A stretch of DNA of 64,000 nt from an uncultured Armatimonadia bacterium (lineage in GTDB: Bacteria; Armatimonadota; Zipacnadia; Zipacnadales; UBA11051). The stretch lies in NCBI GenBank assembly GCA_964622325.1, contig CAZUOJ010000005.1:583-64582 (forward strand), given 5' to 3'. Shown piece after piece: positions 1-64,000 of the stretch (positions are counted from its first letter, which is position 1; every line of letters starts with the position of its first letter). The translations under genes were made by a program, and so were the position numbers. The notes under the pieces were generated by a model that was not told the origin of the DNA, ran no database searches, and was given only the letters and a program-made list of their open reading frames with translations.

Positions 1-156
1 ATGAACGCCCGCAATGCCTTACGCGCCACAGAGCTGATATTTGCCTGCTGGGAGTCTGTGCGTCGTCGCGGAATCGTGCCCTTGCCGCTGGATATTGAGG
101 ACAATCCTTTGCTGGATATGATTGAGCGCGGCCAGCTCAAGCCCCGTAAGCCCTGA
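1..156 (+). CDS. C-terminal fragment of a probable Gfo/Idh/MocA-family oxidoreductase (truncated by the window edge)
   Basis: Frame 1 reads MNARNALRATELIFACWESVRRRGIVPLPLDIEDNPLLDMIERGQLKPRKP, with TGA at 154-156. This resembles the typical Gfo/Idh/MocA tail (A..ATELIFA.YES.R....V.LPL). Confidence 0.6.
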   Translation: MNARNALRATELIFACWESVRRRGIVPLPLDIEDNPLLDMIERGQLKPRKP

Positions 157-245
157 CAGCGATCCGAAGGCAAAAGGCTAAGAATTGGCGCTGCATTCAG
201 CAGCCGCTCCTGCTCATTGCTTCGCTGAGCTTTCTAATGCTGCTG

Positions 246-1190
246 CTATTGTGTCAATGGAGGAGAAGAGGAGGAATGAGGCAAGGGGGCTATGAGCTCG
301 GCGGAAACGCTACAAGCTCCCTCCTCCAGCTCAAAAGTCGTCTCCGTAATCCCAAAACGTTCCGCCAGCATCTCCCGCAACGCCTGACGCACATGTCGGC
401 GCTGCTCTTCTGTGCGCGCGCTCACAACGACATGGGCATTCAACACAACAACATTAGAACACGGCGCCCACAGACGCACATTGTGCACATCGAGAACATC
501 GGGAATCTGGCGCATTGCTGCCACAATTTCCAGCACATTTAAATGGCGCGGCACGCCTAATAGCAAAAGATGTCCTCCCTCCAGCAAAACGCGTCCGGCG
601 CCGAATAGAATCAGCCCCCCAATCGCCGCCGAAAGCACAGCATCTGCTTGCCGCCATTGTGTTGTCGCCATAATGATAGCGGCCGCTAAAACGCCTATAG
701 ATGCCAGCATATCCCCGAGCACATGCCAATAGGCGCTCCGCACATTTAAATCCTGCTGATGGCTCGCAAGCCGCGTCGCCACAATTCCATTGCCTATTAA
801 GCCCAGGACAGCAATCATGAGCATAATATCCGTTTTGATTTCTGGCGGAGCCCAAAAGCGCTGCCACGCCTCTTGCCAAATCCACAACGCCATGCCCACG
901 AGCAAAAGTCCGTTGGCCAGCGCGGCTAAAATCTCCAGACGATGCAGCCCAAAGGTGCGCGTCTGTGTAGGCATACGACAAGCCATGCGCAGGGCAATCC
1001 AGCTTAACAACAAGGAAAGCAAATCCGCCAGCACATGCGCTGCATCCGATAGCAGTGCCAGGCTGCCGCTCAGCCAGGCCCCCAGCGTTTCCGCGGCCAA
1101 AATGCCCAGCGTCACAAGCACAGCCCAGCCCAGATGACGGGATTTTACGCGATCAGTATGGCAATGAAGAGGAGCTGTTGCGTTAGCCAT
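246..1190 (-). CDS. czcD: Cation diffusion facilitator (CDF) family Zn/Co/Cd exporter
   Basis: GSLALLSDAAHVLAD (TM2 HxxxD) and AYWHVLGD (TM5 HxxxD) motifs, six hydrophobic segments, and C-terminal DVHNVRLW...AHVVV. Confidence 0.9.
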   Translation of the reverse strand: MANATAPLHCHTDRVKSRHLGWAVLVTLGILAAETLGAWLSGSLALLSDAAHVLADLLSLLLSWIALRMACRMPTQTRTFGLHRLEILAALANGLLLVGMALWIWQEAWQRFWAPPEIKTDIMLMIAVLGLIGNGIVATRLASHQQDLNVRSAYWHVLGDMLASIGVLAAAIIMATTQWRQADAVLSAAIGGLILFGAGRVLLEGGHLLLLGVPRHLNVLEIVAAMRQIPDVLDVHNVRLWAPCSNVVVLNAHVVVSARTEEQRRHVRQALREMLAERFGITETTFELEEGACSVSAELIAPLPHSSSSPPLTQ

Positions 1191-1338
1191 CGCTCAAGCC
1201 CAATTTTTCTATTGCACTGAGTGCTGATCTTTGACAGTGTGGGCCCCAGCACATTACGCCTCGGGCAAGCCGTTGGAAAAATGGCAACAAACAGACAGCT
1301 CTTCGAAGCTTGGAGCACAACATCTCTTTTATGTTTTA

Positions 1339-1366
1339 TGTCAACATGGGCGTGATTTTACGCCCA
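1339..1366 (-). promoter_or_regulatory. Possible -35 element with adjacent inverted repeat upstream of the CDF gene
   Basis: TTGACA on the minus strand at 1344-1339, next to the inverted repeat TGGGCGT-gatttt-ACGCCCA (1347-1366). No good -10 at 16-18 bp. Confidence 0.3.
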
Positions 1367-1418
1367 CACAGGGGCTGGCTCTCGCTTAGCGATTAGCCTC
1401 TAGCTGGAAAACTAAGAG

Positions 1419-2012
1419 CTAATAAACAAGTCGCGCGCCCGCTTCGCGGGCTTGTGTCAGCGCTTCCCAATGTTCGCCGATTTCGCCTGCCTGTTCCACT
1501 TTCGGGAAAATCAATTCTATGCGTTCGCCATCCTGCGTCAGCACATCATGAAAATAGCGAATATTGAGCCGCAGGCCTTCTATCTGATCGGCTTTCTGCT
1601 GGCCCGCGACAGAAAGCAAGAGCAAATCCCGCCGCCGATTATCCGCGGCCACAGGCTGCTTCAGGCGATATTTGCGCGCCCAATAGGGCTGACAGCGATC
1701 TATCACCGCTTTTAATTGTGCGGGCACGCCGCCAAAAAATACAGGCGTGGCCACTATAAGCGCGTCCATATTGTCCAGCGCCTCATAAATGGGCCTCATA
1801 TCGTCTTGCAACACGCAGCGTCCTGTGTCATAGCAGCCGCCGCACGCCTGACAGGGACGAATGGACATTTCATTTAAATGAAAAACAACGATTTGGGCGC
1901 CGGCCGCCTCCGCTCCTTGCAAAGCGGCGTGCAAGAGCAGCGCGCTATTGCCCTCTTTGCGGGGACTGGCTTGTAAGCCCACAATTAAGGGCTTCCTATG
2001 TTCAGCACTCAT
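1419..2012 (-). CDS. Flavodoxin-like NAD(P)H-dependent FMN reductase / iron-sulfur flavoprotein family
   Basis: ASPRKEGNS FMN-phosphate loop, CQACGGC...C cluster motif, and ATPVFFGGVPAQLKAVIDR. Confidence 0.88.
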   Translation of the reverse strand: MSAEHRKPLIVGLQASPRKEGNSALLLHAALQGAEAAGAQIVVFHLNEMSIRPCQACGGCYDTGRCVLQDDMRPIYEALDNMDALIVATPVFFGGVPAQLKAVIDRCQPYWARKYRLKQPVAADNRRRDLLLLSVAGQQKADQIEGLRLNIRYFHDVLTQDGERIELIFPKVEQAGEIGEHWEALTQAREAGARLVY

Positions 2013-2126
2013 TTTGTCCTCCTTCTATCTTTTCTTTGGCCTCAAGCTAATTTTTCCCCTCTCCTGGCCGCAAGATAATTATCTGCAAGCCTCTCATCGT
2101 GATGGGGCGAAGGCAGACTCGCTCAG

Positions 2127-5100
2127 CTATTTGGGCAGATGCAATTCCACAGGCACAGGCGCCTTGACTTGATAAATGCCAGGCCCCATGCGTCGTACGC
2201 TCACCGCATAAGGCCACACAATTTCATCGCCGACGCCATAATCATAAATTTCAAACCAGGAATCTTTCGGGAATTGGGCGGCGAGCTTTTCCGCATTGGC
2301 TTCCGGATGTTGTTCGCGATCAATCATCGCCCCGAATTGGCTGCGCATTTCATTGATGCGATATTCAGCCCCGCTTCGCTCATTGACAATCCGGGCGCCC
2401 TCATAATACGCGAAATGCTGCAAAGTAAAGGGCGTATTTGTTTTGACAAGATAATCTGCCGCGCCTGTGACGCGCCCTGTGCCAATGCACGAGTCCATAT
2501 TCAATGTCAGCGCTACGCCCTCCGGCACGGCCCGGGCAGCTGTCACTTTATAGGCAAGGCGGCGCTTATTATTCACAAGAAACACATATTGGCCCACAAT
2601 GGCCTCCACGACGGGCGGGGCAGGCGATACAATAATTGTCTCGTGGGCGCGATCCACTTTAACAATCTTGCCCCGAAATTCCGGCTGCGCGATTTTCACG
2701 CCGAAGGGCCCCTTAAAGATTTCGGTCCCGCCGACAAGGCTGATCGCCGCGGGCTGGCCATTTTCTTCCGCATAGAGGCCAAAGCGTCCCGCAAAGCGAA
2801 GGCCTCCCGGCGCTGTGCGCAGGATTGTCGGATCTGCTGAAGCCATAAGATAATCCGTCCGCCCGGGCAAATGGACAACACAGCCTGCTGGCGCAAAGCC
2901 GCTTTCGTCCTCGCCGCTCAGGGGCAGCTTGGCCGCGTTTTGGATAACGGGCCTGTCGTAATATGTTTCCATCAGCGTGTAGATTTCGCTTTGGGCGCGC
3001 TCGGGGGCTTGCTTGTGCAGCATGATCCATTTCATCTCATAGGGCTTCCCGCCCGCCGGCGATGTCCCATCTGTTATGTTGACTTCCATCTCCGGACACG
3101 AGACAACATGCAGGCGGAATTGCAGCCCCTCGCCTGTAGCCAGCTTCCACTGCGCCGTCCAGCCGCCATCGCTGCGCCCTTTTTCCACATTATAAAGATG
3201 GGGGAAGACAAAATGGAGGCCCCTCCAGCCGTATGTGCCATAGCTGCAGCCGTGGGCTTTGAGCCATTCCGGATCGCCGTAATTCACATCGGGCCCTGCC
3301 AGCGTCCCTGTGGGCTGTTTTGTCAGGCGCAGCCCGTCTGTGCGGAATTCGCCCTCCTGGCAGAAAAACGCCCACCAGTGATCCTTTCCTCCGCAAAGGC
3401 GATAGAAATCCACACAATAAAATTGATCCGCCGAAACATGCACAAGCGCCAGCATCCGCCGCTGCCAGTAATCGGCCGGCTCTTCGGCTTTGACGCCCTC
3501 GTTGTTGTATTCATTATGAGCGCGGGCGCGGGCTTCAAAGACTTGCGCCACGCCGGCATCCGCAAAGAGCTGTGCCTGCGCCACGAGCGGCAAATATGGA
3601 AATTGCCGCGCCACATGATGGCTGCTCCAGGAATATTCCCAATAGCCCCAATTCCGCGGATAGCCCATATGCTGCAAGATCACGCCCTGATGCGCCGCCA
3701 GGCCAATATCCAGAATGTCGTCTTGCGTGTGGCTCCGCGCCCGGCCATACATCATCCACAACGCTCGCTTGTGATCCCCCTGGCCGTCTCGCAAAATGGC
3801 GATGCCATAGCCATCGTGCAAACTGCTCGCGTCATTCCAATTGTCAGGCCATTTGGCGGCTTCTTTTTCGATTTCTTCTCGCGTATAGGGAAAATCAATA
3901 GAAGGGCGCCAGCTCTTTTTCTTGGCCAGCGCCCAGGCAAATTTCGGCTCCTTAAATAGTCTGTACGCATGCTCAAAAGCCGCGTCGCTGGCACTGTGAT
4001 ATGTGATTTTGCTGAGCTTTTCATAGCGCGGCCAGCTGCCCGTGTCGCCAATCAGCGGATATGTGCGATCAATCAACACTGTATCCATACAAAAATCAAA
4101 GATATTCCGATAGCGGCGCGATTTGCTCAGCGAAGGATATTTGTCATCGGGATAGACTTCCGGCCGTAATTGCTTGAGATGTTCAATCGCATCCACAATG
4201 GGGCCTAAGGCTTCGACATGCATGGAATTGTAGCCGCCTGTGGATTCATAGGGCGCGCCGTCGCGGAAATAATCATTGGGGACGAATACGCGCATTTTTC
4301 CGGCCCCATCATAGAGCCAATCGAAAAATTCGTTGCCCCGCTTGTAATTCAAACATTCCGCCATTTTCGCCAAGCCCCATTGATGATGGGGCTCATTGGA
4401 ATTGGTGGCCCCGTCCATTGCCGCCTGCATCCATGTCGCCATTAAATTTTCCTCGATAAAGCGGCGCACATCTTCTCCTGTCTGGACCGGAAAGCCTTTC
4501 TTTTGCAAAAAAGTGATAATCTCCGTGTCCTTATCAATGGCCTCAAAAATCTGATCATAAGCTTCGGCGTGCCGGACCTGATAGGAGGGCTGATCAATGG
4601 AATACACGGTGAGGCCTGTGGCGCCCAAAATAGGCCCTTCATCAAAACGGCCCTGGCCGAAGCGCTCCACTTGCGCCACTGTGTTACGATGCCGATGCTG
4701 CGTCATTGTGGCCAGATAAGCATATTCCACGGCCAGCCGGCATAAAGCCACCAGCGCCTTATGGACATAGCGCAAATCGCCTGTCGCCAGATACGCGCGC
4801 GCACACGCCGGCGCCACAGACAGCATCCGATGACAATACAGCTGACATAGCTCCGCAATGAAGCCATAATGCTTGCCATCGGGAGCCACATAGCCGCCGC
4901 CGATGCCGTCATCCGGATAAGGGCCGCTTGTGAAATCATCCTGGCCAAAATTATTAGAGGGATACAGCTCATGGCCCACAGGACATTCAATCTTCCATTT
5001 ATAGGGATACGAGGCCTCCTTTATCCACGGATAATAAGCTCTTCCCTTGTAAATTTCGGGGCCATGAACAGGGCAGCCGTACTGAATGTTGACCCAGTGC

Positions 5101-5651
5101 CACCGCGGAATTGTAGAATCGGGCTGCATATTCCAGATATCGTCATCAGACATCTGCAGCCATTCTTCAGCGCGGGCGCCGGATTTGCGCGCGGCTTCTA
5201 TTTGCGCTTCTGTCGTCAGCGTCTGTTTCTCTTTCAATTCGGGCAGACGCTCGCCGAGCGGCCAGCGGCGGGGCAACTGGATCCCCTTGAGCGTGCGAAA
5301 CGCACACAAATCCGCAAACGACCATATCGTTAAAGTGACGGTTACAGGGCCTTGGGGATGCGCAAATACGATCTGGACATTTTCGCCGGGCTTCACTGAA
5401 CGAAAATAATAGCGACGCACTTCCGCCTTTGTGGGAAGCGGCGTTTGATCCAGCAGCTTGACTTCCGGCGGCACAGAAACCTCTAATTGAGGCGCCTCGG
5501 GCGGCACTTTAATCGCAATCATAAATAAACGTTCCACGCCCACAACATCTGGAGCATAGGCAATTCTGGGATCCATTTTCGCCTCCTGGGCACATATTAG
5601 CGCGGGCCACGCCACCCCCCATATAAGCCAAAGGAGCCTGAATTTCATCAC
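2127..5651 (-). CDS. Large secreted heparinase II/III-like (polysaccharide lyase-like) protein
   Basis: 1174 aa with an N-terminal signal peptide. An alpha-helical toroid-like middle carries DGAPYESTGGY and NEPHHQW. The heparinase II/III-type motif GRARSHTQDDILDIGL is followed by a beta-rich C-terminus. Confidence 0.7.
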   Translation of the reverse strand: MMKFRLLWLIWGVAWPALICAQEAKMDPRIAYAPDVVGVERLFMIAIKVPPEAPQLEVSVPPEVKLLDQTPLPTKAEVRRYYFRSVKPGENVQIVFAHPQGPVTVTLTIWSFADLCAFRTLKGIQLPRRWPLGERLPELKEKQTLTTEAQIEAARKSGARAEEWLQMSDDDIWNMQPDSTIPRWHWVNIQYGCPVHGPEIYKGRAYYPWIKEASYPYKWKIECPVGHELYPSNNFGQDDFTSGPYPDDGIGGGYVAPDGKHYGFIAELCQLYCHRMLSVAPACARAYLATGDLRYVHKALVALCRLAVEYAYLATMTQHRHRNTVAQVERFGQGRFDEGPILGATGLTVYSIDQPSYQVRHAEAYDQIFEAIDKDTEIITFLQKKGFPVQTGEDVRRFIEENLMATWMQAAMDGATNSNEPHHQWGLAKMAECLNYKRGNEFFDWLYDGAGKMRVFVPNDYFRDGAPYESTGGYNSMHVEALGPIVDAIEHLKQLRPEVYPDDKYPSLSKSRRYRNIFDFCMDTVLIDRTYPLIGDTGSWPRYEKLSKITYHSASDAAFEHAYRLFKEPKFAWALAKKKSWRPSIDFPYTREEIEKEAAKWPDNWNDASSLHDGYGIAILRDGQGDHKRALWMMYGRARSHTQDDILDIGLAAHQGVILQHMGYPRNWGYWEYSWSSHHVARQFPYLPLVAQAQLFADAGVAQVFEARARAHNEYNNEGVKAEEPADYWQRRMLALVHVSADQFYCVDFYRLCGGKDHWWAFFCQEGEFRTDGLRLTKQPTGTLAGPDVNYGDPEWLKAHGCSYGTYGWRGLHFVFPHLYNVEKGRSDGGWTAQWKLATGEGLQFRLHVVSCPEMEVNITDGTSPAGGKPYEMKWIMLHKQAPERAQSEIYTLMETYYDRPVIQNAAKLPLSGEDESGFAPAGCVVHLPGRTDYLMASADPTILRTAPGGLRFAGRFGLYAEENGQPAAISLVGGTEIFKGPFGVKIAQPEFRGKIVKVDRAHETIIVSPAPPVVEAIVGQYVFLVNNKRRLAYKVTAARAVPEGVALTLNMDSCIGTGRVTGAADYLVKTNTPFTLQHFAYYEGARIVNERSGAEYRINEMRSQFGAMIDREQHPEANAEKLAAQFPKDSWFEIYDYGVGDEIVWPYAVSVRRMGPGIYQVKAPVPVELHLPK

Positions 5652-5681
5652 GCCTCATCTCCTTTTAGCAAATAGCTTGTT

Positions 5682-5709
5682 TTGACAATGCCGGCGCGAT
5701 TGTTATTCG
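5682..5709 (+). promoter_or_regulatory. Candidate sigma70 promoter for the rightward CAZyme cluster
   Basis: TTGACA at 5682-5687, then TG-T-TATTCG (extended -10-like, 16-bp spacer) in the divergent intergenic region. Confidence 0.35.
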
Positions 5710-5907
5710 TTTTTCGTCTCTGTTCACAAGCTACTGCTTGTCCCTTCGCCGCCGTGATTTTTTTTCCTGCTTGGCAGGATCTCCCGGAAAAAGGCCTTTT
5801 CCCCGCAAAACGCCGCCACTGAGCCAACTGAGAAAAGGAGAGAAGCCATGCCCAAAAGAAATTTCCTTTGTGTTTTTTCTTCCTCATAAACAAACAGGAG
5901 GCGTGCC

Positions 5908-8900
5908 ATGCGTAAATGGGCTTTTTGGGCTCTTGTGTTCATTTTCAGCAGCGTTGTCCTGGCGGCGCCAACCGCAATAGCTATTCGGCGTCAAGGCGAG
6001 ATACAACTGGACGGCAAATTGGAGGAGCCCGCCTGGCAACAAGCCCCCTGGCACGGCGATTTTGTCTCCGCCAGCGCAGCTGTGGAAGGGCAAAATCCCC
6101 CCGCGGCTGTGCAAACACGCTTTAAAGTGCTTTTTGACGAAGAGGCCTTATATGTGGGCATAGAATGCGATGAGCCGCAGCTGGACAAGATCGTCGCTCG
6201 TTATACGGAACATGATCAGGATGTTTATCAGGATGACTGTGTAGAGATATTCCTCGCTCCCAGCAGCGATGGGCGCTATTATTATCATTTTGTCATTAAT
6301 TCCAAAGGAGCCTATTTTGATGATTTTGGGGCGGATTATGGCCTCGTGCACGCCAAGCTGTGGGAATTCCCCTTGCAAGTGGGCACGGCCCTGGATCCGG
6401 CGGCGCAAAAATGGCGCGTCGAAGCGCGGATTGCTTTTGCAGGGCTGGATATTCGCGAAAGCGCGCCGCCGGAATGGCTTTTTAATGTGACACGGGAGCG
6501 TTATGCTGGCGGCGCCCAGGAGCTGTCCACCTGGAGTCCCTTAAAGGGCAATTTCCATGCCCCGCGCTTGTTTGGCAAGCTGACAGGGCTGAAGGCGGAT
6601 TTTCGGCGTTTTGCCTGGAATATCGCGGCGCCCCAAATCACAATCAGCGGCGACGGCAGCGGACGGCATCAGCTGTCCTTGAAGACAAACATCACGAACA
6701 ACACAGCGCAAAGCCGTCGGATATTGCTCTCCGCTCATCCCTTTTTGCGCCCGGAGGCGGCTGTGCAAAGCGAGCCACAAGATTTAGCGGCGGGCGCCAC
6801 AGCACTTTTTGCGCTGCCTCCTGTTATGCTTGCGGGCAGCCCCCGGCAGGCTGTGATACAATTCAATATCCTGGACGCAGACACGAAGCAGCCCCTCAAA
6901 ATCGCCGTCAAACATCTGGATACAGAATATCGGCCCCTGTCGCTGGACATCATTCAGCCTAATTATCGGCAAAATATTTATGCGACCCAGAATGTGTCTG
7001 AGATTATCTTCCGCGTGACGCTGGCTCCGGATGTGGCAGCCCAGAGCGCGCAGATTCAGTATAGCCTGTTGAATGCCGCCGGGCAGATTATCCGGGAGGG
7101 CAAAGCCGCTAAAGGCCAATGGGGGGCGCCGTTGAAGCTCGAGGCGGCCCGACTCCCTCAGGGCATATATACATTGCGGGCGCGCGCGCTTAATGCCACG
7201 GGGCAAACAATCCACGAAATCGCCACTACAATCCGCAAATTGCCCCCCGCCCAGGGCAGCGAAGTGCGGATAGACGAAAAAGGCAACATCCTGGTCAATG
7301 GCCAGCCCAAGATTTTCATTGGCTGGTACGGCAGCATCCCCACAGAGGATCCCCGGCCGGATGTTGTCGCCCTGCAAAATGTCCAGACGCCCGTTGTGCT
7401 GATAGGCCCGGATCCAAAGCCCGTGCGGGAGGCTTTTGCCCGGGGCGTGTATTCCATTGTGAGCATTGAGCCGGGGCGTCTGTATCATACTTTTAGCTGG
7501 TGGCGCAATCCGCAAATCACTTTACATCAGGAGATTACAAAGCAGGATGCGCCCAGCGAAGAGTTTATCAGCTATCTTAAGCAGCTTGTGGATTGCGTGA
7601 AAAATGAGCCCGGGCTGCTGGGCTATTATCTGGCGGATGAGCCCGAAATCAACAATGCACGTTCCGCCTATCTGGAAGCCATTTATCAGCGTATGCAAGA
7701 GCTGGATCCATATCATCCTGTGTTCATCACGAATGACACTCTGGATGGCATTGTGACACATGGCTATCGGGCCTGTGACATTCTCAATCCTGATCCTTAT
7801 TCGCCCGAGCCGGAATATGTGCCGAATTTCATGAAGCGTTGTCAGGAAGTGCTGCGGCGGGGCCAGACGATTATGATGACGCCCTGGCATTCCAGCGGCC
7901 AGGCGCATTTTATGACGGCCTGGGGCACAGCTCCGCCCTATTCGTATCGGACAATGCGCATGCAATATTTGCAGGCTCTGGCGTATGGCTGCCGCGGCTT
8001 CACCGGCTATACATCGGCATTCTTTATGCCGGAGATTGAGCTGCGTTACGGGCTGCCTCATATCTGGCGCGAAGTGCGGCTGCTGGAGCCGGCCTTAGCC
8101 AATCCTCTGGAAAAGCCCCTGGCGGAAGCGGATGCGGAAATGATTACATGGGCGGGCAGAGGGGGCGCTCATATCTATCTCATCGTGGCGAATCATAAGC
8201 CTGGCACACGCCGCGTCAAGATTTCCTGCCCTGCGCTGGCGCCAGCAAAACAACTTTATGTTGTCAGTGAAGGGCGCATTGTGCCTGTGACAAAAGGCAG
8301 CTTCACGGATCGCTTTGCTCCAGGAGAGGCGCGCATTTACACGACAAATCCCCAGGCGGCTCAATTGCCCACAATGCAGGAGATAGAAAAAGAGCTGGCG
8401 GAACGGAAAGCCGCCAGCGCCAAGCCGGGCAATCTTTTGCATTATGCGCGGGGCATTCGGGCACGGGCTTCCGAAGGATATTATGCTCCGTGGTTCCATC
8501 AATACTATTATTACGCCTGCAATGGCCTCACAGATGATTTGGGCTGGCATCTTTCGCATACAGACAAGCCGGCCTGGCTGGAAATCGCCTTGCCGGAAGC
8601 CAAAAACATTGGCCGTGTTGTCCTGTATACGCCGAATTTGCGGGATTACGACCTCCAATTTCAGGGGCCCGAGGGACGGATTGTAGTGGCGGAAATACGG
8701 GGGAATGCCCGCGAAGTGGCGGAACATCATTTCCAGCCGCCCATTCCCACTTTGAAGTTGCGGCTCACTGCCTTAGCGGTCCGCGGAGGCGAGGGCACTA
8801 AAAACGCCATTGTGCGGGAAATCGAAGCCTATGAGCAGCCCGGGGCGGAGCCACCAACGCCTGTAAAAGCTGTAGAAACAGGCGCGCCTCCTCTTGTGTT

Positions 8901-9762
8901 CACGCCGCCGCCCTCTGAAACACAGGGCGAGCCTGTACTCTGGAAAGAAGCTTTTCAGCCCTTTGAGACAGCGCCGCGCTATTATTGGGATGAAAGAGAT
9001 ACAAAATGGGTGCTGAATGCGGAAAAATTGCTGGCACTGCCGCTGCCCGAAGGGGGGATTGTGCTGGCTTCTCAGGCTCCGGAAGGCTATGCAGGAATGA
9101 CGCATTTTTTCCCCTATAATCCGGAATTTCGTTATTTTCAGGCCAGCCTCCGGGCCATTGAGGGCGAGGGCTATCGCTGGACGAATATAAGCTTAAATGA
9201 CGGCTCGGGCAAACTGCCAGTACGAACGGCTGTCCACACGCGGCTGCCGGGGCTATATACAGTAGATACGCATTATCTGCATGAGCAATTTCGCCAAGGG
9301 ACACTAAAACGGGCGTTTGTGTCTGTGTTTGTGGCAGGCTCGGGACGGAATGAAGATGGCAGTGTGCGACAGGGGCCCCGCTTTACATTTGATTTTTTGC
9401 AGCTAGTCCGCCGTCCCACAAACGGGCTGATTATCACAATGGCGGACGGCTCGCCTGTGCCGCCGGCTTTGAAAGCCGGCGATACATTGCTGTATCGTGT
9501 GTATCTGGAAAAGCCAGCCCAGGATGTTGTCGTGGAGACATTGGGCGGAGCTGGCCATGAGCCCTTGCTTATCAATCGCGAGCCGTCCGTGCAGCTCTGG
9601 CCTGTGGGGGATAAGGACGGCCGGCAGTGGGCGGCGTTAGTGACGCTGGGCCCCGGCACCAGCAAATTCACGCCTCAGGGCTATCCTGTGCTCTTTCGGG
9701 CTGTCATTACAGGCGGCGCTTTGCCCGCATTGTATGTCACAATGGATGTGACATTTGAATAG
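5908..9762 (+). CDS. Secreted multidomain putative glycoside hydrolase: CBM9-like N-terminal domain, TIM-barrel core, discoidin/F5-8-like module
   Basis: Signal peptide. CBM9/DOMON-like motifs (IQLDGKLEEPAWQQA, DEEALYVGIEC, DDCVEIFL). Barrel motifs LLGYYLADEP and DILNPDPY. Discoidin-like WLEIALPEAKNIGRVVLY. Confidence 0.65.
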   Translation: MRKWAFWALVFIFSSVVLAAPTAIAIRRQGEIQLDGKLEEPAWQQAPWHGDFVSASAAVEGQNPPAAVQTRFKVLFDEEALYVGIECDEPQLDKIVARYTEHDQDVYQDDCVEIFLAPSSDGRYYYHFVINSKGAYFDDFGADYGLVHAKLWEFPLQVGTALDPAAQKWRVEARIAFAGLDIRESAPPEWLFNVTRERYAGGAQELSTWSPLKGNFHAPRLFGKLTGLKADFRRFAWNIAAPQITISGDGSGRHQLSLKTNITNNTAQSRRILLSAHPFLRPEAAVQSEPQDLAAGATALFALPPVMLAGSPRQAVIQFNILDADTKQPLKIAVKHLDTEYRPLSLDIIQPNYRQNIYATQNVSEIIFRVTLAPDVAAQSAQIQYSLLNAAGQIIREGKAAKGQWGAPLKLEAARLPQGIYTLRARALNATGQTIHEIATTIRKLPPAQGSEVRIDEKGNILVNGQPKIFIGWYGSIPTEDPRPDVVALQNVQTPVVLIGPDPKPVREAFARGVYSIVSIEPGRLYHTFSWWRNPQITLHQEITKQDAPSEEFISYLKQLVDCVKNEPGLLGYYLADEPEINNARSAYLEAIYQRMQELDPYHPVFITNDTLDGIVTHGYRACDILNPDPYSPEPEYVPNFMKRCQEVLRRGQTIMMTPWHSSGQAHFMTAWGTAPPYSYRTMRMQYLQALAYGCRGFTGYTSAFFMPEIELRYGLPHIWREVRLLEPALANPLEKPLAEADAEMITWAGRGGAHIYLIVANHKPGTRRVKISCPALAPAKQLYVVSEGRIVPVTKGSFTDRFAPGEARIYTTNPQAAQLPTMQEIEKELAERKAASAKPGNLLHYARGIRARASEGYYAPWFHQYYYYACNGLTDDLGWHLSHTDKPAWLEIALPEAKNIGRVVLYTPNLRDYDLQFQGPEGRIVVAEIRGNAREVAEHHFQPPIPTLKLRLTALAVRGGEGTKNAIVREIEAYEQPGAEPPTPVKAVETGAPPLVFTPPPSETQGEPVLWKEAFQPFETAPRYYWDERDTKWVLNAEKLLALPLPEGGIVLASQAPEGYAGMTHFFPYNPEFRYFQASLRAIEGEGYRWTNISLNDGSGKLPVRTAVHTRLPGLYTVDTHYLHEQFRQGTLKRAFVSVFVAGSGRNEDGSVRQGPRFTFDFLQLVRRPTNGLIITMADGSPVPPALKAGDTLLYRVYLEKPAQDVVVETLGGAGHEPLLINREPSVQLWPVGDKDGRQWAALVTLGPGTSKFTPQGYPVLFRAVITGGALPALYVTMDVTFE

Positions 9763-9811
9763 ACTGATTGGATATACAGGATTGTCAGCCCAATTTCCTT
9801 TTAGCTCTTGA

Positions 9812-12800
9812 ATGCGAGGAATGAAGGACAGCATGATAGGATTTGTGGCTTTTGCTCTGGCATTAGCGAACATCGTATGGGGGCAGGCGCTTTCGCTTTC
9901 GCCACAGCCGAAAGGCGCGCCGGGAGAATATATCGCTGTGCCGCTATTGCCCGCGTGGGCGCACATTGTCAACAGGGCGGGACAAGCGCAGGCTGTGACG
10001 ACATGTTCGCCCGAGATGGCGCGTGCGCAATATGGGGGCTATCCGTCCGCCGGCGTGCCGCAAGAAGGGAAATTAGAATGGAGGCTGGCGGGAAATATAC
10101 AGGGCTCCTTTTATGTGTATTTTCTCGTGCGGACAGGGCATCAATTGGGATACGAATATCTCCATGCATATATTGGGGAGCTGCAGGGACGTCCGATAGA
10201 AATGCAATTAGAAGCGGAATTCCCGCCGCTGCGTGTCTTTCATAGCGCGCAGGGGGGCTGGGGCCATGATATAGGATGGCTGCGCTCAGCGCATCCTTTA
10301 CAGCTGCAGCCGGGCCAGCGCCTGACGCTGAGCTGCACAGAGCCGTATGCATATGTGTCGCTGTGCCTGCTAGTGCCGGCCGCGGTGCAGCCGCGGCCGG
10401 CTTTACGGGAGCTTTTGCGCGTGCTTCATTTTCAGCTTGAAGATTATCGTTTGCTGAGGCAGCGCGTGGGGGAAATATTCCCGGATTTGCAAAAGATATG
10501 TGAACAGATGCAGCGCGAATGGCAGGAGCCCTGCCGCCAATTCACACGCTTTCAAAAGGCGCTGCTCCGGGCTTCCGAAAAAAGGCTGGACGGGCCACAA
10601 CAGGCAGAAGCCCTTCAGGCTTTATCTGAAATCCTAAAAAATTTGCATGAGAGCGTTAAGCGCGCGGAAGAAGCCAATGTCCGTCTCCTGGGGCCCGCTT
10701 TAGCCCGAAAACGCCAGGAGCTGTGGATTCGCGAGGCAAAATTGCGTCTGCTTCCGGCCCAAGATTTTGCGGGCCGGGAGGCCGAATATGCCCGCAGCGT
10801 CGCACAGCGATATTTGCAGGCGGCGGAACGCCTCCGTACGCCCCGGACAGAAGAGGCCTTAGAAAGGTTGGCGACATATTGCTGGCGAGCCGCAGAGTTT
10901 TTAGCCCAGGCGGAAGAAAAACGACAAAGAGCCCCGAAAGAGCCCTCGCGTGCTGTGGCGAAGGCTTTTGTTCCTCCTCTGAAGCCTCATCCGCGGCAAA
11001 AAGTGCTGCTGAACGGCGTGTGGGAGCTGAGTCTGGAGGGCACAGCAGAAGCGCCGCCGCAAGGGGGCTGGCTTCCTGTGCCTGTGCCCCATGGGGATTT
11101 GAAGCAGGCGATGGGGCATTTTGTGACAGAGGGGCATTATTGGCCGCCCCGAAAAAATAGCGTGTGGCTGCGGACACGCTTTACAGTGCCGAAAGAAATG
11201 GCTGGGGGCGCTATTTTTTTATGTTTTGACGCCGTGTTTCATCTTTGCGAGGCTTATGTGAATGGCGTGTTTGTAGGCCGACATATCGGCGGCTTTGATC
11301 GATTTGAATTTGAGATTACGCCGTATGTGCAGCCAGGGGCAGAGGCGGAGCTTTTGTGCTATCTATATGACACATCCTACACAGCGCTTTCCCCCTCGCC
11401 GCTAATCAGCATCCGGGCGGGCTTTGCTGAAGCATTGCAGAAATCCTCGTGGCTGCAAATTCGGAAATACGAAGGCTGGCTGGCCGAGCCCAATCATTAT
11501 GTTGTGTCTGATTTGTGGGGCGGGCATTTTCTGGGCATCTGGCAGGATGTGTCCTTAGAGTCACGGGCGCCCGTGTGGACAGAAGAAGTGCTGATTATGC
11601 CTTCAGTGCGTCAGCATATGCTTCGTGTGCGGACACGCCTGCAGGCGCTGCCGGCGCGTGCCAAAACAAAGCCACATTGTGCTATTCTCCTTCGCCAAGA
11701 AGTATTGACGGAGGACGGGCAAATAGTGTTGCGGCTGCCGGAACGGAAGGCAAAGCTTGCAGCAGAGCCTGTGTGGCTGATGACGCAAAAAGCGTGGGCC
11801 CATCCGAAGTTATGGGGCATCGGGGGCGTCTATGGAGAGCCACAGAATCTGTATATTTTGCGCACGCGACTGTATGTAGAAGGGCAAGGGGAGCCCATAG
11901 ATGTGCGCTACGATCGCTTTGGCTTTCGGGAATTCTGGATCGAAAAAGGGCAATTTTGGCTCAATGGCCAGCGATTGCCGCTGCAAGGAGGAGGCAGCTG
12001 GTATCTGCAAGAAAGCAAATTGCCTCATGGAAATCGCTGGTGGGCGTTGCGTTTTTATGGCTTAGAGCGCGGGATGAATGTGAATATTGAGCGCTGGCAC
12101 AGGCAGGGGGATGTGGGCGGAGATTTGCTGGCTGTCGCCGATGAGCTGGGAATGCTTAATGAGCTGGAAGCGCCGTATTGGGGCGTATATGGGATTCCGG
12201 ATATTATCGGACGCGAGGATTGGGATGATCCTGTATGGACGGAAAATGTCACAGGCTATTATCAGCATCTTGTGCGCAAGCGTTTCAATCATCCCAGCGT
12301 TGTCTTATGGTCCGTGGAAAATGAAACATTCATTGCGCCCGTACGGCCCGAGCATATGCTGCGACGCTTTTTTGCATTCGGCCAGGCGATTAAACAGGAA
12401 GATCCCACACGGCCTGTTACATATCACGCTATTGCCAACGGAGGCTATGTTCAATCATATCCGGAAATAGAGATTGTCAATTGGCATTATGCCTCTTTAG
12501 AGCAGCTGCGGGACTGGCAAAGAAAATGGGGCGGGCGGCCCTGTATTTTGGGAGAATTTCAGAATTATGAATTGCTGGGATATCTGCTGAATAATCGGCG
12601 GGATGTGGCCAGGGAATACATGGGCAAACTGCAAGCGTGGATAGAAGAAACATGGCAGGCGCACAAGGAGATCGGGCTGTCCGGAGCGCTGTATTTTCTG
12701 CCGTACACGGCGGGCTTAGTGAGCACGGCGCGGCCGGAATGGATGGGGCCCTGGGGAGATAAGCTGGAGCCTGTGGAAAAAGCGCGCGTCATCGAATCGG

Positions 12801-13285
12801 GCCTGGATAAGGGCCGTGCCGTAATTTATGCGAAAGTGCCCATTTTGTGGCCCAGCCGCTCGGGCCCAGGCATCAAATGTGATTTTTTGCACACAGGCCT
12901 CGGGCATGTTTCGCTGATTAATTGGTTTGATCCCAAGCGGCCTGCCGCCACGCCCACGCCTGTGGCAGAGACATTGCGGCGTTGCTGGCAGCCTATGCCC
13001 GAACTAAGCGCAGAAACAGCCCCGGAAGTTATTGTAACAGTAACAAGCGGCGGACAGCCCGCCCCAGGCCTTCCTGTTGTGGCTATTCCCGTCGCGGGCC
13101 AGCCGGCTTCCATCACAGGCGCCATAACAGATTCCGCTGGAACTGCGTGGCTTGTGCTGCCCGCCACAGGCGCTTATGAAATTCGCTGCGGCAGCCAGGC
13201 GGTGCGCTGGGAAGCCCGCCGCCTGTCCCGTCACGCGCCGCCGGGCTGGGCGCATATCCCGCGGCTGTCCCTGGCGCTGGATTAG
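9812..13285 (+). CDS. Secreted glycoside hydrolase family 2 protein with a long N-terminal extension
   Basis: LNGVW and FDAVFHLCEAYVNGVFVGRHIGGF (GH2 sugar-binding domain), RFGFREFWIEKGQFWLNG, NHPSVVLWSVENE (acid/base) and ILGEF (nucleophile). The true start could be a few codons downstream. Confidence 0.85.
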   Translation: MRGMKDSMIGFVAFALALANIVWGQALSLSPQPKGAPGEYIAVPLLPAWAHIVNRAGQAQAVTTCSPEMARAQYGGYPSAGVPQEGKLEWRLAGNIQGSFYVYFLVRTGHQLGYEYLHAYIGELQGRPIEMQLEAEFPPLRVFHSAQGGWGHDIGWLRSAHPLQLQPGQRLTLSCTEPYAYVSLCLLVPAAVQPRPALRELLRVLHFQLEDYRLLRQRVGEIFPDLQKICEQMQREWQEPCRQFTRFQKALLRASEKRLDGPQQAEALQALSEILKNLHESVKRAEEANVRLLGPALARKRQELWIREAKLRLLPAQDFAGREAEYARSVAQRYLQAAERLRTPRTEEALERLATYCWRAAEFLAQAEEKRQRAPKEPSRAVAKAFVPPLKPHPRQKVLLNGVWELSLEGTAEAPPQGGWLPVPVPHGDLKQAMGHFVTEGHYWPPRKNSVWLRTRFTVPKEMAGGAIFLCFDAVFHLCEAYVNGVFVGRHIGGFDRFEFEITPYVQPGAEAELLCYLYDTSYTALSPSPLISIRAGFAEALQKSSWLQIRKYEGWLAEPNHYVVSDLWGGHFLGIWQDVSLESRAPVWTEEVLIMPSVRQHMLRVRTRLQALPARAKTKPHCAILLRQEVLTEDGQIVLRLPERKAKLAAEPVWLMTQKAWAHPKLWGIGGVYGEPQNLYILRTRLYVEGQGEPIDVRYDRFGFREFWIEKGQFWLNGQRLPLQGGGSWYLQESKLPHGNRWWALRFYGLERGMNVNIERWHRQGDVGGDLLAVADELGMLNELEAPYWGVYGIPDIIGREDWDDPVWTENVTGYYQHLVRKRFNHPSVVLWSVENETFIAPVRPEHMLRRFFAFGQAIKQEDPTRPVTYHAIANGGYVQSYPEIEIVNWHYASLEQLRDWQRKWGGRPCILGEFQNYELLGYLLNNRRDVAREYMGKLQAWIEETWQAHKEIGLSGALYFLPYTAGLVSTARPEWMGPWGDKLEPVEKARVIESGLDKGRAVIYAKVPILWPSRSGPGIKCDFLHTGLGHVSLINWFDPKRPAATPTPVAETLRRCWQPMPELSAETAPEVIVTVTSGGQPAPGLPVVAIPVAGQPASITGAITDSAGTAWLVLPATGAYEIRCGSQAVRWEARRLSRHAPPGWAHIPRLSLALD

Positions 13286-13459
13286 CCTGAAGCAAAGGCT
13301 GCGGAAAAGCCTAAAGAGCAAAGATGGATAAGGAAAGAATGAATGTACATACGCAAAAATGCAAATTGTGTCTACAGAGCCAGCAAAAGCAGGCGAGCAA
13401 AAGCTGATTTTTAGTTCCATCTCAAAAGCGTACATCCCAAAACAAAGGGGCGATGGGAA

Positions 13460-15379
13460 ATGTCATCAGAATTGTGGCAATGGGGGATTATTGCGCTGCT
13501 TATAGGAGGAGGGCTTCTGGGCAGCCAATACAGCCTCGAAGCGCAACAGCTTCCGCCGGGCTTCGTTGATCATGGGCCTGTGGCTCCTGTAGGCATGTCC
13601 GCTTGGGGCGGGACATGGGCTACGGCTGATAAGGAGGGCCGCCGCCTTGTGTTCATCAAGCTTTGGGCAGGCGGCAACAGCTCCTATTTGTTCGTGGAGG
13701 CGCAGACGGGCAAAACAGAACAAATCAATCCCGGAATTGGCGGATTAGGGGCTTATCTCGTGCAGCTTTCTTCTAACAACAAAATCTATGACACGATGGG
13801 AGAATGGCTGCTGGAAATTGATGTGCCCACACGGGAAATTCGGCGAATTGGCAAAATCCCCTCCGGGATGGCTCTGTCGTTTTTATTGTCGCCGGAGGGA
13901 ATCCTCTATGCGGGCATCTATCCCAGCGCCACATTAATTTCCTTCAATCCCAAAACAGGCGAATATCGGAATCACGGTCCGCTGAATCAGGAGGAATGGC
14001 CGCAATATTTGCGGCCGTTGGCGCTGGATAATCAGGGCTGGCTGTATGGCGGCATTGCCATCAAGGCTGCGCAGATTGTGGGCTACAATCTGCAGACAGG
14101 GGAAAAGCGGACATATATTCCTGAGGCGCAGAGGAGAAATGGCGGGGGGAATGTATATCAGGGCGTGGATGGGAATGTGTATGCAGAGGCGCCGGGCTGG
14201 GGCTGGCATAGACTCTCGGGGGGAGAGTGTGTGAAAGTGGATAAGCCCGCAGCGCGCGCCCCCAGCCGCGCTCCGGATGTTTTTCCAGACGGCGCCCGGC
14301 TTGTGAGGGCGGATGTGCCGAATCGGACGCTGTATATCATGGAGCCGGGCGGGCAAGAGCCTGTGCGTGTGCGATTTGAATATCAAAGCCCGGGCGTGCT
14401 GATTTATTCGCTGGTCGCAGGCCCTGAGGGGAAGATTTACGGGGCGACAGGCGCGCCCTTGCGGATCTGGCGCTTTGATCCCGCCAGTGGGCAAATAGAA
14501 AATTGGGGGCTGGGGGATCATGGCGGACATGTGAATCAGTGGGTGCGGCAAGGCAATAAGCTATACGGGGGCGTGTATAGCTCGGGCTCCTTAATTGAGC
14601 TGGATCCCACACAGCCTATTGAGGACGCGCCCATACGGGAAAGCAAAAATCCGCGTCATGTGCATGGCTTTGAATATGGCTTCGGGGGGAATCCGGATAT
14701 GTTTGGGCGGCCGCATGCGCTTTTGGCTCATCCCGACGGCCGCCATGTGATTATGGGCGGCAATCCGGCGCGGGCGCGTGTGGGCGGCGGGCTGCTCATT
14801 TATGATGTTCAGACGGGCGAATCCAGCGTGCTGAAGCCGGAAGAGCTTGTGCCAGATCAGGGGATTTATGCCTTAGCGGCGCTGCCAGATGGAGATTTGA
14901 TTGTAGGCACAACAATAGAAGCCGCGACAGGCGGGCAAACTGTCGCCAGAGAGGCTTTGCTGTATCGGCTGGATTGGGACACAAAACGCGTCATTGGACG
15001 CTGGCCCCTCAAGCCGCGAGCGGCGGCCGTGCGGGATCTTCTCGTGGGGCAGGAGGGGCTCGTCTATGGGCTGGCCACAGGCAATCGCTTCTTTGTGTTT
15101 GATCCCCAAACGGAGCGCTTTGTGCATGATGAAATCGTGGAAGCTTATGGGGCTTTGACGGGCAGCCAGGCGCCACGCACAATGGCTTTTGGGCCTGACG
15201 GGGGCATTTATGTGCTGTTTCGGGAGGCCGTTGCCCGTTTTGATCCGAAGACATTCGCCCATCGGGAAATTGCCCGGCCGGGCGTGTCCATTACGGCCGG
15301 AATTGTCATTCACAATAATCGGCTGTATTTTGCCGCTGGGCCGCGGCTAATGAGCTATGATTTGGGGCAAGCCCGTTAG
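13460..15379 (+). CDS. Secreted double beta-propeller protein of unknown function
   Basis: Signal peptide and repeated blade motifs (SPEGILYAGIY, DNQGWLYGG, GPEGKIYGAT, GQEGLVYGL, GPDGGIYV). Confidence 0.7.
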   Translation: MSSELWQWGIIALLIGGGLLGSQYSLEAQQLPPGFVDHGPVAPVGMSAWGGTWATADKEGRRLVFIKLWAGGNSSYLFVEAQTGKTEQINPGIGGLGAYLVQLSSNNKIYDTMGEWLLEIDVPTREIRRIGKIPSGMALSFLLSPEGILYAGIYPSATLISFNPKTGEYRNHGPLNQEEWPQYLRPLALDNQGWLYGGIAIKAAQIVGYNLQTGEKRTYIPEAQRRNGGGNVYQGVDGNVYAEAPGWGWHRLSGGECVKVDKPAARAPSRAPDVFPDGARLVRADVPNRTLYIMEPGGQEPVRVRFEYQSPGVLIYSLVAGPEGKIYGATGAPLRIWRFDPASGQIENWGLGDHGGHVNQWVRQGNKLYGGVYSSGSLIELDPTQPIEDAPIRESKNPRHVHGFEYGFGGNPDMFGRPHALLAHPDGRHVIMGGNPARARVGGGLLIYDVQTGESSVLKPEELVPDQGIYALAALPDGDLIVGTTIEAATGGQTVAREALLYRLDWDTKRVIGRWPLKPRAAAVRDLLVGQEGLVYGLATGNRFFVFDPQTERFVHDEIVEAYGALTGSQAPRTMAFGPDGGIYVLFREAVARFDPKTFAHREIARPGVSITAGIVIHNNRLYFAAGPRLMSYDLGQAR

Positions 15380-15465
15380 GGCTATGGGGAAAACGAGGCC
15401 ACATGCCTCAACGCTTTGGGCATTCTTTTTCGTAAATCTTAAAGCGAAGGAGATTAGCATTCATA

Positions 15466-18204
15466 ATGAGCCGAAGCATATGGATTTTTTTTGTGGAGCT
15501 GGGGATTGCCGCGCTCAGCTGGAGTCAAGCGCCGCCCGTTGTGTTCAACGCGGGCTTTGAGGAAGGGCAGGATAAGCCAGAGGGCTGGAGCTGGCGCCTC
15601 GGCGAAGAGGGGCAGGGAGAATTTGAATGGACAGAGCGGCTTTCGCATTCGGGACGAAAATCTTTCCGCGTCAAATTTGTCGGTCCCGTGGGCTACACGG
15701 CGCTGGATAGCAGCGATATTGAAGTGACGCCGGGCAAAACATATCGCATCTCCGCCTGGATTTATCCTGCCCGGCCCGTGCGGCGGGGCGTATATTTTAT
15801 GATTTCGCAATACAAGCCGAACGCCCCAAGCGAAGATTTGCCCAATACATTTGGCGCCACAAACGCGGTGTTTGCCCCGCAAATGTGGCAGCCCATTACA
15901 GTCACAGTCTCTGTGCGCGCGGGAAATAATCGGCTGCGGATTCATTGCATTCAAGCGCTGGCGTCGTCCGAAATTTATTGGGATGATTTTACGATACAGG
16001 AAGAAACACAGGAGGAAAAGCCGCGTTATGAGCCGCCGCCGCTGGAGGAGGTGCCGCCGCTTACGCCGGAGCTGCGCGCGCATCTGGCGCGACGCCCGCG
16101 CGCGACAGCTAAAATTGAAGGGCGGGGCGCTCGCCCGCGGCTGATTGTAGATGGCAAGCCGTTGCCTTTTGCCTGGCATGTATGCGCTTTCGGCGGGCCC
16201 GCTTTCTTTGAGCGGGCGCATGTGCGAGATTTCAAGGAGGCCGGGGTGCGGATTCATCTGGCGCCGCTTGTGCTGGGCAATGGCCTGTATGGCGCCCGCG
16301 GGCCGTGGCTGGGCCACAAGCAATATGATTTTTCCGTTGTGGATGAAATCCTGTGGCGCGTGCTCCGTGTAGATCCTGACGGCTATGTGATTTTTTATAT
16401 GTGCTGCGATCCGTATCCGGAATGGGGCAAAGAGAATCTGGAACATGTCACAGAAGATCAAAACGGCCAGAAGGCGATTGTGTGGATGCATCCGCTCCGT
16501 TGGGGCGGAGAGCCGGGCCCAAATGAGCGTTATGGGCCCAGCATTGTCTCCTTAAAGCTGCGGGAGGATGTGGCGGAGACATTGCGCCGGCTAGTGCGTC
16601 ATGTCGAAAGCAGCGAAGCAGGCAAAGCTGTCATTGGCTATCATGTGGCAGGCTTTAATGATGGGCAATGGTTCCAGTGGGCTTCTTTGGATCCTTCAGA
16701 TTTGCATCTGGCGGATTATTGTCCAGGCGCGCAGGAAGCTTTTGGCCAATGGCTCCGGGCACGCGGCAAGAAGCCTGCGCCCGTGCCGCCCGCGGATATG
16801 CTGTGGAATGAGCGTGTGTTTGTGGATCCGCAAACGGAGTCGCTTGTGGCGGATTATCAGCGTTTTTATTCGGAGGGCGTGGCGGAAAACATCATGGCGC
16901 TGGCCCGTGTGCTGAAACAGGAAAGCAAGCGGCCCATTATCTGCGGGACCTATTATGAGGACATCACATGCAACAGCGCCAATCACATCGCCCTGGGGCG
17001 CTTTTTACAGTCCGAGGCGCTGGATTATCTGGCAGGGCCGGCGGCCTACAATATCCGGATGGCGGGCTATCAGGGGGCTGTACGGAATGTATTTGGCTCC
17101 ACGCTTCTGCATGGCAAGATGTATCTGACAGAGCAGGATTGGCGGTCGTGGCGCTCCTATCCCAATACGCCGGAGCAGAATTTCGCGTGGGGGCGGGCGG
17201 AGACAGCCGAAATCCATAACGCGATGGTGCGGCGAGAATGCGGGATGATGCTGGCCTTCGGATTAGGCACATGGTGGTACGATATGGGCGGAGGATGGTT
17301 CAGTGATCCCCATATCATGGCCGGCATTGCGGAAGCGGTGCGCGCTTTCACACAGGAGCTTGCGGATAAGGATAGTCCGCAAGCGGATCTGGCCGTGATT
17401 GTTTCTGAAGAAAGCGATAGCTATGTGCGAATGCGCTACGGAGGGCAATATCGTTATCAGGGGATTGTGCGGCAGATCGAGGAGCTGAATACAGCGGGCG
17501 TGCCTTATCGGCTGTATTTGCAGTCTGATCTGGGACGTGTGTCACTGCCTGAACATAAAGCCTATCTGTTTTTGAATCCGTATGTGATTACAGCTGAACA
17601 GCGCCGTGCCCTTGAAAGCCTCAAGCGAGACGGGAAATTGCTGGCCTTTGTCCACGCCCCGGGCTTGATCGGGGCCGCTAATCCCGCGCAGACAGCTTCA
17701 GCCTTTACAGGAATAGCGCTGGCGCCCCTGTCCAGTCCGCCGCCTTCGCCTCCGCTGGCTATCAATCCCCATCATCCTCTGCTGGCGGGGCTGGAGGAAG
17801 AGGCGTTAATGACGCCGACAGCGCCAGCTGAGGCGCTGCAAGTCGTGGATCCGCAGGCCTCGCCTTTAGCGTTCTATGCGCGGAGTTCGGCCGTGGGCTG
17901 CGCGGCGCGGGATTTTGGCCGCTGGAAAAGTGTGTTCATCGGCAGCCCGGGCATTAGCGCCGGCTTTGCCCATAATCTGGCCCGCTGGGCAGGCTGCTGG
18001 ATAGCCGCGGCGCCGGGAGACGCCGTTTACGCCAGCCAGCATTTTCTCACAATCCATGCGCTCTTTCCCGGGCATAAGATTTTGCGGCTGAAACAGCCGG
18101 CAAAAGTCACAGATTTAACGACAGGGCGCGTTATCGCCTCCCGCACTGCTACCTTAGAGCTGGAAATGCAGCGCGGAGAGACTCGCTGGTTCCGCCTGGA
18201 TTAG
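15466..18204 (+). CDS. Secreted GH42-like (beta-galactosidase-like) protein with an N-terminal CBM4/9-like domain
   Basis: Signal peptide. NAGFEEG...PEGW and VTPGKTYRISAW (CBM-like). Barrel motifs IGYHVAG, DYLAGPAAY and YLTEQDWRS. C-terminal class I glutamine-amidotransferase-like trimerisation region (GVPYRLYLQSDL). Confidence 0.6.
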   Translation: MSRSIWIFFVELGIAALSWSQAPPVVFNAGFEEGQDKPEGWSWRLGEEGQGEFEWTERLSHSGRKSFRVKFVGPVGYTALDSSDIEVTPGKTYRISAWIYPARPVRRGVYFMISQYKPNAPSEDLPNTFGATNAVFAPQMWQPITVTVSVRAGNNRLRIHCIQALASSEIYWDDFTIQEETQEEKPRYEPPPLEEVPPLTPELRAHLARRPRATAKIEGRGARPRLIVDGKPLPFAWHVCAFGGPAFFERAHVRDFKEAGVRIHLAPLVLGNGLYGARGPWLGHKQYDFSVVDEILWRVLRVDPDGYVIFYMCCDPYPEWGKENLEHVTEDQNGQKAIVWMHPLRWGGEPGPNERYGPSIVSLKLREDVAETLRRLVRHVESSEAGKAVIGYHVAGFNDGQWFQWASLDPSDLHLADYCPGAQEAFGQWLRARGKKPAPVPPADMLWNERVFVDPQTESLVADYQRFYSEGVAENIMALARVLKQESKRPIICGTYYEDITCNSANHIALGRFLQSEALDYLAGPAAYNIRMAGYQGAVRNVFGSTLLHGKMYLTEQDWRSWRSYPNTPEQNFAWGRAETAEIHNAMVRRECGMMLAFGLGTWWYDMGGGWFSDPHIMAGIAEAVRAFTQELADKDSPQADLAVIVSEESDSYVRMRYGGQYRYQGIVRQIEELNTAGVPYRLYLQSDLGRVSLPEHKAYLFLNPYVITAEQRRALESLKRDGKLLAFVHAPGLIGAANPAQTASAFTGIALAPLSSPPPSPPLAINPHHPLLAGLEEEALMTPTAPAEALQVVDPQASPLAFYARSSAVGCAARDFGRWKSVFIGSPGISAGFAHNLARWAGCWIAAAPGDAVYASQHFLTIHALFPGHKILRLKQPAKVTDLTTGRVIASRTATLELEMQRGETRWFRLD

Positions 18205-18564
18205 CCAGAGGCTTTCCCACATGATAAAAGCTGCAGTTCCGGCCGCAATTTTGTCGTCCAATCATCCGCAGGAGTGCGGGACCAGGACACATTAATGGCA
18301 ATCCTGCGCCGCGGAAAAATTTAGTTAAAGCATCAGCAAGCAAACACGGCCGTCTTCTGGATATACACAATAACACAAAAAATAGAGTTTGATTTTTGAT
18401 TTTCTCCACACAAAAAGGCAAAGCAAAAAGGAAGAGAGAATATGTAGAAAAAGCCGTTATTAAAAGAAAGCAAGAGCATATTGAGCTGAAGCTATCCAAG
18501 AGCGAAAGCGAAGGGACACAGGCAATTCTCTTGTCTTTGAAAAATTTCCCACAAGGAGGGCTAG

Positions 18565-21500
18565 ATGATGTGGCGTTGGGCGTGTCTGCTCTGTGTCATT
18601 ATAGCCTGGGGGACAGCGGCGAGGAGCGATATTGTGCTCTATGTGTCGCCACAGGGGCGAGATGAATGGACAGGCAAACGGCCAGAGGCGAAAGCGCCCG
18701 ACGGGCCTTTCGCTACGCTTGCCCGTGCGCGGGAGGAAGTGCGCCGGCTGAAAGCGGCCGGCCCGCTCACGCAGCCCGTGAAAATTGTCCTGCGCGGCGG
18801 ACGCTATCTGCTGTATGAAACATTTGCCTTGACAGCCGCCGACAGCGGCACGCCCCAGGCGCCCATCACATATATTGCTTTCAAGGGCGAAAAGCCTCTT
18901 CTGGCTGGCTGTCGCCGCGTGACGGGCTTCAAGCCCTGGAAGGACAAAATTCTGGTGGCGGAGCTGAAGGGGACGCCCCTGGAGGGCGTGCGCTTCCGGC
19001 AATTGTTCTGTAACGGCGAACGGCAAATTATGGCTCGCTATCCGAATTTAGATCCGAAGGATCCCCATGGAGGAGAATGGGCGTATGTGGCGGCTGTGGA
19101 GGGGCCCAATGTACGCGATAGATTCTATTATACGGAGGATGTGGAGAAGAATTGGACGCATGTAGAGCGGGCAGAAGTGGGCATCCATCCGGGCTTTGAT
19201 TGGGCCTGGAACATCGTGCCCATCAAAGCCGTGGATCGGGAGGAAAAGCAAATTATTCTGGCCCGCAATGTGTCCTATGATTTGCGGATTGGGGATCGTT
19301 ATTTTGTGCAGAATATTTTGGAAGAATTGGATTCTCCGGGAGAATGGTATCTGGATCCGCAGGAGAGTCGCCTGTATTTCTGGCCTCCTGTAGCGGACAT
19401 CGAGCGGGCCGAAGTGCTGGCGCCAGTTGTGGGGGATTTAATCCGGCTGGAGGGCGCCTCGGATGTGACATTACGAGGCCTGACAATCGAAGGCTGCGAC
19501 GGGACAGGCGTCGTGCTGCAAAATTGTGAGCGGAGCCTGATTGCGCAAAGCGTGATCCGGAATACAGGGAGCTGGGGCATCAGCATCAACGGCGGCCATG
19601 ACAGCGGGGCGAAAGGCAATGACATATATGCGACAGGCGCTGGAGGCATTTCGTTGTCGGGAGGCGATCGGCAGACGCTGGAGCCAGGCCGCAATTTCGC
19701 GGACAATAATTATATCCATCATGTCGCTGTGTTCGCCAAAACATACAACACAGGCATCAATGTCAGCGGCGTAGGCAATATCGCCCGCCATAATCTCATT
19801 CATGATACATATCATGCCGGAATGACACTATCCGGCAATGAGAATGTTGTGGAATACAATATCGTCCATCACACGAATTTGGGCTCTGCGGACACAGGAG
19901 GGATATATTATTGTTCGCGCGATTTTACAATGCGGGGCAATAAGATACAATTCAATATTTTTCATCATTGTGGGGGCTTCGGCAAAGACAATTCGTGGGC
20001 GCCCGTCCAGGGGGGGAGAGTCAGCTTCAGCTATCCGCATTTCACATGGGGCATTTATTTAGACGATCCGACGAGCGGGACGCTTGTTTACGGCAATATC
20101 CTGTGGGCGGTGCCTATCTGCGGCCTGCATAATCACGGCGGGCGGGATAATGTGTGGGAAAATAACATCGTCGTGGATGCGCCGGCTGTCAACGCCGGGA
20201 TGCTATGGGACGGCTGGATCGAATATCCTCAGATTATCGAAAAGCTCAAGGCCGTGCAATACGAGGGCTCGCCGTATTTGCGGCTGTATCCCGAATTAGC
20301 GCATTATGATATCAGCCATCCTTCAGGAATGACGGGCTTACGATTTTTGCGCAATATCTTCTATTACACAGCGGAGGGGAGCCGCTGGCTGCGGGAAAAG
20401 AACGCCCAGAGCTGGCAGGGCGGCCAATTGCTATACAGATATTTTACGGACGACATAGGCTTCAAAGAAAGCCTATTTGATTACAATCTCGTCTGTCCGC
20501 CGCCAGGCGTGGAGCTGAAAATCAGTTTTCAGCGCCAGCCGGAGCCGCACAAGCTTTTGTCATGGACGGAATGGCAGGCTACAGGGATGGATGTGCATTC
20601 TGTCATCGGGGATCCGATGTTTGTGGATCCCGCGAAGCATAATTATGCGCTCAAGCCCGGCTCTCCGGCGCTGAAATTGGGCTTCAAGCCCATTCCGCTC
20701 GAGAAAATTGGGCCGTATGCCGATGAGCTGCGCGCGTCCTGGCCGATTGTGGAGGCGCCAGGCGCCGCCGCGCTGGGCGATTTCACAACACAGCGCTTTT
20801 TCAAATTGCCAGGCTACGAGCCTGTGAAGGCGGAGCTTTTTACGCCGCGGCAGGGGGCGCCCAATTTCTTCGCCAAATTGGCGGCAGGCAAGCCTGTCAA
20901 AATCGCCTATTTTGGCGGAGGCATTCATCCTCCTGACGGCTGGCGCAGGCAGATTCTCCATTGGCTGCGCGAGCGCTATCCCCATGTGGAGATAAGCGAA
21001 ATAGACGCCTCCATCTGCGATTGTTCCCGCGGCTCCGGCTTCAGCGTGTATCGTTTTGAGCAGGCCGTGTTAACGAAGCAGCCGGATCTTGTGCTTGTGG
21101 ATTTTGCCGCTGATGATCAGACGGCGAATGTGGACAGCATCTGGGCGGCAATAGAGGGCGTCGTGCGGCAGGCGCGGCGCGCCAATCCGCAGCTGGATAT
21201 CATTTTTGTCTATGCTTTTCGGGCGGGCGATGAGAAGGATTTTGCGGAGGGCTTCTGTCCCCAGGCGATTTCGGCTTATGAAAGAATCGCCGCATATTAT
21301 GGGATTCCGAGCATTAATATGGCCTTTCGAATTGCGCAATTAGCGCAGCAGGAGCGACTCATCATTAAAGCCACGCCGCAGCAAGCACAAAATCCAGAAG
21401 GAAGGCTGATCTTCTCTTTAGATGGCGTGCGGCCGACAGCTGATGGCAATCGACTTTACGCGGAAGTGATAATAGAGGCGTTGAGGGCGCTCAGCCAAAA

Positions 21501-22023
21501 CACGACGCCCAAGAAGCATCCTTTGCCCAAGCCCTTCTTCCGGGGCGCGATGGAGCGCGCCCGGCTGTATCCCATCACGCCAGAAATGCTTTCGGGGCCC
21601 TGGGAGAAGCTGTCGCCGGATAATGTTTCCGGGCGGAATTTTGCCAATCATTTCCGTGAAATCTGGCTCACACGGACGCCCGGCGCCAAACTTACATTTC
21701 GTTTTCGCGGCACAGAGGCCAGCATTTTCAATCTGATGGGGCCTGACACAGGCATTGCCCGCGTGACAGTGGACGGCCGCGACGCGGGGCGGCGCCAACA
21801 AGTGGATCAATGGGCCTATTATCAGCGGCTGAGCGCCTTGCCGCTGGCCTCCGGCTTGCCTGATACGGAGCATACAGTCACAGTGGAATTGCTGCCCGAT
21901 GTGCCCGATCGAAGCGTGGCCATTGCAGCAGCCAAAGAAGCCAATCGTTATCGGGCGGAAGATTTTGACGGTGTGGCTTTCCGCTTTGGCTGGCTGCGGA
22001 TTAATGGGGAATTATTGCCCTGA
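18565..22023 (+). CDS. Secreted right-handed parallel beta-helix protein fused to a degenerate SGNH/GDSL domain
   Basis: Signal peptide. LYVSPQGRDEWTG...DGPFATL start, many Asn-ladder repeats (NNYIHH, HNLIHD, YNIVHH, FNIFHH), and a C-terminal SGNH-fold region (KIAYFGGGI, PDLVLVDFA, DGVRP). Confidence 0.8.
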   Translation: MMWRWACLLCVIIAWGTAARSDIVLYVSPQGRDEWTGKRPEAKAPDGPFATLARAREEVRRLKAAGPLTQPVKIVLRGGRYLLYETFALTAADSGTPQAPITYIAFKGEKPLLAGCRRVTGFKPWKDKILVAELKGTPLEGVRFRQLFCNGERQIMARYPNLDPKDPHGGEWAYVAAVEGPNVRDRFYYTEDVEKNWTHVERAEVGIHPGFDWAWNIVPIKAVDREEKQIILARNVSYDLRIGDRYFVQNILEELDSPGEWYLDPQESRLYFWPPVADIERAEVLAPVVGDLIRLEGASDVTLRGLTIEGCDGTGVVLQNCERSLIAQSVIRNTGSWGISINGGHDSGAKGNDIYATGAGGISLSGGDRQTLEPGRNFADNNYIHHVAVFAKTYNTGINVSGVGNIARHNLIHDTYHAGMTLSGNENVVEYNIVHHTNLGSADTGGIYYCSRDFTMRGNKIQFNIFHHCGGFGKDNSWAPVQGGRVSFSYPHFTWGIYLDDPTSGTLVYGNILWAVPICGLHNHGGRDNVWENNIVVDAPAVNAGMLWDGWIEYPQIIEKLKAVQYEGSPYLRLYPELAHYDISHPSGMTGLRFLRNIFYYTAEGSRWLREKNAQSWQGGQLLYRYFTDDIGFKESLFDYNLVCPPPGVELKISFQRQPEPHKLLSWTEWQATGMDVHSVIGDPMFVDPAKHNYALKPGSPALKLGFKPIPLEKIGPYADELRASWPIVEAPGAAALGDFTTQRFFKLPGYEPVKAELFTPRQGAPNFFAKLAAGKPVKIAYFGGGIHPPDGWRRQILHWLRERYPHVEISEIDASICDCSRGSGFSVYRFEQAVLTKQPDLVLVDFAADDQTANVDSIWAAIEGVVRQARRANPQLDIIFVYAFRAGDEKDFAEGFCPQAISAYERIAAYYGIPSINMAFRIAQLAQQERLIIKATPQQAQNPEGRLIFSLDGVRPTADGNRLYAEVIIEALRALSQNTTPKKHPLPKPFFRGAMERARLYPITPEMLSGPWEKLSPDNVSGRNFANHFREIWLTRTPGAKLTFRFRGTEASIFNLMGPDTGIARVTVDGRDAGRRQQVDQWAYYQRLSALPLASGLPDTEHTVTVELLPDVPDRSVAIAAAKEANRYRAEDFDGVAFRFGWLRINGELLP

Positions 22024-22124
22024 AGAGACGTTCACAGGCTTATAGCTTCTTTCGAACAGAAAGAACAAAGATATACGCGAAAGGCTCAAACAAAAGCAAA
22101 ACAGCAAAGAAAGGCAGAACAGCG

Positions 22125-23120
22125 ATGTTACGCGTGTGCGTTATTGGGATGGGGCCTATCGGCAATCGGCATGCCGATATGTATAAGGAGCATCCGCAGG
22201 CGGAATTAGTAGGCGTATGCGATATTATTCCGGAGCGGGCTGATGCGGCTGCGCGCCGACTGGGCGTGCCAGCCTATTATGAGGCGCCCACGATGCTGGC
22301 GGAACTTCAGCCTGATATTTGCAGTGTGGCGACAAGCGGCGAGGAATATGGCAGCGATCATGCGGAGCCGACGATTCAGGCGCTAGAAGCGGGCTGTCAT
22401 GTGCTGTGTGAAAAGCCCATTTCCAATTCCATTGCCGATGCCGAGAAAATGGTCGCGACGGCGCGCCGCCTGCGTCGCTGTCTCGCCATCAATTTCAATC
22501 ATCGCTTCAATCCGGCGCATCGGCTGGCGAAACGCTGGATCGAAGAGGGCCGGCTAGGGCATCTTTTGTTTATTAATATGAGCATCTGGATTTTGAATCC
22601 GCGCGAGTCTTCGCCTTATTTTCATATCAAAGCCTTGCATCCCCATTCTGTGGATATTATGCGTTATTTTTGTGGCGACATTGAGGCCGTGCATTGCTTT
22701 GCGACGAAAGCTCCCGGACGCCAAATTTGGTCCACAGCGCAATTTAATTTTCGCTTCAAAAATGGCGTTGTCGGCTCCTTGACGGGCAGCTACGATATTG
22801 CCCGCGGGCATCCAATGGAACGCTGTGAAGTCGCCGGCACGGGCGGACGTTTTGTGATTGAAGATATTTTTAAGGAAGTGACATTGTATCCCGCAGACAG
22901 CCTGGAGAAAATTGTGTATACAGAGCCCTCGCTATTTGGCGGAATGCGGGATTTTGTGGATACATTCCGCGCGCGCATTCATGCCTTTGTCGATCAAATT
23001 GCCGCCGGCGTGTCGCCAGAGGAGATTGACGGTTCCGGAGAAGACGGCCTGGCCGCGCAAAAAGTCCTCGCCGCCGCCATTGAATCTTTGGAAACAGAAT
23101 CGGTTGTGTATGTGAAATAA
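22125..23120 (+). CDS. Gfo/Idh/MocA-family oxidoreductase
   Basis: VIGMGPIG Rossmann motif, GCHVLCEKP motif, and FNHRFNP. Confidence 0.9.
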   Translation: MLRVCVIGMGPIGNRHADMYKEHPQAELVGVCDIIPERADAAARRLGVPAYYEAPTMLAELQPDICSVATSGEEYGSDHAEPTIQALEAGCHVLCEKPISNSIADAEKMVATARRLRRCLAINFNHRFNPAHRLAKRWIEEGRLGHLLFINMSIWILNPRESSPYFHIKALHPHSVDIMRYFCGDIEAVHCFATKAPGRQIWSTAQFNFRFKNGVVGSLTGSYDIARGHPMERCEVAGTGGRFVIEDIFKEVTLYPADSLEKIVYTEPSLFGGMRDFVDTFRARIHAFVDQIAAGVSPEEIDGSGEDGLAAQKVLAAAIESLETESVVYVK

Positions 23121-23184
23121 AAGGAGCACACGAAAAGACAGAGTCTTTATCAGCAAAAAGTACAAGACAAAAAGGAGCATCATA

Positions 23185-24675
23185 ATGAATCTTGTTTTTC
23201 TCGTGAGCGACACATTGCGCTGGGATTATTTAGGCGCTTATGGCAATAGCTGGATTAAAACGCCGTATCTGGATCAGCTGGCCAAAGAAAGCGTTGTGTT
23301 TGAGGAGGCTTTCGCCGAAGGGCTGCCCACATTGCCGGCGCGTCGCGTCATGCAGACAGGGCGGCCCATTGTCCCCTTCAAATATGTGCCGCAAAAGAGC
23401 GATATGGTGCAGCTGCACGGCTGGCACGGACTTTTTGATGAGGATGTCTCGGCAGCGGAATGGCTGCGCGAGCACGGCTATGTGTGCTGCTTCATTACAG
23501 ATGTCTATCATATGATGAAGCCGGGCAAGAATTTTCATCGCGGCTTTGATTGCTGGCATTGGATCCGGGGACAGGAAGACGATCCGTATATGCTGCGCGA
23601 TGAGGCGCAAGTGCGGGAGCTTTTGGCGCGGGCGGCGCCACAGGAGCAATTCCGGCAACGCCACTGGCTTATCCAGCATTTAATGAATCGCAAGGATTGG
23701 GAAGGCGAAGCGGATACGCTCGTGGCGCGTGTGATGCAAAAAGCCGCCGAATGGCTGCACAATTATTCCTTAGAGGCGCCGTTTTACATGTGGATTGATT
23801 GTTTTGATCCCCATGAGCCCTGGGATCCGCCGCTGGAATATGCCCGTTTGTATGATCCGGATTTTGATAGCTTGGACGGACTCGTGCCGCCCAGCTTCAC
23901 AAGCCAAATGACAGAAGAACAAATTCGCAACACTTTAACTGCTTATGCCGGAGAAGTTACGCTGGTGGATCGCTGGATCGGGCATTTGCTGGAGACATTG
24001 CACGAAACAGGCCATTTGCAGGACACATTGATTGTGTTCACATCGGATCATGGCTGCATGCTGGGCGAACAGGGCGAAATGCATAAGGGCATCAGCCGGC
24101 TGCGCAATCAATGCACGCAACTGCCGCTGCTTATTCGCCATCCGCAGGGCCTGGGGGCGGGCACGCGCGTACGAGGCCTCGTGCAGCATACGGATATGTT
24201 GCCGACGGCCCTGGCTTTAATGGGCATTCCCCCTCATGAACGGATGCTGGGGCGCAATGTCTGGCCGTGGCCGCTGGCAGAAGGAGCCGCCGCCTCCTCC
24301 GCCTCTACAGCTCCCGCGGCGTCCTCGCCTCCAGCTGCTCTCCAGACGCCCGCAGCTCGCGATTATGTTGTAACGGCGTTTGGGCCGTATGCGTCCTATC
24401 GCACAACGCGCTGGAATTATATTACAGTGTGGGATCCCGAAAGCCCGGAAAAGCGCCCGCCGGAGCTGTACGATTTGCATGCCGATCCGGAGGAACTGAC
24501 GAATGTGGCGGCGGATTATCCGGAAGTAACGGCTGAATTGCGGGAGGCGCTCCAGGAGCATCTGCGGGCTCAGGCGCCTCTGACGCAGGGGCATTTAGGC
24601 GGCACCGCCGATCTGGATGTGCTGGGCGAATTGGGCATCAAAATGAGCTTTGACGCCTTGCCGCCCCTGCGCTAG
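23185..24675 (+). CDS. Sulfatase-like hydrolase (alkaline phosphatase superfamily) with Thr at the nucleophile position
   Basis: LVSDTLRWD, PTLPARR (T in place of C/S of [CS]xPxR), DPHEPWDPP, YAGEVTLVDRWIG, TSDHG, and ELYDLHADPEE. Confidence 0.85.
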   Translation: MNLVFLVSDTLRWDYLGAYGNSWIKTPYLDQLAKESVVFEEAFAEGLPTLPARRVMQTGRPIVPFKYVPQKSDMVQLHGWHGLFDEDVSAAEWLREHGYVCCFITDVYHMMKPGKNFHRGFDCWHWIRGQEDDPYMLRDEAQVRELLARAAPQEQFRQRHWLIQHLMNRKDWEGEADTLVARVMQKAAEWLHNYSLEAPFYMWIDCFDPHEPWDPPLEYARLYDPDFDSLDGLVPPSFTSQMTEEQIRNTLTAYAGEVTLVDRWIGHLLETLHETGHLQDTLIVFTSDHGCMLGEQGEMHKGISRLRNQCTQLPLLIRHPQGLGAGTRVRGLVQHTDMLPTALALMGIPPHERMLGRNVWPWPLAEGAAASSASTAPAASSPPAALQTPAARDYVVTAFGPYASYRTTRWNYITVWDPESPEKRPPELYDLHADPEELTNVAADYPEVTAELREALQEHLRAQAPLTQGHLGGTADLDVLGELGIKMSFDALPPLR

Positions 24676-24843
24676 CCCCGATAGTCCCCTGAGGCTTCGC
24701 CAAGCGTATCTGGCCCTAAAAGGGCTTCCATGAGGCGGCAAGCAGCTGGGCATTTTCTCACAACAGAAATGTTTCCGCAGAGGCAGTTTCTTGGCATGGC
24801 AGAGAAAAAGCGCAGAAAAGCCATCAAGGCGAGGATACGATAA

Positions 24844-25371
24844 ATGAGCAGGCTTCCGGTGGGGATTGTGCAGATATATACAGGGGACGGCAAAGGCAAG
24901 ACAACGGCCGCTTTGGGGCTGGCAGTGCGGGCGGCAGGAGCAGGCTTACGTGTGTTTATTGGCCAATTTTGCAAGGGCCGCGAGACGGCCGAGCACAGGG
25001 GGCTGGCGCTTTTGGGAGAGCGCGTCACAGTGCGCCACAGCGGCCGTTGCTCCTTTATTACAGGGCCGCCGACGCCCGAAGATAAAGCCGCCGCGCAACA
25101 TATGTTGCAGCTGCTGCGTGAGGCCTTGCAAAGCGGCGCCTATGATATCGTCATCGCGGATGAATTGAATGTTGCCATCGCGCTGGGCCTTGTGACGCTC
25201 GCGGATGCCCAAGAGCTGTTGGCGTTGCGGCCTGCCCATGTGGAGCTTGTGATTACAGGCCGCAACGCTCCGTCCGAATTGCTTCAACAAGCCGAGCTTG
25301 TGACAGAAATGCGCGCTCTTAAACATCCCTATGCCCAGGGACTAAAAGCACGCTCAGGCATTGAATTTTAA
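24844..25371 (+). CDS. cobO: Cob(I)yrinic acid a,c-diamide adenosyltransferase (CobO/BtuR)
   Basis: IYTGDGKGKTTAALGLAVRAAG, IADELNVA, LVITGR, and VTEMRALKHPY..G....GIEF. Confidence 0.92.
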   Translation: MSRLPVGIVQIYTGDGKGKTTAALGLAVRAAGAGLRVFIGQFCKGRETAEHRGLALLGERVTVRHSGRCSFITGPPTPEDKAAAQHMLQLLREALQSGAYDIVIADELNVAIALGLVTLADAQELLALRPAHVELVITGRNAPSELLQQAELVTEMRALKHPYAQGLKARSGIEF

Positions 25372-25525
25372 ATTGGCCTCCTTCTGGCCGCCTGATGGCT
25401 TATGTGCAATATTCATTTTTCTGCGCTTTTTCCTTTCTGGCTTTCGGGGCTTTTCGGAAATACAAGCTGATCTGCTTGAAGCTGCGCCTGCAGGCCTCCA
25501 CGCCTCTACAGGCGAAGGCGGCTCT

Positions 25526-26098
25526 TCAATCGCGAGGCGCCTCATAATACAAGTACCAGCGATATTTACACAAGCCATCTTTGCGGCAGGCTTCCTGGCC
25601 CGGACGGCAATGGCGTTCGGGCTGATAGACAGAAATCGCCTGCTGTTCGCTGAATGCTGCCTGCCAATCTTCTTCTGCCCCCAGCTGGGATTGCTGCTCA
25701 CAAAATTCCTGCAGCTTGAGGATGGCGCGTTGCAGCCAGCGCAAGGCCGTGCTGTGCTGCACGCCCAGAGATTGTGCCATTTGCCGCAATGTCAAGCCCT
25801 GTCTGCGCATGGCAATGAGCTGCCGCTCGCTTTCCGTCAATGTCGCTTGCGCCAATAAAATCTCCAGCAATTGGGCCGCCGAATCCTGAAGCATGCGCAA
25901 ATCTGGCGGGGGAGGCTCCACAAATTGCGCATCTTTGCGGCACGCTCGCTGCAGATTTGTTTCCCGATAAAAGCTGTAAGACAAATAGCGCGGATCCGCA
26001 CCGCTATTCCACAAAAGCTCATTGGCCTGTCGCTCTAACGCCGCTTCTTTTTCTTCCACGGCTTTGTTTTTAATCCGGCCCGAATGATAATCAGACAT
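25526..26098 (-). CDS. Hypothetical DNA-binding protein with a sigma70 region-4/LuxR-like HTH and a C-terminal Cys cluster
   Basis: Start chosen at ATG 26098, preceded by AAGGGAG; 190 aa. LTESERQLIAMRRQGLTLRQMAQSLGVQHSTALRWLQRA is HTH-like. C-terminal HCRPGQEACRKDGLC. Confidence 0.65.
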   Translation of the reverse strand: MSDYHSGRIKNKAVEEKEAALERQANELLWNSGADPRYLSYSFYRETNLQRACRKDAQFVEPPPPDLRMLQDSAAQLLEILLAQATLTESERQLIAMRRQGLTLRQMAQSLGVQHSTALRWLQRAILKLQEFCEQQSQLGAEEDWQAAFSEQQAISVYQPERHCRPGQEACRKDGLCKYRWYLYYEAPRD

Positions 26099-26282
26099 TG
26101 TAAGGCTCCCTTCTGAAAAAATTTGGCTTTTGCGCCCAACATAGCCAGGGAAGCCTTGCAGCGACTTGCGAGCGGCCTTGTATTTTTCTTGTATTTTTCT
26201 GCCGTCTTTGGGCACACGGGAGCCATTTATGAGGGCAAATAGAGGGAAGGATAAGACTCTTTGCAATTCATTGAGGAGGCGA

Positions 26283-26312
26283 TAGACTTGGAACAATTAA
26301 AAGCAATATAAT
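26283..26312 (+). promoter_or_regulatory. Candidate sigma70 promoter for the 26363-29266 genes
   Basis: TAGACT (26283-26288), 18-bp spacer, TATAAT (26307-26312). Confidence 0.45.
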
Positions 26313-26362
26313 ATTCTTTAAGGCGCAAAGCTTTTTATCGGCCTTTAATCAGGCTGCTGGCA

Positions 26363-27289
26363 ATGGAGCGACATATGAAGAGCAAGATTTTTGTCAGCCT
26401 GTGGCTAGCTTTTTTGCCTGTGCTGGGCGCAGCGCAAAGAGAAATACAGATATTTCGGGGCGCCTTAGGCCGGGGCACGCTAGAAATGCAATTGCTGGAG
26501 GAAATCACAGTTCTGCAGCGACTTGTGCCCCTGCAACTGACAGAGGCGCAGATAGAGCAGATTCTGGCGGCTTATGCCCAGCATCCCGCGTCCTACGAAC
26601 AGGCGGAAACAATCGCCAGATTGCAGGAAATCAAACGCCAGTTATTGTCTGGCGAGCGGCTTGTCGCGGCGGATCTGGCGAATTTGCGGGAGCTGGCGCG
26701 CACGGCGCTTCAGGAGCGGCGGCGGCTATTTGGCCAGGCGCCGGCGGCGCCTGCTGCTGCGCCGCCGCCCGAGGCGGCGCTTTCTCCGCTAGAGCAGGCC
26801 ATCTGGAAGGTGCTGACAGTGCCCCAGCGAGCCGCCTTATTGGGCGATGTGCGCGGCGCGGCCGCCAACAATCAAAGGGCCGAGCAACAATTGAGCCGCC
26901 GCGCCCTGCAGCTTATTGGGCAGATGCTGCCTTATGAGGAAGCCAGATGGCAGGCGGCGCGGGATAAGCTGATCGCGGCGCTCATTGCCGGCGTGGGGGC
27001 AGAAAATAGCCCCGAGCGCGAAAATGCGCGGCAGCTTTTCCTAGATTTTTTTGAGCGGCTGCGCAAGATGAATCAGGCGGAATTCGCACAACGACAGGAG
27101 GAACTGGCAGCAGAATTGCTGGCGTTGCTGCCGCCCCAGACGAATTTAGCGGTGGCGCTGGCCGAATACAATCCCCAGCTGATTAAAGAGGCCATGGCAC
27201 GCAGCCTGACTCATCCCCGGGCGCCGGATTTGCTGCGGCAAATGAGGGAAGCGCGGGCGGCCACAGCGACGGCGAAGCAGGAACCGTGA
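26363..27289 (+). CDS. Secreted all-alpha hypothetical protein with two LTxxQ motifs (Spy/CpxP-like)
   Basis: Signal peptide (the start may be ATG 26375). LQLTEAQ and VLTVPQR motifs in an Ala/Leu/Glu/Arg-rich helical sequence. Confidence 0.55.
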   Translation: MERHMKSKIFVSLWLAFLPVLGAAQREIQIFRGALGRGTLEMQLLEEITVLQRLVPLQLTEAQIEQILAAYAQHPASYEQAETIARLQEIKRQLLSGERLVAADLANLRELARTALQERRRLFGQAPAAPAAAPPPEAALSPLEQAIWKVLTVPQRAALLGDVRGAAANNQRAEQQLSRRALQLIGQMLPYEEARWQAARDKLIAALIAGVGAENSPERENARQLFLDFFERLRKMNQAEFAQRQEELAAELLALLPPQTNLAVALAEYNPQLIKEAMARSLTHPRAPDLLRQMREARAATATAKQEP

Positions 27290-27391
27290 ATCTTCTTGGC
27301 GAATTATTTCCCCTCGCCCACAGGATTTGTGCTGTCTGCTTCAAGCGGGGGGATATTTTGTTTCAGGCCGGCTATTCTCAGGAGGGGAAAA

Positions 27392-29266
27392 ATGTCTATG
27401 TCTCATTTGCTGTTTGCCGCGGCGTGCATTTTGCTCCTATGGGCCATAAATGGCTGGGCGGCGGACAAGCCCCTGAGCTTTGCCGTAAAACAGCAGATTT
27501 TGCTGCGGGAGTTGCATCCGGATTGGTGCTGGTTTCATCCCCGCGCGGCGGCCATCCCGCCTGCAGATCCGGAGGGCCGCCCCACTGTCATTGTTACACT
27601 CCAGAAGCATTTGAAAGTGAGCGATTTTTATTCCGGATTGTATTATATGCGTTCCGACGACGGCGGCAGGACCTGGAGGCCGCCTGTGTTGCCGCCCGAA
27701 TTGGATTGGCGGCAGGAGAATGGGGAGATAATCGCCGTTGCTGATGTGACGTCCGGCTGGCATGCGCCCAGCGGGCGGCTGCTGGCCATTGGGATTAAAG
27801 TGCGCTATAGCCCTCATGGCGAACAGCTTCTGGATAAGCCCCGTTCGCACAACGCCGCCTATGCCGTGTACAATCCGACAACGAATTCCTGGACGCCGTG
27901 GCGCTTTCTGGAAATGCCAGATCTGGAGGATAAATTCTATCAAATCTGTCCCGGCTGTGTGCAATGGCTCGTGAATGCGGATGGCACAATCCTGCTGCCG
28001 ATTTATTTCGGCTCCAAAGGAGCTAAGGACGCTTCGACGACAGTGCTGCATTGCGCCTTCGACGGCGAGAAGCTGACATATCTGCGCCATGGCGACGAAT
28101 TGACGATTGAGGGCGGGCGGGGCCTGTGTGAGCCGTCTTTAGCGCGTTATCGGGGACGCTATTATCTGACCCTGCGCAATGATTATCGGGCCTATGTGAC
28201 GACAAGCGAGGATGGGCTGCATTGGGCGCCGATTAAGCCCTGGACTTTTGATGATGGCAGCGAGCTGGGCAGCTACAACACGCAGGCTCACTGGCTCGTG
28301 CACAGTGAGGGACTTTTTTTGTGTTATACGCGGCGGGGCGCCAATAATGATCATATTGTGCGTCATCGGGCGCCGCTGTTTATAGCCCAAGTGGATACGG
28401 AAAAGCTGTGCGTGATGCGCGCCACGGAGCAAATCCTGATTCCCGAACGCGGCGTGATGCTGGGCAATTTTGGCGCCTGCGCGCTGGATGAATGGGAGTC
28501 ATGGGTGACGGATGCGGAATTTGCGTTTGGGCCGCCGCCTCATCCACGCGGCGCCGATGGCACCGTATTTATTGCCCGTGTGCAATGGGCGCGCCCCAAT
28601 CGCTTGCTGAAGCCCGTGCGCATTATCTGTCTGGGGGATTCCATTACAAAGGGCGTGCGGCCAGGCGTGTTGCCAGAGCAGACTTTCGCGTGGCTAGTAG
28701 AAAGGGAATTGTTGCGGCGCGGCTATAGTGTAGAAGTATTGAATCTGGGCGTCGGCGGGGAGCGAACCGATCAGGCGCTTTTGCGGCTGGACAAAGATGT
28801 CCTTGCCCGCCCGCCGCATATTGTGCTGTTGATGTATGGCACAAATGACAGTTATGTGGATCCGGGCGCCCGTGCGCCGCGGCTTTCGGCCGCGCAATTC
28901 CGGCAAAATCTTTTACATCTGATACAGCAGCTCCAGGCCCATAAGATTCAGCCAGTGCTGATGACAGCGCCCTGCTGGGGCGCGCAGGCCTTAAATGGAC
29001 GCCAGGAAAGCCCCAATATCTTGCTGGGGCAATTTATGGATCTCGTGCGGGCGCTCGCGCGGGAACAGCAAGTGCCGCTCGTGGATCATTTTGCCCTCTG
29101 GAGCGAAAAAGCTGCCGCCGGACAGGATATAGGGGCCTGGACGACGGATCAATGTCATCCCAATCCAGCCGGGCAGGCGGTCATGGCGGAAGCGATATTG
29201 CCCGTCGTGGCGCCGCTCGTGCAAAAAGCCCAGCGGGCGGTTGCGTCTGCAGGCGTCCGGAAATAA
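27392..29266 (+). CDS. Secreted sialidase-like (BNR/Asp-box propeller) protein fused to an SGNH/GDSL esterase
   Basis: Start moved to ATG 27392 after GGAGG. Signal peptide, Asp-box SDDGGRTW, and SEDGLHW. SGNH blocks intact: GDSIT, GVGG, YGTND, DQCHP. Confidence 0.8.
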   Translation: MSMSHLLFAAACILLLWAINGWAADKPLSFAVKQQILLRELHPDWCWFHPRAAAIPPADPEGRPTVIVTLQKHLKVSDFYSGLYYMRSDDGGRTWRPPVLPPELDWRQENGEIIAVADVTSGWHAPSGRLLAIGIKVRYSPHGEQLLDKPRSHNAAYAVYNPTTNSWTPWRFLEMPDLEDKFYQICPGCVQWLVNADGTILLPIYFGSKGAKDASTTVLHCAFDGEKLTYLRHGDELTIEGGRGLCEPSLARYRGRYYLTLRNDYRAYVTTSEDGLHWAPIKPWTFDDGSELGSYNTQAHWLVHSEGLFLCYTRRGANNDHIVRHRAPLFIAQVDTEKLCVMRATEQILIPERGVMLGNFGACALDEWESWVTDAEFAFGPPPHPRGADGTVFIARVQWARPNRLLKPVRIICLGDSITKGVRPGVLPEQTFAWLVERELLRRGYSVEVLNLGVGGERTDQALLRLDKDVLARPPHIVLLMYGTNDSYVDPGARAPRLSAAQFRQNLLHLIQQLQAHKIQPVLMTAPCWGAQALNGRQESPNILLGQFMDLVRALAREQQVPLVDHFALWSEKAAAGQDIGAWTTDQCHPNPAGQAVMAEAILPVVAPLVQKAQRAVASAGVRK

Positions 29267-29423
29267 AATGTATAAGACATGCGGGCGCTGGCGGGGAGAT
29301 AAGGGAAAAAATCCGCTCTTTTAATTTTTCTGGCAAGAAGGAATTTCCCCCCAGGCAAAGAATTTTTCCCGCCAGCAATGGCTTTTGCGGATCAATCCCT
29401 GACAGGTTGGGAGCTTCACAACG

Positions 29424-31406
29424 ATGCGGATGCGAGAGATTGAAGAGCTGGCCGAATATCGTTCGCTGATGGAGGCGCCGGAGACCTTTCAGGAGGGCTT
29501 TGGCTGGAAGACGGTGTTGGGCGCCCTGTTCATCGGCTTTGTCATGATGCCCGGTTCCATCTATCTGGGCCTCGTCGTGGGGCAATCGATGGGCCCGGCC
29601 GCCGAATGGACGACGATTATTTTGTTTACGGAAGTGGCGCGGCGCTCGTTCACGGTCCTCTCCCGGCAGGAAGTGTATTTGCTGTATTATGTGGCGGGGG
29701 GATTGGCGGCAGGAGGCGGCATGCTCGGGCTGTCGGGCGGCCCGTTTGCCAATCTGGTCTGGAATGCGTATTTGCGCAATCCCGCTGTGGCGCCGGCGGG
29801 GCTGGCGGAGGAAGTGCCCAACTGGGTGGCGCCGCCCTCCACCTCAGAAGCCGTCCTGCGGCGGACCTTTCTCCATCCCGATTGGCTGCCGGCCATCGGC
29901 GTGCTGATAGCCACGATGATATTTTCCCGGCTCGCCTGGTTTACTTTCGGCTATGTGCTGTTTCGCCTGACCTCCGATGGCGAGAAGCTGCCGTTTCCGT
30001 TGGCGCCAGTGGCTGCCCAGGGCGCCACGGCCCTGGCGGAAGCCTCCAGCAAAGAAGAAACCTGGCGCTGGCGAATTTTCTCCATCGGCAGCATGATTGG
30101 CGTGGCGTTCGGGCTGATTTATGTGGGAATTCCCACTCTTTCGGGCGTCATTTTGATTCAGCCCATTCAGCTTTTGCCCATTCCGTTTATTGATTTCACG
30201 CAGGGCACGGAGCGCATTTTGCCGGGCGTGGCCATCGGCATCGGCACAAACATCAGCACTATCTTCACAGGCTTCGTGCTGCCGTTCTGGATGATTGTGG
30301 GCAGCTTTTGCGCCATGCTGGTCACCATGATTGTGAATCCGATTGCCGCCGTGACCGGGCATCTGCCCACCTGGCGGCCCGGGATGGAATCCATGCGCAC
30401 TATCTGGGCCACAAGCATTGATATCTGGCTTTCGTTTGGCATTGGCACGGCTTTTGCCGTGGCGATTTTGGGGATTATCAAGATGATAGGGGGCTGGCGA
30501 GCGGCCAAAGCCGAAGGTCAGAAAATTGCCTTTGGCTTCGGCACGCCGCCGCCCGGGCGCGGCGATTTCAATGTCTGGATGTGTCTGGGGATCTTTTTCC
30601 TGTGCACGACTGGCTATGTGCTGCTCACGCGTTATCTTGTCCCGGATTTTCCCATCTTCTTCGTGTTGTTCTTCGGCTATATCTGGACGCCGTTTGAATC
30701 GTATATTAACGCCCGCATGGTTGGCTTGACCGGCCAGCTCGTGGCTATTCCGATGTTGCGCCAGGCCACCTTTATCCTGAGCGGATATAAGGGCATAAAA
30801 ATCTGGTTTGCGCCTATCCCCCTGTCCAATTACGGCGGCCAGGCGCAGCATTTCCGCTCCGTGGAGCTGACGGGCACAAAGTTCACTTCGCTGGTCAAGG
30901 CGGAGCTGTTAATGTTCCCCGTGCTTCTGTTTTGCAGCTTCATTTTCTGGAGCTATGTGTGGCGGCTCAATCCCATTCCCAGCGCGTATTATCCCTACAC
31001 GCAAAAGTTCTGGGATTATGAGGCAATGAATGCCTGGCTGTGGTTCACTTCCACCACCGAAGGGCCCGCCAAGGAGATGTTTGAACGCGCCATTAAGCCC
31101 TGGCTGATGGTGGGCGGGCTGGGCTTCGGCCTGATCGCCTATTATCTGTTAAGCTGGCTGAATGTGCCCGTGATGACCATTTATGGCTTTATCCGCGGGC
31201 TGGGCACCATTCCGCATTATATTGTGCCCGAATTTATCGGCGCGCTGATTGGGCGTTATTATCTGGCCAAGCGCTTTGGCGAAGAAAACTGGCGCCGCTG
31301 GCCGCCTGTACTCGCCGCGGGGCTGTCCTGCGGAATGGGCCTCGTGGGAATGCTCACTATTGCCGTCGCGCTGCTGAAAAGCAGTATCACGGAGCTGCCG
31401 TTCTAA
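29424..31406 (+). CDS. OPT/YSL-like oligopeptide-type membrane transporter
   Basis: 660 aa with more than 12 hydrophobic segments, and motifs MMPGSIYLGL..G, AAEWTTIILF.E and E.LPFPLAPV resembling bacterial OPT-like permeases. Confidence 0.65.
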   Translation: MRMREIEELAEYRSLMEAPETFQEGFGWKTVLGALFIGFVMMPGSIYLGLVVGQSMGPAAEWTTIILFTEVARRSFTVLSRQEVYLLYYVAGGLAAGGGMLGLSGGPFANLVWNAYLRNPAVAPAGLAEEVPNWVAPPSTSEAVLRRTFLHPDWLPAIGVLIATMIFSRLAWFTFGYVLFRLTSDGEKLPFPLAPVAAQGATALAEASSKEETWRWRIFSIGSMIGVAFGLIYVGIPTLSGVILIQPIQLLPIPFIDFTQGTERILPGVAIGIGTNISTIFTGFVLPFWMIVGSFCAMLVTMIVNPIAAVTGHLPTWRPGMESMRTIWATSIDIWLSFGIGTAFAVAILGIIKMIGGWRAAKAEGQKIAFGFGTPPPGRGDFNVWMCLGIFFLCTTGYVLLTRYLVPDFPIFFVLFFGYIWTPFESYINARMVGLTGQLVAIPMLRQATFILSGYKGIKIWFAPIPLSNYGGQAQHFRSVELTGTKFTSLVKAELLMFPVLLFCSFIFWSYVWRLNPIPSAYYPYTQKFWDYEAMNAWLWFTSTTEGPAKEMFERAIKPWLMVGGLGFGLIAYYLLSWLNVPVMTIYGFIRGLGTIPHYIVPEFIGALIGRYYLAKRFGEENWRRWPPVLAAGLSCGMGLVGMLTIAVALLKSSITELPF

Positions 31407-31447
31407 GCGCGCCGAAAGTCCCGGCAGGCTTGCCCCCAGAAAAGCAC

Positions 31448-31484
31448 AACGCCCTCTTCCCGGCGCGGAAGAGGGCGTTTGTTT
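31448..31484. terminator. Intrinsic, probably bidirectional terminator between convergent genes
   Basis: Perfect 13-bp stem AACGCCCTCTTCC-cggcgc-GGAAGAGGGCGTT followed by TGTTT. Confidence 0.75.
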
Positions 31485-31661
31485 CGGGGATAGCGGCAAG
31501 GCCCATTGTCCGGACATTGTCCGGAAGAGGAAAGTCTTTTTCACGCTGGCACACAGCCAGCCAGCCTCAATGGCTAGAAAAGCAGCAGCTTCCCTAGAGG
31601 CCCCCAAAAGCCGAAATGACGCCACAGTTCCACGCCTGCTTCGAGCTTCCCGCTGCCGGCC

Positions 31662-33668
31662 TCAGGGTTCGCGGCGCGGCAGGCGAAAAAGCTGCGCCCC
31701 GCGCGTGAAATAAATGTCTGTCTCCGTGGCCACGAAGGCAAAAGGCGAAAGGGGGCCGAGGCGGGCTAATTTCGTCCAGACTTGCGCCGCCGGATCATAT
31801 TCCGCGACGCCCCCCGGGCCGCCCGCAATGATCCGCCGCCCATCCCACAACAGCCGGGACGCTTCGACAGGCATGGGAAGGGATGCTTGCAAAAGCATCC
31901 TGCCGGGCCGAAGCAAGCGCACGAAATACAGCTTTTTCCCTTCTGTGTACGCCAGCAGGCGCCGCGGCTGCGCTTCCAGCAACACAGCGGCGCCGGCGTA
32001 GCTTTGGGGCCAGGGCGCTTCCGCAATTTGCTGATTGCGGGCGGCATCCCACCAGCGCAGGGCGACTGCGTCGCAAATAAGCAACAGGCCAGGCTGCAGT
32101 TCGGCGAGGGCAAAGGGCACTGTGGCCAGGCGCGTGCTGCCCGTCTTTTTCGTTTCCGGATCCAGCCAGCTGACGCCGCCGCCCGTGCTGCCCCAGCCCG
32201 CCGGCCCCACCGCCCAAATCCGGCCATCGCTGGCCGCCAGACACGCCACCGGCCGATATGTGTATTGCCCCAGACAGCCGACAAAGCGGGGATTGATTTG
32301 CTTAACATAATCGCAGCGCCAGGGCCGGAAGGGATTGTACAGCACAAGAGCGCCATTCGTATAGCTGGCGCAGACCAGCTCCTTTCCCCGCACGCAAAAA
32401 CTGTATATCTCGCCGCTCCAGCCCGGATTGTGATTGCCCAAATCCCGCAGCTCCCCTGTGTGCGGATTATAGCGGAACAGATGCATGCTCTGAAACGCCC
32501 CGCCATAAATACAGCCATCAGGCCCCACGCCCAGGCCAAATAGGCCCCGCTCCACCCGCGGCTGCTCGTATGTCTTTTCGCGCCGCACCTGCAGCCGTTT
32601 TTCATCGTATTCCAGCACCTGTAAATCGGCTGTCACGGCATATTTCATCTCCAGAGCAAGCTCCGCCGGGGGCTGGAAATCCGCTAAACGGAGCGTGTGT
32701 GCGCCCTCTTTAGGATGCCACAAATACACACGGCGGCCATCGGAAGTGGCGATGGCGTCAGAAGCGGGGAGAAGATAAAAATCCAGCACACTGCCGTACG
32801 CGGAATTGTGGCGCCAGCGCGACCAGACCGGATAGGCGATATCAGGCGGCCAGGGGGCTTCGCCCAGAAATGCGCCTGTCTGGAGGTCAAAGGCGCCGCG
32901 GCGGCCGCTGGGAAAATGTTTCGCATACAGGATATTGGGCCCCACGGCGGCGGCAATGATAAAGCCATCCGCTTTCCAGCTTTCGGGCGCCCATTGCGCC
33001 ACATCTTTGTTTTGTGCGGGATCATAAATGTAGATCCGCGCCACATGCCCCAGGCCAAAGGCAATGCGCCCATCAGGCAGGGGCACCACCGCACTCACAT
33101 ACCAGTTGCCTTTTTCGGGAATATCCGGCAGAGGCTGGACTTCGCCTGTCTTTTTATTCACGCGCGCCCGCTCCCCATAGCAACTGCCACAATACAGCCA
33201 GCCATCACGCCCCTCGCACATAGCGCGCACATGATGCACGCCATAACGGGACAGATCCCACGGCCGGCCCGCAACTTCCCACACGCTCCCTTCCGCCCGA
33301 TAGCGCCAGATTTCGCCTGTCGTGCTGCCCACATATATGGCGCCATCACTGGCCGGCACAATCGGATACGCCTCCAGATGATGAAGCGGCTTGATGTCCA
33401 GCTCGTCCGTGTGTAAATCCAGAGCGCAAAAATGTCCGCCAGATTCAGCCGAGGTCGTCCAGCACAAAAGAGTATGCCCCTGGCGGCCATATCCCGGACA
33501 AAGGCGATATGACACGAGACTGGCATTCTGAATGGGCGTGCCCAAAAGACGCGGCTCACGCAGCTTTTCCCGCACCGGCAGGGCTCCTTCCTGAGGGAAG
33601 GCCAGGGCCGCTAATCCCCAGGCCAGCCCCCCTAGCCACAACAATGTTTGCCGCCGCAGACGCCCCAT
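31662..33668 (-). CDS. Secreted double beta-propeller protein, paralog of 13460-15379
   Basis: Signal peptide and blade motifs SDGAIYVGS, RDGWLYCGS, GPDGCIYGG, DGRIWAVG. The RYNP...LVCASYTNGALVLYNP segment parallels RFDP...YGGVYSSGSLIELDP in the other copy. Confidence 0.65.
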   Translation of the reverse strand: MGRLRRQTLLWLGGLAWGLAALAFPQEGALPVREKLREPRLLGTPIQNASLVSYRLCPGYGRQGHTLLCWTTSAESGGHFCALDLHTDELDIKPLHHLEAYPIVPASDGAIYVGSTTGEIWRYRAEGSVWEVAGRPWDLSRYGVHHVRAMCEGRDGWLYCGSCYGERARVNKKTGEVQPLPDIPEKGNWYVSAVVPLPDGRIAFGLGHVARIYIYDPAQNKDVAQWAPESWKADGFIIAAAVGPNILYAKHFPSGRRGAFDLQTGAFLGEAPWPPDIAYPVWSRWRHNSAYGSVLDFYLLPASDAIATSDGRRVYLWHPKEGAHTLRLADFQPPAELALEMKYAVTADLQVLEYDEKRLQVRREKTYEQPRVERGLFGLGVGPDGCIYGGAFQSMHLFRYNPHTGELRDLGNHNPGWSGEIYSFCVRGKELVCASYTNGALVLYNPFRPWRCDYVKQINPRFVGCLGQYTYRPVACLAASDGRIWAVGPAGWGSTGGGVSWLDPETKKTGSTRLATVPFALAELQPGLLLICDAVALRWWDAARNQQIAEAPWPQSYAGAAVLLEAQPRRLLAYTEGKKLYFVRLLRPGRMLLQASLPMPVEASRLLWDGRRIIAGGPGGVAEYDPAAQVWTKLARLGPLSPFAFVATETDIYFTRGAQLFRLPRREP

Positions 33669-33682
33669 TTGTGTCCCCTTTT

Positions 33683-35017
33683 CTAAGCATTTGGCAGGAA
33701 GGCGCCTAATTTTTTCAGCCTTTGCTGCAGCTCGGCTACATCCACTTCGCGCGTCGTGCCGCTGTTTTTTGCCGCTAAGGCCGCCGCCACGCCGGCCGCC
33801 TGGCCCGTGATATAGCAGCCGGGCATAACGCGGATTGAGGATTGCAAATAACGATCCGCGCTGATACAGCGGCCAGCGACGAGCACATTATCCAGCTTTT
33901 GCGGAATAAGCGCCCGATAGGGGATGCCATAACTTTCGCCGGGCTGATAACGCAGCGTTGTGAATTCTTCCAGGAATTTGGCATAGGCGGATTCGTCGTA
34001 TGTGGCTGTATGAATATCCACGGGATAACAGAAGCGGCCAATTTCATCAGGGAAAACCGCCTGGCGCTTGAAATCCTCCAGGACAAGCACATAATCGCCC
34101 ATAATGCGCCGTGTTTCGCGAATGCCCAGCAGGGAGGCCGTGACGACAAGCTCCATTTCTTCAAAGCCCTGCAGATATTGCTTGTAATAGCGTTCGTATT
34201 CCGTCAGCAGCTTGCGGCCCCAGAGCAGCGCCTGTGTGACGGAGCGCTCATCTGTGCCGTCCACCCCAAATGTATGGCCGATGTTGCCGCCCCCCAGGCC
34301 CCGAGGGCTGATCTGCGCCATCCCGGGCAGATGTCTGTCGGGGATTGTAAAAACGCCGTCAGCGATGGCTTTGTCACACTGGCTGTCATCGCGCAGGCCC
34401 TGGGCGCGCGCCGCCTCCACGCGGGCCCAATCAATGCCGCTCCACAGGCTGCACAGAGTGCCGGGCATCATATTGCCCTCCGCATCGCCTTTTTCATAAG
34501 GAGCGCCCGCCCACGCGCAGATATCGCCATCGCCTGTGGCATCAATGAAAATTTTAGCGGCTAGGGCGAACAGGCCGCTTTTGCCCCAGCACAGCGCATG
34601 CGTCACACGGGGCCCCTCTTGCTTCAGGCCAATCACATATGTGTGCAGCGAAAACAAGGCGCCCGAAGCAGCCACAAAATCATCATAAATCCGCTTCAAA
34701 ATTTCGACGCGAATTGTCGGAGACATCGAGCCGGGCGGGCTGGCAGTGCCCCCCCGGGCATACAATTCCTCATAAATCCGTTTTCCAATCCCGCTCGCGT
34801 AAAAATGCACGCCGTCCCCGAACATGCAAAACCAGGGAACGAGCCCTGCCGTGCCCATCCCGCCAAAGCATGAATGGCCCTCTGCCAGATACACGGAAAC
34901 GCCTTGCTCCCGCGCGGCCAGCGTGGCGGCTATCCCCGCCGGGCCTCCGCCCGCCACAAAAACATCCACATAATGACGCACAGGAATTGTCTCGCTCCAA
35001 TGAATAGAATCTGCCAT
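33683..35017 (-). CDS. FAD-dependent oxidoreductase (FAD_oxidored family)
   Basis: Start at ATG 35017 after GAAAGGA. DVFVAGGGPAG, IFIDATGDGD, GIRETRRI.G.Y.L and NVLVAGRCISAD. Confidence 0.88.
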   Translation of the reverse strand: MADSIHWSETIPVRHYVDVFVAGGGPAGIAATLAAREQGVSVYLAEGHSCFGGMGTAGLVPWFCMFGDGVHFYASGIGKRIYEELYARGGTASPPGSMSPTIRVEILKRIYDDFVAASGALFSLHTYVIGLKQEGPRVTHALCWGKSGLFALAAKIFIDATGDGDICAWAGAPYEKGDAEGNMMPGTLCSLWSGIDWARVEAARAQGLRDDSQCDKAIADGVFTIPDRHLPGMAQISPRGLGGGNIGHTFGVDGTDERSVTQALLWGRKLLTEYERYYKQYLQGFEEMELVVTASLLGIRETRRIMGDYVLVLEDFKRQAVFPDEIGRFCYPVDIHTATYDESAYAKFLEEFTTLRYQPGESYGIPYRALIPQKLDNVLVAGRCISADRYLQSSIRVMPGCYITGQAAGVAAALAAKNSGTTREVDVAELQQRLKKLGAFLPNA

Positions 35018-35110
35018 TGCTGTTCCTTTCGTTTCTGCGTATTTATAAAAATTTATTTTTGCGTTTATGATATATGAGCGCAAGCCCTGCCAGACGCCGC
35101 CAGAGAACGC

Positions 35111-36997
35111 TCAATCCAGCATGTCCGCCTGCAGGCGAAAATTTTCCCCCTTGCCCAGCTGCTGATAGAGCTTTTGCGTCCATTCATAAGCTTCAGGGAT
35201 ACGCCCGATAAATGTTATCCGCCGCGGATATAGCAGGGCCAGATTTTCCGGCAAGTCGCCGACCCGCAAGACATTCAGCAGTTCCGGCGTATGGGGATCA
35301 CGATGTGTCTGCGGCGGATCCACGAGAAAGATTTCTTCCACAAGCTCATCCAGCAAGGCGGCATAGAGGGCGAGCACAGCCGTTCTGCCCTCTCCGTAGA
35401 GCGCCAGGGGCGTGCCGGGGAATTCCTGGCGCAGCAGCGCCAGCGCCTGCAGCAAATCAAAAATTTGTCTTTCCGGCAATGTTTGGCCCACAATCATATA
35501 GCCGCGCCGCAAGCTCCACAGATAGCCTGGCCCTGTGGATGTGACGCCTGTATTGCGGACTTCGACACAGGCAGTCGCGACGGCTTCCGGCACAGCCGGG
35601 CGCGTGCCGGCGCCGCCTGCAAAGCCTGTCCGTGCTTCTTCCGGGAGCGCATAAGCCACAATACGGCGGGGCGCCTCCCCATTGGCGGGCAGCGCCATCC
35701 GCATCCGCAAACGCAGCCCATCTTCCGTGTCAAAAACATATGTCCCGAAGCGCTTGCCTTCCGTGCCGTCCGCGCGCCATTCCACAAGCCGCGGCGAGGG
35801 CAGATAAGGAATACAACGGAAAGTGGAGGCGCACAGTTGCGCCAGGCGCTCTTTTTGGATTTCGCCCCATTGGGCTTCATCTGTAACTTCCGGGCGCGGC
35901 GCTAATTGCGGGAGAATTTCGTCCACACGCCGCATCTCATCCTTTTCGGGCAGCTGGCCGCCAAACACGAGCAGATTCTCCTCGGGCTCCACCTCCTCCG
36001 TAACATCATCTGCCACAGGACGCTCGTCGCCTTTCAAATGGCGATTAAACCAGCAAAAAATAGCGCGGCGCAAAAGGGGGCTATAGCCATGAGGGACGAG
36101 ATCCTCCACTAGAGCGACATTCTCCGGCACGCCCAGGGCTGCATATTGCTGCCGAATGCGATGCAAAGCGTCCCGGAAGGCGTAGGGCCGCCACAGGACA
36201 TCCTCCGTGCCGGCGGCGACAAGCAGGGCGCGAGGCGCAATCAATGCGCCGATATCAGGCGTGCACCACTGATAGATATTCAGCCAGAAGGCACAATCGC
36301 AATGGCCGTCTGTGGCCCGATCTGTGATGAGATGCTCAATAGTGCCTGTCTGGCATACGGGCACAACGACTTTAACGCGCTCATCCGCGGCACCCAAAAA
36401 CCAGGAAATGGCCCCGCCGCCGCTCAAGCCCGTCACGCCCAATCGCTCGCCATCCACATCCTCACGCGACTGCAAATAATCCAGGGCGCGCATGGCATTC
36501 CATACTTCCGTCCCGGCAGGCGTATAGCCGCGGCTGGGCCAATCCCAACGCCCCTGATGATATGTTCCGTGATGTACGCCCTGCGATTCGCCCAGCTGGA
36601 TGGGATCCAGCACGAGCGCCACATAGCCGTGCTGGCCAAACCAGCGAGGCTGCGCCTGATAGGGCGGATGCACTTTCCCCTTTGTATGCCCACATAAATA
36701 CAGCACAGCCGGCAGCGGCTCTGTGATTTTTGCCGGCCGATACAGATTGCCAATCACATAAGCTCCGGGCAGACTCTGAAAATGCAATTTTTCCACAACA
36801 TAATCGCCCCGCTCCAGAATGCCTGTCACAACTGCCTTCAAAGGCGTTCGTTCGGGCAAGGGCCATAAGCCCAGCATTTCCAGCCATTGACGCCGCCTTT
36901 GCGCTAATGTGGCCTGCCATACTTCAGGAGAAAGCGGCTGAGCTAAAGAACGGCTGGAAATCGCCCGCGCCTGCCGGCACAGCGCCTCGTAGAGCAT
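35111..36997 (-). CDS. Acetylxylan-esterase-like alpha/beta hydrolase with two tandem domains
   Basis: AGGAGG RBS. VEKLHFQSLPG, LYLCGH, RALDYL.SR.DVD..RLGVTGLSGGG (nucleophile elbow). The second domain has YGEGRTA. Confidence 0.8.
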   Translation of the reverse strand: MLYEALCRQARAISSRSLAQPLSPEVWQATLAQRRRQWLEMLGLWPLPERTPLKAVVTGILERGDYVVEKLHFQSLPGAYVIGNLYRPAKITEPLPAVLYLCGHTKGKVHPPYQAQPRWFGQHGYVALVLDPIQLGESQGVHHGTYHQGRWDWPSRGYTPAGTEVWNAMRALDYLQSREDVDGERLGVTGLSGGGAISWFLGAADERVKVVVPVCQTGTIEHLITDRATDGHCDCAFWLNIYQWCTPDIGALIAPRALLVAAGTEDVLWRPYAFRDALHRIRQQYAALGVPENVALVEDLVPHGYSPLLRRAIFCWFNRHLKGDERPVADDVTEEVEPEENLLVFGGQLPEKDEMRRVDEILPQLAPRPEVTDEAQWGEIQKERLAQLCASTFRCIPYLPSPRLVEWRADGTEGKRFGTYVFDTEDGLRLRMRMALPANGEAPRRIVAYALPEEARTGFAGGAGTRPAVPEAVATACVEVRNTGVTSTGPGYLWSLRRGYMIVGQTLPERQIFDLLQALALLRQEFPGTPLALYGEGRTAVLALYAALLDELVEEIFLVDPPQTHRDPHTPELLNVLRVGDLPENLALLYPRRITFIGRIPEAYEWTQKLYQQLGKGENFRLQADMLD

Positions 36998-37149
36998 GCA
37001 AATCCCTCCTGTGGCCTATCCGGAAAAGCTCGCCGCTGGGAGCAGCGCAAGCTAATGGCCATTTTAACAGTGTGATTTCCTTCTGCCCCAAAAAATATCT
37101 TAATAGTGCAATTACGACGTCCAGGCGCCTGGAAAACGATGTTGGCGTC

Positions 37150-37773
37150 TCATAAGGCGCTGGGGCCGTATTGCGTGAATTTTGTCCATCCAGCCAGCAC
37201 AAAATGTGTCCCAATGCCTGTAACGAGAATGCCGACAAGCTTTGTCAAAATAAGCAATCCCCGGGCGCCCAGAATGCGAAAGAAGATGTCGCTATAACGA
37301 AACACAATCCAACAGACGCTCAGGGCGAGCAGCACAGCTCCGAATGTGATTATATAATTGAAGGGGAGCGGATGGCGCTCAATGAGCAGCATCACAGACA
37401 CAATCGCTCCTGGCCCGGCTAAAAGAGGCGTGGCCAGGGGCACGATGCCCGCGCTTTCCACATCATCGCGCCGATGGGGGAAAATCCCAAAAACGAGATC
37501 AATGCCGATGAACATCAAAAGCAAGCCGCCGCCGATGAGCATTTCCGGCAGCCCTACTCCAAACAGGCTTAACAAGCCTCGCCCGATAGTGGCCGCCATT
37601 CCCAGGATAAGCAAAGTCACAGAGATGATGAGATTTGCCGTCCGCCGGCGAGTCGCCTCCTCCGCCTCGCGCAACAGCGCCATAAACACGGGCAAGCCGC
37701 CTAAGGGATCCAGAATAATCAGCAAAGCCGTGGCTTCACGCAAAATAGTCCCGATAATCTCTAATGAAGACAT
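37150..37773 (-). CDS. marC: MarC-family integral membrane protein
   Basis: Start at ATG 37773. IILDPLGGLPVF, IVPLATPLLAGPGAI and LTKLVGILV..IG. Confidence 0.85.
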   Translation of the reverse strand: MSSLEIIGTILREATALLIILDPLGGLPVFMALLREAEEATRRRTANLIISVTLLILGMAATIGRGLLSLFGVGLPEMLIGGGLLLMFIGIDLVFGIFPHRRDDVESAGIVPLATPLLAGPGAIVSVMLLIERHPLPFNYIITFGAVLLALSVCWIVFRYSDIFFRILGARGLLILTKLVGILVTGIGTHFVLAGWTKFTQYGPSAL

Positions 37774-37880
37774 CTTGACAGCCTTGTGCTGGAAAATTGC
37801 AGATATTTTCGCCTTTTTTAAAGTTATTCCTGTCTGTGTCAGGGGCAAAAACGCGCTGTGGAGGCGGCGGAGGAGATTCC

Positions 37881-37910
37881 TTGACGCTCGGCTTGCCTGT
37901 TCAGTATAAT
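37881..37910 (+). promoter_or_regulatory. Sigma70 promoter of the mlaEFD operon
   Basis: TTGACG (37881-37886), 18-bp spacer, TATAAT (37905-37910), 80 bp upstream of mlaE. Confidence 0.7.
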
Positions 37911-37990
37911 CAAAGCATAATAAAGGAAGAGGCCTCGGGCAGAGGAACAGGGCACAGATCACGCAGGCACGCCTTTGTAAGGGGCGTTTT

Positions 37991-38767
37991 ATGCAGCTTC
38001 TTCATTTGCTGGGACGCCGCATTGTTGAATTTTTCAGTTTTTTTGGCGGGAATTTTCTTTTGTTTTGGCATTCTTTGGGCGGCCTGATCAGCCGTTCCTG
38101 TGAAAGGCGTCAAATCATCCAGCAAATGGCGCACATTGGCATTGATTCGTTGCCCATTGTGGGCATTACGATGTTATTTTCGGGGATGGTGCTGGCATAT
38201 CACACGGCCATACAGGCGGGCAAGATTGGCGTCGAAAATCTCGTGGGCTGGCTTGTGGCGGAAAGCATGACGCGGGAATTGGGGCCAGTGCTGACAGCCA
38301 TTGTAGTGGCCGCGCGTGCGGGCTCGGGAATGACGGCCGAATTGGGCACAATGAAAGTCACAGAGCAAATTGATGCCCTGCGGGCTTTAGCCACAGATCC
38401 CGTGCATTATCTGGTGTTTCCGCGCCTTGTCGCGACATTTGTGATGTTGCCTATTTTGGCGTTAATGGGCGACTGCATTGGCGTTGCCGGGGGCTATGTC
38501 ATTGCCGCCAGCACGAGCGGCGTGGCGGCAGCCTCATATTTTGGCAATATTCCCGGCAATCTGGAGATCTGGACAATTATTGCCGGCCTGCTCAAAACGC
38601 TATTCTTTGCCATCATAATTGCCATTGTGGGCTGCCATCAGGGGCTGAGTTGCAAGATGGCCTCTGAGGAAGTGGGGCGGGCCGTCACACGCGCCGTCGT
38701 GTATTGCATTATGCTGATTTATGCGGCGAATTTATTGCTTACAGGGATTGTATTTCCGACGAGATAA
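37991..38767 (+). CDS. mlaE: MlaE-family ABC transporter permease
   Basis: GIDSLPIV, RELGPVLTAIVVAARAGSGMTAELGTMKVTEQIDAL and VGRAVTRAVV. Confidence 0.92.
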   Translation: MQLLHLLGRRIVEFFSFFGGNFLLFWHSLGGLISRSCERRQIIQQMAHIGIDSLPIVGITMLFSGMVLAYHTAIQAGKIGVENLVGWLVAESMTRELGPVLTAIVVAARAGSGMTAELGTMKVTEQIDALRALATDPVHYLVFPRLVATFVMLPILALMGDCIGVAGGYVIAASTSGVAAASYFGNIPGNLEIWTIIAGLLKTLFFAIIIAIVGCHQGLSCKMASEEVGRAVTRAVVYCIMLIYAANLLLTGIVFPTR

Positions 38768-38772
38768 GCCCC

Positions 38773-39531
38773 ATGGAACACGCGCCGCCGTTTGTTATCG
38801 TCGAAGGGCTGACATGTGCCCTGGGGGGCAAGATTGTGCTGCAGGAGGTCAGCTTTACGGTACGGCGGGGCGAAATTTTCGGCGTGATGGGCCTTTCGGG
38901 AGCCGGCAAAAGCACGCTTTTGCGGGCGTTGATGGGGCTCATCAAGCCCCAGGCGGGGCACATATACATTGACGGCGCCGACATCACAACAATGACGGAA
39001 GCAGAGCTCAATCGCATCCGGCTGCGTATGGGCATGAGCTTTCAAAATGCCGCTTTATTTGACTCAATGAATGTATTTGACAATGTGGCTTTTGGGCTGC
39101 GGCGACGGGGCGTGCCGGAAGAAGAAGTCCGGCAAAAAGTGCGCTATTATCTGCAAGTAGTGGATATGGAAGGCGCAGAGCATCTTATGCCGGCGGAACT
39201 ATCAGGCGGGATGAAGAAGCGGGTGGCGATTGCCCGTGCGTTAAGCACAGAGCCTGAGCTTGTCCTGTACGATGAGCCCACGTCCGGCCTGGATCCTATT
39301 TTAGCCACAGCTATCGATCAGCTTATTGTGAAATTGCGCAATGAATTTGGCGTCAGCTCTATTGTTGTGACACATGATGTGCCGCATCTTTTCAGCTATG
39401 CGGATCGCGTGATGATGTTGCACGAGGCGCGGGCCATTGCCATCGGCACGCCGCAAGATTTGCGCTATTCCGATAATCCTTTTGTGCGGCAATTTGTGAC
39501 AGGCTCTCCAGAGGGGCCGATTAAAGTGTAA
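38773..39531 (+). CDS. mlaF: MlaF-family ABC ATP-binding protein
   Basis: Start at ATG 38773. GLSGAGKST (Walker A), FQNAALFDSMNVFDNVAF, ELSGGMKKRVAIARA and YDEPTSGLDP. Confidence 0.92.
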   Translation: MEHAPPFVIVEGLTCALGGKIVLQEVSFTVRRGEIFGVMGLSGAGKSTLLRALMGLIKPQAGHIYIDGADITTMTEAELNRIRLRMGMSFQNAALFDSMNVFDNVAFGLRRRGVPEEEVRQKVRYYLQVVDMEGAEHLMPAELSGGMKKRVAIARALSTEPELVLYDEPTSGLDPILATAIDQLIVKLRNEFGVSSIVVTHDVPHLFSYADRVMMLHEARAIAIGTPQDLRYSDNPFVRQFVTGSPEGPIKV

Positions 39532-39807
39532 GCCCGCCATAGCCTTCCATTGGAGCGAGAAAATAATTTCTTGCCCAGCAAGGAGATAAGAAAAATAGCG
39601 CGAAAAAGCCCTGCCAAGCCGAAGAGCCAGGCGCTTCGGGGCCATTGCGCCCGGGGCAAAATAAGCGCACACAGGGGAAATAGGGCCATATCAGACAGAA
39701 AGCACGGCCAGTTTGCCCTGCATTGTCAGGAGGTCAAAGGCACGTGCCGCCCAGGCGCCCTGTGCCCAGGCGAAAGCCTAGCAGACGGCCTAATGGAGTG
39801 AGCAGCC

Positions 39808-41373
39808 GTGTCGGCAGAAGCAAAAGTGGGCGTCTTTTTCTTGCTCGCGATACTCGTAATCGGGATCGTGGCGCTATTTATGGGCGATTTCTGGACGCGG
39901 GCGCGCAGCTACATTGTCACGGCCTATTTTGAGAATGCGCAGGGGCTGGCGCCTGGGGCGGAAGTGCGCCTGGCAGGCGTAAAAATCGGGCGCGTCCTTA
40001 CGGTGTCGCTGGCGCCTCATCCTAAATTCCCGCGCCATCCGGCTGCCGTGCGGATGGCGATACAACGCGATGTGCCTGTGTATCAAAGCGATCAATTCAT
40101 TATTAAACAGGGGGCGTTATTGGGGGACAAATATGTGGAGGTGGTGCGGACAGAGGCGACGCCCAAACAGCCGCTGACGTCAGACGGCGCTGTCGCTGGA
40201 GCCTCGTCTGAGAGTCTGGAGGATATCACGCGCGAAGCGCGGGCAGTGTTGCAAGAAGCACGTCTCGCCCTGGGGCAGATGCGAGCGCTGTTTGCCACTC
40301 AATACAATGCCCAAGCCATCCGGGCCATTCTTACGAATGTGATGAGCGCTACAGGCAAAGCGGATAAACTAGCCAGCCAGGCGCTGCAAATCGCCCGCCT
40401 GCTGGCGATGGAGGCGAAGCGAGCGGGGCCAAAGCTCACACAAATGGCAGATAATCTCGCGAAGGCTTCGGCCTCTGTAAAGCTCACGGCGGATTTAGTG
40501 CAGCGTGTTGTGATGTCTTCGCCCATTCCGCGTGACGCCGCCCGCGCCACGGAAAATCTTAAAAAGATGACAGAGGATTTAGCCGCAATCTCCGAAAGCT
40601 TTGCTGAGGCCCTGGCCACGCCGGAGACACGGCAGAAATTGCAAAGCGCGCTGGATAATTTGCACGAGACAACGGCACATTTGGCTCAAGCCAGTGCAGA
40701 GGCGGAAAAGCTTCTGGATGAAAATTTGCAAGCGGATTTGAAGGAGGCCTTGCGGCAGCTTAGGGAGGCGGCGACGCATATTGCGAAAATCACTGCCACA
40801 TACGATGAAGTGCTGACAGATCCCAAATTCACACAGGATTTGCAAGCGACATTAGCGGCGGCCCGCGAAACGACAGAGACAAGCGCCCGGGCGATGGCAA
40901 AAGCAGAAAAATCGCTGGAAGATGTGGACAGGACTTTGCGGGGCTTGAGCCGGATGGCGCGCACGGCAGCGCCTGAGCAAGTGCGTGTCCGCGGCACTCT
41001 GGAATCCAAAAGCGGCGGCGCCCGTACGGATGCGGAAATAGATCTTGTATATGGCGAGAATCCCAATAATTTCTGGCGTATAGGCATCCGAGACATCGGA
41101 GATACAAATGGGCTGACGCTGCAGCGCTCTTTGCCCAGCGGAAAAAATCGCTGGCGCCTGGGGCTGTTTGGCGGCCAGCCGGGCGTGGGCTTTGACATTA
41201 ATCCGCAGGGTGAGCTATTTTGGGAGGCGGAGCTTTGGAAGCCCAGCGATCCGCATCTGGATTTGCGCGGCGGCTATAAAGTGGCCCCGCGCGTGGATAT
41301 GCTGTTTGGCATTGGCGATATTGGCGGCGAAAACGAGCCCTTTGTGGGGCTGCGTTATCGCAGCTGGAAATAA
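39808..41373 (+). CDS. mlaD: Long MlaD/MCE protein with a helical stalk and a probable C-terminal beta-barrel
   Basis: N-terminal TM, MCE motif FENAQGLAPGAEVRLAGVKIGRV and GDKYVEV, about 250 aa of heptad-rich helix, and an amphipathic beta-rich tail. Confidence 0.85.
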   Translation: MSAEAKVGVFFLLAILVIGIVALFMGDFWTRARSYIVTAYFENAQGLAPGAEVRLAGVKIGRVLTVSLAPHPKFPRHPAAVRMAIQRDVPVYQSDQFIIKQGALLGDKYVEVVRTEATPKQPLTSDGAVAGASSESLEDITREARAVLQEARLALGQMRALFATQYNAQAIRAILTNVMSATGKADKLASQALQIARLLAMEAKRAGPKLTQMADNLAKASASVKLTADLVQRVVMSSPIPRDAARATENLKKMTEDLAAISESFAEALATPETRQKLQSALDNLHETTAHLAQASAEAEKLLDENLQADLKEALRQLREAATHIAKITATYDEVLTDPKFTQDLQATLAAARETTETSARAMAKAEKSLEDVDRTLRGLSRMARTAAPEQVRVRGTLESKSGGARTDAEIDLVYGENPNNFWRIGIRDIGDTNGLTLQRSLPSGKNRWRLGLFGGQPGVGFDINPQGELFWEAELWKPSDPHLDLRGGYKVAPRVDMLFGIGDIGGENEPFVGLRYRSWK

Positions 41374-41505
41374 ATCGCAGGGAAGACAGGCAGGAACGAA
41401 AAAGGGGAGCGCATTTTTCTAGGCCTTTATAGGGCCTGGGGCGCATACAGTCAAAGCGAGCGTTGTGCACGCGAGATTATATGGAGGCTAAATGGAGGAA
41501 TTGGG

Positions 41506-42048
41506 ATGGAAGTGATTTTGCTGCAGGATGTTGAGCATGTGGGCCATGAAGGAGATATTGTCAAAGTGGCCGATGGCTATGCGCGGAATTATTTAATTCC
41601 ACGCAAGCTGGCGGTGCCCGCCACGAAGGGGGCGTTGAAGGATCTGGAAAATCGGCGCGGCGCGATTGCGCGGCGCGAAGCAGAGAAGCGCGCGGCGGCG
41701 CAAGCCTTAGCGGAGCAGCTGCGCGACAAAGTCGTGATTGTCAAGCATGTAACAGGCAGCGGCTCCAAGCTGCATGGCACAGTCACAACAGGCCAGATTG
41801 CCGAAGCGGCTAATGCGCAATTGGGCTTGCGCTTAGACAAACGGGATCTGGAATTGCCCGAGCCCATTCGCGAAACAGGGGATTATCTTGTTTCCGCAAA
41901 GCTCTATAAGGATGTGCATGCGGAATTAGCCGTGCGCGTCGTGCCGCTTATCCCGGATAAAAAAGGCGCGGCTGAAGCGGAAGCAGCCCCAGCAGCGACG
42001 GAAGCCGCCGATAAGCCTGCCGAGGACACGGCGGCGGAAACGGCTTAA
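41506..42048 (+). CDS. rplI: 50S ribosomal protein L9
   Basis: MEVILLQDVEHVG..GDIVKVADGYARNYLIPRKLA and G.KL.G.VT. Confidence 0.97.
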   Translation: MEVILLQDVEHVGHEGDIVKVADGYARNYLIPRKLAVPATKGALKDLENRRGAIARREAEKRAAAQALAEQLRDKVVIVKHVTGSGSKLHGTVTTGQIAEAANAQLGLRLDKRDLELPEPIRETGDYLVSAKLYKDVHAELAVRVVPLIPDKKGAAEAEAAPAATEAADKPAEDTAAETA

Positions 42049-42180
42049 TTTCGGCCCAGGAAAAGCGGAGCCAGAAAAAGCATTGAGGAGAACATAGGCG
42101 CTATAATAAGGCCCGATAGCTGGCAGGAAAGTCCAGCCGCTTAAAATGGCCCGGACGCACAAGGATGAAAGCGTTTAGAA

Positions 42181-43617
42181 ATGGAGCTGGCTATGTCCAG
42201 GACTTTTGAGCAGCAGCCGAAAAGCGGCATAGGCGAATTAGTGCCGCCGCGGGATTTTGAGGCGGAGCAGGCCGTATTAGGGGCGATGCTTTTGGAGCCG
42301 GGAGCGGCCGCACGCGCGCTCGCCATCATTGGCCCGGAAGATTTTTATTGGGAGGAGCATCAAAGCATTTGCCGGGCGATGATTGCCTGCAGCACGCGCA
42401 ATGAGCCTGTGGATTTAGTTACAGTGAGTGCGGAATTGCGCCGGGCAGGGAAATTAGAGCTCGTAGGGGGCGGCAATTATCTGACAATGCTCATTGGCGC
42501 TGTGCCTACAGCGGCTAATGTCGTTCGCTATGCCAATATCGTGGCCGAAAAAGCCGTTTTGCGACGCCTTATCGAGGCGGGCGCGCGCATTCAAGAAATG
42601 GCGCTGTCCAATCCGGAAGATGTGGGCGCCACTTTGGATCGCTGTGAGCAGCTCATCTTTGACATCGCGGAACGGCGCATGAGCGGCGATTTTGCCGATT
42701 TTTCCGCTTTGATTGAGGAAACAATCCAGAAGCTCGATAGAGTGATGCAAAACAAGGGGGAGATTACGGGCGTTGCCACTTCCCTCTATGGCCTCAATCG
42801 GCTGACATCCGGCTTGCAGCCAGGGGATTTGATTATCGTGGCCGGGCGTCCGTCAATGGGCAAAACCTCTTTCGCAATCAATAGCATTGGCCTGCACACG
42901 GCGCTCCATCAAGGCACGACAGTGGCAATCTTCAGCCTGGAAATGACACGCATGCAGCTCGTGGAAATGATGATATGCTCATACGCCCGTGTAAATGCCT
43001 GGCGGCTGCGCACGGGCCGGGCTTCGCCGGAAGATTGGGCCCGCATCAGCCAGGCATTCACAATCCTGCCCCAAGCGCCTATATACATTGATGACACGCC
43101 GGGCATATCCATCATGGAATTGCGCGCCAAATGCCGCCGCCTGCAAACGAAAGTGCCCCTGGGCCTGATTATCGTGGATTATCTGCAGCTGTGCACAGCT
43201 CCGGGCTTTGAACGCGATTTGAGCCGTCATCAGGAGATTGGCTTCATTGCCCGCAACTTAAAAGGCCTGGCGCGGGAATTGCAAGTGCCTGTAGTGGCGC
43301 TGTCCCAGCTCTCGCGCCGTGTGGAGCAGCGCGAGGATAAACGCCCTATTTTGTCGGATTTAGCCGAAAGCGGCTCCATTGAGGCGGAGGCGGATCTCGT
43401 ATGCTTCCTGTTTCGTCCCGCGTATTATGAACGAAAAAAACGGCTGGAAGAGGCGCAGAAAAAGGGAGAGCCGATGCCCACGCAGCCTCCCGAGGAACAG
43501 CAGCCTGATCAGGCCGAAATTATTGTCGCCAAGCATCGTAATGGGCCTGTGGGCACTGTCGAAGCGATGTTTGATCCCGCCCATCGCACTTTTTATGATA
43601 CATATCAGGAGTTTTAA
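42181..43617 (+). CDS. dnaB: Replicative DNA helicase
   Basis: EAEQAVLGAML, GRPSMGKT, FSLEM, IIVDYLQL, LSQLSR and LAESGSIE.EAD. Confidence 0.97.
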   Translation: MELAMSRTFEQQPKSGIGELVPPRDFEAEQAVLGAMLLEPGAAARALAIIGPEDFYWEEHQSICRAMIACSTRNEPVDLVTVSAELRRAGKLELVGGGNYLTMLIGAVPTAANVVRYANIVAEKAVLRRLIEAGARIQEMALSNPEDVGATLDRCEQLIFDIAERRMSGDFADFSALIEETIQKLDRVMQNKGEITGVATSLYGLNRLTSGLQPGDLIIVAGRPSMGKTSFAINSIGLHTALHQGTTVAIFSLEMTRMQLVEMMICSYARVNAWRLRTGRASPEDWARISQAFTILPQAPIYIDDTPGISIMELRAKCRRLQTKVPLGLIIVDYLQLCTAPGFERDLSRHQEIGFIARNLKGLARELQVPVVALSQLSRRVEQREDKRPILSDLAESGSIEAEADLVCFLFRPAYYERKKRLEEAQKKGEPMPTQPPEEQQPDQAEIIVAKHRNGPVGTVEAMFDPAHRTFYDTYQEF

Positions 43618-43620
43618 GCG

Positions 43621-44892
43621 ATGAAAGTGCTTGTAGTTGGTGCCGGCGGGCGCGAACATGCCCTGTGCTGGAAAATCGCGCAGAGCCCTCTATGCGAAAA
43701 ATTGTATTGTGCGCCAGGCAATGCCGGCACAGCCCAGATTGCTGAAAATGTGCCCATTAGCGCCGAAGACATCCCGGCGCTGGCCGATTTCGCCGCCACA
43801 CAAAAGATTGATTTAACAGTCGTGGGGCCAGAACGTCCGCTCATTCGAGGCATTGTGGATGAATTTCGGCGGCAGGGATTGCCTATTTATGGGCCGACAG
43901 CCGCCGCTGCCCGCCTGGAAGGCTCCAAGGCCTTCACAGATGAGCTGCTGCATCGCTACGGCATTTCGCGCAAGCGCTTCGCCGTGTTTACGGATTTTGC
44001 CCAGGCGCGGGAATATGTGCGCCAACAGGGCGCGCCTATTGTCGTCAAGGCCGACGGCGACGCTTTTGGAAAAGGCGTCAAAGTGGCGGCCACGCTGCAG
44101 GAAGCGGAGGAATTTCTCCAGCGCTGCCTTGTGGAGAAGGAATTCGGGCCCGCCGGCGAGCGCGTTGTGATTGAAGAATGTCTAGAGGGCCCCGAATGCT
44201 CTATTAAAGTGTTTACAGACGGCGAAAATTTGCAGCCGATGGCGCCGTCGCAAGATCACAAACGCATCGGAGAAGGAGATACAGGCGAAAATACAGGCGG
44301 CATGGGCTGCTATTCGCCTGTGCCAGCTGTAGATGAGGCCCTGTTCCAGCGTATGATCGAGCAAATTATTCAGCCCACGCTGCGGGCAATGGCTGCCGAA
44401 GGGCATCCCTACACTGGCACGCTTTATGGCGGGATGATTCTAACAGCCCAGGGGCCCGAAATTCTGGAATACAATTGTCGTTTTGGCGATCCGGAGACGC
44501 AAGTCGTGTTGCCGCGCCTGCAAAGCGATTTGCTGGAGATATTGCTTGCGGCTGTAGAGGGGCGAATGGCGGATATAAAGCCGCAATGGACGCCGCAGGC
44601 CTGTATCTGTGTTGTGATTGCTTCGGCGGGCTATCCGGGGGCTTATGAGAAGGGGAAGATTATCTCGGGGCTAGAAGCGGCGCAAGCGGATCCGCTTGTG
44701 CAGATTTTTCATGCTGGCACAGCGGAGCAAGAGGGGAAAATAGTTACGGCTGGCGGGCGCGTTTTGGGCGTCACGGCGCTTGGGGATACATTGCGCGAGG
44801 CGCGTGATAGAGCCTATGCGGCCATTGAGCATATTCATTTTGAGGGGATGTATTATCGACGCGATATTGGCTGGCGTGCCCTGTCTGGCTAA
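43621..44892 (+). CDS. purD: Phosphoribosylamine--glycine ligase
   Basis: VGAGGREHAL, APGNAG, LEGSKAF, DHKRIGEGDTGENTGGMG and EYNCRFGDPETQ. Confidence 0.97.
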   Translation: MKVLVVGAGGREHALCWKIAQSPLCEKLYCAPGNAGTAQIAENVPISAEDIPALADFAATQKIDLTVVGPERPLIRGIVDEFRRQGLPIYGPTAAAARLEGSKAFTDELLHRYGISRKRFAVFTDFAQAREYVRQQGAPIVVKADGDAFGKGVKVAATLQEAEEFLQRCLVEKEFGPAGERVVIEECLEGPECSIKVFTDGENLQPMAPSQDHKRIGEGDTGENTGGMGCYSPVPAVDEALFQRMIEQIIQPTLRAMAAEGHPYTGTLYGGMILTAQGPEILEYNCRFGDPETQVVLPRLQSDLLEILLAAVEGRMADIKPQWTPQACICVVIASAGYPGAYEKGKIISGLEAAQADPLVQIFHAGTAEQEGKIVTAGGRVLGVTALGDTLREARDRAYAAIEHIHFEGMYYRRDIGWRALSG

Positions 44893-44988
44893 ACACATCG
44901 CGGAATAGCACAAGCAGGAATTTTTGAGCATGAATTGTATGGCCTGATAGACAGGATTTGATAACGAATAAGGAGAGTAAAGACACGA

Positions 44989-45477
44989 ATGGCGCTCGTG
45001 GGCATTGTAATGGGCAGCGATTCAGATGCGGCCGTGATGAAGGAGGCGGCCAACATTTTGCGGGAATTGGGCATCAGCTATGAGGCGACAGTGGCGTCAG
45101 CCCATCGCACGCCGGAACGCGCCGCCGAATGGGCGCGGACGGCGGCGGAGCGCGGCGTGAAAGTCATTATCGCCGGCGCGGGCCAGGCTGCACATTTGCC
45201 GGGCGTTCTGGCCGCCTACACGACATTGCCGATCATTGGCGTGCCCATTAATGCGAGCCCTTTGCAAGGCGTGGACGCGCTTTATGCGATTGTGCAAATG
45301 CCATCGGGCGTGCCTGTTGCTACTGTGGGCATTAACAATGCGCGCAATGCGGGCCTATTGGCGGCGGAGATTTTAGCGTTGCAGGACGAGGCCCTGGCGC
45401 AGCGACTGCGTGATTTGCGCGCCCAAATGGCGGCGCAAGTGGCGGCAAAGGCCGAAAAAGTGGCGCAAGAGCTTTAG
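44989..45477 (+). CDS. purE: N5-carboxyaminoimidazole ribonucleotide mutase
   Basis: IVMGSDSD, SAHRTP, AGAGQAAHLPG and VQMPSGVPVATV. Confidence 0.97.
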   Translation: MALVGIVMGSDSDAAVMKEAANILRELGISYEATVASAHRTPERAAEWARTAAERGVKVIIAGAGQAAHLPGVLAAYTTLPIIGVPINASPLQGVDALYAIVQMPSGVPVATVGINNARNAGLLAAEILALQDEALAQRLRDLRAQMAAQVAAKAEKVAQEL

Positions 45478-45526
45478 AGCCCGGGCGAAAACGTACACAA
45501 TGTAGCCCCCTGAAGAGGGCAAAAAG

Positions 45527-47005
45527 ATGGATCATTGGGCAGCCACATACAGCGAGATGAGCATTGAGGCGGACTCCCCGGAGGCGGATTTCTGGCGCGA
45601 TAGCTGCGGCGTCTTTGGCATTTATGCGCCGGGGGAGGATGTCGCCAATTATACCTTTTTTGCCTTATATGCGCTGCAGCATCGCGGCCAGGAGGGCGCG
45701 GGCATTGCCGTGTGGGACGGCAAACAATTGCGCCATCATCGGGGGCTGGGCCTGGCGGCGCAAGTCTTTAATGAGCAAATCCTGCGCAGCATGCGCGGGG
45801 ACATTGCGCTCGGGCATGTCCGCTATTCCACAACGGGCAGCAATACGCTTGTCAATACACAGCCCATTGTGGGGGAGGGCAAATGGGGGCCTTTTGCGGT
45901 CGCTCATAACGGCAATCTGATTAACACGCGGGCGCTGCGGGCGGATTTGGAGGCGCGCGGCGTGCAATTTTCCGCCACAAGCGATACAGAAGTCATTGTG
46001 CGGCTGATTGAAGCCATGAATGCCGACACGATTGAGGAGGCGGTGGCGGCCGCGATGCAGCATATGCGCGGCGCCTATTCATTGGGGATTTTGGCGCCCG
46101 GGAAGCTTTTGGCGGTCCGCGATCCGCATGGCGTGCGGCCCCTGGCGATTGGACAGCTCAATAGCCTGGGCTATGTTCTGGCTTCGGAAACATGCGCTTT
46201 CCATGTCATTGGGGCGGATTTTGTCCGGGAAGTGCAGCCGGGCGAAATTGTCACAGTGGGGCCCCAGGGCTTGACGGCGTTCCAGGCCGTGGAGCCCGGC
46301 CGCAAAGCCTGCTGCATCTTTGAATTCATCTATTTTGCCCGCCCGGACAGCCACATTTATGGCAAATCCATTTATATGGCGCGCTTGCGCATGGGACATT
46401 TGCTGGCACAGCAGGCGCCGGCAGAGGCGGATCTAGTGATTCCGGTGCCCGAAAGCGCCCTGCCGCACGCAATGGGCTATGCACAAGTTTCTCACATCCC
46501 CTACGGCGAAGGCCTGATCAAAAATCGCTACATCTTCCGGACTTTTATTGCGCCGGATCAGCGGCTGCGGGAGCTGGGCGTTAAAATGAAGCTCTCGCCT
46601 TTGCGCGAAAATCTGGCGGGGCGGCGTATTGTAGTTGTGGATGACAGCATTGTACGCGGCACGACGACGAAGCCGGAAGTGGAGCTCTTGCGCGAAGCCG
46701 GCGCCCGTGAAATTCATCTGCGCATCAGTTCCCCGCCAATTAAATATCCGTGTTTTTATGGGATTGACACTTCAGCGGGCCGCAAGGAGCTTATCGCCGC
46801 GCGGATGAGCGTGCCCGAAATTCGGGACTTTTTGAACGCCGATTCGCTGGAATATCTGAGCCTGAAAAATCTTATCAAAGCAGTGGGCTTGCCCAAAACA
46901 AACTTTTGCACAGCCTGCTTTGATCGGCATTATCCTATTCCCGTGCCACGGGAATTGAAAGCGACAAAATTCGCTTTGGAAACGCCCGCTTCGGCCGCCC
47001 GCTAA
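45527..47005 (+). CDS. purF: Amidophosphoribosyltransferase (Fe-S-containing, propeptide type)
   Basis: CGVFG after a short propeptide, LQHRGQE, HVRYST, HNGNL, CIFEFIYFARPDS, VVDDSIVRGTT, and Cys ligands CFYGID and CTAC. Confidence 0.97.
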   Translation: MDHWAATYSEMSIEADSPEADFWRDSCGVFGIYAPGEDVANYTFFALYALQHRGQEGAGIAVWDGKQLRHHRGLGLAAQVFNEQILRSMRGDIALGHVRYSTTGSNTLVNTQPIVGEGKWGPFAVAHNGNLINTRALRADLEARGVQFSATSDTEVIVRLIEAMNADTIEEAVAAAMQHMRGAYSLGILAPGKLLAVRDPHGVRPLAIGQLNSLGYVLASETCAFHVIGADFVREVQPGEIVTVGPQGLTAFQAVEPGRKACCIFEFIYFARPDSHIYGKSIYMARLRMGHLLAQQAPAEADLVIPVPESALPHAMGYAQVSHIPYGEGLIKNRYIFRTFIAPDQRLRELGVKMKLSPLRENLAGRRIVVVDDSIVRGTTTKPEVELLREAGAREIHLRISSPPIKYPCFYGIDTSAGRKELIAARMSVPEIRDFLNADSLEYLSLKNLIKAVGLPKTNFCTACFDRHYPIPVPRELKATKFALETPASAAR

Positions 47006-47078
47006 TTTTTCTTTGCCCGTTGCCCCAAGCCGGATCCCCTCAGGCTGCAGCAATAGCCGTGAGAAATCCGTTGTATCC

Positions 47079-48137
47079 CTAAAATGTCATTGTGATTTTG
47101 CGCAGGCCGCGAGGCTTGTCGGGATCCAGATCCTTGTGGACAGCGAGATAATAGGCGAAAAGCTGTCCTGCCACTGCCAGAGCCATCGGCGACCAGAAAG
47201 AGCGGCCCAGGGGCGGCATTTTCATCGGCACGCGCGCCAAAGACAGCGCATCGTCATCATCCGAAAAAATGATCATCTCGCCCTCGCGGGCTTTGACGGC
47301 TTCGCCCACTTCCAGCATGGAGCCGAGCGCCGGGCCCTGCGGCGCAAACAGAAACACAGGATCCCCGGGCTCCAACGCCGCGATTGGCCCATGCAAATAA
47401 TCCGCCGCGCTCCACGCTTCGGCTGTTACGGCACAACATTCCTGCAGCTTCAAGCCGACTTCCTGGGCTGTCGCAAAATTCACGCCCCGCCCCAATAAAG
47501 TGCATTTTTCCATATAACGATAGCGTTCACTGCGGCTGACAATCCACGGCTCTAAATCGGCCAGCACTTGCTCAATCACATCTGGCACATGCCCAATGGC
47601 TTCCAGCATATCTTTGCGTTCCGCCCAATGCGCCGCCAGCAAATACAGCACGGCTAATGTTGTCGTATATGTTTTCGTGGCCGCGATAGCCTTCTCTTCC
47701 TGAGCATGTGTCAAGAGAACATTTTCTGACGCCTGTACAATCGGCGATTCGGCTGTGTTCGTAATCGCCAATGTCATGGCGCCGCGCTGCCGGGCATGCT
47801 GCAGGACTTCAATCACATCTGTCGCCTTGCCCGATTGGGAAATGCCCATCACAAGCACATCCTCAAAACGTAGCGGGCTTTCATATAGCGTCAACAACGA
47901 GGGCGCAGCCGGCGCTACAATCAAGCCATTTACAGCGCCCAGCAAATAACGTAAATAAGTGCCAGCCGCGTCAGAAGTCCCCCGGGCCGCTAACAGCACA
48001 AGCCGCGGCTGTTGGGCGCGCAGATCCGCAGCTACAGCAGCAATATGAGCCTGCTCACGGGCGATTGTCTCCCGAATCGCCTGTGGCTGCTCGTGGATTT
48101 CCCGCAGCATATGATGCGCATATTCGCGTGCGGACAT
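47079..48137 (-). CDS. Double-SIS-domain sugar-phosphate isomerase/deaminase (GlmS C-terminal-like, no glutaminase domain)
   Basis: MLREIHEQP, ARGTS, GISQSG, ATKTY, LKLQE and C-terminal DPDKPRGLRKIT. Confidence 0.85.
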   Translation of the reverse strand: MSAREYAHHMLREIHEQPQAIRETIAREQAHIAAVAADLRAQQPRLVLLAARGTSDAAGTYLRYLLGAVNGLIVAPAAPSLLTLYESPLRFEDVLVMGISQSGKATDVIEVLQHARQRGAMTLAITNTAESPIVQASENVLLTHAQEEKAIAATKTYTTTLAVLYLLAAHWAERKDMLEAIGHVPDVIEQVLADLEPWIVSRSERYRYMEKCTLLGRGVNFATAQEVGLKLQECCAVTAEAWSAADYLHGPIAALEPGDPVFLFAPQGPALGSMLEVGEAVKAREGEMIIFSDDDDALSLARVPMKMPPLGRSFWSPMALAVAGQLFAYYLAVHKDLDPDKPRGLRKITMTF

Positions 48138-48334
48138 TTATCCACTTCCTCCCCTGTGTGATGGCCGTGATATCTGCTCACATCACATTTAATTTATCCT
48201 TCTTGCTCCTTTCTGTAAAGAGAAAAGCTTTTGGCTTCACTGAGCAAGAAAAGATTTACAGGAACGTCGCGAGGCTCCCGGCGTAAAGCTTCAAATCTTT
48301 CGCCCAGGAATTATAATTTCTGCCGCAGGCCTTT

Positions 48335-49189
48335 TCAGGGGGCAGCCGCCTTCCGTTCGCGCAGCCATAAATATCCCCGCGCCAAAGCATAGCTGCTGGC
48401 CGAAAGCAGCGCCGCCATCGCGCTGACGGAAAAGCGCGCATAAAAAGAAATCAGTAGAGCCAGCAGCCCGGATAGCAAGGCCACACAAAATGCATAGCAA
48501 ACAACGCGGCGCGCAGAATGGGCAATCAATTTGGCTGTAGCCGCCGGCGCCACCAGCATAGCAAAGACAACAATCGCGCCCACGCTTTTAAGCAACACAG
48601 CCGTAGATAAGCCCATGAGGGCAAACAGAAGATAATTGTAGCTGGAGGCGCGCAGGCCAAAGGCCTGCGCGCCTTCCAAATCAAAGGAAATAAACACAAA
48701 GGGATTCCAGAAAGCGACAAAGCAAAACGCGACAAATGCCGTGCCCAGCCCCAGGAGCCATAAATCCTGCTGAGTCAGCAAAAGCAGATCTCCCAGCAAA
48801 ATGCCCCAGACGCGCGCGGCGGATTCGGGAATCAGCGAAATCAGCAAGACAGCCAGCGCCATCGCGAAAGCAAAGCCCACGCCAATCAAAACATCTGTTT
48901 CGCGCTGGCTGGAGCGTTCGGCACCTACAGCGGCCCACAGGGCAAGGCCAACAGCGGCAGCGGCGCCTCCTAATATGGGGCTGAAATCAAAGGCGGCGAG
49001 CGGGCCCCCAATCACTAACATCAGGGCTGCGCCCGCCAAAGCCGCATGTGCTGCCCCAGAGATCAAAAAGGCCGCCCCCCGAAATGTCGCAAAAGCGCCC
49101 GTTAATGCGGCATGGACAGCGATGAACACAATGCCCAACAGGGCGCGTCCGACAAAAGGCGAGCTTAGATAGTCTGCCAGCTCAGCCAT
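48335..49189 (-). CDS. Zn/Mn ABC transporter permease (ABC-3 family)
   Basis: GAAHAALAG, WGILLGDLL, FDLEGAQAFG and VGAIVVFAMLVAPAATA. Confidence 0.88.
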   Translation of the reverse strand: MAELADYLSSPFVGRALLGIVFIAVHAALTGAFATFRGAAFLISGAAHAALAGAALMLVIGGPLAAFDFSPILGGAAAAVGLALWAAVGAERSSQRETDVLIGVGFAFAMALAVLLISLIPESAARVWGILLGDLLLLTQQDLWLLGLGTAFVAFCFVAFWNPFVFISFDLEGAQAFGLRASSYNYLLFALMGLSTAVLLKSVGAIVVFAMLVAPAATAKLIAHSARRVVCYAFCVALLSGLLALLISFYARFSVSAMAALLSASSYALARGYLWLRERKAAAP

Positions 49190-49988
49190 GTTGCGTTTCC
49201 GTTAAGGGATGCAAATAGCCTTCCTCACACACAAGAATCGGCACAGCGCGGCCATAGGCTTCCTGCAAAAGATCCGGCCTCAACACATCCGCCGGCGTGC
49301 CAAAAGCAATCATGCGTGTATTGAGCAATAAAATGCGATCCAGCGAATGCACAAGCGGATTAATATCATGCACGACAGTCAGCACTGTTACGCCTTTATC
49401 CCGTGTCAGCCATTGCAGCAGACTCAGAATTGTTTGCGAGCTGCGCGCATCTACAGCCGCAAAGGGCTCATCCGCCACGAGCACAACAGGATCCACAACA
49501 AGGGCGCGGGCAATGAGAGCGCGCTGCTGTTGTCCTCCGCTTAAAACGGCGAAAGGACGAGAGGCTAAATCGGACAATTCCACAAGCTCCAGCGCCCGAT
49601 GGATGCGGCGGCGGATTTCAGCTCCGCTCAGCTGCCCGGCATAGCGACAGGCTGCCGCCATCCCCACAACATCGCGCACACGGACAGGCATGGCCTGATT
49701 CACAGTGCGATGTTGCGGGACATAGCCAATCCGATGATGGATATGACTCCGTGGGCTAAAGGGCGGCTGGCCCTCCACTAAAATTTCTCCCTGTGTGGGC
49801 CGCAAAACGCCCAGCAACAATTTTACAAATGTTGTTTTGCCGGCGCCATTAGGGCCAATGACAGCCACAAATTGCCCGCGTTGGATGGATAACGTCACAT
49901 CCTGCAAAGCCAATGTGGGCGGCTGAGGATATACATATCCGAGCGCATGCGCCACAATGATATCTTCTTCCGCGCTTGTCTGCGGCAT
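49182..49988 (-). CDS. Zn/Mn ABC transporter ATP-binding protein
   Basis: GPNGAGKTT, IGYVPQ, LSGGQQQRALIARAL and VVHDIN. Start taken at ATG 49988; TTG 49997 is also possible. Confidence 0.9.
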   Translation of the reverse strand: MPQTSAEEDIIVAHALGYVYPQPPTLALQDVTLSIQRGQFVAVIGPNGAGKTTFVKLLLGVLRPTQGEILVEGQPPFSPRSHIHHRIGYVPQHRTVNQAMPVRVRDVVGMAAACRYAGQLSGAEIRRRIHRALELVELSDLASRPFAVLSGGQQQRALIARALVVDPVVLVADEPFAAVDARSSQTILSLLQWLTRDKGVTVLTVVHDINPLVHSLDRILLLNTRMIAFGTPADVLRPDLLQEAYGRAVPILVCEEGYLHPLTETQHG

Positions 49989-50050
49989 CTTTGCCAATCC
50001 TATTTATTTCCTTGTCGGGATAATGTTGTCCATGAAAAGCTTTTGATATC

Positions 50051-50956
50051 TTAATCTTCTCTTGTGGGGGAGATGTACAGTCGCTGCTTTTTGCGCTTTA
50101 TCCAGAAAAGGACAATCGCCAGCGGCGCCCACACAATCGCTCCCGGCAAGGCAATGTAAATGATGGCCACAACAATGTGACGCAGGCCGTTCAAAAGCGC
50201 CCGCCAGGCCTTCTGCAAATGATAGCCCAGATTCCAGGGCCCCAGCGGCCCCACGCCGGCCGGAATTATCTCCTCTAATTGTATCGTGAGCGTCGCCAGC
50301 GTCACGCGATCCCGCAAAAAGCGCAGCTCGCCTTCAGCCTGTTCTATTTGCTCCCGCACTTCCCATAGTCTCTTTTCCACAGCCAGCAAATCCGCTAGGC
50401 GCGCCTGCTTTTGCATTAATTGCAAAAGCGCCTGCTCTTCGGCGCGGCGGACTTTCAGACGCGCCTGCAAATCCTGCCACTGCTTTGTGACATCTTCTCT
50501 TTCGACAAGATCATGCGTGACATCGCCCAATTCTTTTGCGCCTGTATGCAATTTTTCGAATTGATCCGCCGGCACACGAATGCGCACATCCGCCCGCCGC
50601 CATTGCTCCCCTGCAACGACGCTTTTATGCGCAAAGAAGCCATCTGTTTGCTGCACAAGCTGATGCAAGGCCGCTAAAGCCTCATCCAGATTTTTGACAC
50701 GAATGGACATTTCGCCATTTGTGATAATTTTGCGTCCAGCAGCGGGAGAGGCTGTATCGCTTGAGGCCACAGTCTCCTCGCTCCCTGCTTGTTTGTCGCT
50801 TTCAGCGGGAGCAGCAGCAAGAAAAGCGCGTTCCTTAAATTCGGGTCGGGAGGCCGCTTGTCCCCCCAGCCTTCCCATAAGCGGAATAAACAATAACAAG
50901 AACACAAACAGCCCGAAAACAGCCCCAACGAGCCATAAGATTTTGCGGGATTTCAT
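50051..50956 (-). CDS. DUF4349-domain membrane protein
   Basis: Start at ATG 50956. RKIITNGEMSIRV, IRVPADQF, EDVTKQWQDLQARL, IEQAEGELRFLRDRVTLATLTI, with N- and C-terminal TM segments. Confidence 0.8.
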   Translation of the reverse strand: MKSRKILWLVGAVFGLFVFLLLFIPLMGRLGGQAASRPEFKERAFLAAAPAESDKQAGSEETVASSDTASPAAGRKIITNGEMSIRVKNLDEALAALHQLVQQTDGFFAHKSVVAGEQWRRADVRIRVPADQFEKLHTGAKELGDVTHDLVEREDVTKQWQDLQARLKVRRAEEQALLQLMQKQARLADLLAVEKRLWEVREQIEQAEGELRFLRDRVTLATLTIQLEEIIPAGVGPLGPWNLGYHLQKAWRALLNGLRHIVVAIIYIALPGAIVWAPLAIVLFWIKRKKQRLYISPTRED

Positions 50957-51012
50957 ACGCTGCTCCTCTTCCAACAAGCTTATTAAATTTAATTTATTAG
51001 AGGACAGCACAG

Positions 51013-51747
51013 CTATTTTTCTTCCCGTTGGGACAAAGGCCAAAACGCGCCCACAATTTCCCCAGGATTGTGCTGCGTGAGCTGCGCAAATAATTCGGGC
51101 TGGCGGGAAAGCGCCTTTTGCGCAATGGAGAGCACGGGCGGCCGTCGTGATGTGTCATGCCCGTCGCTGGCCAAAAAATCCACAAAGCCTCGCTGCAGCA
51201 AACGCCAGGCATATCGGCGGCCCAGCCAGCCGCCCCCCAGACTAGAGGCGTTCATCTGCAGGCGATAGCCGCGCGCACGCCATTCTTGTAATATTTGTGG
51301 CTTGGCGCGCAAAAATACAACACGTTCAATATGCGCAATAACAGGAATATAGTTGGCAAGCTGCAGACGAAAGAAAAGCTCCTCATAAAAAGCGGGAGGG
51401 CTGGCCCCGTAAAGCTCCACAAGGACATAAGGGCTTTGGGCGCCTAATGTGAGCACGCGGCCCGCGGAGAGCGCCTCCAATAGCTCAGGCATAGCAGGCA
51501 ATTCCGCTCCGGGCAAAATTTGCAACGGGATATTTTCCGTAGCTAATTTATTGTTAAGCTGCTGCACGAGCGCTTGTATCTGTGCTGGATCCGGATAATC
51601 TAATGTGGGCAACACATGCGGCGTGGCCACAATACAGCGAATGCCATCAGCTGCCGCCCGACGCGCCATCGCTAAAGACTCCTCCCAGTTTGCGGGGCCA
51701 TCATCGATCCCAGGCAAGATATGACAGTGGATGTCTATCATGCTCAT
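51013..51747 (-). CDS. PHP-family tyrosine-protein phosphatase (CpsB/YwqE-like)
   Basis: Start at ATG 51747. IDIHCHILPGIDDG, VATPH, IAHIER and ASDGH. Confidence 0.9.
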   Translation of the reverse strand: MSMIDIHCHILPGIDDGPANWEESLAMARRAAADGIRCIVATPHVLPTLDYPDPAQIQALVQQLNNKLATENIPLQILPGAELPAMPELLEALSAGRVLTLGAQSPYVLVELYGASPPAFYEELFFRLQLANYIPVIAHIERVVFLRAKPQILQEWRARGYRLQMNASSLGGGWLGRRYAWRLLQRGFVDFLASDGHDTSRRPPVLSIAQKALSRQPELFAQLTQHNPGEIVGAFWPLSQREEK

Positions 51748-51911
51748 TCTTGAAAGATTATACGGGGCCAGCAATAAGCCCACAAGCGCCCAGCTTTTAT
51801 CTGTAGCCGTCTTATCTCAAGAAAAAGAAACAATTGTTAATGCTAATAAAATAAAATGTGTCTATCCATTGCTAGATTGTTGTTGCGAAAGCTTAAGCCA
51901 TTTCTTAAAGA

Positions 51912-54278
51912 CTATTTATCGCTGGCAGGGCACACATAGCTGGCAAGAATTTTTTTGACGCCTTGTTTCGGGAAGGCGATTATGAGCTCGGGATCCTCGC
52001 CCGCGCCCACGGAAACAACGACGCCTTGGCCGAATTTGGGATGTGTAACGCGGCTGCCCGCGCGATAGAGACATTTTGTCTGGGAGGGCTGTTTGTGTTC
52101 TATGGGCTGGCGGGGCGTCGTCGCTGAAATTTCTAAAGAAGTGCGGGCGGCACGTCGCGGCGGAGGCGTTTCAGTGGCCGGAGGCGTCACAGACTGCTTC
52201 TCGGCGTGCCTTTCTCGACGCAGCCGCCCCTCGGCTTGCGCCTTACTGATGAGACTGACGATATCAATTTTATGTTGCCGGGATGTCTGGGCGAGCGCTT
52301 CCTCTTCAGGCGGAGGCAGCGGCGGCACAATCAGGGAAATGTCGCCCCGTCGCTCAATCAAATCTTCTGGCAAATCCGCTAAAAATCGTGAGGGGCGTTG
52401 CACTCGCCGGCTGCCAAAAATCATTCGCGAACGCGCATGTGTCAGATACAGCATCCGCTGCGCGCGTGTAATGCCCACATAGCACAGACGCCGCTCTTCC
52501 TCCAATTGAAAAGCATCGCCCATACTGCGCTCATGAGGGAAAATGCCTTCTTCCATCCCCGCCATAAAAACAATGGGAAATTCCAGGCCTTTAGCGCTGT
52601 GCACAGTCAACAAAGACACGCCGCTGCCCAAAGACTCTGCCTGATCGATATCCGAAATAAGCGCCACATGCTCCAAAAAGCTCAGCAAAGAAGGCTCCGG
52701 CTGGCGTTCCGCGAAGCGGGCAGCCACTGTAATCAGTTCCCCCAGATCATCCGCCTTATATTTGTCTTCTGCTTTGGCGGAATTTTGATAATAGGGGAGC
52801 AAGCCTGACAGCTCAAATGTCTGCCGCAAAAGTTCGGGGAGCGGGAGATGATCCACAAGACGGCGTAGCCTGTCCAGCAGCGCCACAAAATCTGCCACGG
52901 CCTCTTTTGCGCGCGGCGAAAGCTCCTCTAGGGTGTGCACACGCCGACATGCTTCTTCCAGCGGAATATCTTCCCGATGCGCCAGCCGATCCAGCGCCGC
53001 TAATGTCTTATCGCCAATGCCGCGCGCCGGCGTATTGATAATGCGCCGCAGGGAGATGCTGTCCGCAGGATTGGCGAGCACACGCAAATACGCCAGCGCA
53101 TCCTTAATCACAGCCCGATCATAAAAGCGCAGCCCCCCCACGACTTCATAGGGCAATCCCGCCTGCAACAGATATTGTTCAAATAGACGCGACATCGCGT
53201 TTGTGCGATACAAAATAGCGTAATCGCCGGGGCGGGCATTGCCGCAGCGCACTTGCGCCGCGATTGTGTTGGCAATCCATTCCGCCTCTTCTTCTTCATT
53301 AATGGCTTGATATACAACGACATTTTCTCCTGGCGGATTCTCCGTCCACAGCCGCTTTTCCGCCCGGGCGGGATTGTGTTTGATGACTTCATAGGCGCAG
53401 GCCAGGATTTTTTGTGTGCTGCGATAATTTTGTTCCAGCTTAATCACACGGGCCTGCGGATAATCCTGCTCAAAAGCCAAAATTATGCCCACATTAGCGC
53501 CCCGCCAGCCATAAATGCTTTGATCATCATCCCCGACAACGCACAGATTGCCGCGCTCGCCCGCCAGCAAGCGTACAAGGCGATATTGGGCGTAATTGAT
53601 GTCCTGATATTCGTCCACAAGAATATAGCGAAAGCGCTCCTGCAGCCGCCGCCGCACCGACGGCTTGCGTTCTAACAGCTCCACTGTTTTCATCAGCAAA
53701 TCATCAAAATCCAGTGCCTGATTTGCCTCCAGGCGCCGCTGATAATGGGCATAGACGCGCTGGGCGATTTCGTCCAGCGGCCCCTTGCGTGTTCGCCGAT
53801 AATTTTGCACATCAACAAGCTCATTTTTGGCGTTGCTGATGCGATTGAGAATTTCTGTAGGAGAATATTTTTCTTCCGCCGGGCTGTCGCCATCCAGCAA
53901 CGACAACGCTTCCTTGACAAGCGCTAATTGATCCGATTCATCATAAATCGTGAAGGTCGGGGGAATGCCAATAGATTCTCCCTCCTGGCGCAATATCCGG
54001 GCGCAAATGGCATGGAATGTTCCCGTCCACAGGCTCTTGGCTTGTTCCCCAATGAGCGCGGCGATGCGCTCTTTGAGCTCGTCGGCGGCTTTATTGGTGA
54101 AAGTCACAGCCAGAATATGATACGGCGGAATGCCGCACTCGCGAATCATATACGCGATGCGATATGTGAGCGTGCGCGTTTTGCCAGAGCCCGCCCCTGC
54201 AAAAATGAGCACAGGCCCTTCTATTGTTTGCACAGCCTCCCGCTGCGGGGGATTGAGATGCGATAATAGCGCTGACAA
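51912..54278 (-). CDS. pcrA: ATP-dependent DNA helicase PcrA/UvrD
   Basis: AGAGSGKT, TFTNKAA, DEYQD, VGDDDQSIYGWRGA, LEQNYRS, EERRLCYVGITRA and a C-terminal Tudor-like HPKFGQG. Start taken at TTG 54278 after GGAGG; the ORF is open to 54386. Confidence 0.95.
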   Translation of the reverse strand: MSALLSHLNPPQREAVQTIEGPVLIFAGAGSGKTRTLTYRIAYMIRECGIPPYHILAVTFTNKAADELKERIAALIGEQAKSLWTGTFHAICARILRQEGESIGIPPTFTIYDESDQLALVKEALSLLDGDSPAEEKYSPTEILNRISNAKNELVDVQNYRRTRKGPLDEIAQRVYAHYQRRLEANQALDFDDLLMKTVELLERKPSVRRRLQERFRYILVDEYQDINYAQYRLVRLLAGERGNLCVVGDDDQSIYGWRGANVGIILAFEQDYPQARVIKLEQNYRSTQKILACAYEVIKHNPARAEKRLWTENPPGENVVVYQAINEEEEAEWIANTIAAQVRCGNARPGDYAILYRTNAMSRLFEQYLLQAGLPYEVVGGLRFYDRAVIKDALAYLRVLANPADSISLRRIINTPARGIGDKTLAALDRLAHREDIPLEEACRRVHTLEELSPRAKEAVADFVALLDRLRRLVDHLPLPELLRQTFELSGLLPYYQNSAKAEDKYKADDLGELITVAARFAERQPEPSLLSFLEHVALISDIDQAESLGSGVSLLTVHSAKGLEFPIVFMAGMEEGIFPHERSMGDAFQLEEERRLCYVGITRAQRMLYLTHARSRMIFGSRRVQRPSRFLADLPEDLIERRGDISLIVPPLPPPEEEALAQTSRQHKIDIVSLISKAQAEGRLRRERHAEKQSVTPPATETPPPRRAARTSLEISATTPRQPIEHKQPSQTKCLYRAGSRVTHPKFGQGVVVSVGAGEDPELIIAFPKQGVKKILASYVCPASDK

Positions 54279-54350
54279 CGACAATCCTCCGTTTTCGTCG
54301 TAACTTTTTAAAGATTTTCCAATCTCTCTCTTTGTCTCTAACGCCGGAGC

Positions 54351-54384
54351 AACAAACAAGCCTGACAGGCCTCGCCTGTTTGTC
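54351..54384 (-). terminator. Possible terminator or alternative hairpin between pyrG and pcrA
   Basis: On the minus strand, ACAGGC-gag-GCCTGT followed by CAGGCTTGTTTGTT. ACAAACA/TGTTTGT can also pair. Confidence 0.35.
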
Positions 54385-54442
54385 AAGGCCTCTTGGGAAG
54401 CTCAAGCAGGCGTTGAGACGAGGGCTGCCTCATTATTTTATT

Positions 54443-56089
54443 TTATTCTGCTGTATCTTCTGCTGACAATTCAGTGGAAATGCCGTGTGTGCGGCAATAT
54501 TCCAGGGCGGCGCCAATAAACCCGCGAAACAGAGGATGAGCCCGATTCGGACGCGATTTGAATTCCGGATGGAATTGGCTGGCAATGAAGAAAGGATGAT
54601 CGGGCAGCTCGATCATCTCCACAAGATCCCCCTCCGGCGATGTGCCGCAAAAAACCATGCCCTTTTCTGCCAGGATTGGCCGATAGGCGTTATTGACTTC
54701 CAGCCGATGCCGATGCCGTTCCGAAATTTCCCGACAATCATAGAGGCGCTCTGCCAATGTGCCCTCCTTGAGCACACACGGATAGGCCCCCAGGCGCATT
54801 GTGCCGCCCAAGCGTGTAATGTATTCCTGTTCCTTTAAATATACAATCACAGGATGGGGCGTGGCTTCATCAAATTCCTTGGAATTAGCGCCCTCTAAGC
54901 CGCACACATTCCGGGCAAATTCTATCACGGCAATTTGCAGCCCCAGGCATAGCCCCAGATAGGGAATTTTATTTTCGCGTGCATATTGCGCCGCCAGAAT
55001 TTTCCCCTCAATGCCCCGATCGCCAAAGCCCCCCGGAACGAGAATGCCGCCCACATCGCCTAAAAGCTCCGCCACTGTCTCCTTTTTCACTTTTTCCGAA
55101 TCGACATATTTGATATGCACGCGCACTTGATGATGAATGCCGCCGTGATGAAGCGCCTCTGTGACGGACAGATAGGCGTCATGCAGATTCATGTATTTGC
55201 CAACCATTGCCACCCGCACTTGCCCTTTCGGATTCTTCAGCCGCTCCAGCATCTGCTGCCAATCCGTCATATTCAGCGGCCGTCGCGGCAAATGCAGCAC
55301 ATCTGTGACGAGATCGGCAATCCCCTGACGCTCCATCGCCAGCGGAATCTCATACAGCGAATTTTTTACATCTAACGCCTCAATAATCGCCTCGGGCGGC
55401 AAATCACAAAACAGAGCTAATTTCGCCCGGATATTGTCATCCAGGGGATAGGGCGTGCGGGCGACAAGAATATCCGGCGATATGCCCACACGGCGCAGCT
55501 CCTGCACCGAATGTTGTGTGGGCTTCGTTTTCAGCTCCCCGACTGTGCTCAAATACGGAATTAATGTCACATGGATATAACACACATTTTCGTCCCCCAC
55601 ATCTCGCCGCATCTGGCGAATCGCCTCTAAGAACGGCAGGCCCTCGATATCGCCCACTGTGCCGCCGATTTCCACTAAACAAATTTCTTTATCATTGGCA
55701 TAAGCGCGGATGCGCTCTTTTATTTCGTCCGTGATGTGTGGAATCACTTGCACTGTCTTGCCCAGATAATAATCCCCTTGCCGCTCTTTTTCTATCACGG
55801 AACCATAAATTTTGCCCGTCGTGATATTGGACAGATCACACAGCGGCTCATCCACAAAACGCTCATAATGGCCCAAATCCAGATCCGTCTCGGCGCCGTC
55901 ATCCGTCACATAGACTTCTCCATGCTGGAAGGGATTCATCAAGCCGGCATCCACATTGATATAGGGATCCACTTTAATCAAGCCCACGCGATAGCCGCGA
56001 TCCTTCAGCAAACGCCCGAGCGAAGCCGTTGTAATGCCCTTCCCGATTGCGGATACAACGCCGCCTGTGACGAAAACATATTTGGCCAT
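54443..56089 (-). CDS. pyrG: CTP synthase
   Basis: [47 protein letters not shown] and [10 protein letters not shown]. Confidence 0.98.
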
Positions 56090-56348
56090 GTCTGCACCTG
56101 CTGATTCTCTTAAAGCTAGCCAGATTATCGTTGTAAAAGCCTTCCGCGGCGTGAATAAAGCCTTCCGCCACGCAAAAATCTTATCTCGCTGCCCAAAGCC
56201 CTTTTGGCTTTGCTATTATATTAAAGAAAGTCTCCCCAGCCTTCAACACAAAACGCTCTGCCTGTCCCACTCTGTTGTAAAATTTTCCCGTGGCGAAAAT
56301 ATAACAACGCTGTGCAGGGCTGCTCTTTGCATCTATTTGGCAGGCGCC

Positions 56349-56939
56349 TCAATCACTGCTTTTAGGCTCTTCCCCGCGTGTCGCCGGACTGTCCTCTTGT
56401 CCAGCTGAGCTTTCTGCTTCTGCGGCGCCCGCCGGCTCAGGCGCTGGAGCGGCGCTCACTTTTTCCGCGCCCGCCCTTTCCGGCGCCTCGTGGGGCTCTT
56501 CGGGCGCCTCCATTTGTTCTGCTTGAATAACAGGCGCCTCCTCGACAGCTTTTGCCTCTTTTGTGTCCTCTGCTTCTTCCGTCAAAGGCGCTTCATCGGC
56601 CAGCTCGGGCAAATCCACACCCTGGGCCAAGCCCGCCGCCCGGATCTGCTCGATTTGCTTTTTGAGCTGGCTGATTTCGCCGAGGATGGCGTCAATCCGC
56701 TGACAATCTGTCAGCACATCTTGATTGCGCACTTTGCCCTGTCCGTGGAGCGCGTACACTTTTACGCCAATTTGGCGCAGCAGCTCCTGGCGCTCCTTCT
56801 CCAGCCGCCGGATTTGTCCGGAGAGCCGTTGTATTTGTGCCCGTTGCTCTATTATTTCCGCAGCCGTTTCGCCTGTTTCCTTCGCGCTGCGCCAAAACAA
56901 TCGGCCCAGCTCCCGCACTCGCGACATAAAATCCGCCAT
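56349..56939 (-). CDS. Hypothetical protein with an N-terminal coiled coil and an acidic Ala/Glu/Pro-rich tail
   Basis: 196 aa with coding-like composition, co-oriented and tightly spaced with its neighbours. No family recognised. Confidence 0.65.
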   Translation of the reverse strand: MADFMSRVRELGRLFWRSAKETGETAAEIIEQRAQIQRLSGQIRRLEKERQELLRQIGVKVYALHGQGKVRNQDVLTDCQRIDAILGEISQLKKQIEQIRAAGLAQGVDLPELADEAPLTEEAEDTKEAKAVEEAPVIQAEQMEAPEEPHEAPERAGAEKVSAAPAPEPAGAAEAESSAGQEDSPATRGEEPKSSD

Positions 56940-56954
56940 CTTGCCGCCTCCTTT

Positions 56955-57917
56955 TTAATAATCGATGTCCAGCCGATGTAATCCGGCTTTCCTTGCAGCG
57001 CGTACAGCGGCCTCATATTCCTGATGTGTTATGCGGCGGGCAATTTCCGACACTTCAAACGCCCGATAGCATGGCCGATATTGCGCCATCACATTCACAT
57101 AAATCTCCGGATCCAGCGCCGCAATAAATTCCATCACAGGCTGTGTTGTGGAAAAATCATGGGGCATAACGAGATGGCGCACAAGCAAGCCCCGCCGCGC
57201 TAGGCCTCGCTCATCTATCTCCAGCGGCCCCGTTTGCCGATACATCTCGCGCACGGCTTCTTTCATCCGCTCGGGATAATCCGGCGCCTGGCAAAGCCGT
57301 TGCGCTATTTGGGAATCTATAAATTTGGCATCTGGCATGTAAATATCCACAATGCCTTCCAGAAGCCGTAAGGCTTCCACGCTCTCGTAGCCGCCACAAT
57401 TATACACGATGGGGAGCCGCAGCCCCAAGGGGATGGCCGCCCGAATGGCTTGCATAATTTGCGGCATGAAATGCGTTGGCGTCACGAAATTGATGTTATG
57501 GCAGCCGCGCTGTTGCAAAAGAAGCATAATATAAGCCAGGCGCTCTGGCGCCAGCTCCTGGCCGGCCAGAATGTTATGGCTAATGTCGTAATTTTGACAA
57601 AACAGGCAGCCCAGATTGCAGCCGGAAAAGAAAATCGTGCCCGAGCCGCCCACGCCCACAAGCGGCCGCTCCTCCCCAAAATGCGGCCCATAGCTGGCCA
57701 CTCGCGCCAACGCTCCGCCTTGACAAAAGCCTTTTTCGCCTGCCAGACGATTCACACGGCATTGGCGCGGACACAATGTGCATGCCGCCAAAAGGCCCTG
57801 GGCCGCTTCAAGGCGCTGCTGCCATTCCTCTGCCGTAAGATTTAAATAGCTGGGATAAGCCGCCATATATGCCGCCTGCTTGGGATGCGAACAAGAAAGC
57901 GCTTCTGGCTCAGCCAA
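56955..57917 (-). CDS. Radical SAM protein (PflX-like)
   Basis: CTLCPRQC.VNR, HFGEE, FFSGCNLGCLFCQN (CxxxCxxC), NINFVTPTH and GLLVRHLVMP. Confidence 0.9.
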   Translation of the reverse strand: MAEPEALSCSHPKQAAYMAAYPSYLNLTAEEWQQRLEAAQGLLAACTLCPRQCRVNRLAGEKGFCQGGALARVASYGPHFGEERPLVGVGGSGTIFFSGCNLGCLFCQNYDISHNILAGQELAPERLAYIMLLLQQRGCHNINFVTPTHFMPQIMQAIRAAIPLGLRLPIVYNCGGYESVEALRLLEGIVDIYMPDAKFIDSQIAQRLCQAPDYPERMKEAVREMYRQTGPLEIDERGLARRGLLVRHLVMPHDFSTTQPVMEFIAALDPEIYVNVMAQYRPCYRAFEVSEIARRITHQEYEAAVRAARKAGLHRLDIDY

Positions 57918-58689
57918 AGAGCTTCATATCCTGTAGCCGCTGCATAAATTCCCCTAACGGCGCGTATGTTAAATCTCCCGTCAGATCAAAATGCACAGGC
58001 GTAACAGAGACATAGCCCGCGCGGACGGCTTGAATATCTGTCCCTTCGCCACAATCGGCTTCTAAGGGCTCGCCGCTAAACCAATAATAGGGGCGTCCAC
58101 GCGGATCCTCGTGCTTGCTCAAGATATTCGCATATTTGCGGCGTCCCAGGCGTGTCAGACGCGCCCCTTTTAATTGCTCCGGAGGCACATTGGGCACATT
58201 GATGTTGAAAAATGTATCTGGCGGCAACGGCCATTGTTCCTGCGCCGCCAAGACAAATTTTTGGGCGAATTCCGCCGCCCCCGCATAGATAACATCCGTA
58301 TAGGCGCATACAGAAAGCGCCAGGCTGGGCAAGCCCTGTAAAGCGCCTTCCATCGCCGCCGACACTGTGCCTGAATACAGCACTTCCTCGCCTAAATTTG
58401 CCCCGGCATTGATGCCTGAAAGAATCATATCCGGCTGTGGCAAATCGCTCAAGCTCGCCAGAATCACACAATCAGCCGGCGTGCCATTGCTGGCGTAGGC
58501 GGCGATTGTGCCCGGCATTTCCACAGGCTCCAGCCGTAAGGGCTTGTGCAAAGTAATCGCATGGCCAATAGCGCTTTGCTGCCGCTCTGGAGCGATGACG
58601 AGCACTTCGACAATCTCTGCGAGCGCTTGCACAAGCGCCCGCAACCCTTCCGCCCAAATCCCATCATCATTTGTGACTAAAACTCTCAT
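57910..58689 (-). CDS. surE: 5'/3'-nucleotidase SurE
   Basis: LVTNDDG, GTPADCV, SGINAGAN, YSGTVSAAMEG and SVTP. Confidence 0.96.
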   Translation of the reverse strand: MRVLVTNDDGIWAEGLRALVQALAEIVEVLVIAPERQQSAIGHAITLHKPLRLEPVEMPGTIAAYASNGTPADCVILASLSDLPQPDMILSGINAGANLGEEVLYSGTVSAAMEGALQGLPSLALSVCAYTDVIYAGAAEFAQKFVLAAQEQWPLPPDTFFNINVPNVPPEQLKGARLTRLGRRKYANILSKHEDPRGRPYYWFSGEPLEADCGEGTDIQAVRAGYVSVTPVHFDLTGDLTYAPLGEFMQRLQDMKLFG

Positions 58690-58707
58690 CTATAAGTTCT
58701 CCACGCC

Positions 58708-60294
58708 CTAAAAAGCAATTTTACAGGTCCGCACAACGCCATCCAATTTTTGAATGCGCGCCATTATCTCCTCGGGCACATCGCCCTGTACTGTCAGCGC
58801 CATCAGCCCAATTTCTTGGGGCGCCTCGCGGCTGACTTGAATGGCAGAGATATTGATGCCGGCTTCGCCTAGCAGTGTGCCAACTTTTCCAATAAAGCCC
58901 GGCCGCGAGGGCGCTTGCCGCCAGATGAACAAAGCTGTGCCTTCGGGCGGCAAATCCAAATCATAGCCCTCAATGTCAATAATGCGCGGACGCCCCCGAT
59001 CCAGCACTGCTCCAGCGACTTTTATCTTCTGATCGGCTGTGACGCGCAGCTCCAACACGGCCGTAAAGCCCCGATCGTCTTGCAGCCGCGTTTGGGCTAA
59101 TTCAATATGTCGCTCCTTCGCCAGCAGCGGGGCGTTAATAATGTTAAGGGGCTCTTCTGTCGTGCCGGCTAGCAGCGCCACAAGCGCCGTGGCATTGAGA
59201 TGGGCCAGATATTCGGGCGCTAAATCGGCCGAACACAACACTTCGACACGACGCAAAGCCCCACGCCCCCCAATTAAAGCCCGTGCCAGCTTTCCTAAAG
59301 CCTCTGCTAAGGGCAAATAAGGCGCCAGGCGCTGCCGCACTTCCGCTGGCAATATAGGCACATTCACGGGCCAGCGGGGCAGCCTCCCCGCCAGCACATC
59401 CACAACTTGTCGCGCCGCATCCACAGCCACATTAATCTGGGCTTCTTGCGTCATTGCGCCGACATGGGGCGTTACAATGACATTGGGCAAGGAAAGCAAC
59501 TCTTGATTGTGCGGCGGCTCTTCGGCAAAAACATCCAGCGCGGCCGCAGCCAGGCGTCCCGCGCGCAAAGCAGCTACAAGCGCCTGTTCATCTACAAGCG
59601 AGCCGCGGGCTGTATTGATGAAAATAGCGCCGGGCTTCATCTGAGCAAATTCCTCTGCCCCAAACATCCCTGTTGTTTCCGCGCTGGCGACAGCATGCAG
59701 GCTCACAACATCGGCCTGTTGCAGCAAAGCGGATAGCTCTGTCAACTCTGCGCCCACTGCCGCTGCTCGTTCCGGCGCCACATACGGATCATACGCCAAA
59801 ATCTGCATTCCCAGCGCGCGTGCCAGCCGCGCGACTTCTGTCCCGATATTTCCCAGCCCTACAATCCCCAATATCTTGCCCCGTAATTGGCATCCCTGAT
59901 AGGCGCTTTTTGTCCACACGCCTGCTTTTAAGGCTGTGTGAGCTTGCGGAATGCGGCGCGCCGCTGCCAGCATCAGCGCAATTGTATGCTCCGCCACGGC
60001 GATAATATTGCCCGCAGGGGCATTGACAACTAATATCCCCCGCCGCGTCGCCGCCGCCACATCAATATTGTCCACGCCCACGCCCGCACGGGCAATCACA
60101 CGACAGCGCGCCGCCGCCTGAAGCACGCGGCTTGTTATTTTCGTGGCGCTGCGCACCACTATGGCCTCAAAAGGAGGCACAATAGACACGAGCTCCTCTT
60201 CCGAAAGCCCAAGATGAATTTCGACATCCCCGGCTTCCCGCAAAATCGCCAGGCCCTCTTCAGCCAGAGAATCACACACGAGAATCTTGGCCAT
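58708..60294 (-). CDS. serA: D-3-phosphoglycerate dehydrogenase (long form with regulatory C-terminal domains)
   Basis: VRSATK, RAGVGVDNID, GIVGLGNIG, NTARG, DVFAEEP, TPHVGA and C-terminal PGFIGKVGTLLG..GINI (ACT). Confidence 0.95.
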   Translation of the reverse strand: MAKILVCDSLAEEGLAILREAGDVEIHLGLSEEELVSIVPPFEAIVVRSATKITSRVLQAAARCRVIARAGVGVDNIDVAAATRRGILVVNAPAGNIIAVAEHTIALMLAAARRIPQAHTALKAGVWTKSAYQGCQLRGKILGIVGLGNIGTEVARLARALGMQILAYDPYVAPERAAAVGAELTELSALLQQADVVSLHAVASAETTGMFGAEEFAQMKPGAIFINTARGSLVDEQALVAALRAGRLAAAALDVFAEEPPHNQELLSLPNVIVTPHVGAMTQEAQINVAVDAARQVVDVLAGRLPRWPVNVPILPAEVRQRLAPYLPLAEALGKLARALIGGRGALRRVEVLCSADLAPEYLAHLNATALVALLAGTTEEPLNIINAPLLAKERHIELAQTRLQDDRGFTAVLELRVTADQKIKVAGAVLDRGRPRIIDIEGYDLDLPPEGTALFIWRQAPSRPGFIGKVGTLLGEAGINISAIQVSREAPQEIGLMALTVQGDVPEEIMARIQKLDGVVRTCKIAF

Positions 60295-60398
60295 TGTCCT
60301 TAGCCTATTGTCCTGGAATGCGCTTAGCTTTTATATTGCCGTCTGCGCTCTTCTTTATGCTTTGGCTTAAACAAAAACAAAATAGCTTTACAATGGCT

Positions 60399-61547
60399 TT
60401 AAACAAATCCATAATAGGCGTCTTCCAGCGCCGTCAGCACTGTTTCCACATCACACGAATGCCCCATTTCCTTAAGCTCCCGCGCCACCGCTTCCCATGT
60501 ACGCAGCAAATCTTCGATCTGCGCCGCGCCCAGATGGCCAATGCGAAAAATCTTTCCTTTTAATTTATCCTGGCCTCCCGAGATAATAATCCCATAGCCC
60601 TCGCGCACACGCGCCACTAATTCGCTGGAATTCATTTCGGCAGGCATGCGAATGGCTGTCACAATGGGGCTGGCGCAATCCTCGCCTGCCAGCAATTCCA
60701 ATCCCGCCGCTCGGGCAGCGGCACGGCAGGCACGCATCAGGCGCCAATGCCGATGTTGAAAATGCGCCACGCCTTCTTTGTTAATGATCCGCAAAGAGGC
60801 TTGCAACGCCAAAATCAAATTCACATTGGGCGTGTAAGGCGTCTGGCCGTTTTCCAGCGCGGCCCTGGCTTTGAGCAGATCAAAATAATAGCGCGGCATA
60901 CGCGCCTTTTGAGCTGCCTCCCAGCCTTGCGCGCTCAAACAGACAAAAGCCAGGCCCGGCGGCAGCATCAGCGCTTTTTGTGAGCCAGCCGCCGCTGCCG
61001 CCAGCCCTGTTTCATCCATCTGGATAGGCATCCCCCCGATGGCGCTTACGCAATCTGCAATCGCCAACGCGCCAACATTCCGGGCCGCTTCCGCCAGTGC
61101 CGGAGCGTCCTGAAATACGCCTGTCGATGTCTCGTTGAGGACAAACAAAAGAGCCTGATAGGAGCCTGTCTGCAAACGCGCCTCGACATCTTCTGGATGG
61201 GCGGCCTCTCCTGGCTCCACAAGCAGCCAATCCACTTCTGCCCCATAAGCGGCCGCAATGTCTCCCATCCGCTCGCCAAATTTCCCTCCCGCAATTGCCA
61301 GAACGCGCTCCCCTGGAGATAAAAGATTCACAATGCTGGCTTCCACAGCGCCTGTGCCCGAGCTTGTAAGAATCAAAACGGGCTCTTTTGTTTCAAACAG
61401 GGCCTGCAGGCCTTCTGTGCATTCCTGCAGGATTTCGGCGAAAGCAGGCCCGCGATGATAGAGGCTCGGGCGCGCCAGCGCCTCCCGCACTTCCGGCGGC
61501 AAATTTGTTGGCCCGGGAATCATGAGCAAAGGATCCATTTCCATCAT
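60399..61547 (-). CDS. Class V PLP aminotransferase (alanine-glyoxylate/serine aminotransferase family)
   Basis: LMIPGPT, SSGTGAVE, NETSTGV, DCVSA, GSQKALMLPPG and FRIGHLG. Confidence 0.9.
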   Translation of the reverse strand: MMEMDPLLMIPGPTNLPPEVREALARPSLYHRGPAFAEILQECTEGLQALFETKEPVLILTSSGTGAVEASIVNLLSPGERVLAIAGGKFGERMGDIAAAYGAEVDWLLVEPGEAAHPEDVEARLQTGSYQALLFVLNETSTGVFQDAPALAEAARNVGALAIADCVSAIGGMPIQMDETGLAAAAAGSQKALMLPPGLAFVCLSAQGWEAAQKARMPRYYFDLLKARAALENGQTPYTPNVNLILALQASLRIINKEGVAHFQHRHWRLMRACRAAARAAGLELLAGEDCASPIVTAIRMPAEMNSSELVARVREGYGIIISGGQDKLKGKIFRIGHLGAAQIEDLLRTWEAVARELKEMGHSCDVETVLTALEDAYYGFV

Positions 61548-62545
61548 TCAATGAGGACTCCATTAATAATGCCGGCGCCTGCTGGCACGTGCGCGCCAGC
61601 AATAACGCTATTATATATGCGCGCCTGTCGGCCTATAAAGCTGCCCGGCCATACGACGCTTCGGCTGACAATAGCTCCCTGCTCAATAATCACATCAGCC
61701 CCAATGCTTGTGTCTGGGCCCACAATCACATTTTCTCCAATGCGGGCATTGGGCGCAATATCCACGGGCGCTTTTATTTGTGCCGTAGACGCCATTTGGC
61801 CCTGCACAGCGGCTTGCTTCCAGGGGATGCAGCCCTGCAATATATCGTAATTAGCCTGCAGATATGTCTCCATACGCCCCACATCAGTCCAATATCCCAG
61901 TCTGGCCGGCAAATGCGCATATAATGGGCAGCCGCGCCGTAAAAGCTCCGGAAACAAATCCCGTTCATTGGAATACGGCCGCCCCGGCGGAATATAAGCC
62001 AGAATTTCTGGCGACATCACATAAAAGCCCGAATTGACAGTGTAGCGGCCCGTTTCATCCTGAGCCACTTTTTCTTTAAAAGCATACACGCGGCCATCGT
62101 TATGCCACTGAATCAGCCCATAATGCCGGATATCGTGCGTTGTCCGCACACAAAATGTCACAAGCGCGTTGCGCTCCAGATGTGCCGCCGCCAGTGCCGC
62201 CAAATCCACATCATATATAATATCCCCGTTACAGGCAAAGAAAGGCCCCTCAATAAGCTCACGCACATTCCCAATAGCGCCGGCTGTGTCCAGCGGCCTT
62301 TCTTCTTCTACATAGATAAATTCCGCTCCCCATTCTTTGCCCTCGCCGAGCTGTTTGCGCATCATTTCCGCCTTGTAGCCGAGGGCGAAAATTATTTGCT
62401 TCACGCCGGCGTGCACAAGCGGAATGATCTCGTAGGCAATTAGCGGCAAATTCGCCACAGGCATCAGCGCCTTCGGCAGCTTATAGCTCAGGGGCCGCAA
62501 ACGCGTGCCCTGGCCGCCCACGAGCAAAACAGCCTGTTTAATCAT
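61544..62545 (-). CDS. NDP-sugar synthase (mannose-1-phosphate guanylyltransferase-like)
   Basis: LVGGQGTRLRPLS...PKALMPV, EERPLDTAGA, NGDI, YWTDVG and a left-handed beta-helix tail. Confidence 0.88.
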   Translation of the reverse strand: MIKQAVLLVGGQGTRLRPLSYKLPKALMPVANLPLIAYEIIPLVHAGVKQIIFALGYKAEMMRKQLGEGKEWGAEFIYVEEERPLDTAGAIGNVRELIEGPFFACNGDIIYDVDLAALAAAHLERNALVTFCVRTTHDIRHYGLIQWHNDGRVYAFKEKVAQDETGRYTVNSGFYVMSPEILAYIPPGRPYSNERDLFPELLRRGCPLYAHLPARLGYWTDVGRMETYLQANYDILQGCIPWKQAAVQGQMASTAQIKAPVDIAPNARIGENVIVGPDTSIGADVIIEQGAIVSRSVVWPGSFIGRQARIYNSVIAGAHVPAGAGIINGVLIE

Positions 62546-62597
62546 TGTCTTGCCTTGCGCGCTTTTTCGCTTAAACGCGCCTTATTCGGCCGTTTTC

Positions 62598-63479
62598 TTA
62601 ACGAAAATAAATAATATAAGCAGATACAGCAGCATACAAAAGTACATTGAGCAATAGCGGCCCATCGCTCAACAAAGCGCGCTCTGGATGGCCGCCCTGC
62701 TCCTTTTGATACACAAGATACAGATAACGAAATATCCCGTAAATCACAAAAGGAATTGTGTACAGAAGATTCGTGCTCCCGATTAATGTCACAGTCCGCT
62801 CGGAAATCGTATAGAGCGCATACGACATCAATGTGGAAGCTGTCACGACAGAAATCATTTGATCCAGCAATACGGGCGAATATTCGGCTAAGCTCGGCCG
62901 ATGCGAATGTGCCTGTTCGCCCAATGTCATTATTTCGCAACGGCGTTTGGCTAAAGCCAAAAACAACGATAAGAGCAATGTGCAGATAATCAGCCAGGGC
63001 GATATGACGGCCTGGATTGCCACAGCGCCCGCCACCGCGCGCAAGACAAATCCCGCCGCAATGGCAAAGACATCTACAATCACAATATGTTTCAACAGGC
63101 CACTATAAAGCAGTGTGATGCCCACATATGCCAGGCTCACTTTTAACAAAGGATAGCCTGCCGCCATATAAGCCCCGATTAAGCCCGCCGCTAAAAGCAC
63201 AATCGCCATTATCAGCGCTGTTGTGACAGACATGCGGCCGCTCGCCAAAGGCCGTTGCGATTTCACAGGATCCAGCCGATCCTGCTCCCTATCCAGCGCA
63301 TCGTTGATGAGATACATGCTGCTGGCGAGCAAGCAAAAAATCACAAACGCCTCCACAGCTTCTGCGACAGCATGTGCCTCTGTCGCTTTTTGCGCAAAAA
63401 GCAAAGCGGCAAAGACAAGCAAATTTTTCGTCCATTGCCGCGGCCGAAGCGCTTGAATTAATACAATAAGCTGGCTCAT
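62598..63479 (-). CDS. UbiA-family decaprenyl-phosphate phosphoribosyltransferase-like protein
   Basis: LRPRQWTKNLLVFAALLF, YLINDALDREQDRLDPVKSQRPLASG, LKHIVIVDV, ALAKRRCE and IFRYLYL. Confidence 0.85.
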   Translation of the reverse strand: MSQLIVLIQALRPRQWTKNLLVFAALLFAQKATEAHAVAEAVEAFVIFCLLASSMYLINDALDREQDRLDPVKSQRPLASGRMSVTTALIMAIVLLAAGLIGAYMAAGYPLLKVSLAYVGITLLYSGLLKHIVIVDVFAIAAGFVLRAVAGAVAIQAVISPWLIICTLLLSLFLALAKRRCEIMTLGEQAHSHRPSLAEYSPVLLDQMISVVTASTLMSYALYTISERTVTLIGSTNLLYTIPFVIYGIFRYLYLVYQKEQGGHPERALLSDGPLLLNVLLYAAVSAYIIYFR

Positions 63480-63680
63480 GTTAGGCCTGCTTTAAAAGGC
63501 TTTTTCTGAGCTTGCTGTGGCCTGTTCGTCACTTTTCTTCTCTTTAATTTTCTTAATTAAACATCTGTAAAAAAACGCCAAGGCGAATTTTCTTTTATTC
63601 ATTTTTTCCATTTGCAATAGTCTGTAGGGCCATTGGCTTAGGATTTTTGTCATTAAAGAGAAAAAGGCTTTTCTTTTTCA

Positions 63681-64000
<320 letters not shown>

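Follow-up and report, generated by a model that had tools for sequence, protein, structure and literature searches.

Depletion of the trinucleotide ACC/GGT in coding and non-coding DNA of one Armatimonadota lineage

Results

A cluster of GGT sites in a glycosidase gene

The window, by which we mean the whole 64,000-nucleotide stretch analyzed here, is a segment of the chromosome of an uncultured Armatimonadota bacterium. Positions 15466..18204 on its plus strand hold a gene for a CBM4_9 and GH42-like glycosidase (Pfam CBM_4_9; homologs with PF02449 Glyco_hydro_42). This gene contains 14 ACC/GGT sites, 6 of which are forced, meaning that no synonymous codon choice removes the word. Four GGT fall between 17221 and 17300: one in phase 2 at ATG-GTG (Met587-Val588, 17226..17228), two in phase 1 in TGG-TGG-TAC (Trp603-Trp604-Tyr605, 17273..17278) and one in phase 1 at TGG-TTC (Trp611-Phe612, 17297..17299). 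An earlier note on this DNA had called all four forced, and they are; each is in frame in the plus-strand gene and no synonymous spelling escapes it. The note had also placed forced GGT at 8491, 16669 and 19345. Those sites are real and forced. The note's coordinates give the start of each TGG codon, and the words themselves lie on the plus strand at 8492..8494 (TGG-TTC, Trp-Phe, in a gene for a CBM9 protein), 16670..16672 (TGG-TTC, Trp-Phe) and 19346..19348 (TGG-TAT, Trp-Tyr).

The cluster coincides with the most conserved motif of the GH42-like glycosidase. M587 is invariant across 21 homologs, and V588 is the consensus residue at its position, though not invariant. Down to 37% identity, the homologs show no variation at W603 or Y605 and at least 90% conservation at W604; W611 and F612 are likewise invariant. 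The four sites probably survive because their codons specify invariant residues of this core motif. Their density is unexceptional, since four sites per 80 bp is the 95th percentile of random placement, and an OPT transporter gene in the window has two 80-bp stretches with as many. The four sites are best seen as the by-product of a feature that extends far beyond this gene.

Depletion of ACC/GGT across the window

In the 64 kb we counted 175 ACC/GGT sites (86 ACC and 89 GGT) against approximately 2200 expected (approximately 1100 for each word), an observed/expected ratio of 0.08. From position 1 to 64000, ACC/GGT is thus reduced approximately 12-fold and ACT/AGT approximately 4-fold (ratio 0.27); the AC/GT dinucleotide stands at 0.54. 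Both strands are hit, irrespective of reading frame or coding status. Intergenic DNA has 6 sites against 173 expected (ratio 0.035), a depletion at least as strong as that in genes. One of the four survivors lying outside genes (56096..56098, minus strand) is part of an AGGTG that resembles a Shine-Dalgarno sequence and precedes the pyrG start by 7 nt. Within genes, every reading phase is depleted, by 6- to 50-fold. In-frame ACC and ACT make up 4% and 8% of threonine codons, respectively, and GGT 1% of glycine codons. Out of frame there are 118 sites, 40 of them forced, compared with 849 expected from a within-gene synonymous codon shuffle, and out-of-frame ACC (6 vs. 283 expected) is depleted more than in-frame ACC. 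Scans of the window for tRNA genes and Rfam families gave no matches.

Avoidance is graded, with ACC/GGT ahead of ACT/AGT, then ACG, and ACA tolerated; the intergenic ratios are 0.06 for ACC, 0.29 for ACT, 0.68 for ACG and 0.96 for ACA. A 5′ T aggravates the avoidance of ACC/GGT. All eight ACC-containing 4-mers are depleted (ratios of 0.03–0.15 relative to related genomes), so the avoided unit is an asymmetric 3-mer. ACCC/GGGT ranks among the most depleted words, and the residual sites (ACCA 29, ACCG 24, ACCT 21, ACCC 12) have no fourth-base bias toward ACCG or ACCV. The same lineage avoids ACGT, GTAC and TCGA too, at 0.08, 0.16 and 0.17 of the level in relatives; in the window, ACGT occurs 23 times against a Markov expectation of 105.

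The intergenic GCN ratios (GCC 2.08, GCT 1.63, GCG 1.39, GCA 1.28) follow the same rank order as the ACN deficits. This mirror might suggest A-to-G hypermutation, although most of it is a general GpC excess. At NCC, G accounts for 0.49 of intergenic non-A bases (0.42 expected), and at NCT its share is unchanged.

Surviving sites

Sorting the survivors into forced and avoidable and comparing them with a synonymous-shuffle null, as the earlier note had proposed, gave 41 forced sites among the 175 (24%), compared with approximately 4% under the null. Forced sites make up 32% of sense-strand GGT. The claim that survivors sit at unavoidable junctions therefore describes the local cluster well but does not generalize: three quarters are avoidable, including 38 in-frame ACC, 13 in-frame GGT and 62 of the form xxG-GTx (e.g., GCG-GTN). 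Avoidable sites on the sense strand are slightly asymmetric (44 ACC and 85 GGT). Survivor spacing is clustered, not over-dispersed (13 gaps of 12 bp or less vs. 5.7 ± 2.2 expected), and a cooperative nuclease needing closely spaced sites is accordingly not supported.

The highest residual density is in the OPT/YSL transporter gene (29424..31406, plus strand), which has 27 sites (ratio 0.38); of the 38 in-frame ACC threonine codons in the window, 14 are in this gene. Recent horizontal transfer, considered as a source of the 27 sites, was rejected, because non-depleted relatives carry the gene in synteny and saturation at its 4-fold sites matches that of its neighbors. The gene is vertically inherited. 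A housekeeping block at 41506..63479 (rplI, dnaB, purD, purE, purF, pcrA, pyrG, surE, serA and others, by NCBIfam matches) has per-gene ratios of 0.00–0.11. It is syntenic with L086-L092 and was the basis of our ortholog and sister-lineage comparisons. Adjoining the window is a 2.4-kb island with the motif at near-normal density. Since that density is tolerated, whatever factor is involved cannot act efficiently on every site.

Distribution among lineages and turnover of sites

The purge is confined to the window lineage (ratio 0.04–0.05) and its sister (0.06–0.09; PyrG 97% identical, GC 54%). Six relatives with PyrG 82–87% identical have ratios of 0.78–0.99 and a GC content of 65–69%, and the minimum among 79 unrelated genomes was 0.59. 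GCA_021372615.1 is one of the nearest non-depleted relatives. GC3 has dropped from approximately 0.9 to approximately 0.6 (0.61 in the depleted lineage vs. 0.86–0.90 in the relatives). The window is reproduced at 99.6–100% identity in independent assemblies from at least seven runs, and the sister lineage occurs in another four samples, one of them a JGI assembly. Hot-spring and digester metagenomes are among the runs that hold the window sequence or a close match to it.

Between window and sister, 16 forced sites are shared and 1 is not, while 16 avoidable sites are shared and 87 are not. The contrast between persistent forced sites and short-lived avoidable ones, to which the earlier note had drawn attention, is a useful internal control. 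ACC, ACT, GTA and GGT are the least conserved trinucleotides from window to sister, with Jaccard indices of 0.10–0.26 against 0.45–0.65.

Codon rerouting

The earlier note had also proposed that avoidable junctions are rerouted, and context-specific codon counts agree, both for Leu, Glu, Lys and Gln before Val and for NAC before C. Leucine before valine is CTG in 7% and TTG in 0% of cases, compared with 58% and 15% before other G-starting codons, and CTT plus CTC rise to 80% from 10%. The same comparison gives 92% against 48% for GAA among Glu codons, 97% against 53% for AAA among Lys codons and 89% against 26% for CAA among Gln codons. The preferred codon ending before valine is T, then C, then A, then G. 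NAC is used at 2 of 572 NAY positions followed by C, 23 of 476 followed by T, 213 of 858 followed by G and 222 of 532 followed by A; the TTY and ATY controls had no such context effect. Codons of the form xGG before T are swapped for xGC or xGT, not xGA.

Where all outgroups carry in-frame ACC, the window has ACG 21 times, ACA 18, ACC 8 and ACT 5. Of 95 ancestral xAC-Cxx sites, 83 have become xAT-C or xAT-T, a dominance that arises because NAT is the sole synonymous route. The view that transition-dominated losses would point to methylation-driven mutation is thus misleading here, the 83 cases being an artefact of phase. In the ortholog polarization that the earlier note had proposed, 4-fold sites are saturated (approximately 45% identical), and the comparison therefore reports equilibrium preferences and not mutation paths. 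Low synonymous divergence at NAY|C (1/142) was rejected as proof of selection; it is uninformative, since both models cap divergence at 2π(1 − π).

Amino-acid replacement at forced sites

Forced dipeptides are halved in the window (40 vs. 89 ± 8.3 expected) and normal in the relatives (109 vs. 106.6 ± 9.4), and the reversed dipeptides are close to expectation (86 vs. 80). Met-Val and Trp-Val, reduced 3- to 5-fold, account for most of the losses and have become Met-Ile and Trp-Ile; at orthologous positions MV or WV has become MI or WI in 7 of 13 cases. Forced sites are not merely tolerated, then; about half have been removed through amino-acid replacement.

Strain polymorphism

Assemblies of the window lineage are clonal and yield no SNP data. 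The SNP test used a small sample of 90 polarized strain SNPs from a single 17-kb region of the sister lineage. Three SNPs create the motif, compared with 10.0 ± 3.0 expected (P = 0.0095), and one destroys it, compared with 0.61 expected. The spectrum is otherwise ordinary, with 52 of the 90 being GC-to-AT transitions. Because creating changes are deficient and destroying changes are near expectation, residual sites are not hypermutable and new sites are being removed. This asymmetry favors DNA-level selection over hypermutation or deamination.

Discussion

We think it probable that this lineage is under continuing purifying selection, genome-wide and weak at each site, against the duplex word 5′-ACC-3′/5′-GGT-3′. 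Since both strands, all phases and intergenic DNA are affected, the selection would act on the DNA itself, and the word would be lost through whichever base changes at least cost. The long-lived remainder would consist of synonymously fixed sites (Met-Val, Trp-Val, Trp-Phe, Trp-Tyr, Trp-Cys and Trp-Trp), and even these disappear wherever the protein permits a conservative substitution, mainly of Ile for Val. Relative to ACA, the scaled cost per site (S) is estimated at approximately 5 for ACC, 2.6 for ACT and 0.8 for ACG. The earlier note had preferred selection against the motif to a single deamination pathway, and five independent lines of evidence support it: depletion in all phases, intergenic depletion, the SNPs, the turnover and the dipeptide change. 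The same five tests support its suggestion that a single site is costly without being lethal, with the proviso that roughly half of the forced sites have themselves been lost through amino-acid replacement.

Equilibrium composition alone would fit either selection or hypermutability of all three motif positions. Neutral mutation pressure, in which ACC/GGT is hypermutable through site-directed lesions and error-prone repair or as a replication-error hotspot and decays unselected, would fit the large shift in GC3 and the matching ranks of GCN excess and ACN deficit; in E. coli, A followed by a C run is one of the documented context hotspots (PMC13250602). A mutational component is possible, given the modest intergenic G excess at NCC. 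We nevertheless judge neutral decay unlikely. All three positions would have to be hypermutable, because the depletion is strong in every phase, and once the general GpC excess is conditioned on, little G-specific gain is left at NCC and none at NCT. Motif-creating SNPs are under-represented, and 35-fold hypermutation predicts approximately 8–20 destroying SNPs among the 90 where one was seen. Cytosine methylation at ACY followed by deamination, as at CpG and perhaps faster in a thermophile, with selection in coding DNA against the mutational hazard, is quite improbable. The hot-spring and digester sources are compatible with it, as are the dominance of NAC to NAT at xAC-Cxx and the fact that Val to Ile, a G-to-A change, is the commonest replacement at forced sites. 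However, NAT is the only synonymous outcome there, and the codon that has replaced in-frame ACC is ACA or ACG 39 times and ACT 5 times. CGG and GGG before T have given way to codons ending in C or T rather than A. Unconstrained DNA has no surplus of the predicted products (intergenic ATC/GAT 0.81, ACT/AGT 0.29, AT dinucleotide 0.96), and, in the small SNP sample, residual sites are not C-to-T hotspots.

Toxins with 3-nt RNA specificity exist, such as MazF, which cuts ACA, and avoidance of a sequence-specific endoribonuclease (e.g., an mRNA interferase cutting ACY or GGU) might account for the slight sense-strand asymmetry of avoidable sites. The word and its reverse complement are, however, both strongly depleted on the sense strand whichever strand the gene is on, and between genes as well. 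Such symmetry indicates duplex DNA and largely refutes an RNA-level cause, to which we give very little credence. Loss or scarcity of tRNA-Thr(GGU) together with codon preference could make ACC, ACT and GGT poor codons, in keeping with their rarity in frame; yet the effect is not confined to in-frame codons, intergenic DNA is the most depleted, and GGC and GGT share one tRNA while their usage differs 75-fold. The out-of-frame and intergenic depletion refutes this translational reading, which is more improbable still. The chance of a sequencing or assembly artefact is close to nil, given the independent recovery of both lineages, the intact reading frames, the synonymous nature of the changes and the normal motif density of the adjoining island in the same contigs.

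What we observed directly is the depletion, with its grading and its confinement to this lineage, the turnover of sites, the effect on proteins and the asymmetry among SNPs. From them we infer that the cost behind the selection stems from a sequence-specific DNA-acting factor, be it a nickase, a restriction-like activity or a site-specific lesion. The putative factor may be the host's own or derived from a phage or other mobile element; candidate types are a nickase, a glycosylase and a modification system. We saw no nuclease, methyltransferase or prophage in approximately 102 kb of the window lineage and approximately 50 kb of the sister, no restriction-modification genes in the approximately 150 kb inspected from the two depleted lineages, and no HNH gene in the inspected DNA of those lineages. 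The contigs walked to the left and right of the window carry only housekeeping and carbohydrate-active enzyme genes, plus one non-depleted island; the non-depleted island near the window carries a cas12b remnant. The depleted and non-depleted lineages are syntenic and close enough for a comparison of gene content, so the cause should be findable.

We know of no cognate enzyme for an ACC/GGT purge, and to our knowledge avoidance of HNH nickase sites by a host genome is unreported. The closest known enzymes, and the only characterized group we found with core specificity G^GT/AC^C, are the terminase-associated HNH nickases of phages and prophages: N.phiGamma (CG^GT), N.BsuW23I (BG^GT), N.phi105 (YG^GTY) and N.SauY74I (Xu & Gupta 2013, PMC3592412). 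Their cleavage core is the word avoided here, and the isolated N.phiGamma nicking domain also cuts ACTG (CA^GT) (PMC3592412), which parallels the grading of GGT over AGT in this lineage. They differ in requiring a fourth base (ACCG, ACCV), a bias that the residual ACCN sites lack, and they derive from Firmicutes phages (PMC3592412). Known replication-error hotspots (such as A plus a C run, or a G run plus T) require a run of 3 or more bases and produce A:T-to-C:G changes (PMC13250602). The strong depletion of ACCC/GGGT is reminiscent of them, but here every ACC is avoided whatever base comes next. As in CpG depletion by methylation and deamination, a very short word has been lost genome-wide in one lineage along with a compositional shift; unlike in CpG decay, the product words are not enriched, losses are of all substitution types and residual sites are not mutation hotspots. 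Avoidance of restriction sites, typically short palindromes, in the genomes of bacteria and phages is likewise lineage-specific, affects both strands in coding and non-coding DNA and proceeds by synonymous rerouting. Avoidance linked to restriction-modification usually involves sites of 4–8 bp, mostly palindromic, whereas the word here is a non-palindromic 3 bp, is down 12- to 25-fold and has effects that reach the amino-acid sequence.

Avoidance of oligonucleotides is known for palindromes of 4–6 bp and for CpG, usually at approximately 2- to 5-fold and with protein sequences untouched. A literature search for a described trinucleotide purge or comparable case found none. Four features set the present case apart: an asymmetric 3-mer as the avoided word, a depletion of 12- to 25-fold, an origin within one narrow lineage and a strength sufficient to bias dipeptide content. 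We regard it as possible, though on balance doubtful, that the lineage lives with a DNA-acting factor of approximately 3-bp specificity (ACC/GGT, with ACT/AGT weaker) by purging its sites and partly rewriting its proteins instead of by protective modification. If the cause is an enzyme, its specificity would be among the shortest known, and the lineage would offer a natural measure of how far selection at the DNA level can override constraint at the protein level. Should the host itself encode the factor, having almost no copies of the word could mark DNA as self, and incoming DNA of normal density would be attacked.

Extent of the ACC/GGT Depletion

The window contains 86 ACC and 89 GGT, against roughly 1100 of each predicted from base composition. 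The resulting observed/expected ratio (o/e) of 0.08 is far below that of every other trinucleotide in the window, the runners-up being ACT/AGT (0.27) and GTA/TAC (0.34). The 40 called genes make up about 91% of the window, and on their sense strand there are 38 ACC in frame and 6 out of frame, 13 GGT in frame, 38 GGT as xGG-Txx (28 of them forced, that is, unavoidable by synonymous codons) and 74 as xxG-GTx (12 forced). One gene outside this set (37991-38767) contributes one forced and one avoidable site, and with it 41 of the 175 sites are forced. We used as a null a within-gene synonymous codon shuffle, which preserves the already skewed codon usage. Out of frame, the shuffle predicted 106 and 178 ACC and 192 and 374 GGT; ACC was observed at 0.02 of expectation and avoidable GGT at 0.14. 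Intergenic DNA held 6 motif sites versus 173 expected, at least one of them within a Shine-Dalgarno-like AGGTG upstream of pyrG.

An earlier note had described the surviving sites as ones the proteins cannot avoid. The forced share was indeed 24%, against about 4% under the shuffle, but three quarters of the survivors are avoidable and transient. The note's own examples held up. Its central stretch, 17221-17300, lies in a plus-strand gene for a 912-aa CBM4_9 and GH42-like glycosidase (15466-18204), and no synonymous spelling removes any of the four GGT there, which are read on the plus strand in frame as ATG-GTG (17226), TGG-TGG-TAC (17273 and 17276) and TGG-TTC (17297). Its other sites (8492, 16670 and 19346) are likewise forced, at Trp-Phe or Trp-Tyr junctions. 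In an alignment of 21 homologs reaching down to 37% identity, M587, W603, Y605, W611 and F612 are invariant, and conservation of W604 is 90% or more; the best-conserved block of the protein is NAMVRRECGMMLAFGLGTWWYDMxGGWF. A carbohydrate-active gene cluster spans 2127-37000, with CBM9, GH2, GH42-like, GH141-like beta-helix and sulfatase genes, GDSL, BNR and AXE1-like esterases, and several proteins of 600-1200 aa without a Pfam match (2127-5651, 31662-33668).

Lineage Distribution

Judged by PyrG and other housekeeping genes, the window belongs to an uncultured Armatimonadota lineage. The window sequence recurs at 99.6-100% identity in assemblies of several sludge runs. Every part that could be compared (1-11190 and 48662-64000, against contigs L081-L085 and L095-L097 of independent assemblies) shows this identity across at least 7 sludge metagenome runs, which indicates a clonal population. 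At least 97% of sampled window words occurred in 11 sludge runs from three studies, 86-90% in subsurface runs, and smaller shares in hot-spring and digester runs.

The o/e is 0.04-0.05 in the window lineage (PyrG 100%, GC 54%) and 0.06-0.09 in a sister lineage (PyrG 97%, GC 54%), versus 0.78-0.99 in the next relatives, which are still syntenic (PyrG 82-87%, GC 65-69%), and 0.59-1.30 in 79 unrelated genomes. Across orthologs of 23185-31406 and 51912-63479, GC3 is 0.61 in the depleted lineage versus 0.86-0.90 in the relatives. The purge and the fall in GC3 both arose on the branch to the window and sister lineages. Asp makes up 3.9% of residues in the depleted lineage versus 5.1-6.0% in relatives, and Glu, Ile and Tyr are higher; the GC3 and amino-acid shift could reflect temperature adaptation, a general AT shift, or a tie to AC/GT avoidance.

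In the non-depleted relatives, an MNT/HepT (nucleotidyltransferase/HEPN) toxin-antitoxin pair lies upstream of pyrG (contigs L090:9129-9772, L091:9126-9766 and L092:9159-9781), and L090 has an RHH/ParE pair downstream as well. The window and sister lineages have neither pair at this position.

Codon Choice and Protein Sequence

Among the two-fold NAY codons, the rate of C endings differed widely with the next base: 222/532 before A, 213/858 before G, 23/476 before T and 2/572 before C. TTY and ATY controls showed no such dependence. Expressed as log odds relative to ACA, the scaled cost was about 5.3 for ACC, 2.6 for ACT and 0.8 for ACG. Codons preceding Val (GTN) preferred T endings over C, C over A, and A over G. 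Before Val, Leu was CTG at 7% vs. 58% and CTT or CTC at 80% vs. 10%, Pro was CCT at 60% vs. 12%, Val was GTT at 59% vs. 5%, and Gly was GGA at 2% vs. 16%. Since Glu, Lys and Gln offer only A or G endings, AGT is chosen there as the lesser evil (GAA 92%, AAA 97%, CAA 89%). GGG-T and CGG-T stood at about 1%, replaced by C- or T-ending codons rather than A-ending ones.

TACC/GGTA was the 4-mer most depleted relative to related genomes (ratio 0.03). ACGT, GTAC and TCGA are likewise lower in the depleted lineage, and ACGT is depleted almost like ACC (23 vs. a Markov expectation of 105 in the window; 4 vs. 51 in the sister). GTAC and TCGA are about 6-fold below the non-depleted relatives, and Thr is ACG before T at 3% in the window. 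The scarcity of these palindromes may be ordinary 4-cutter restriction pressure or part of the same phenomenon.

The six dipeptides that make the motif unavoidable occurred 40 times, against 89 ± 8.3 in residue shuffles (MV 7 vs. 23.5, WV 5 vs. 23.6, WY 6 vs. 14, WF 15 vs. 14), while the reversed dipeptides were at 86 vs. 80. The forced dipeptides were at expectation in the non-depleted relatives (109 vs. 106.6 ± 9.4 in 69 proteins). MV or WV had become MI or WI in 7 of 13 orthologous positions, and at outgroup-invariant columns the commonest changes were V to I (32; reverse 10) and D to E (29). The tolerance of forced sites put forward in the earlier note is thus partial: about half have been removed, and the remainder are what the proteins cannot give up.

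Selection or Mutation

Polarising substitutions against non-depleted orthologs, as the earlier note had proposed, was limited by saturation of 4-fold sites, but the phase-resolved fates were informative. In-frame ACC common to all outgroups became ACG (21), ACA (18) or ACT (5) in the window and stayed ACC in 8. At xAC-Cxx, 83/95 became xAT-C or xAT-T, because this is the sole synonymous route. At xxG-GTx the outcomes were TGT 14, AGT 10, CGT 7 and GGT 9, with 13 changes of Val to Ile or Met. The base altered at the motif is whichever one is free to change.

Between window and sister (about 90% nucleotide identity), ACC, ACT, GTA and GGT were the least conserved trinucleotides (Jaccard 0.10, 0.21, 0.23 and 0.26; typically 0.45-0.65). 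In 33 kb of aligned coding DNA, 16 forced sites were shared, 1 was window-only and none was sister-only, versus 16, 37 and 50 avoidable sites. Among four sister-lineage strains diverging by 0.07-0.66%, 90 SNPs polarised with the window as outgroup showed an ordinary GC-to-AT bias. Mutations of the same types placed at random would be expected to create the motif 10.0 ± 3.0 times; 3 of the SNPs did so (P = 0.0095). A hypermutable motif predicts many destroying SNPs, and there was 1 versus 0.61 expected; nor were deamination products in excess in intergenic DNA. Turnover, strain SNPs and intergenic DNA are independent of the saturated sites and agree with selection, supporting the earlier suggestion of a real but non-lethal cost per site.

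Motif-Rich Exceptions

About 6.2-8.6 kb left of window position 1 lies an island of about 2.4 kb (L095:17400-19782) with 61 motif sites (o/e 0.5-0.9, near-normal) and 47-50% GC, adjoining fully depleted genes. Since it agrees in three independent assemblies, up to each contig's end, the depletion is not an artefact. The island also shows that a high density of sites can be survived locally, consistent with a weak per-site cost. Situated at the contig end, it codes for a lipoprotein bearing a CarboxypepD_reg domain and for a 112-aa ORF, in which residues 40-93 match Cas12b of Candidatus Hydrogenedentes at residues 8-61 (PDB 9KLN, E = 5e-16). The stretch has the look of a recent acquisition with a truncated cas12b N-terminus, and the contig may break at a CRISPR locus.

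Of the 38 in-frame ACC Thr codons in the window, 14 fall in the plus-strand OPT/YSL transporter gene (29424-31406), which also keeps 13 GGT. This gene was inherited vertically and is highly conserved (88-90% identity to non-depleted relatives). Its ACC retention is explained in part by use of ACC before T-starting codons, where ACG-T would make ACGT.

Possible Mechanism

The pattern implies a cost on the duplex word itself, similar within genes and between them, small per site and graded for near-cognate words. A sequence-specific factor acting on DNA is the best fit, and any identity for it is one we infer. Terminase-associated HNH nickases of Firmicutes phages have the common core G^GT / AC^C; in the case of N.phiGamma, the nicking domain on its own cuts ACTG as well (PMC3592412). 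By this core they are the closest characterised enzymes to the purge; however, their fourth-base preference has no counterpart in the window lineage's depletion. Inspection of about 150 kb from the two depleted lineages turned up neither an HNH nickase gene nor another candidate factor, and our literature search returned no description of such a trinucleotide purge. The purge itself is real, is specific to this lineage, is still under way and extends to the protein level.
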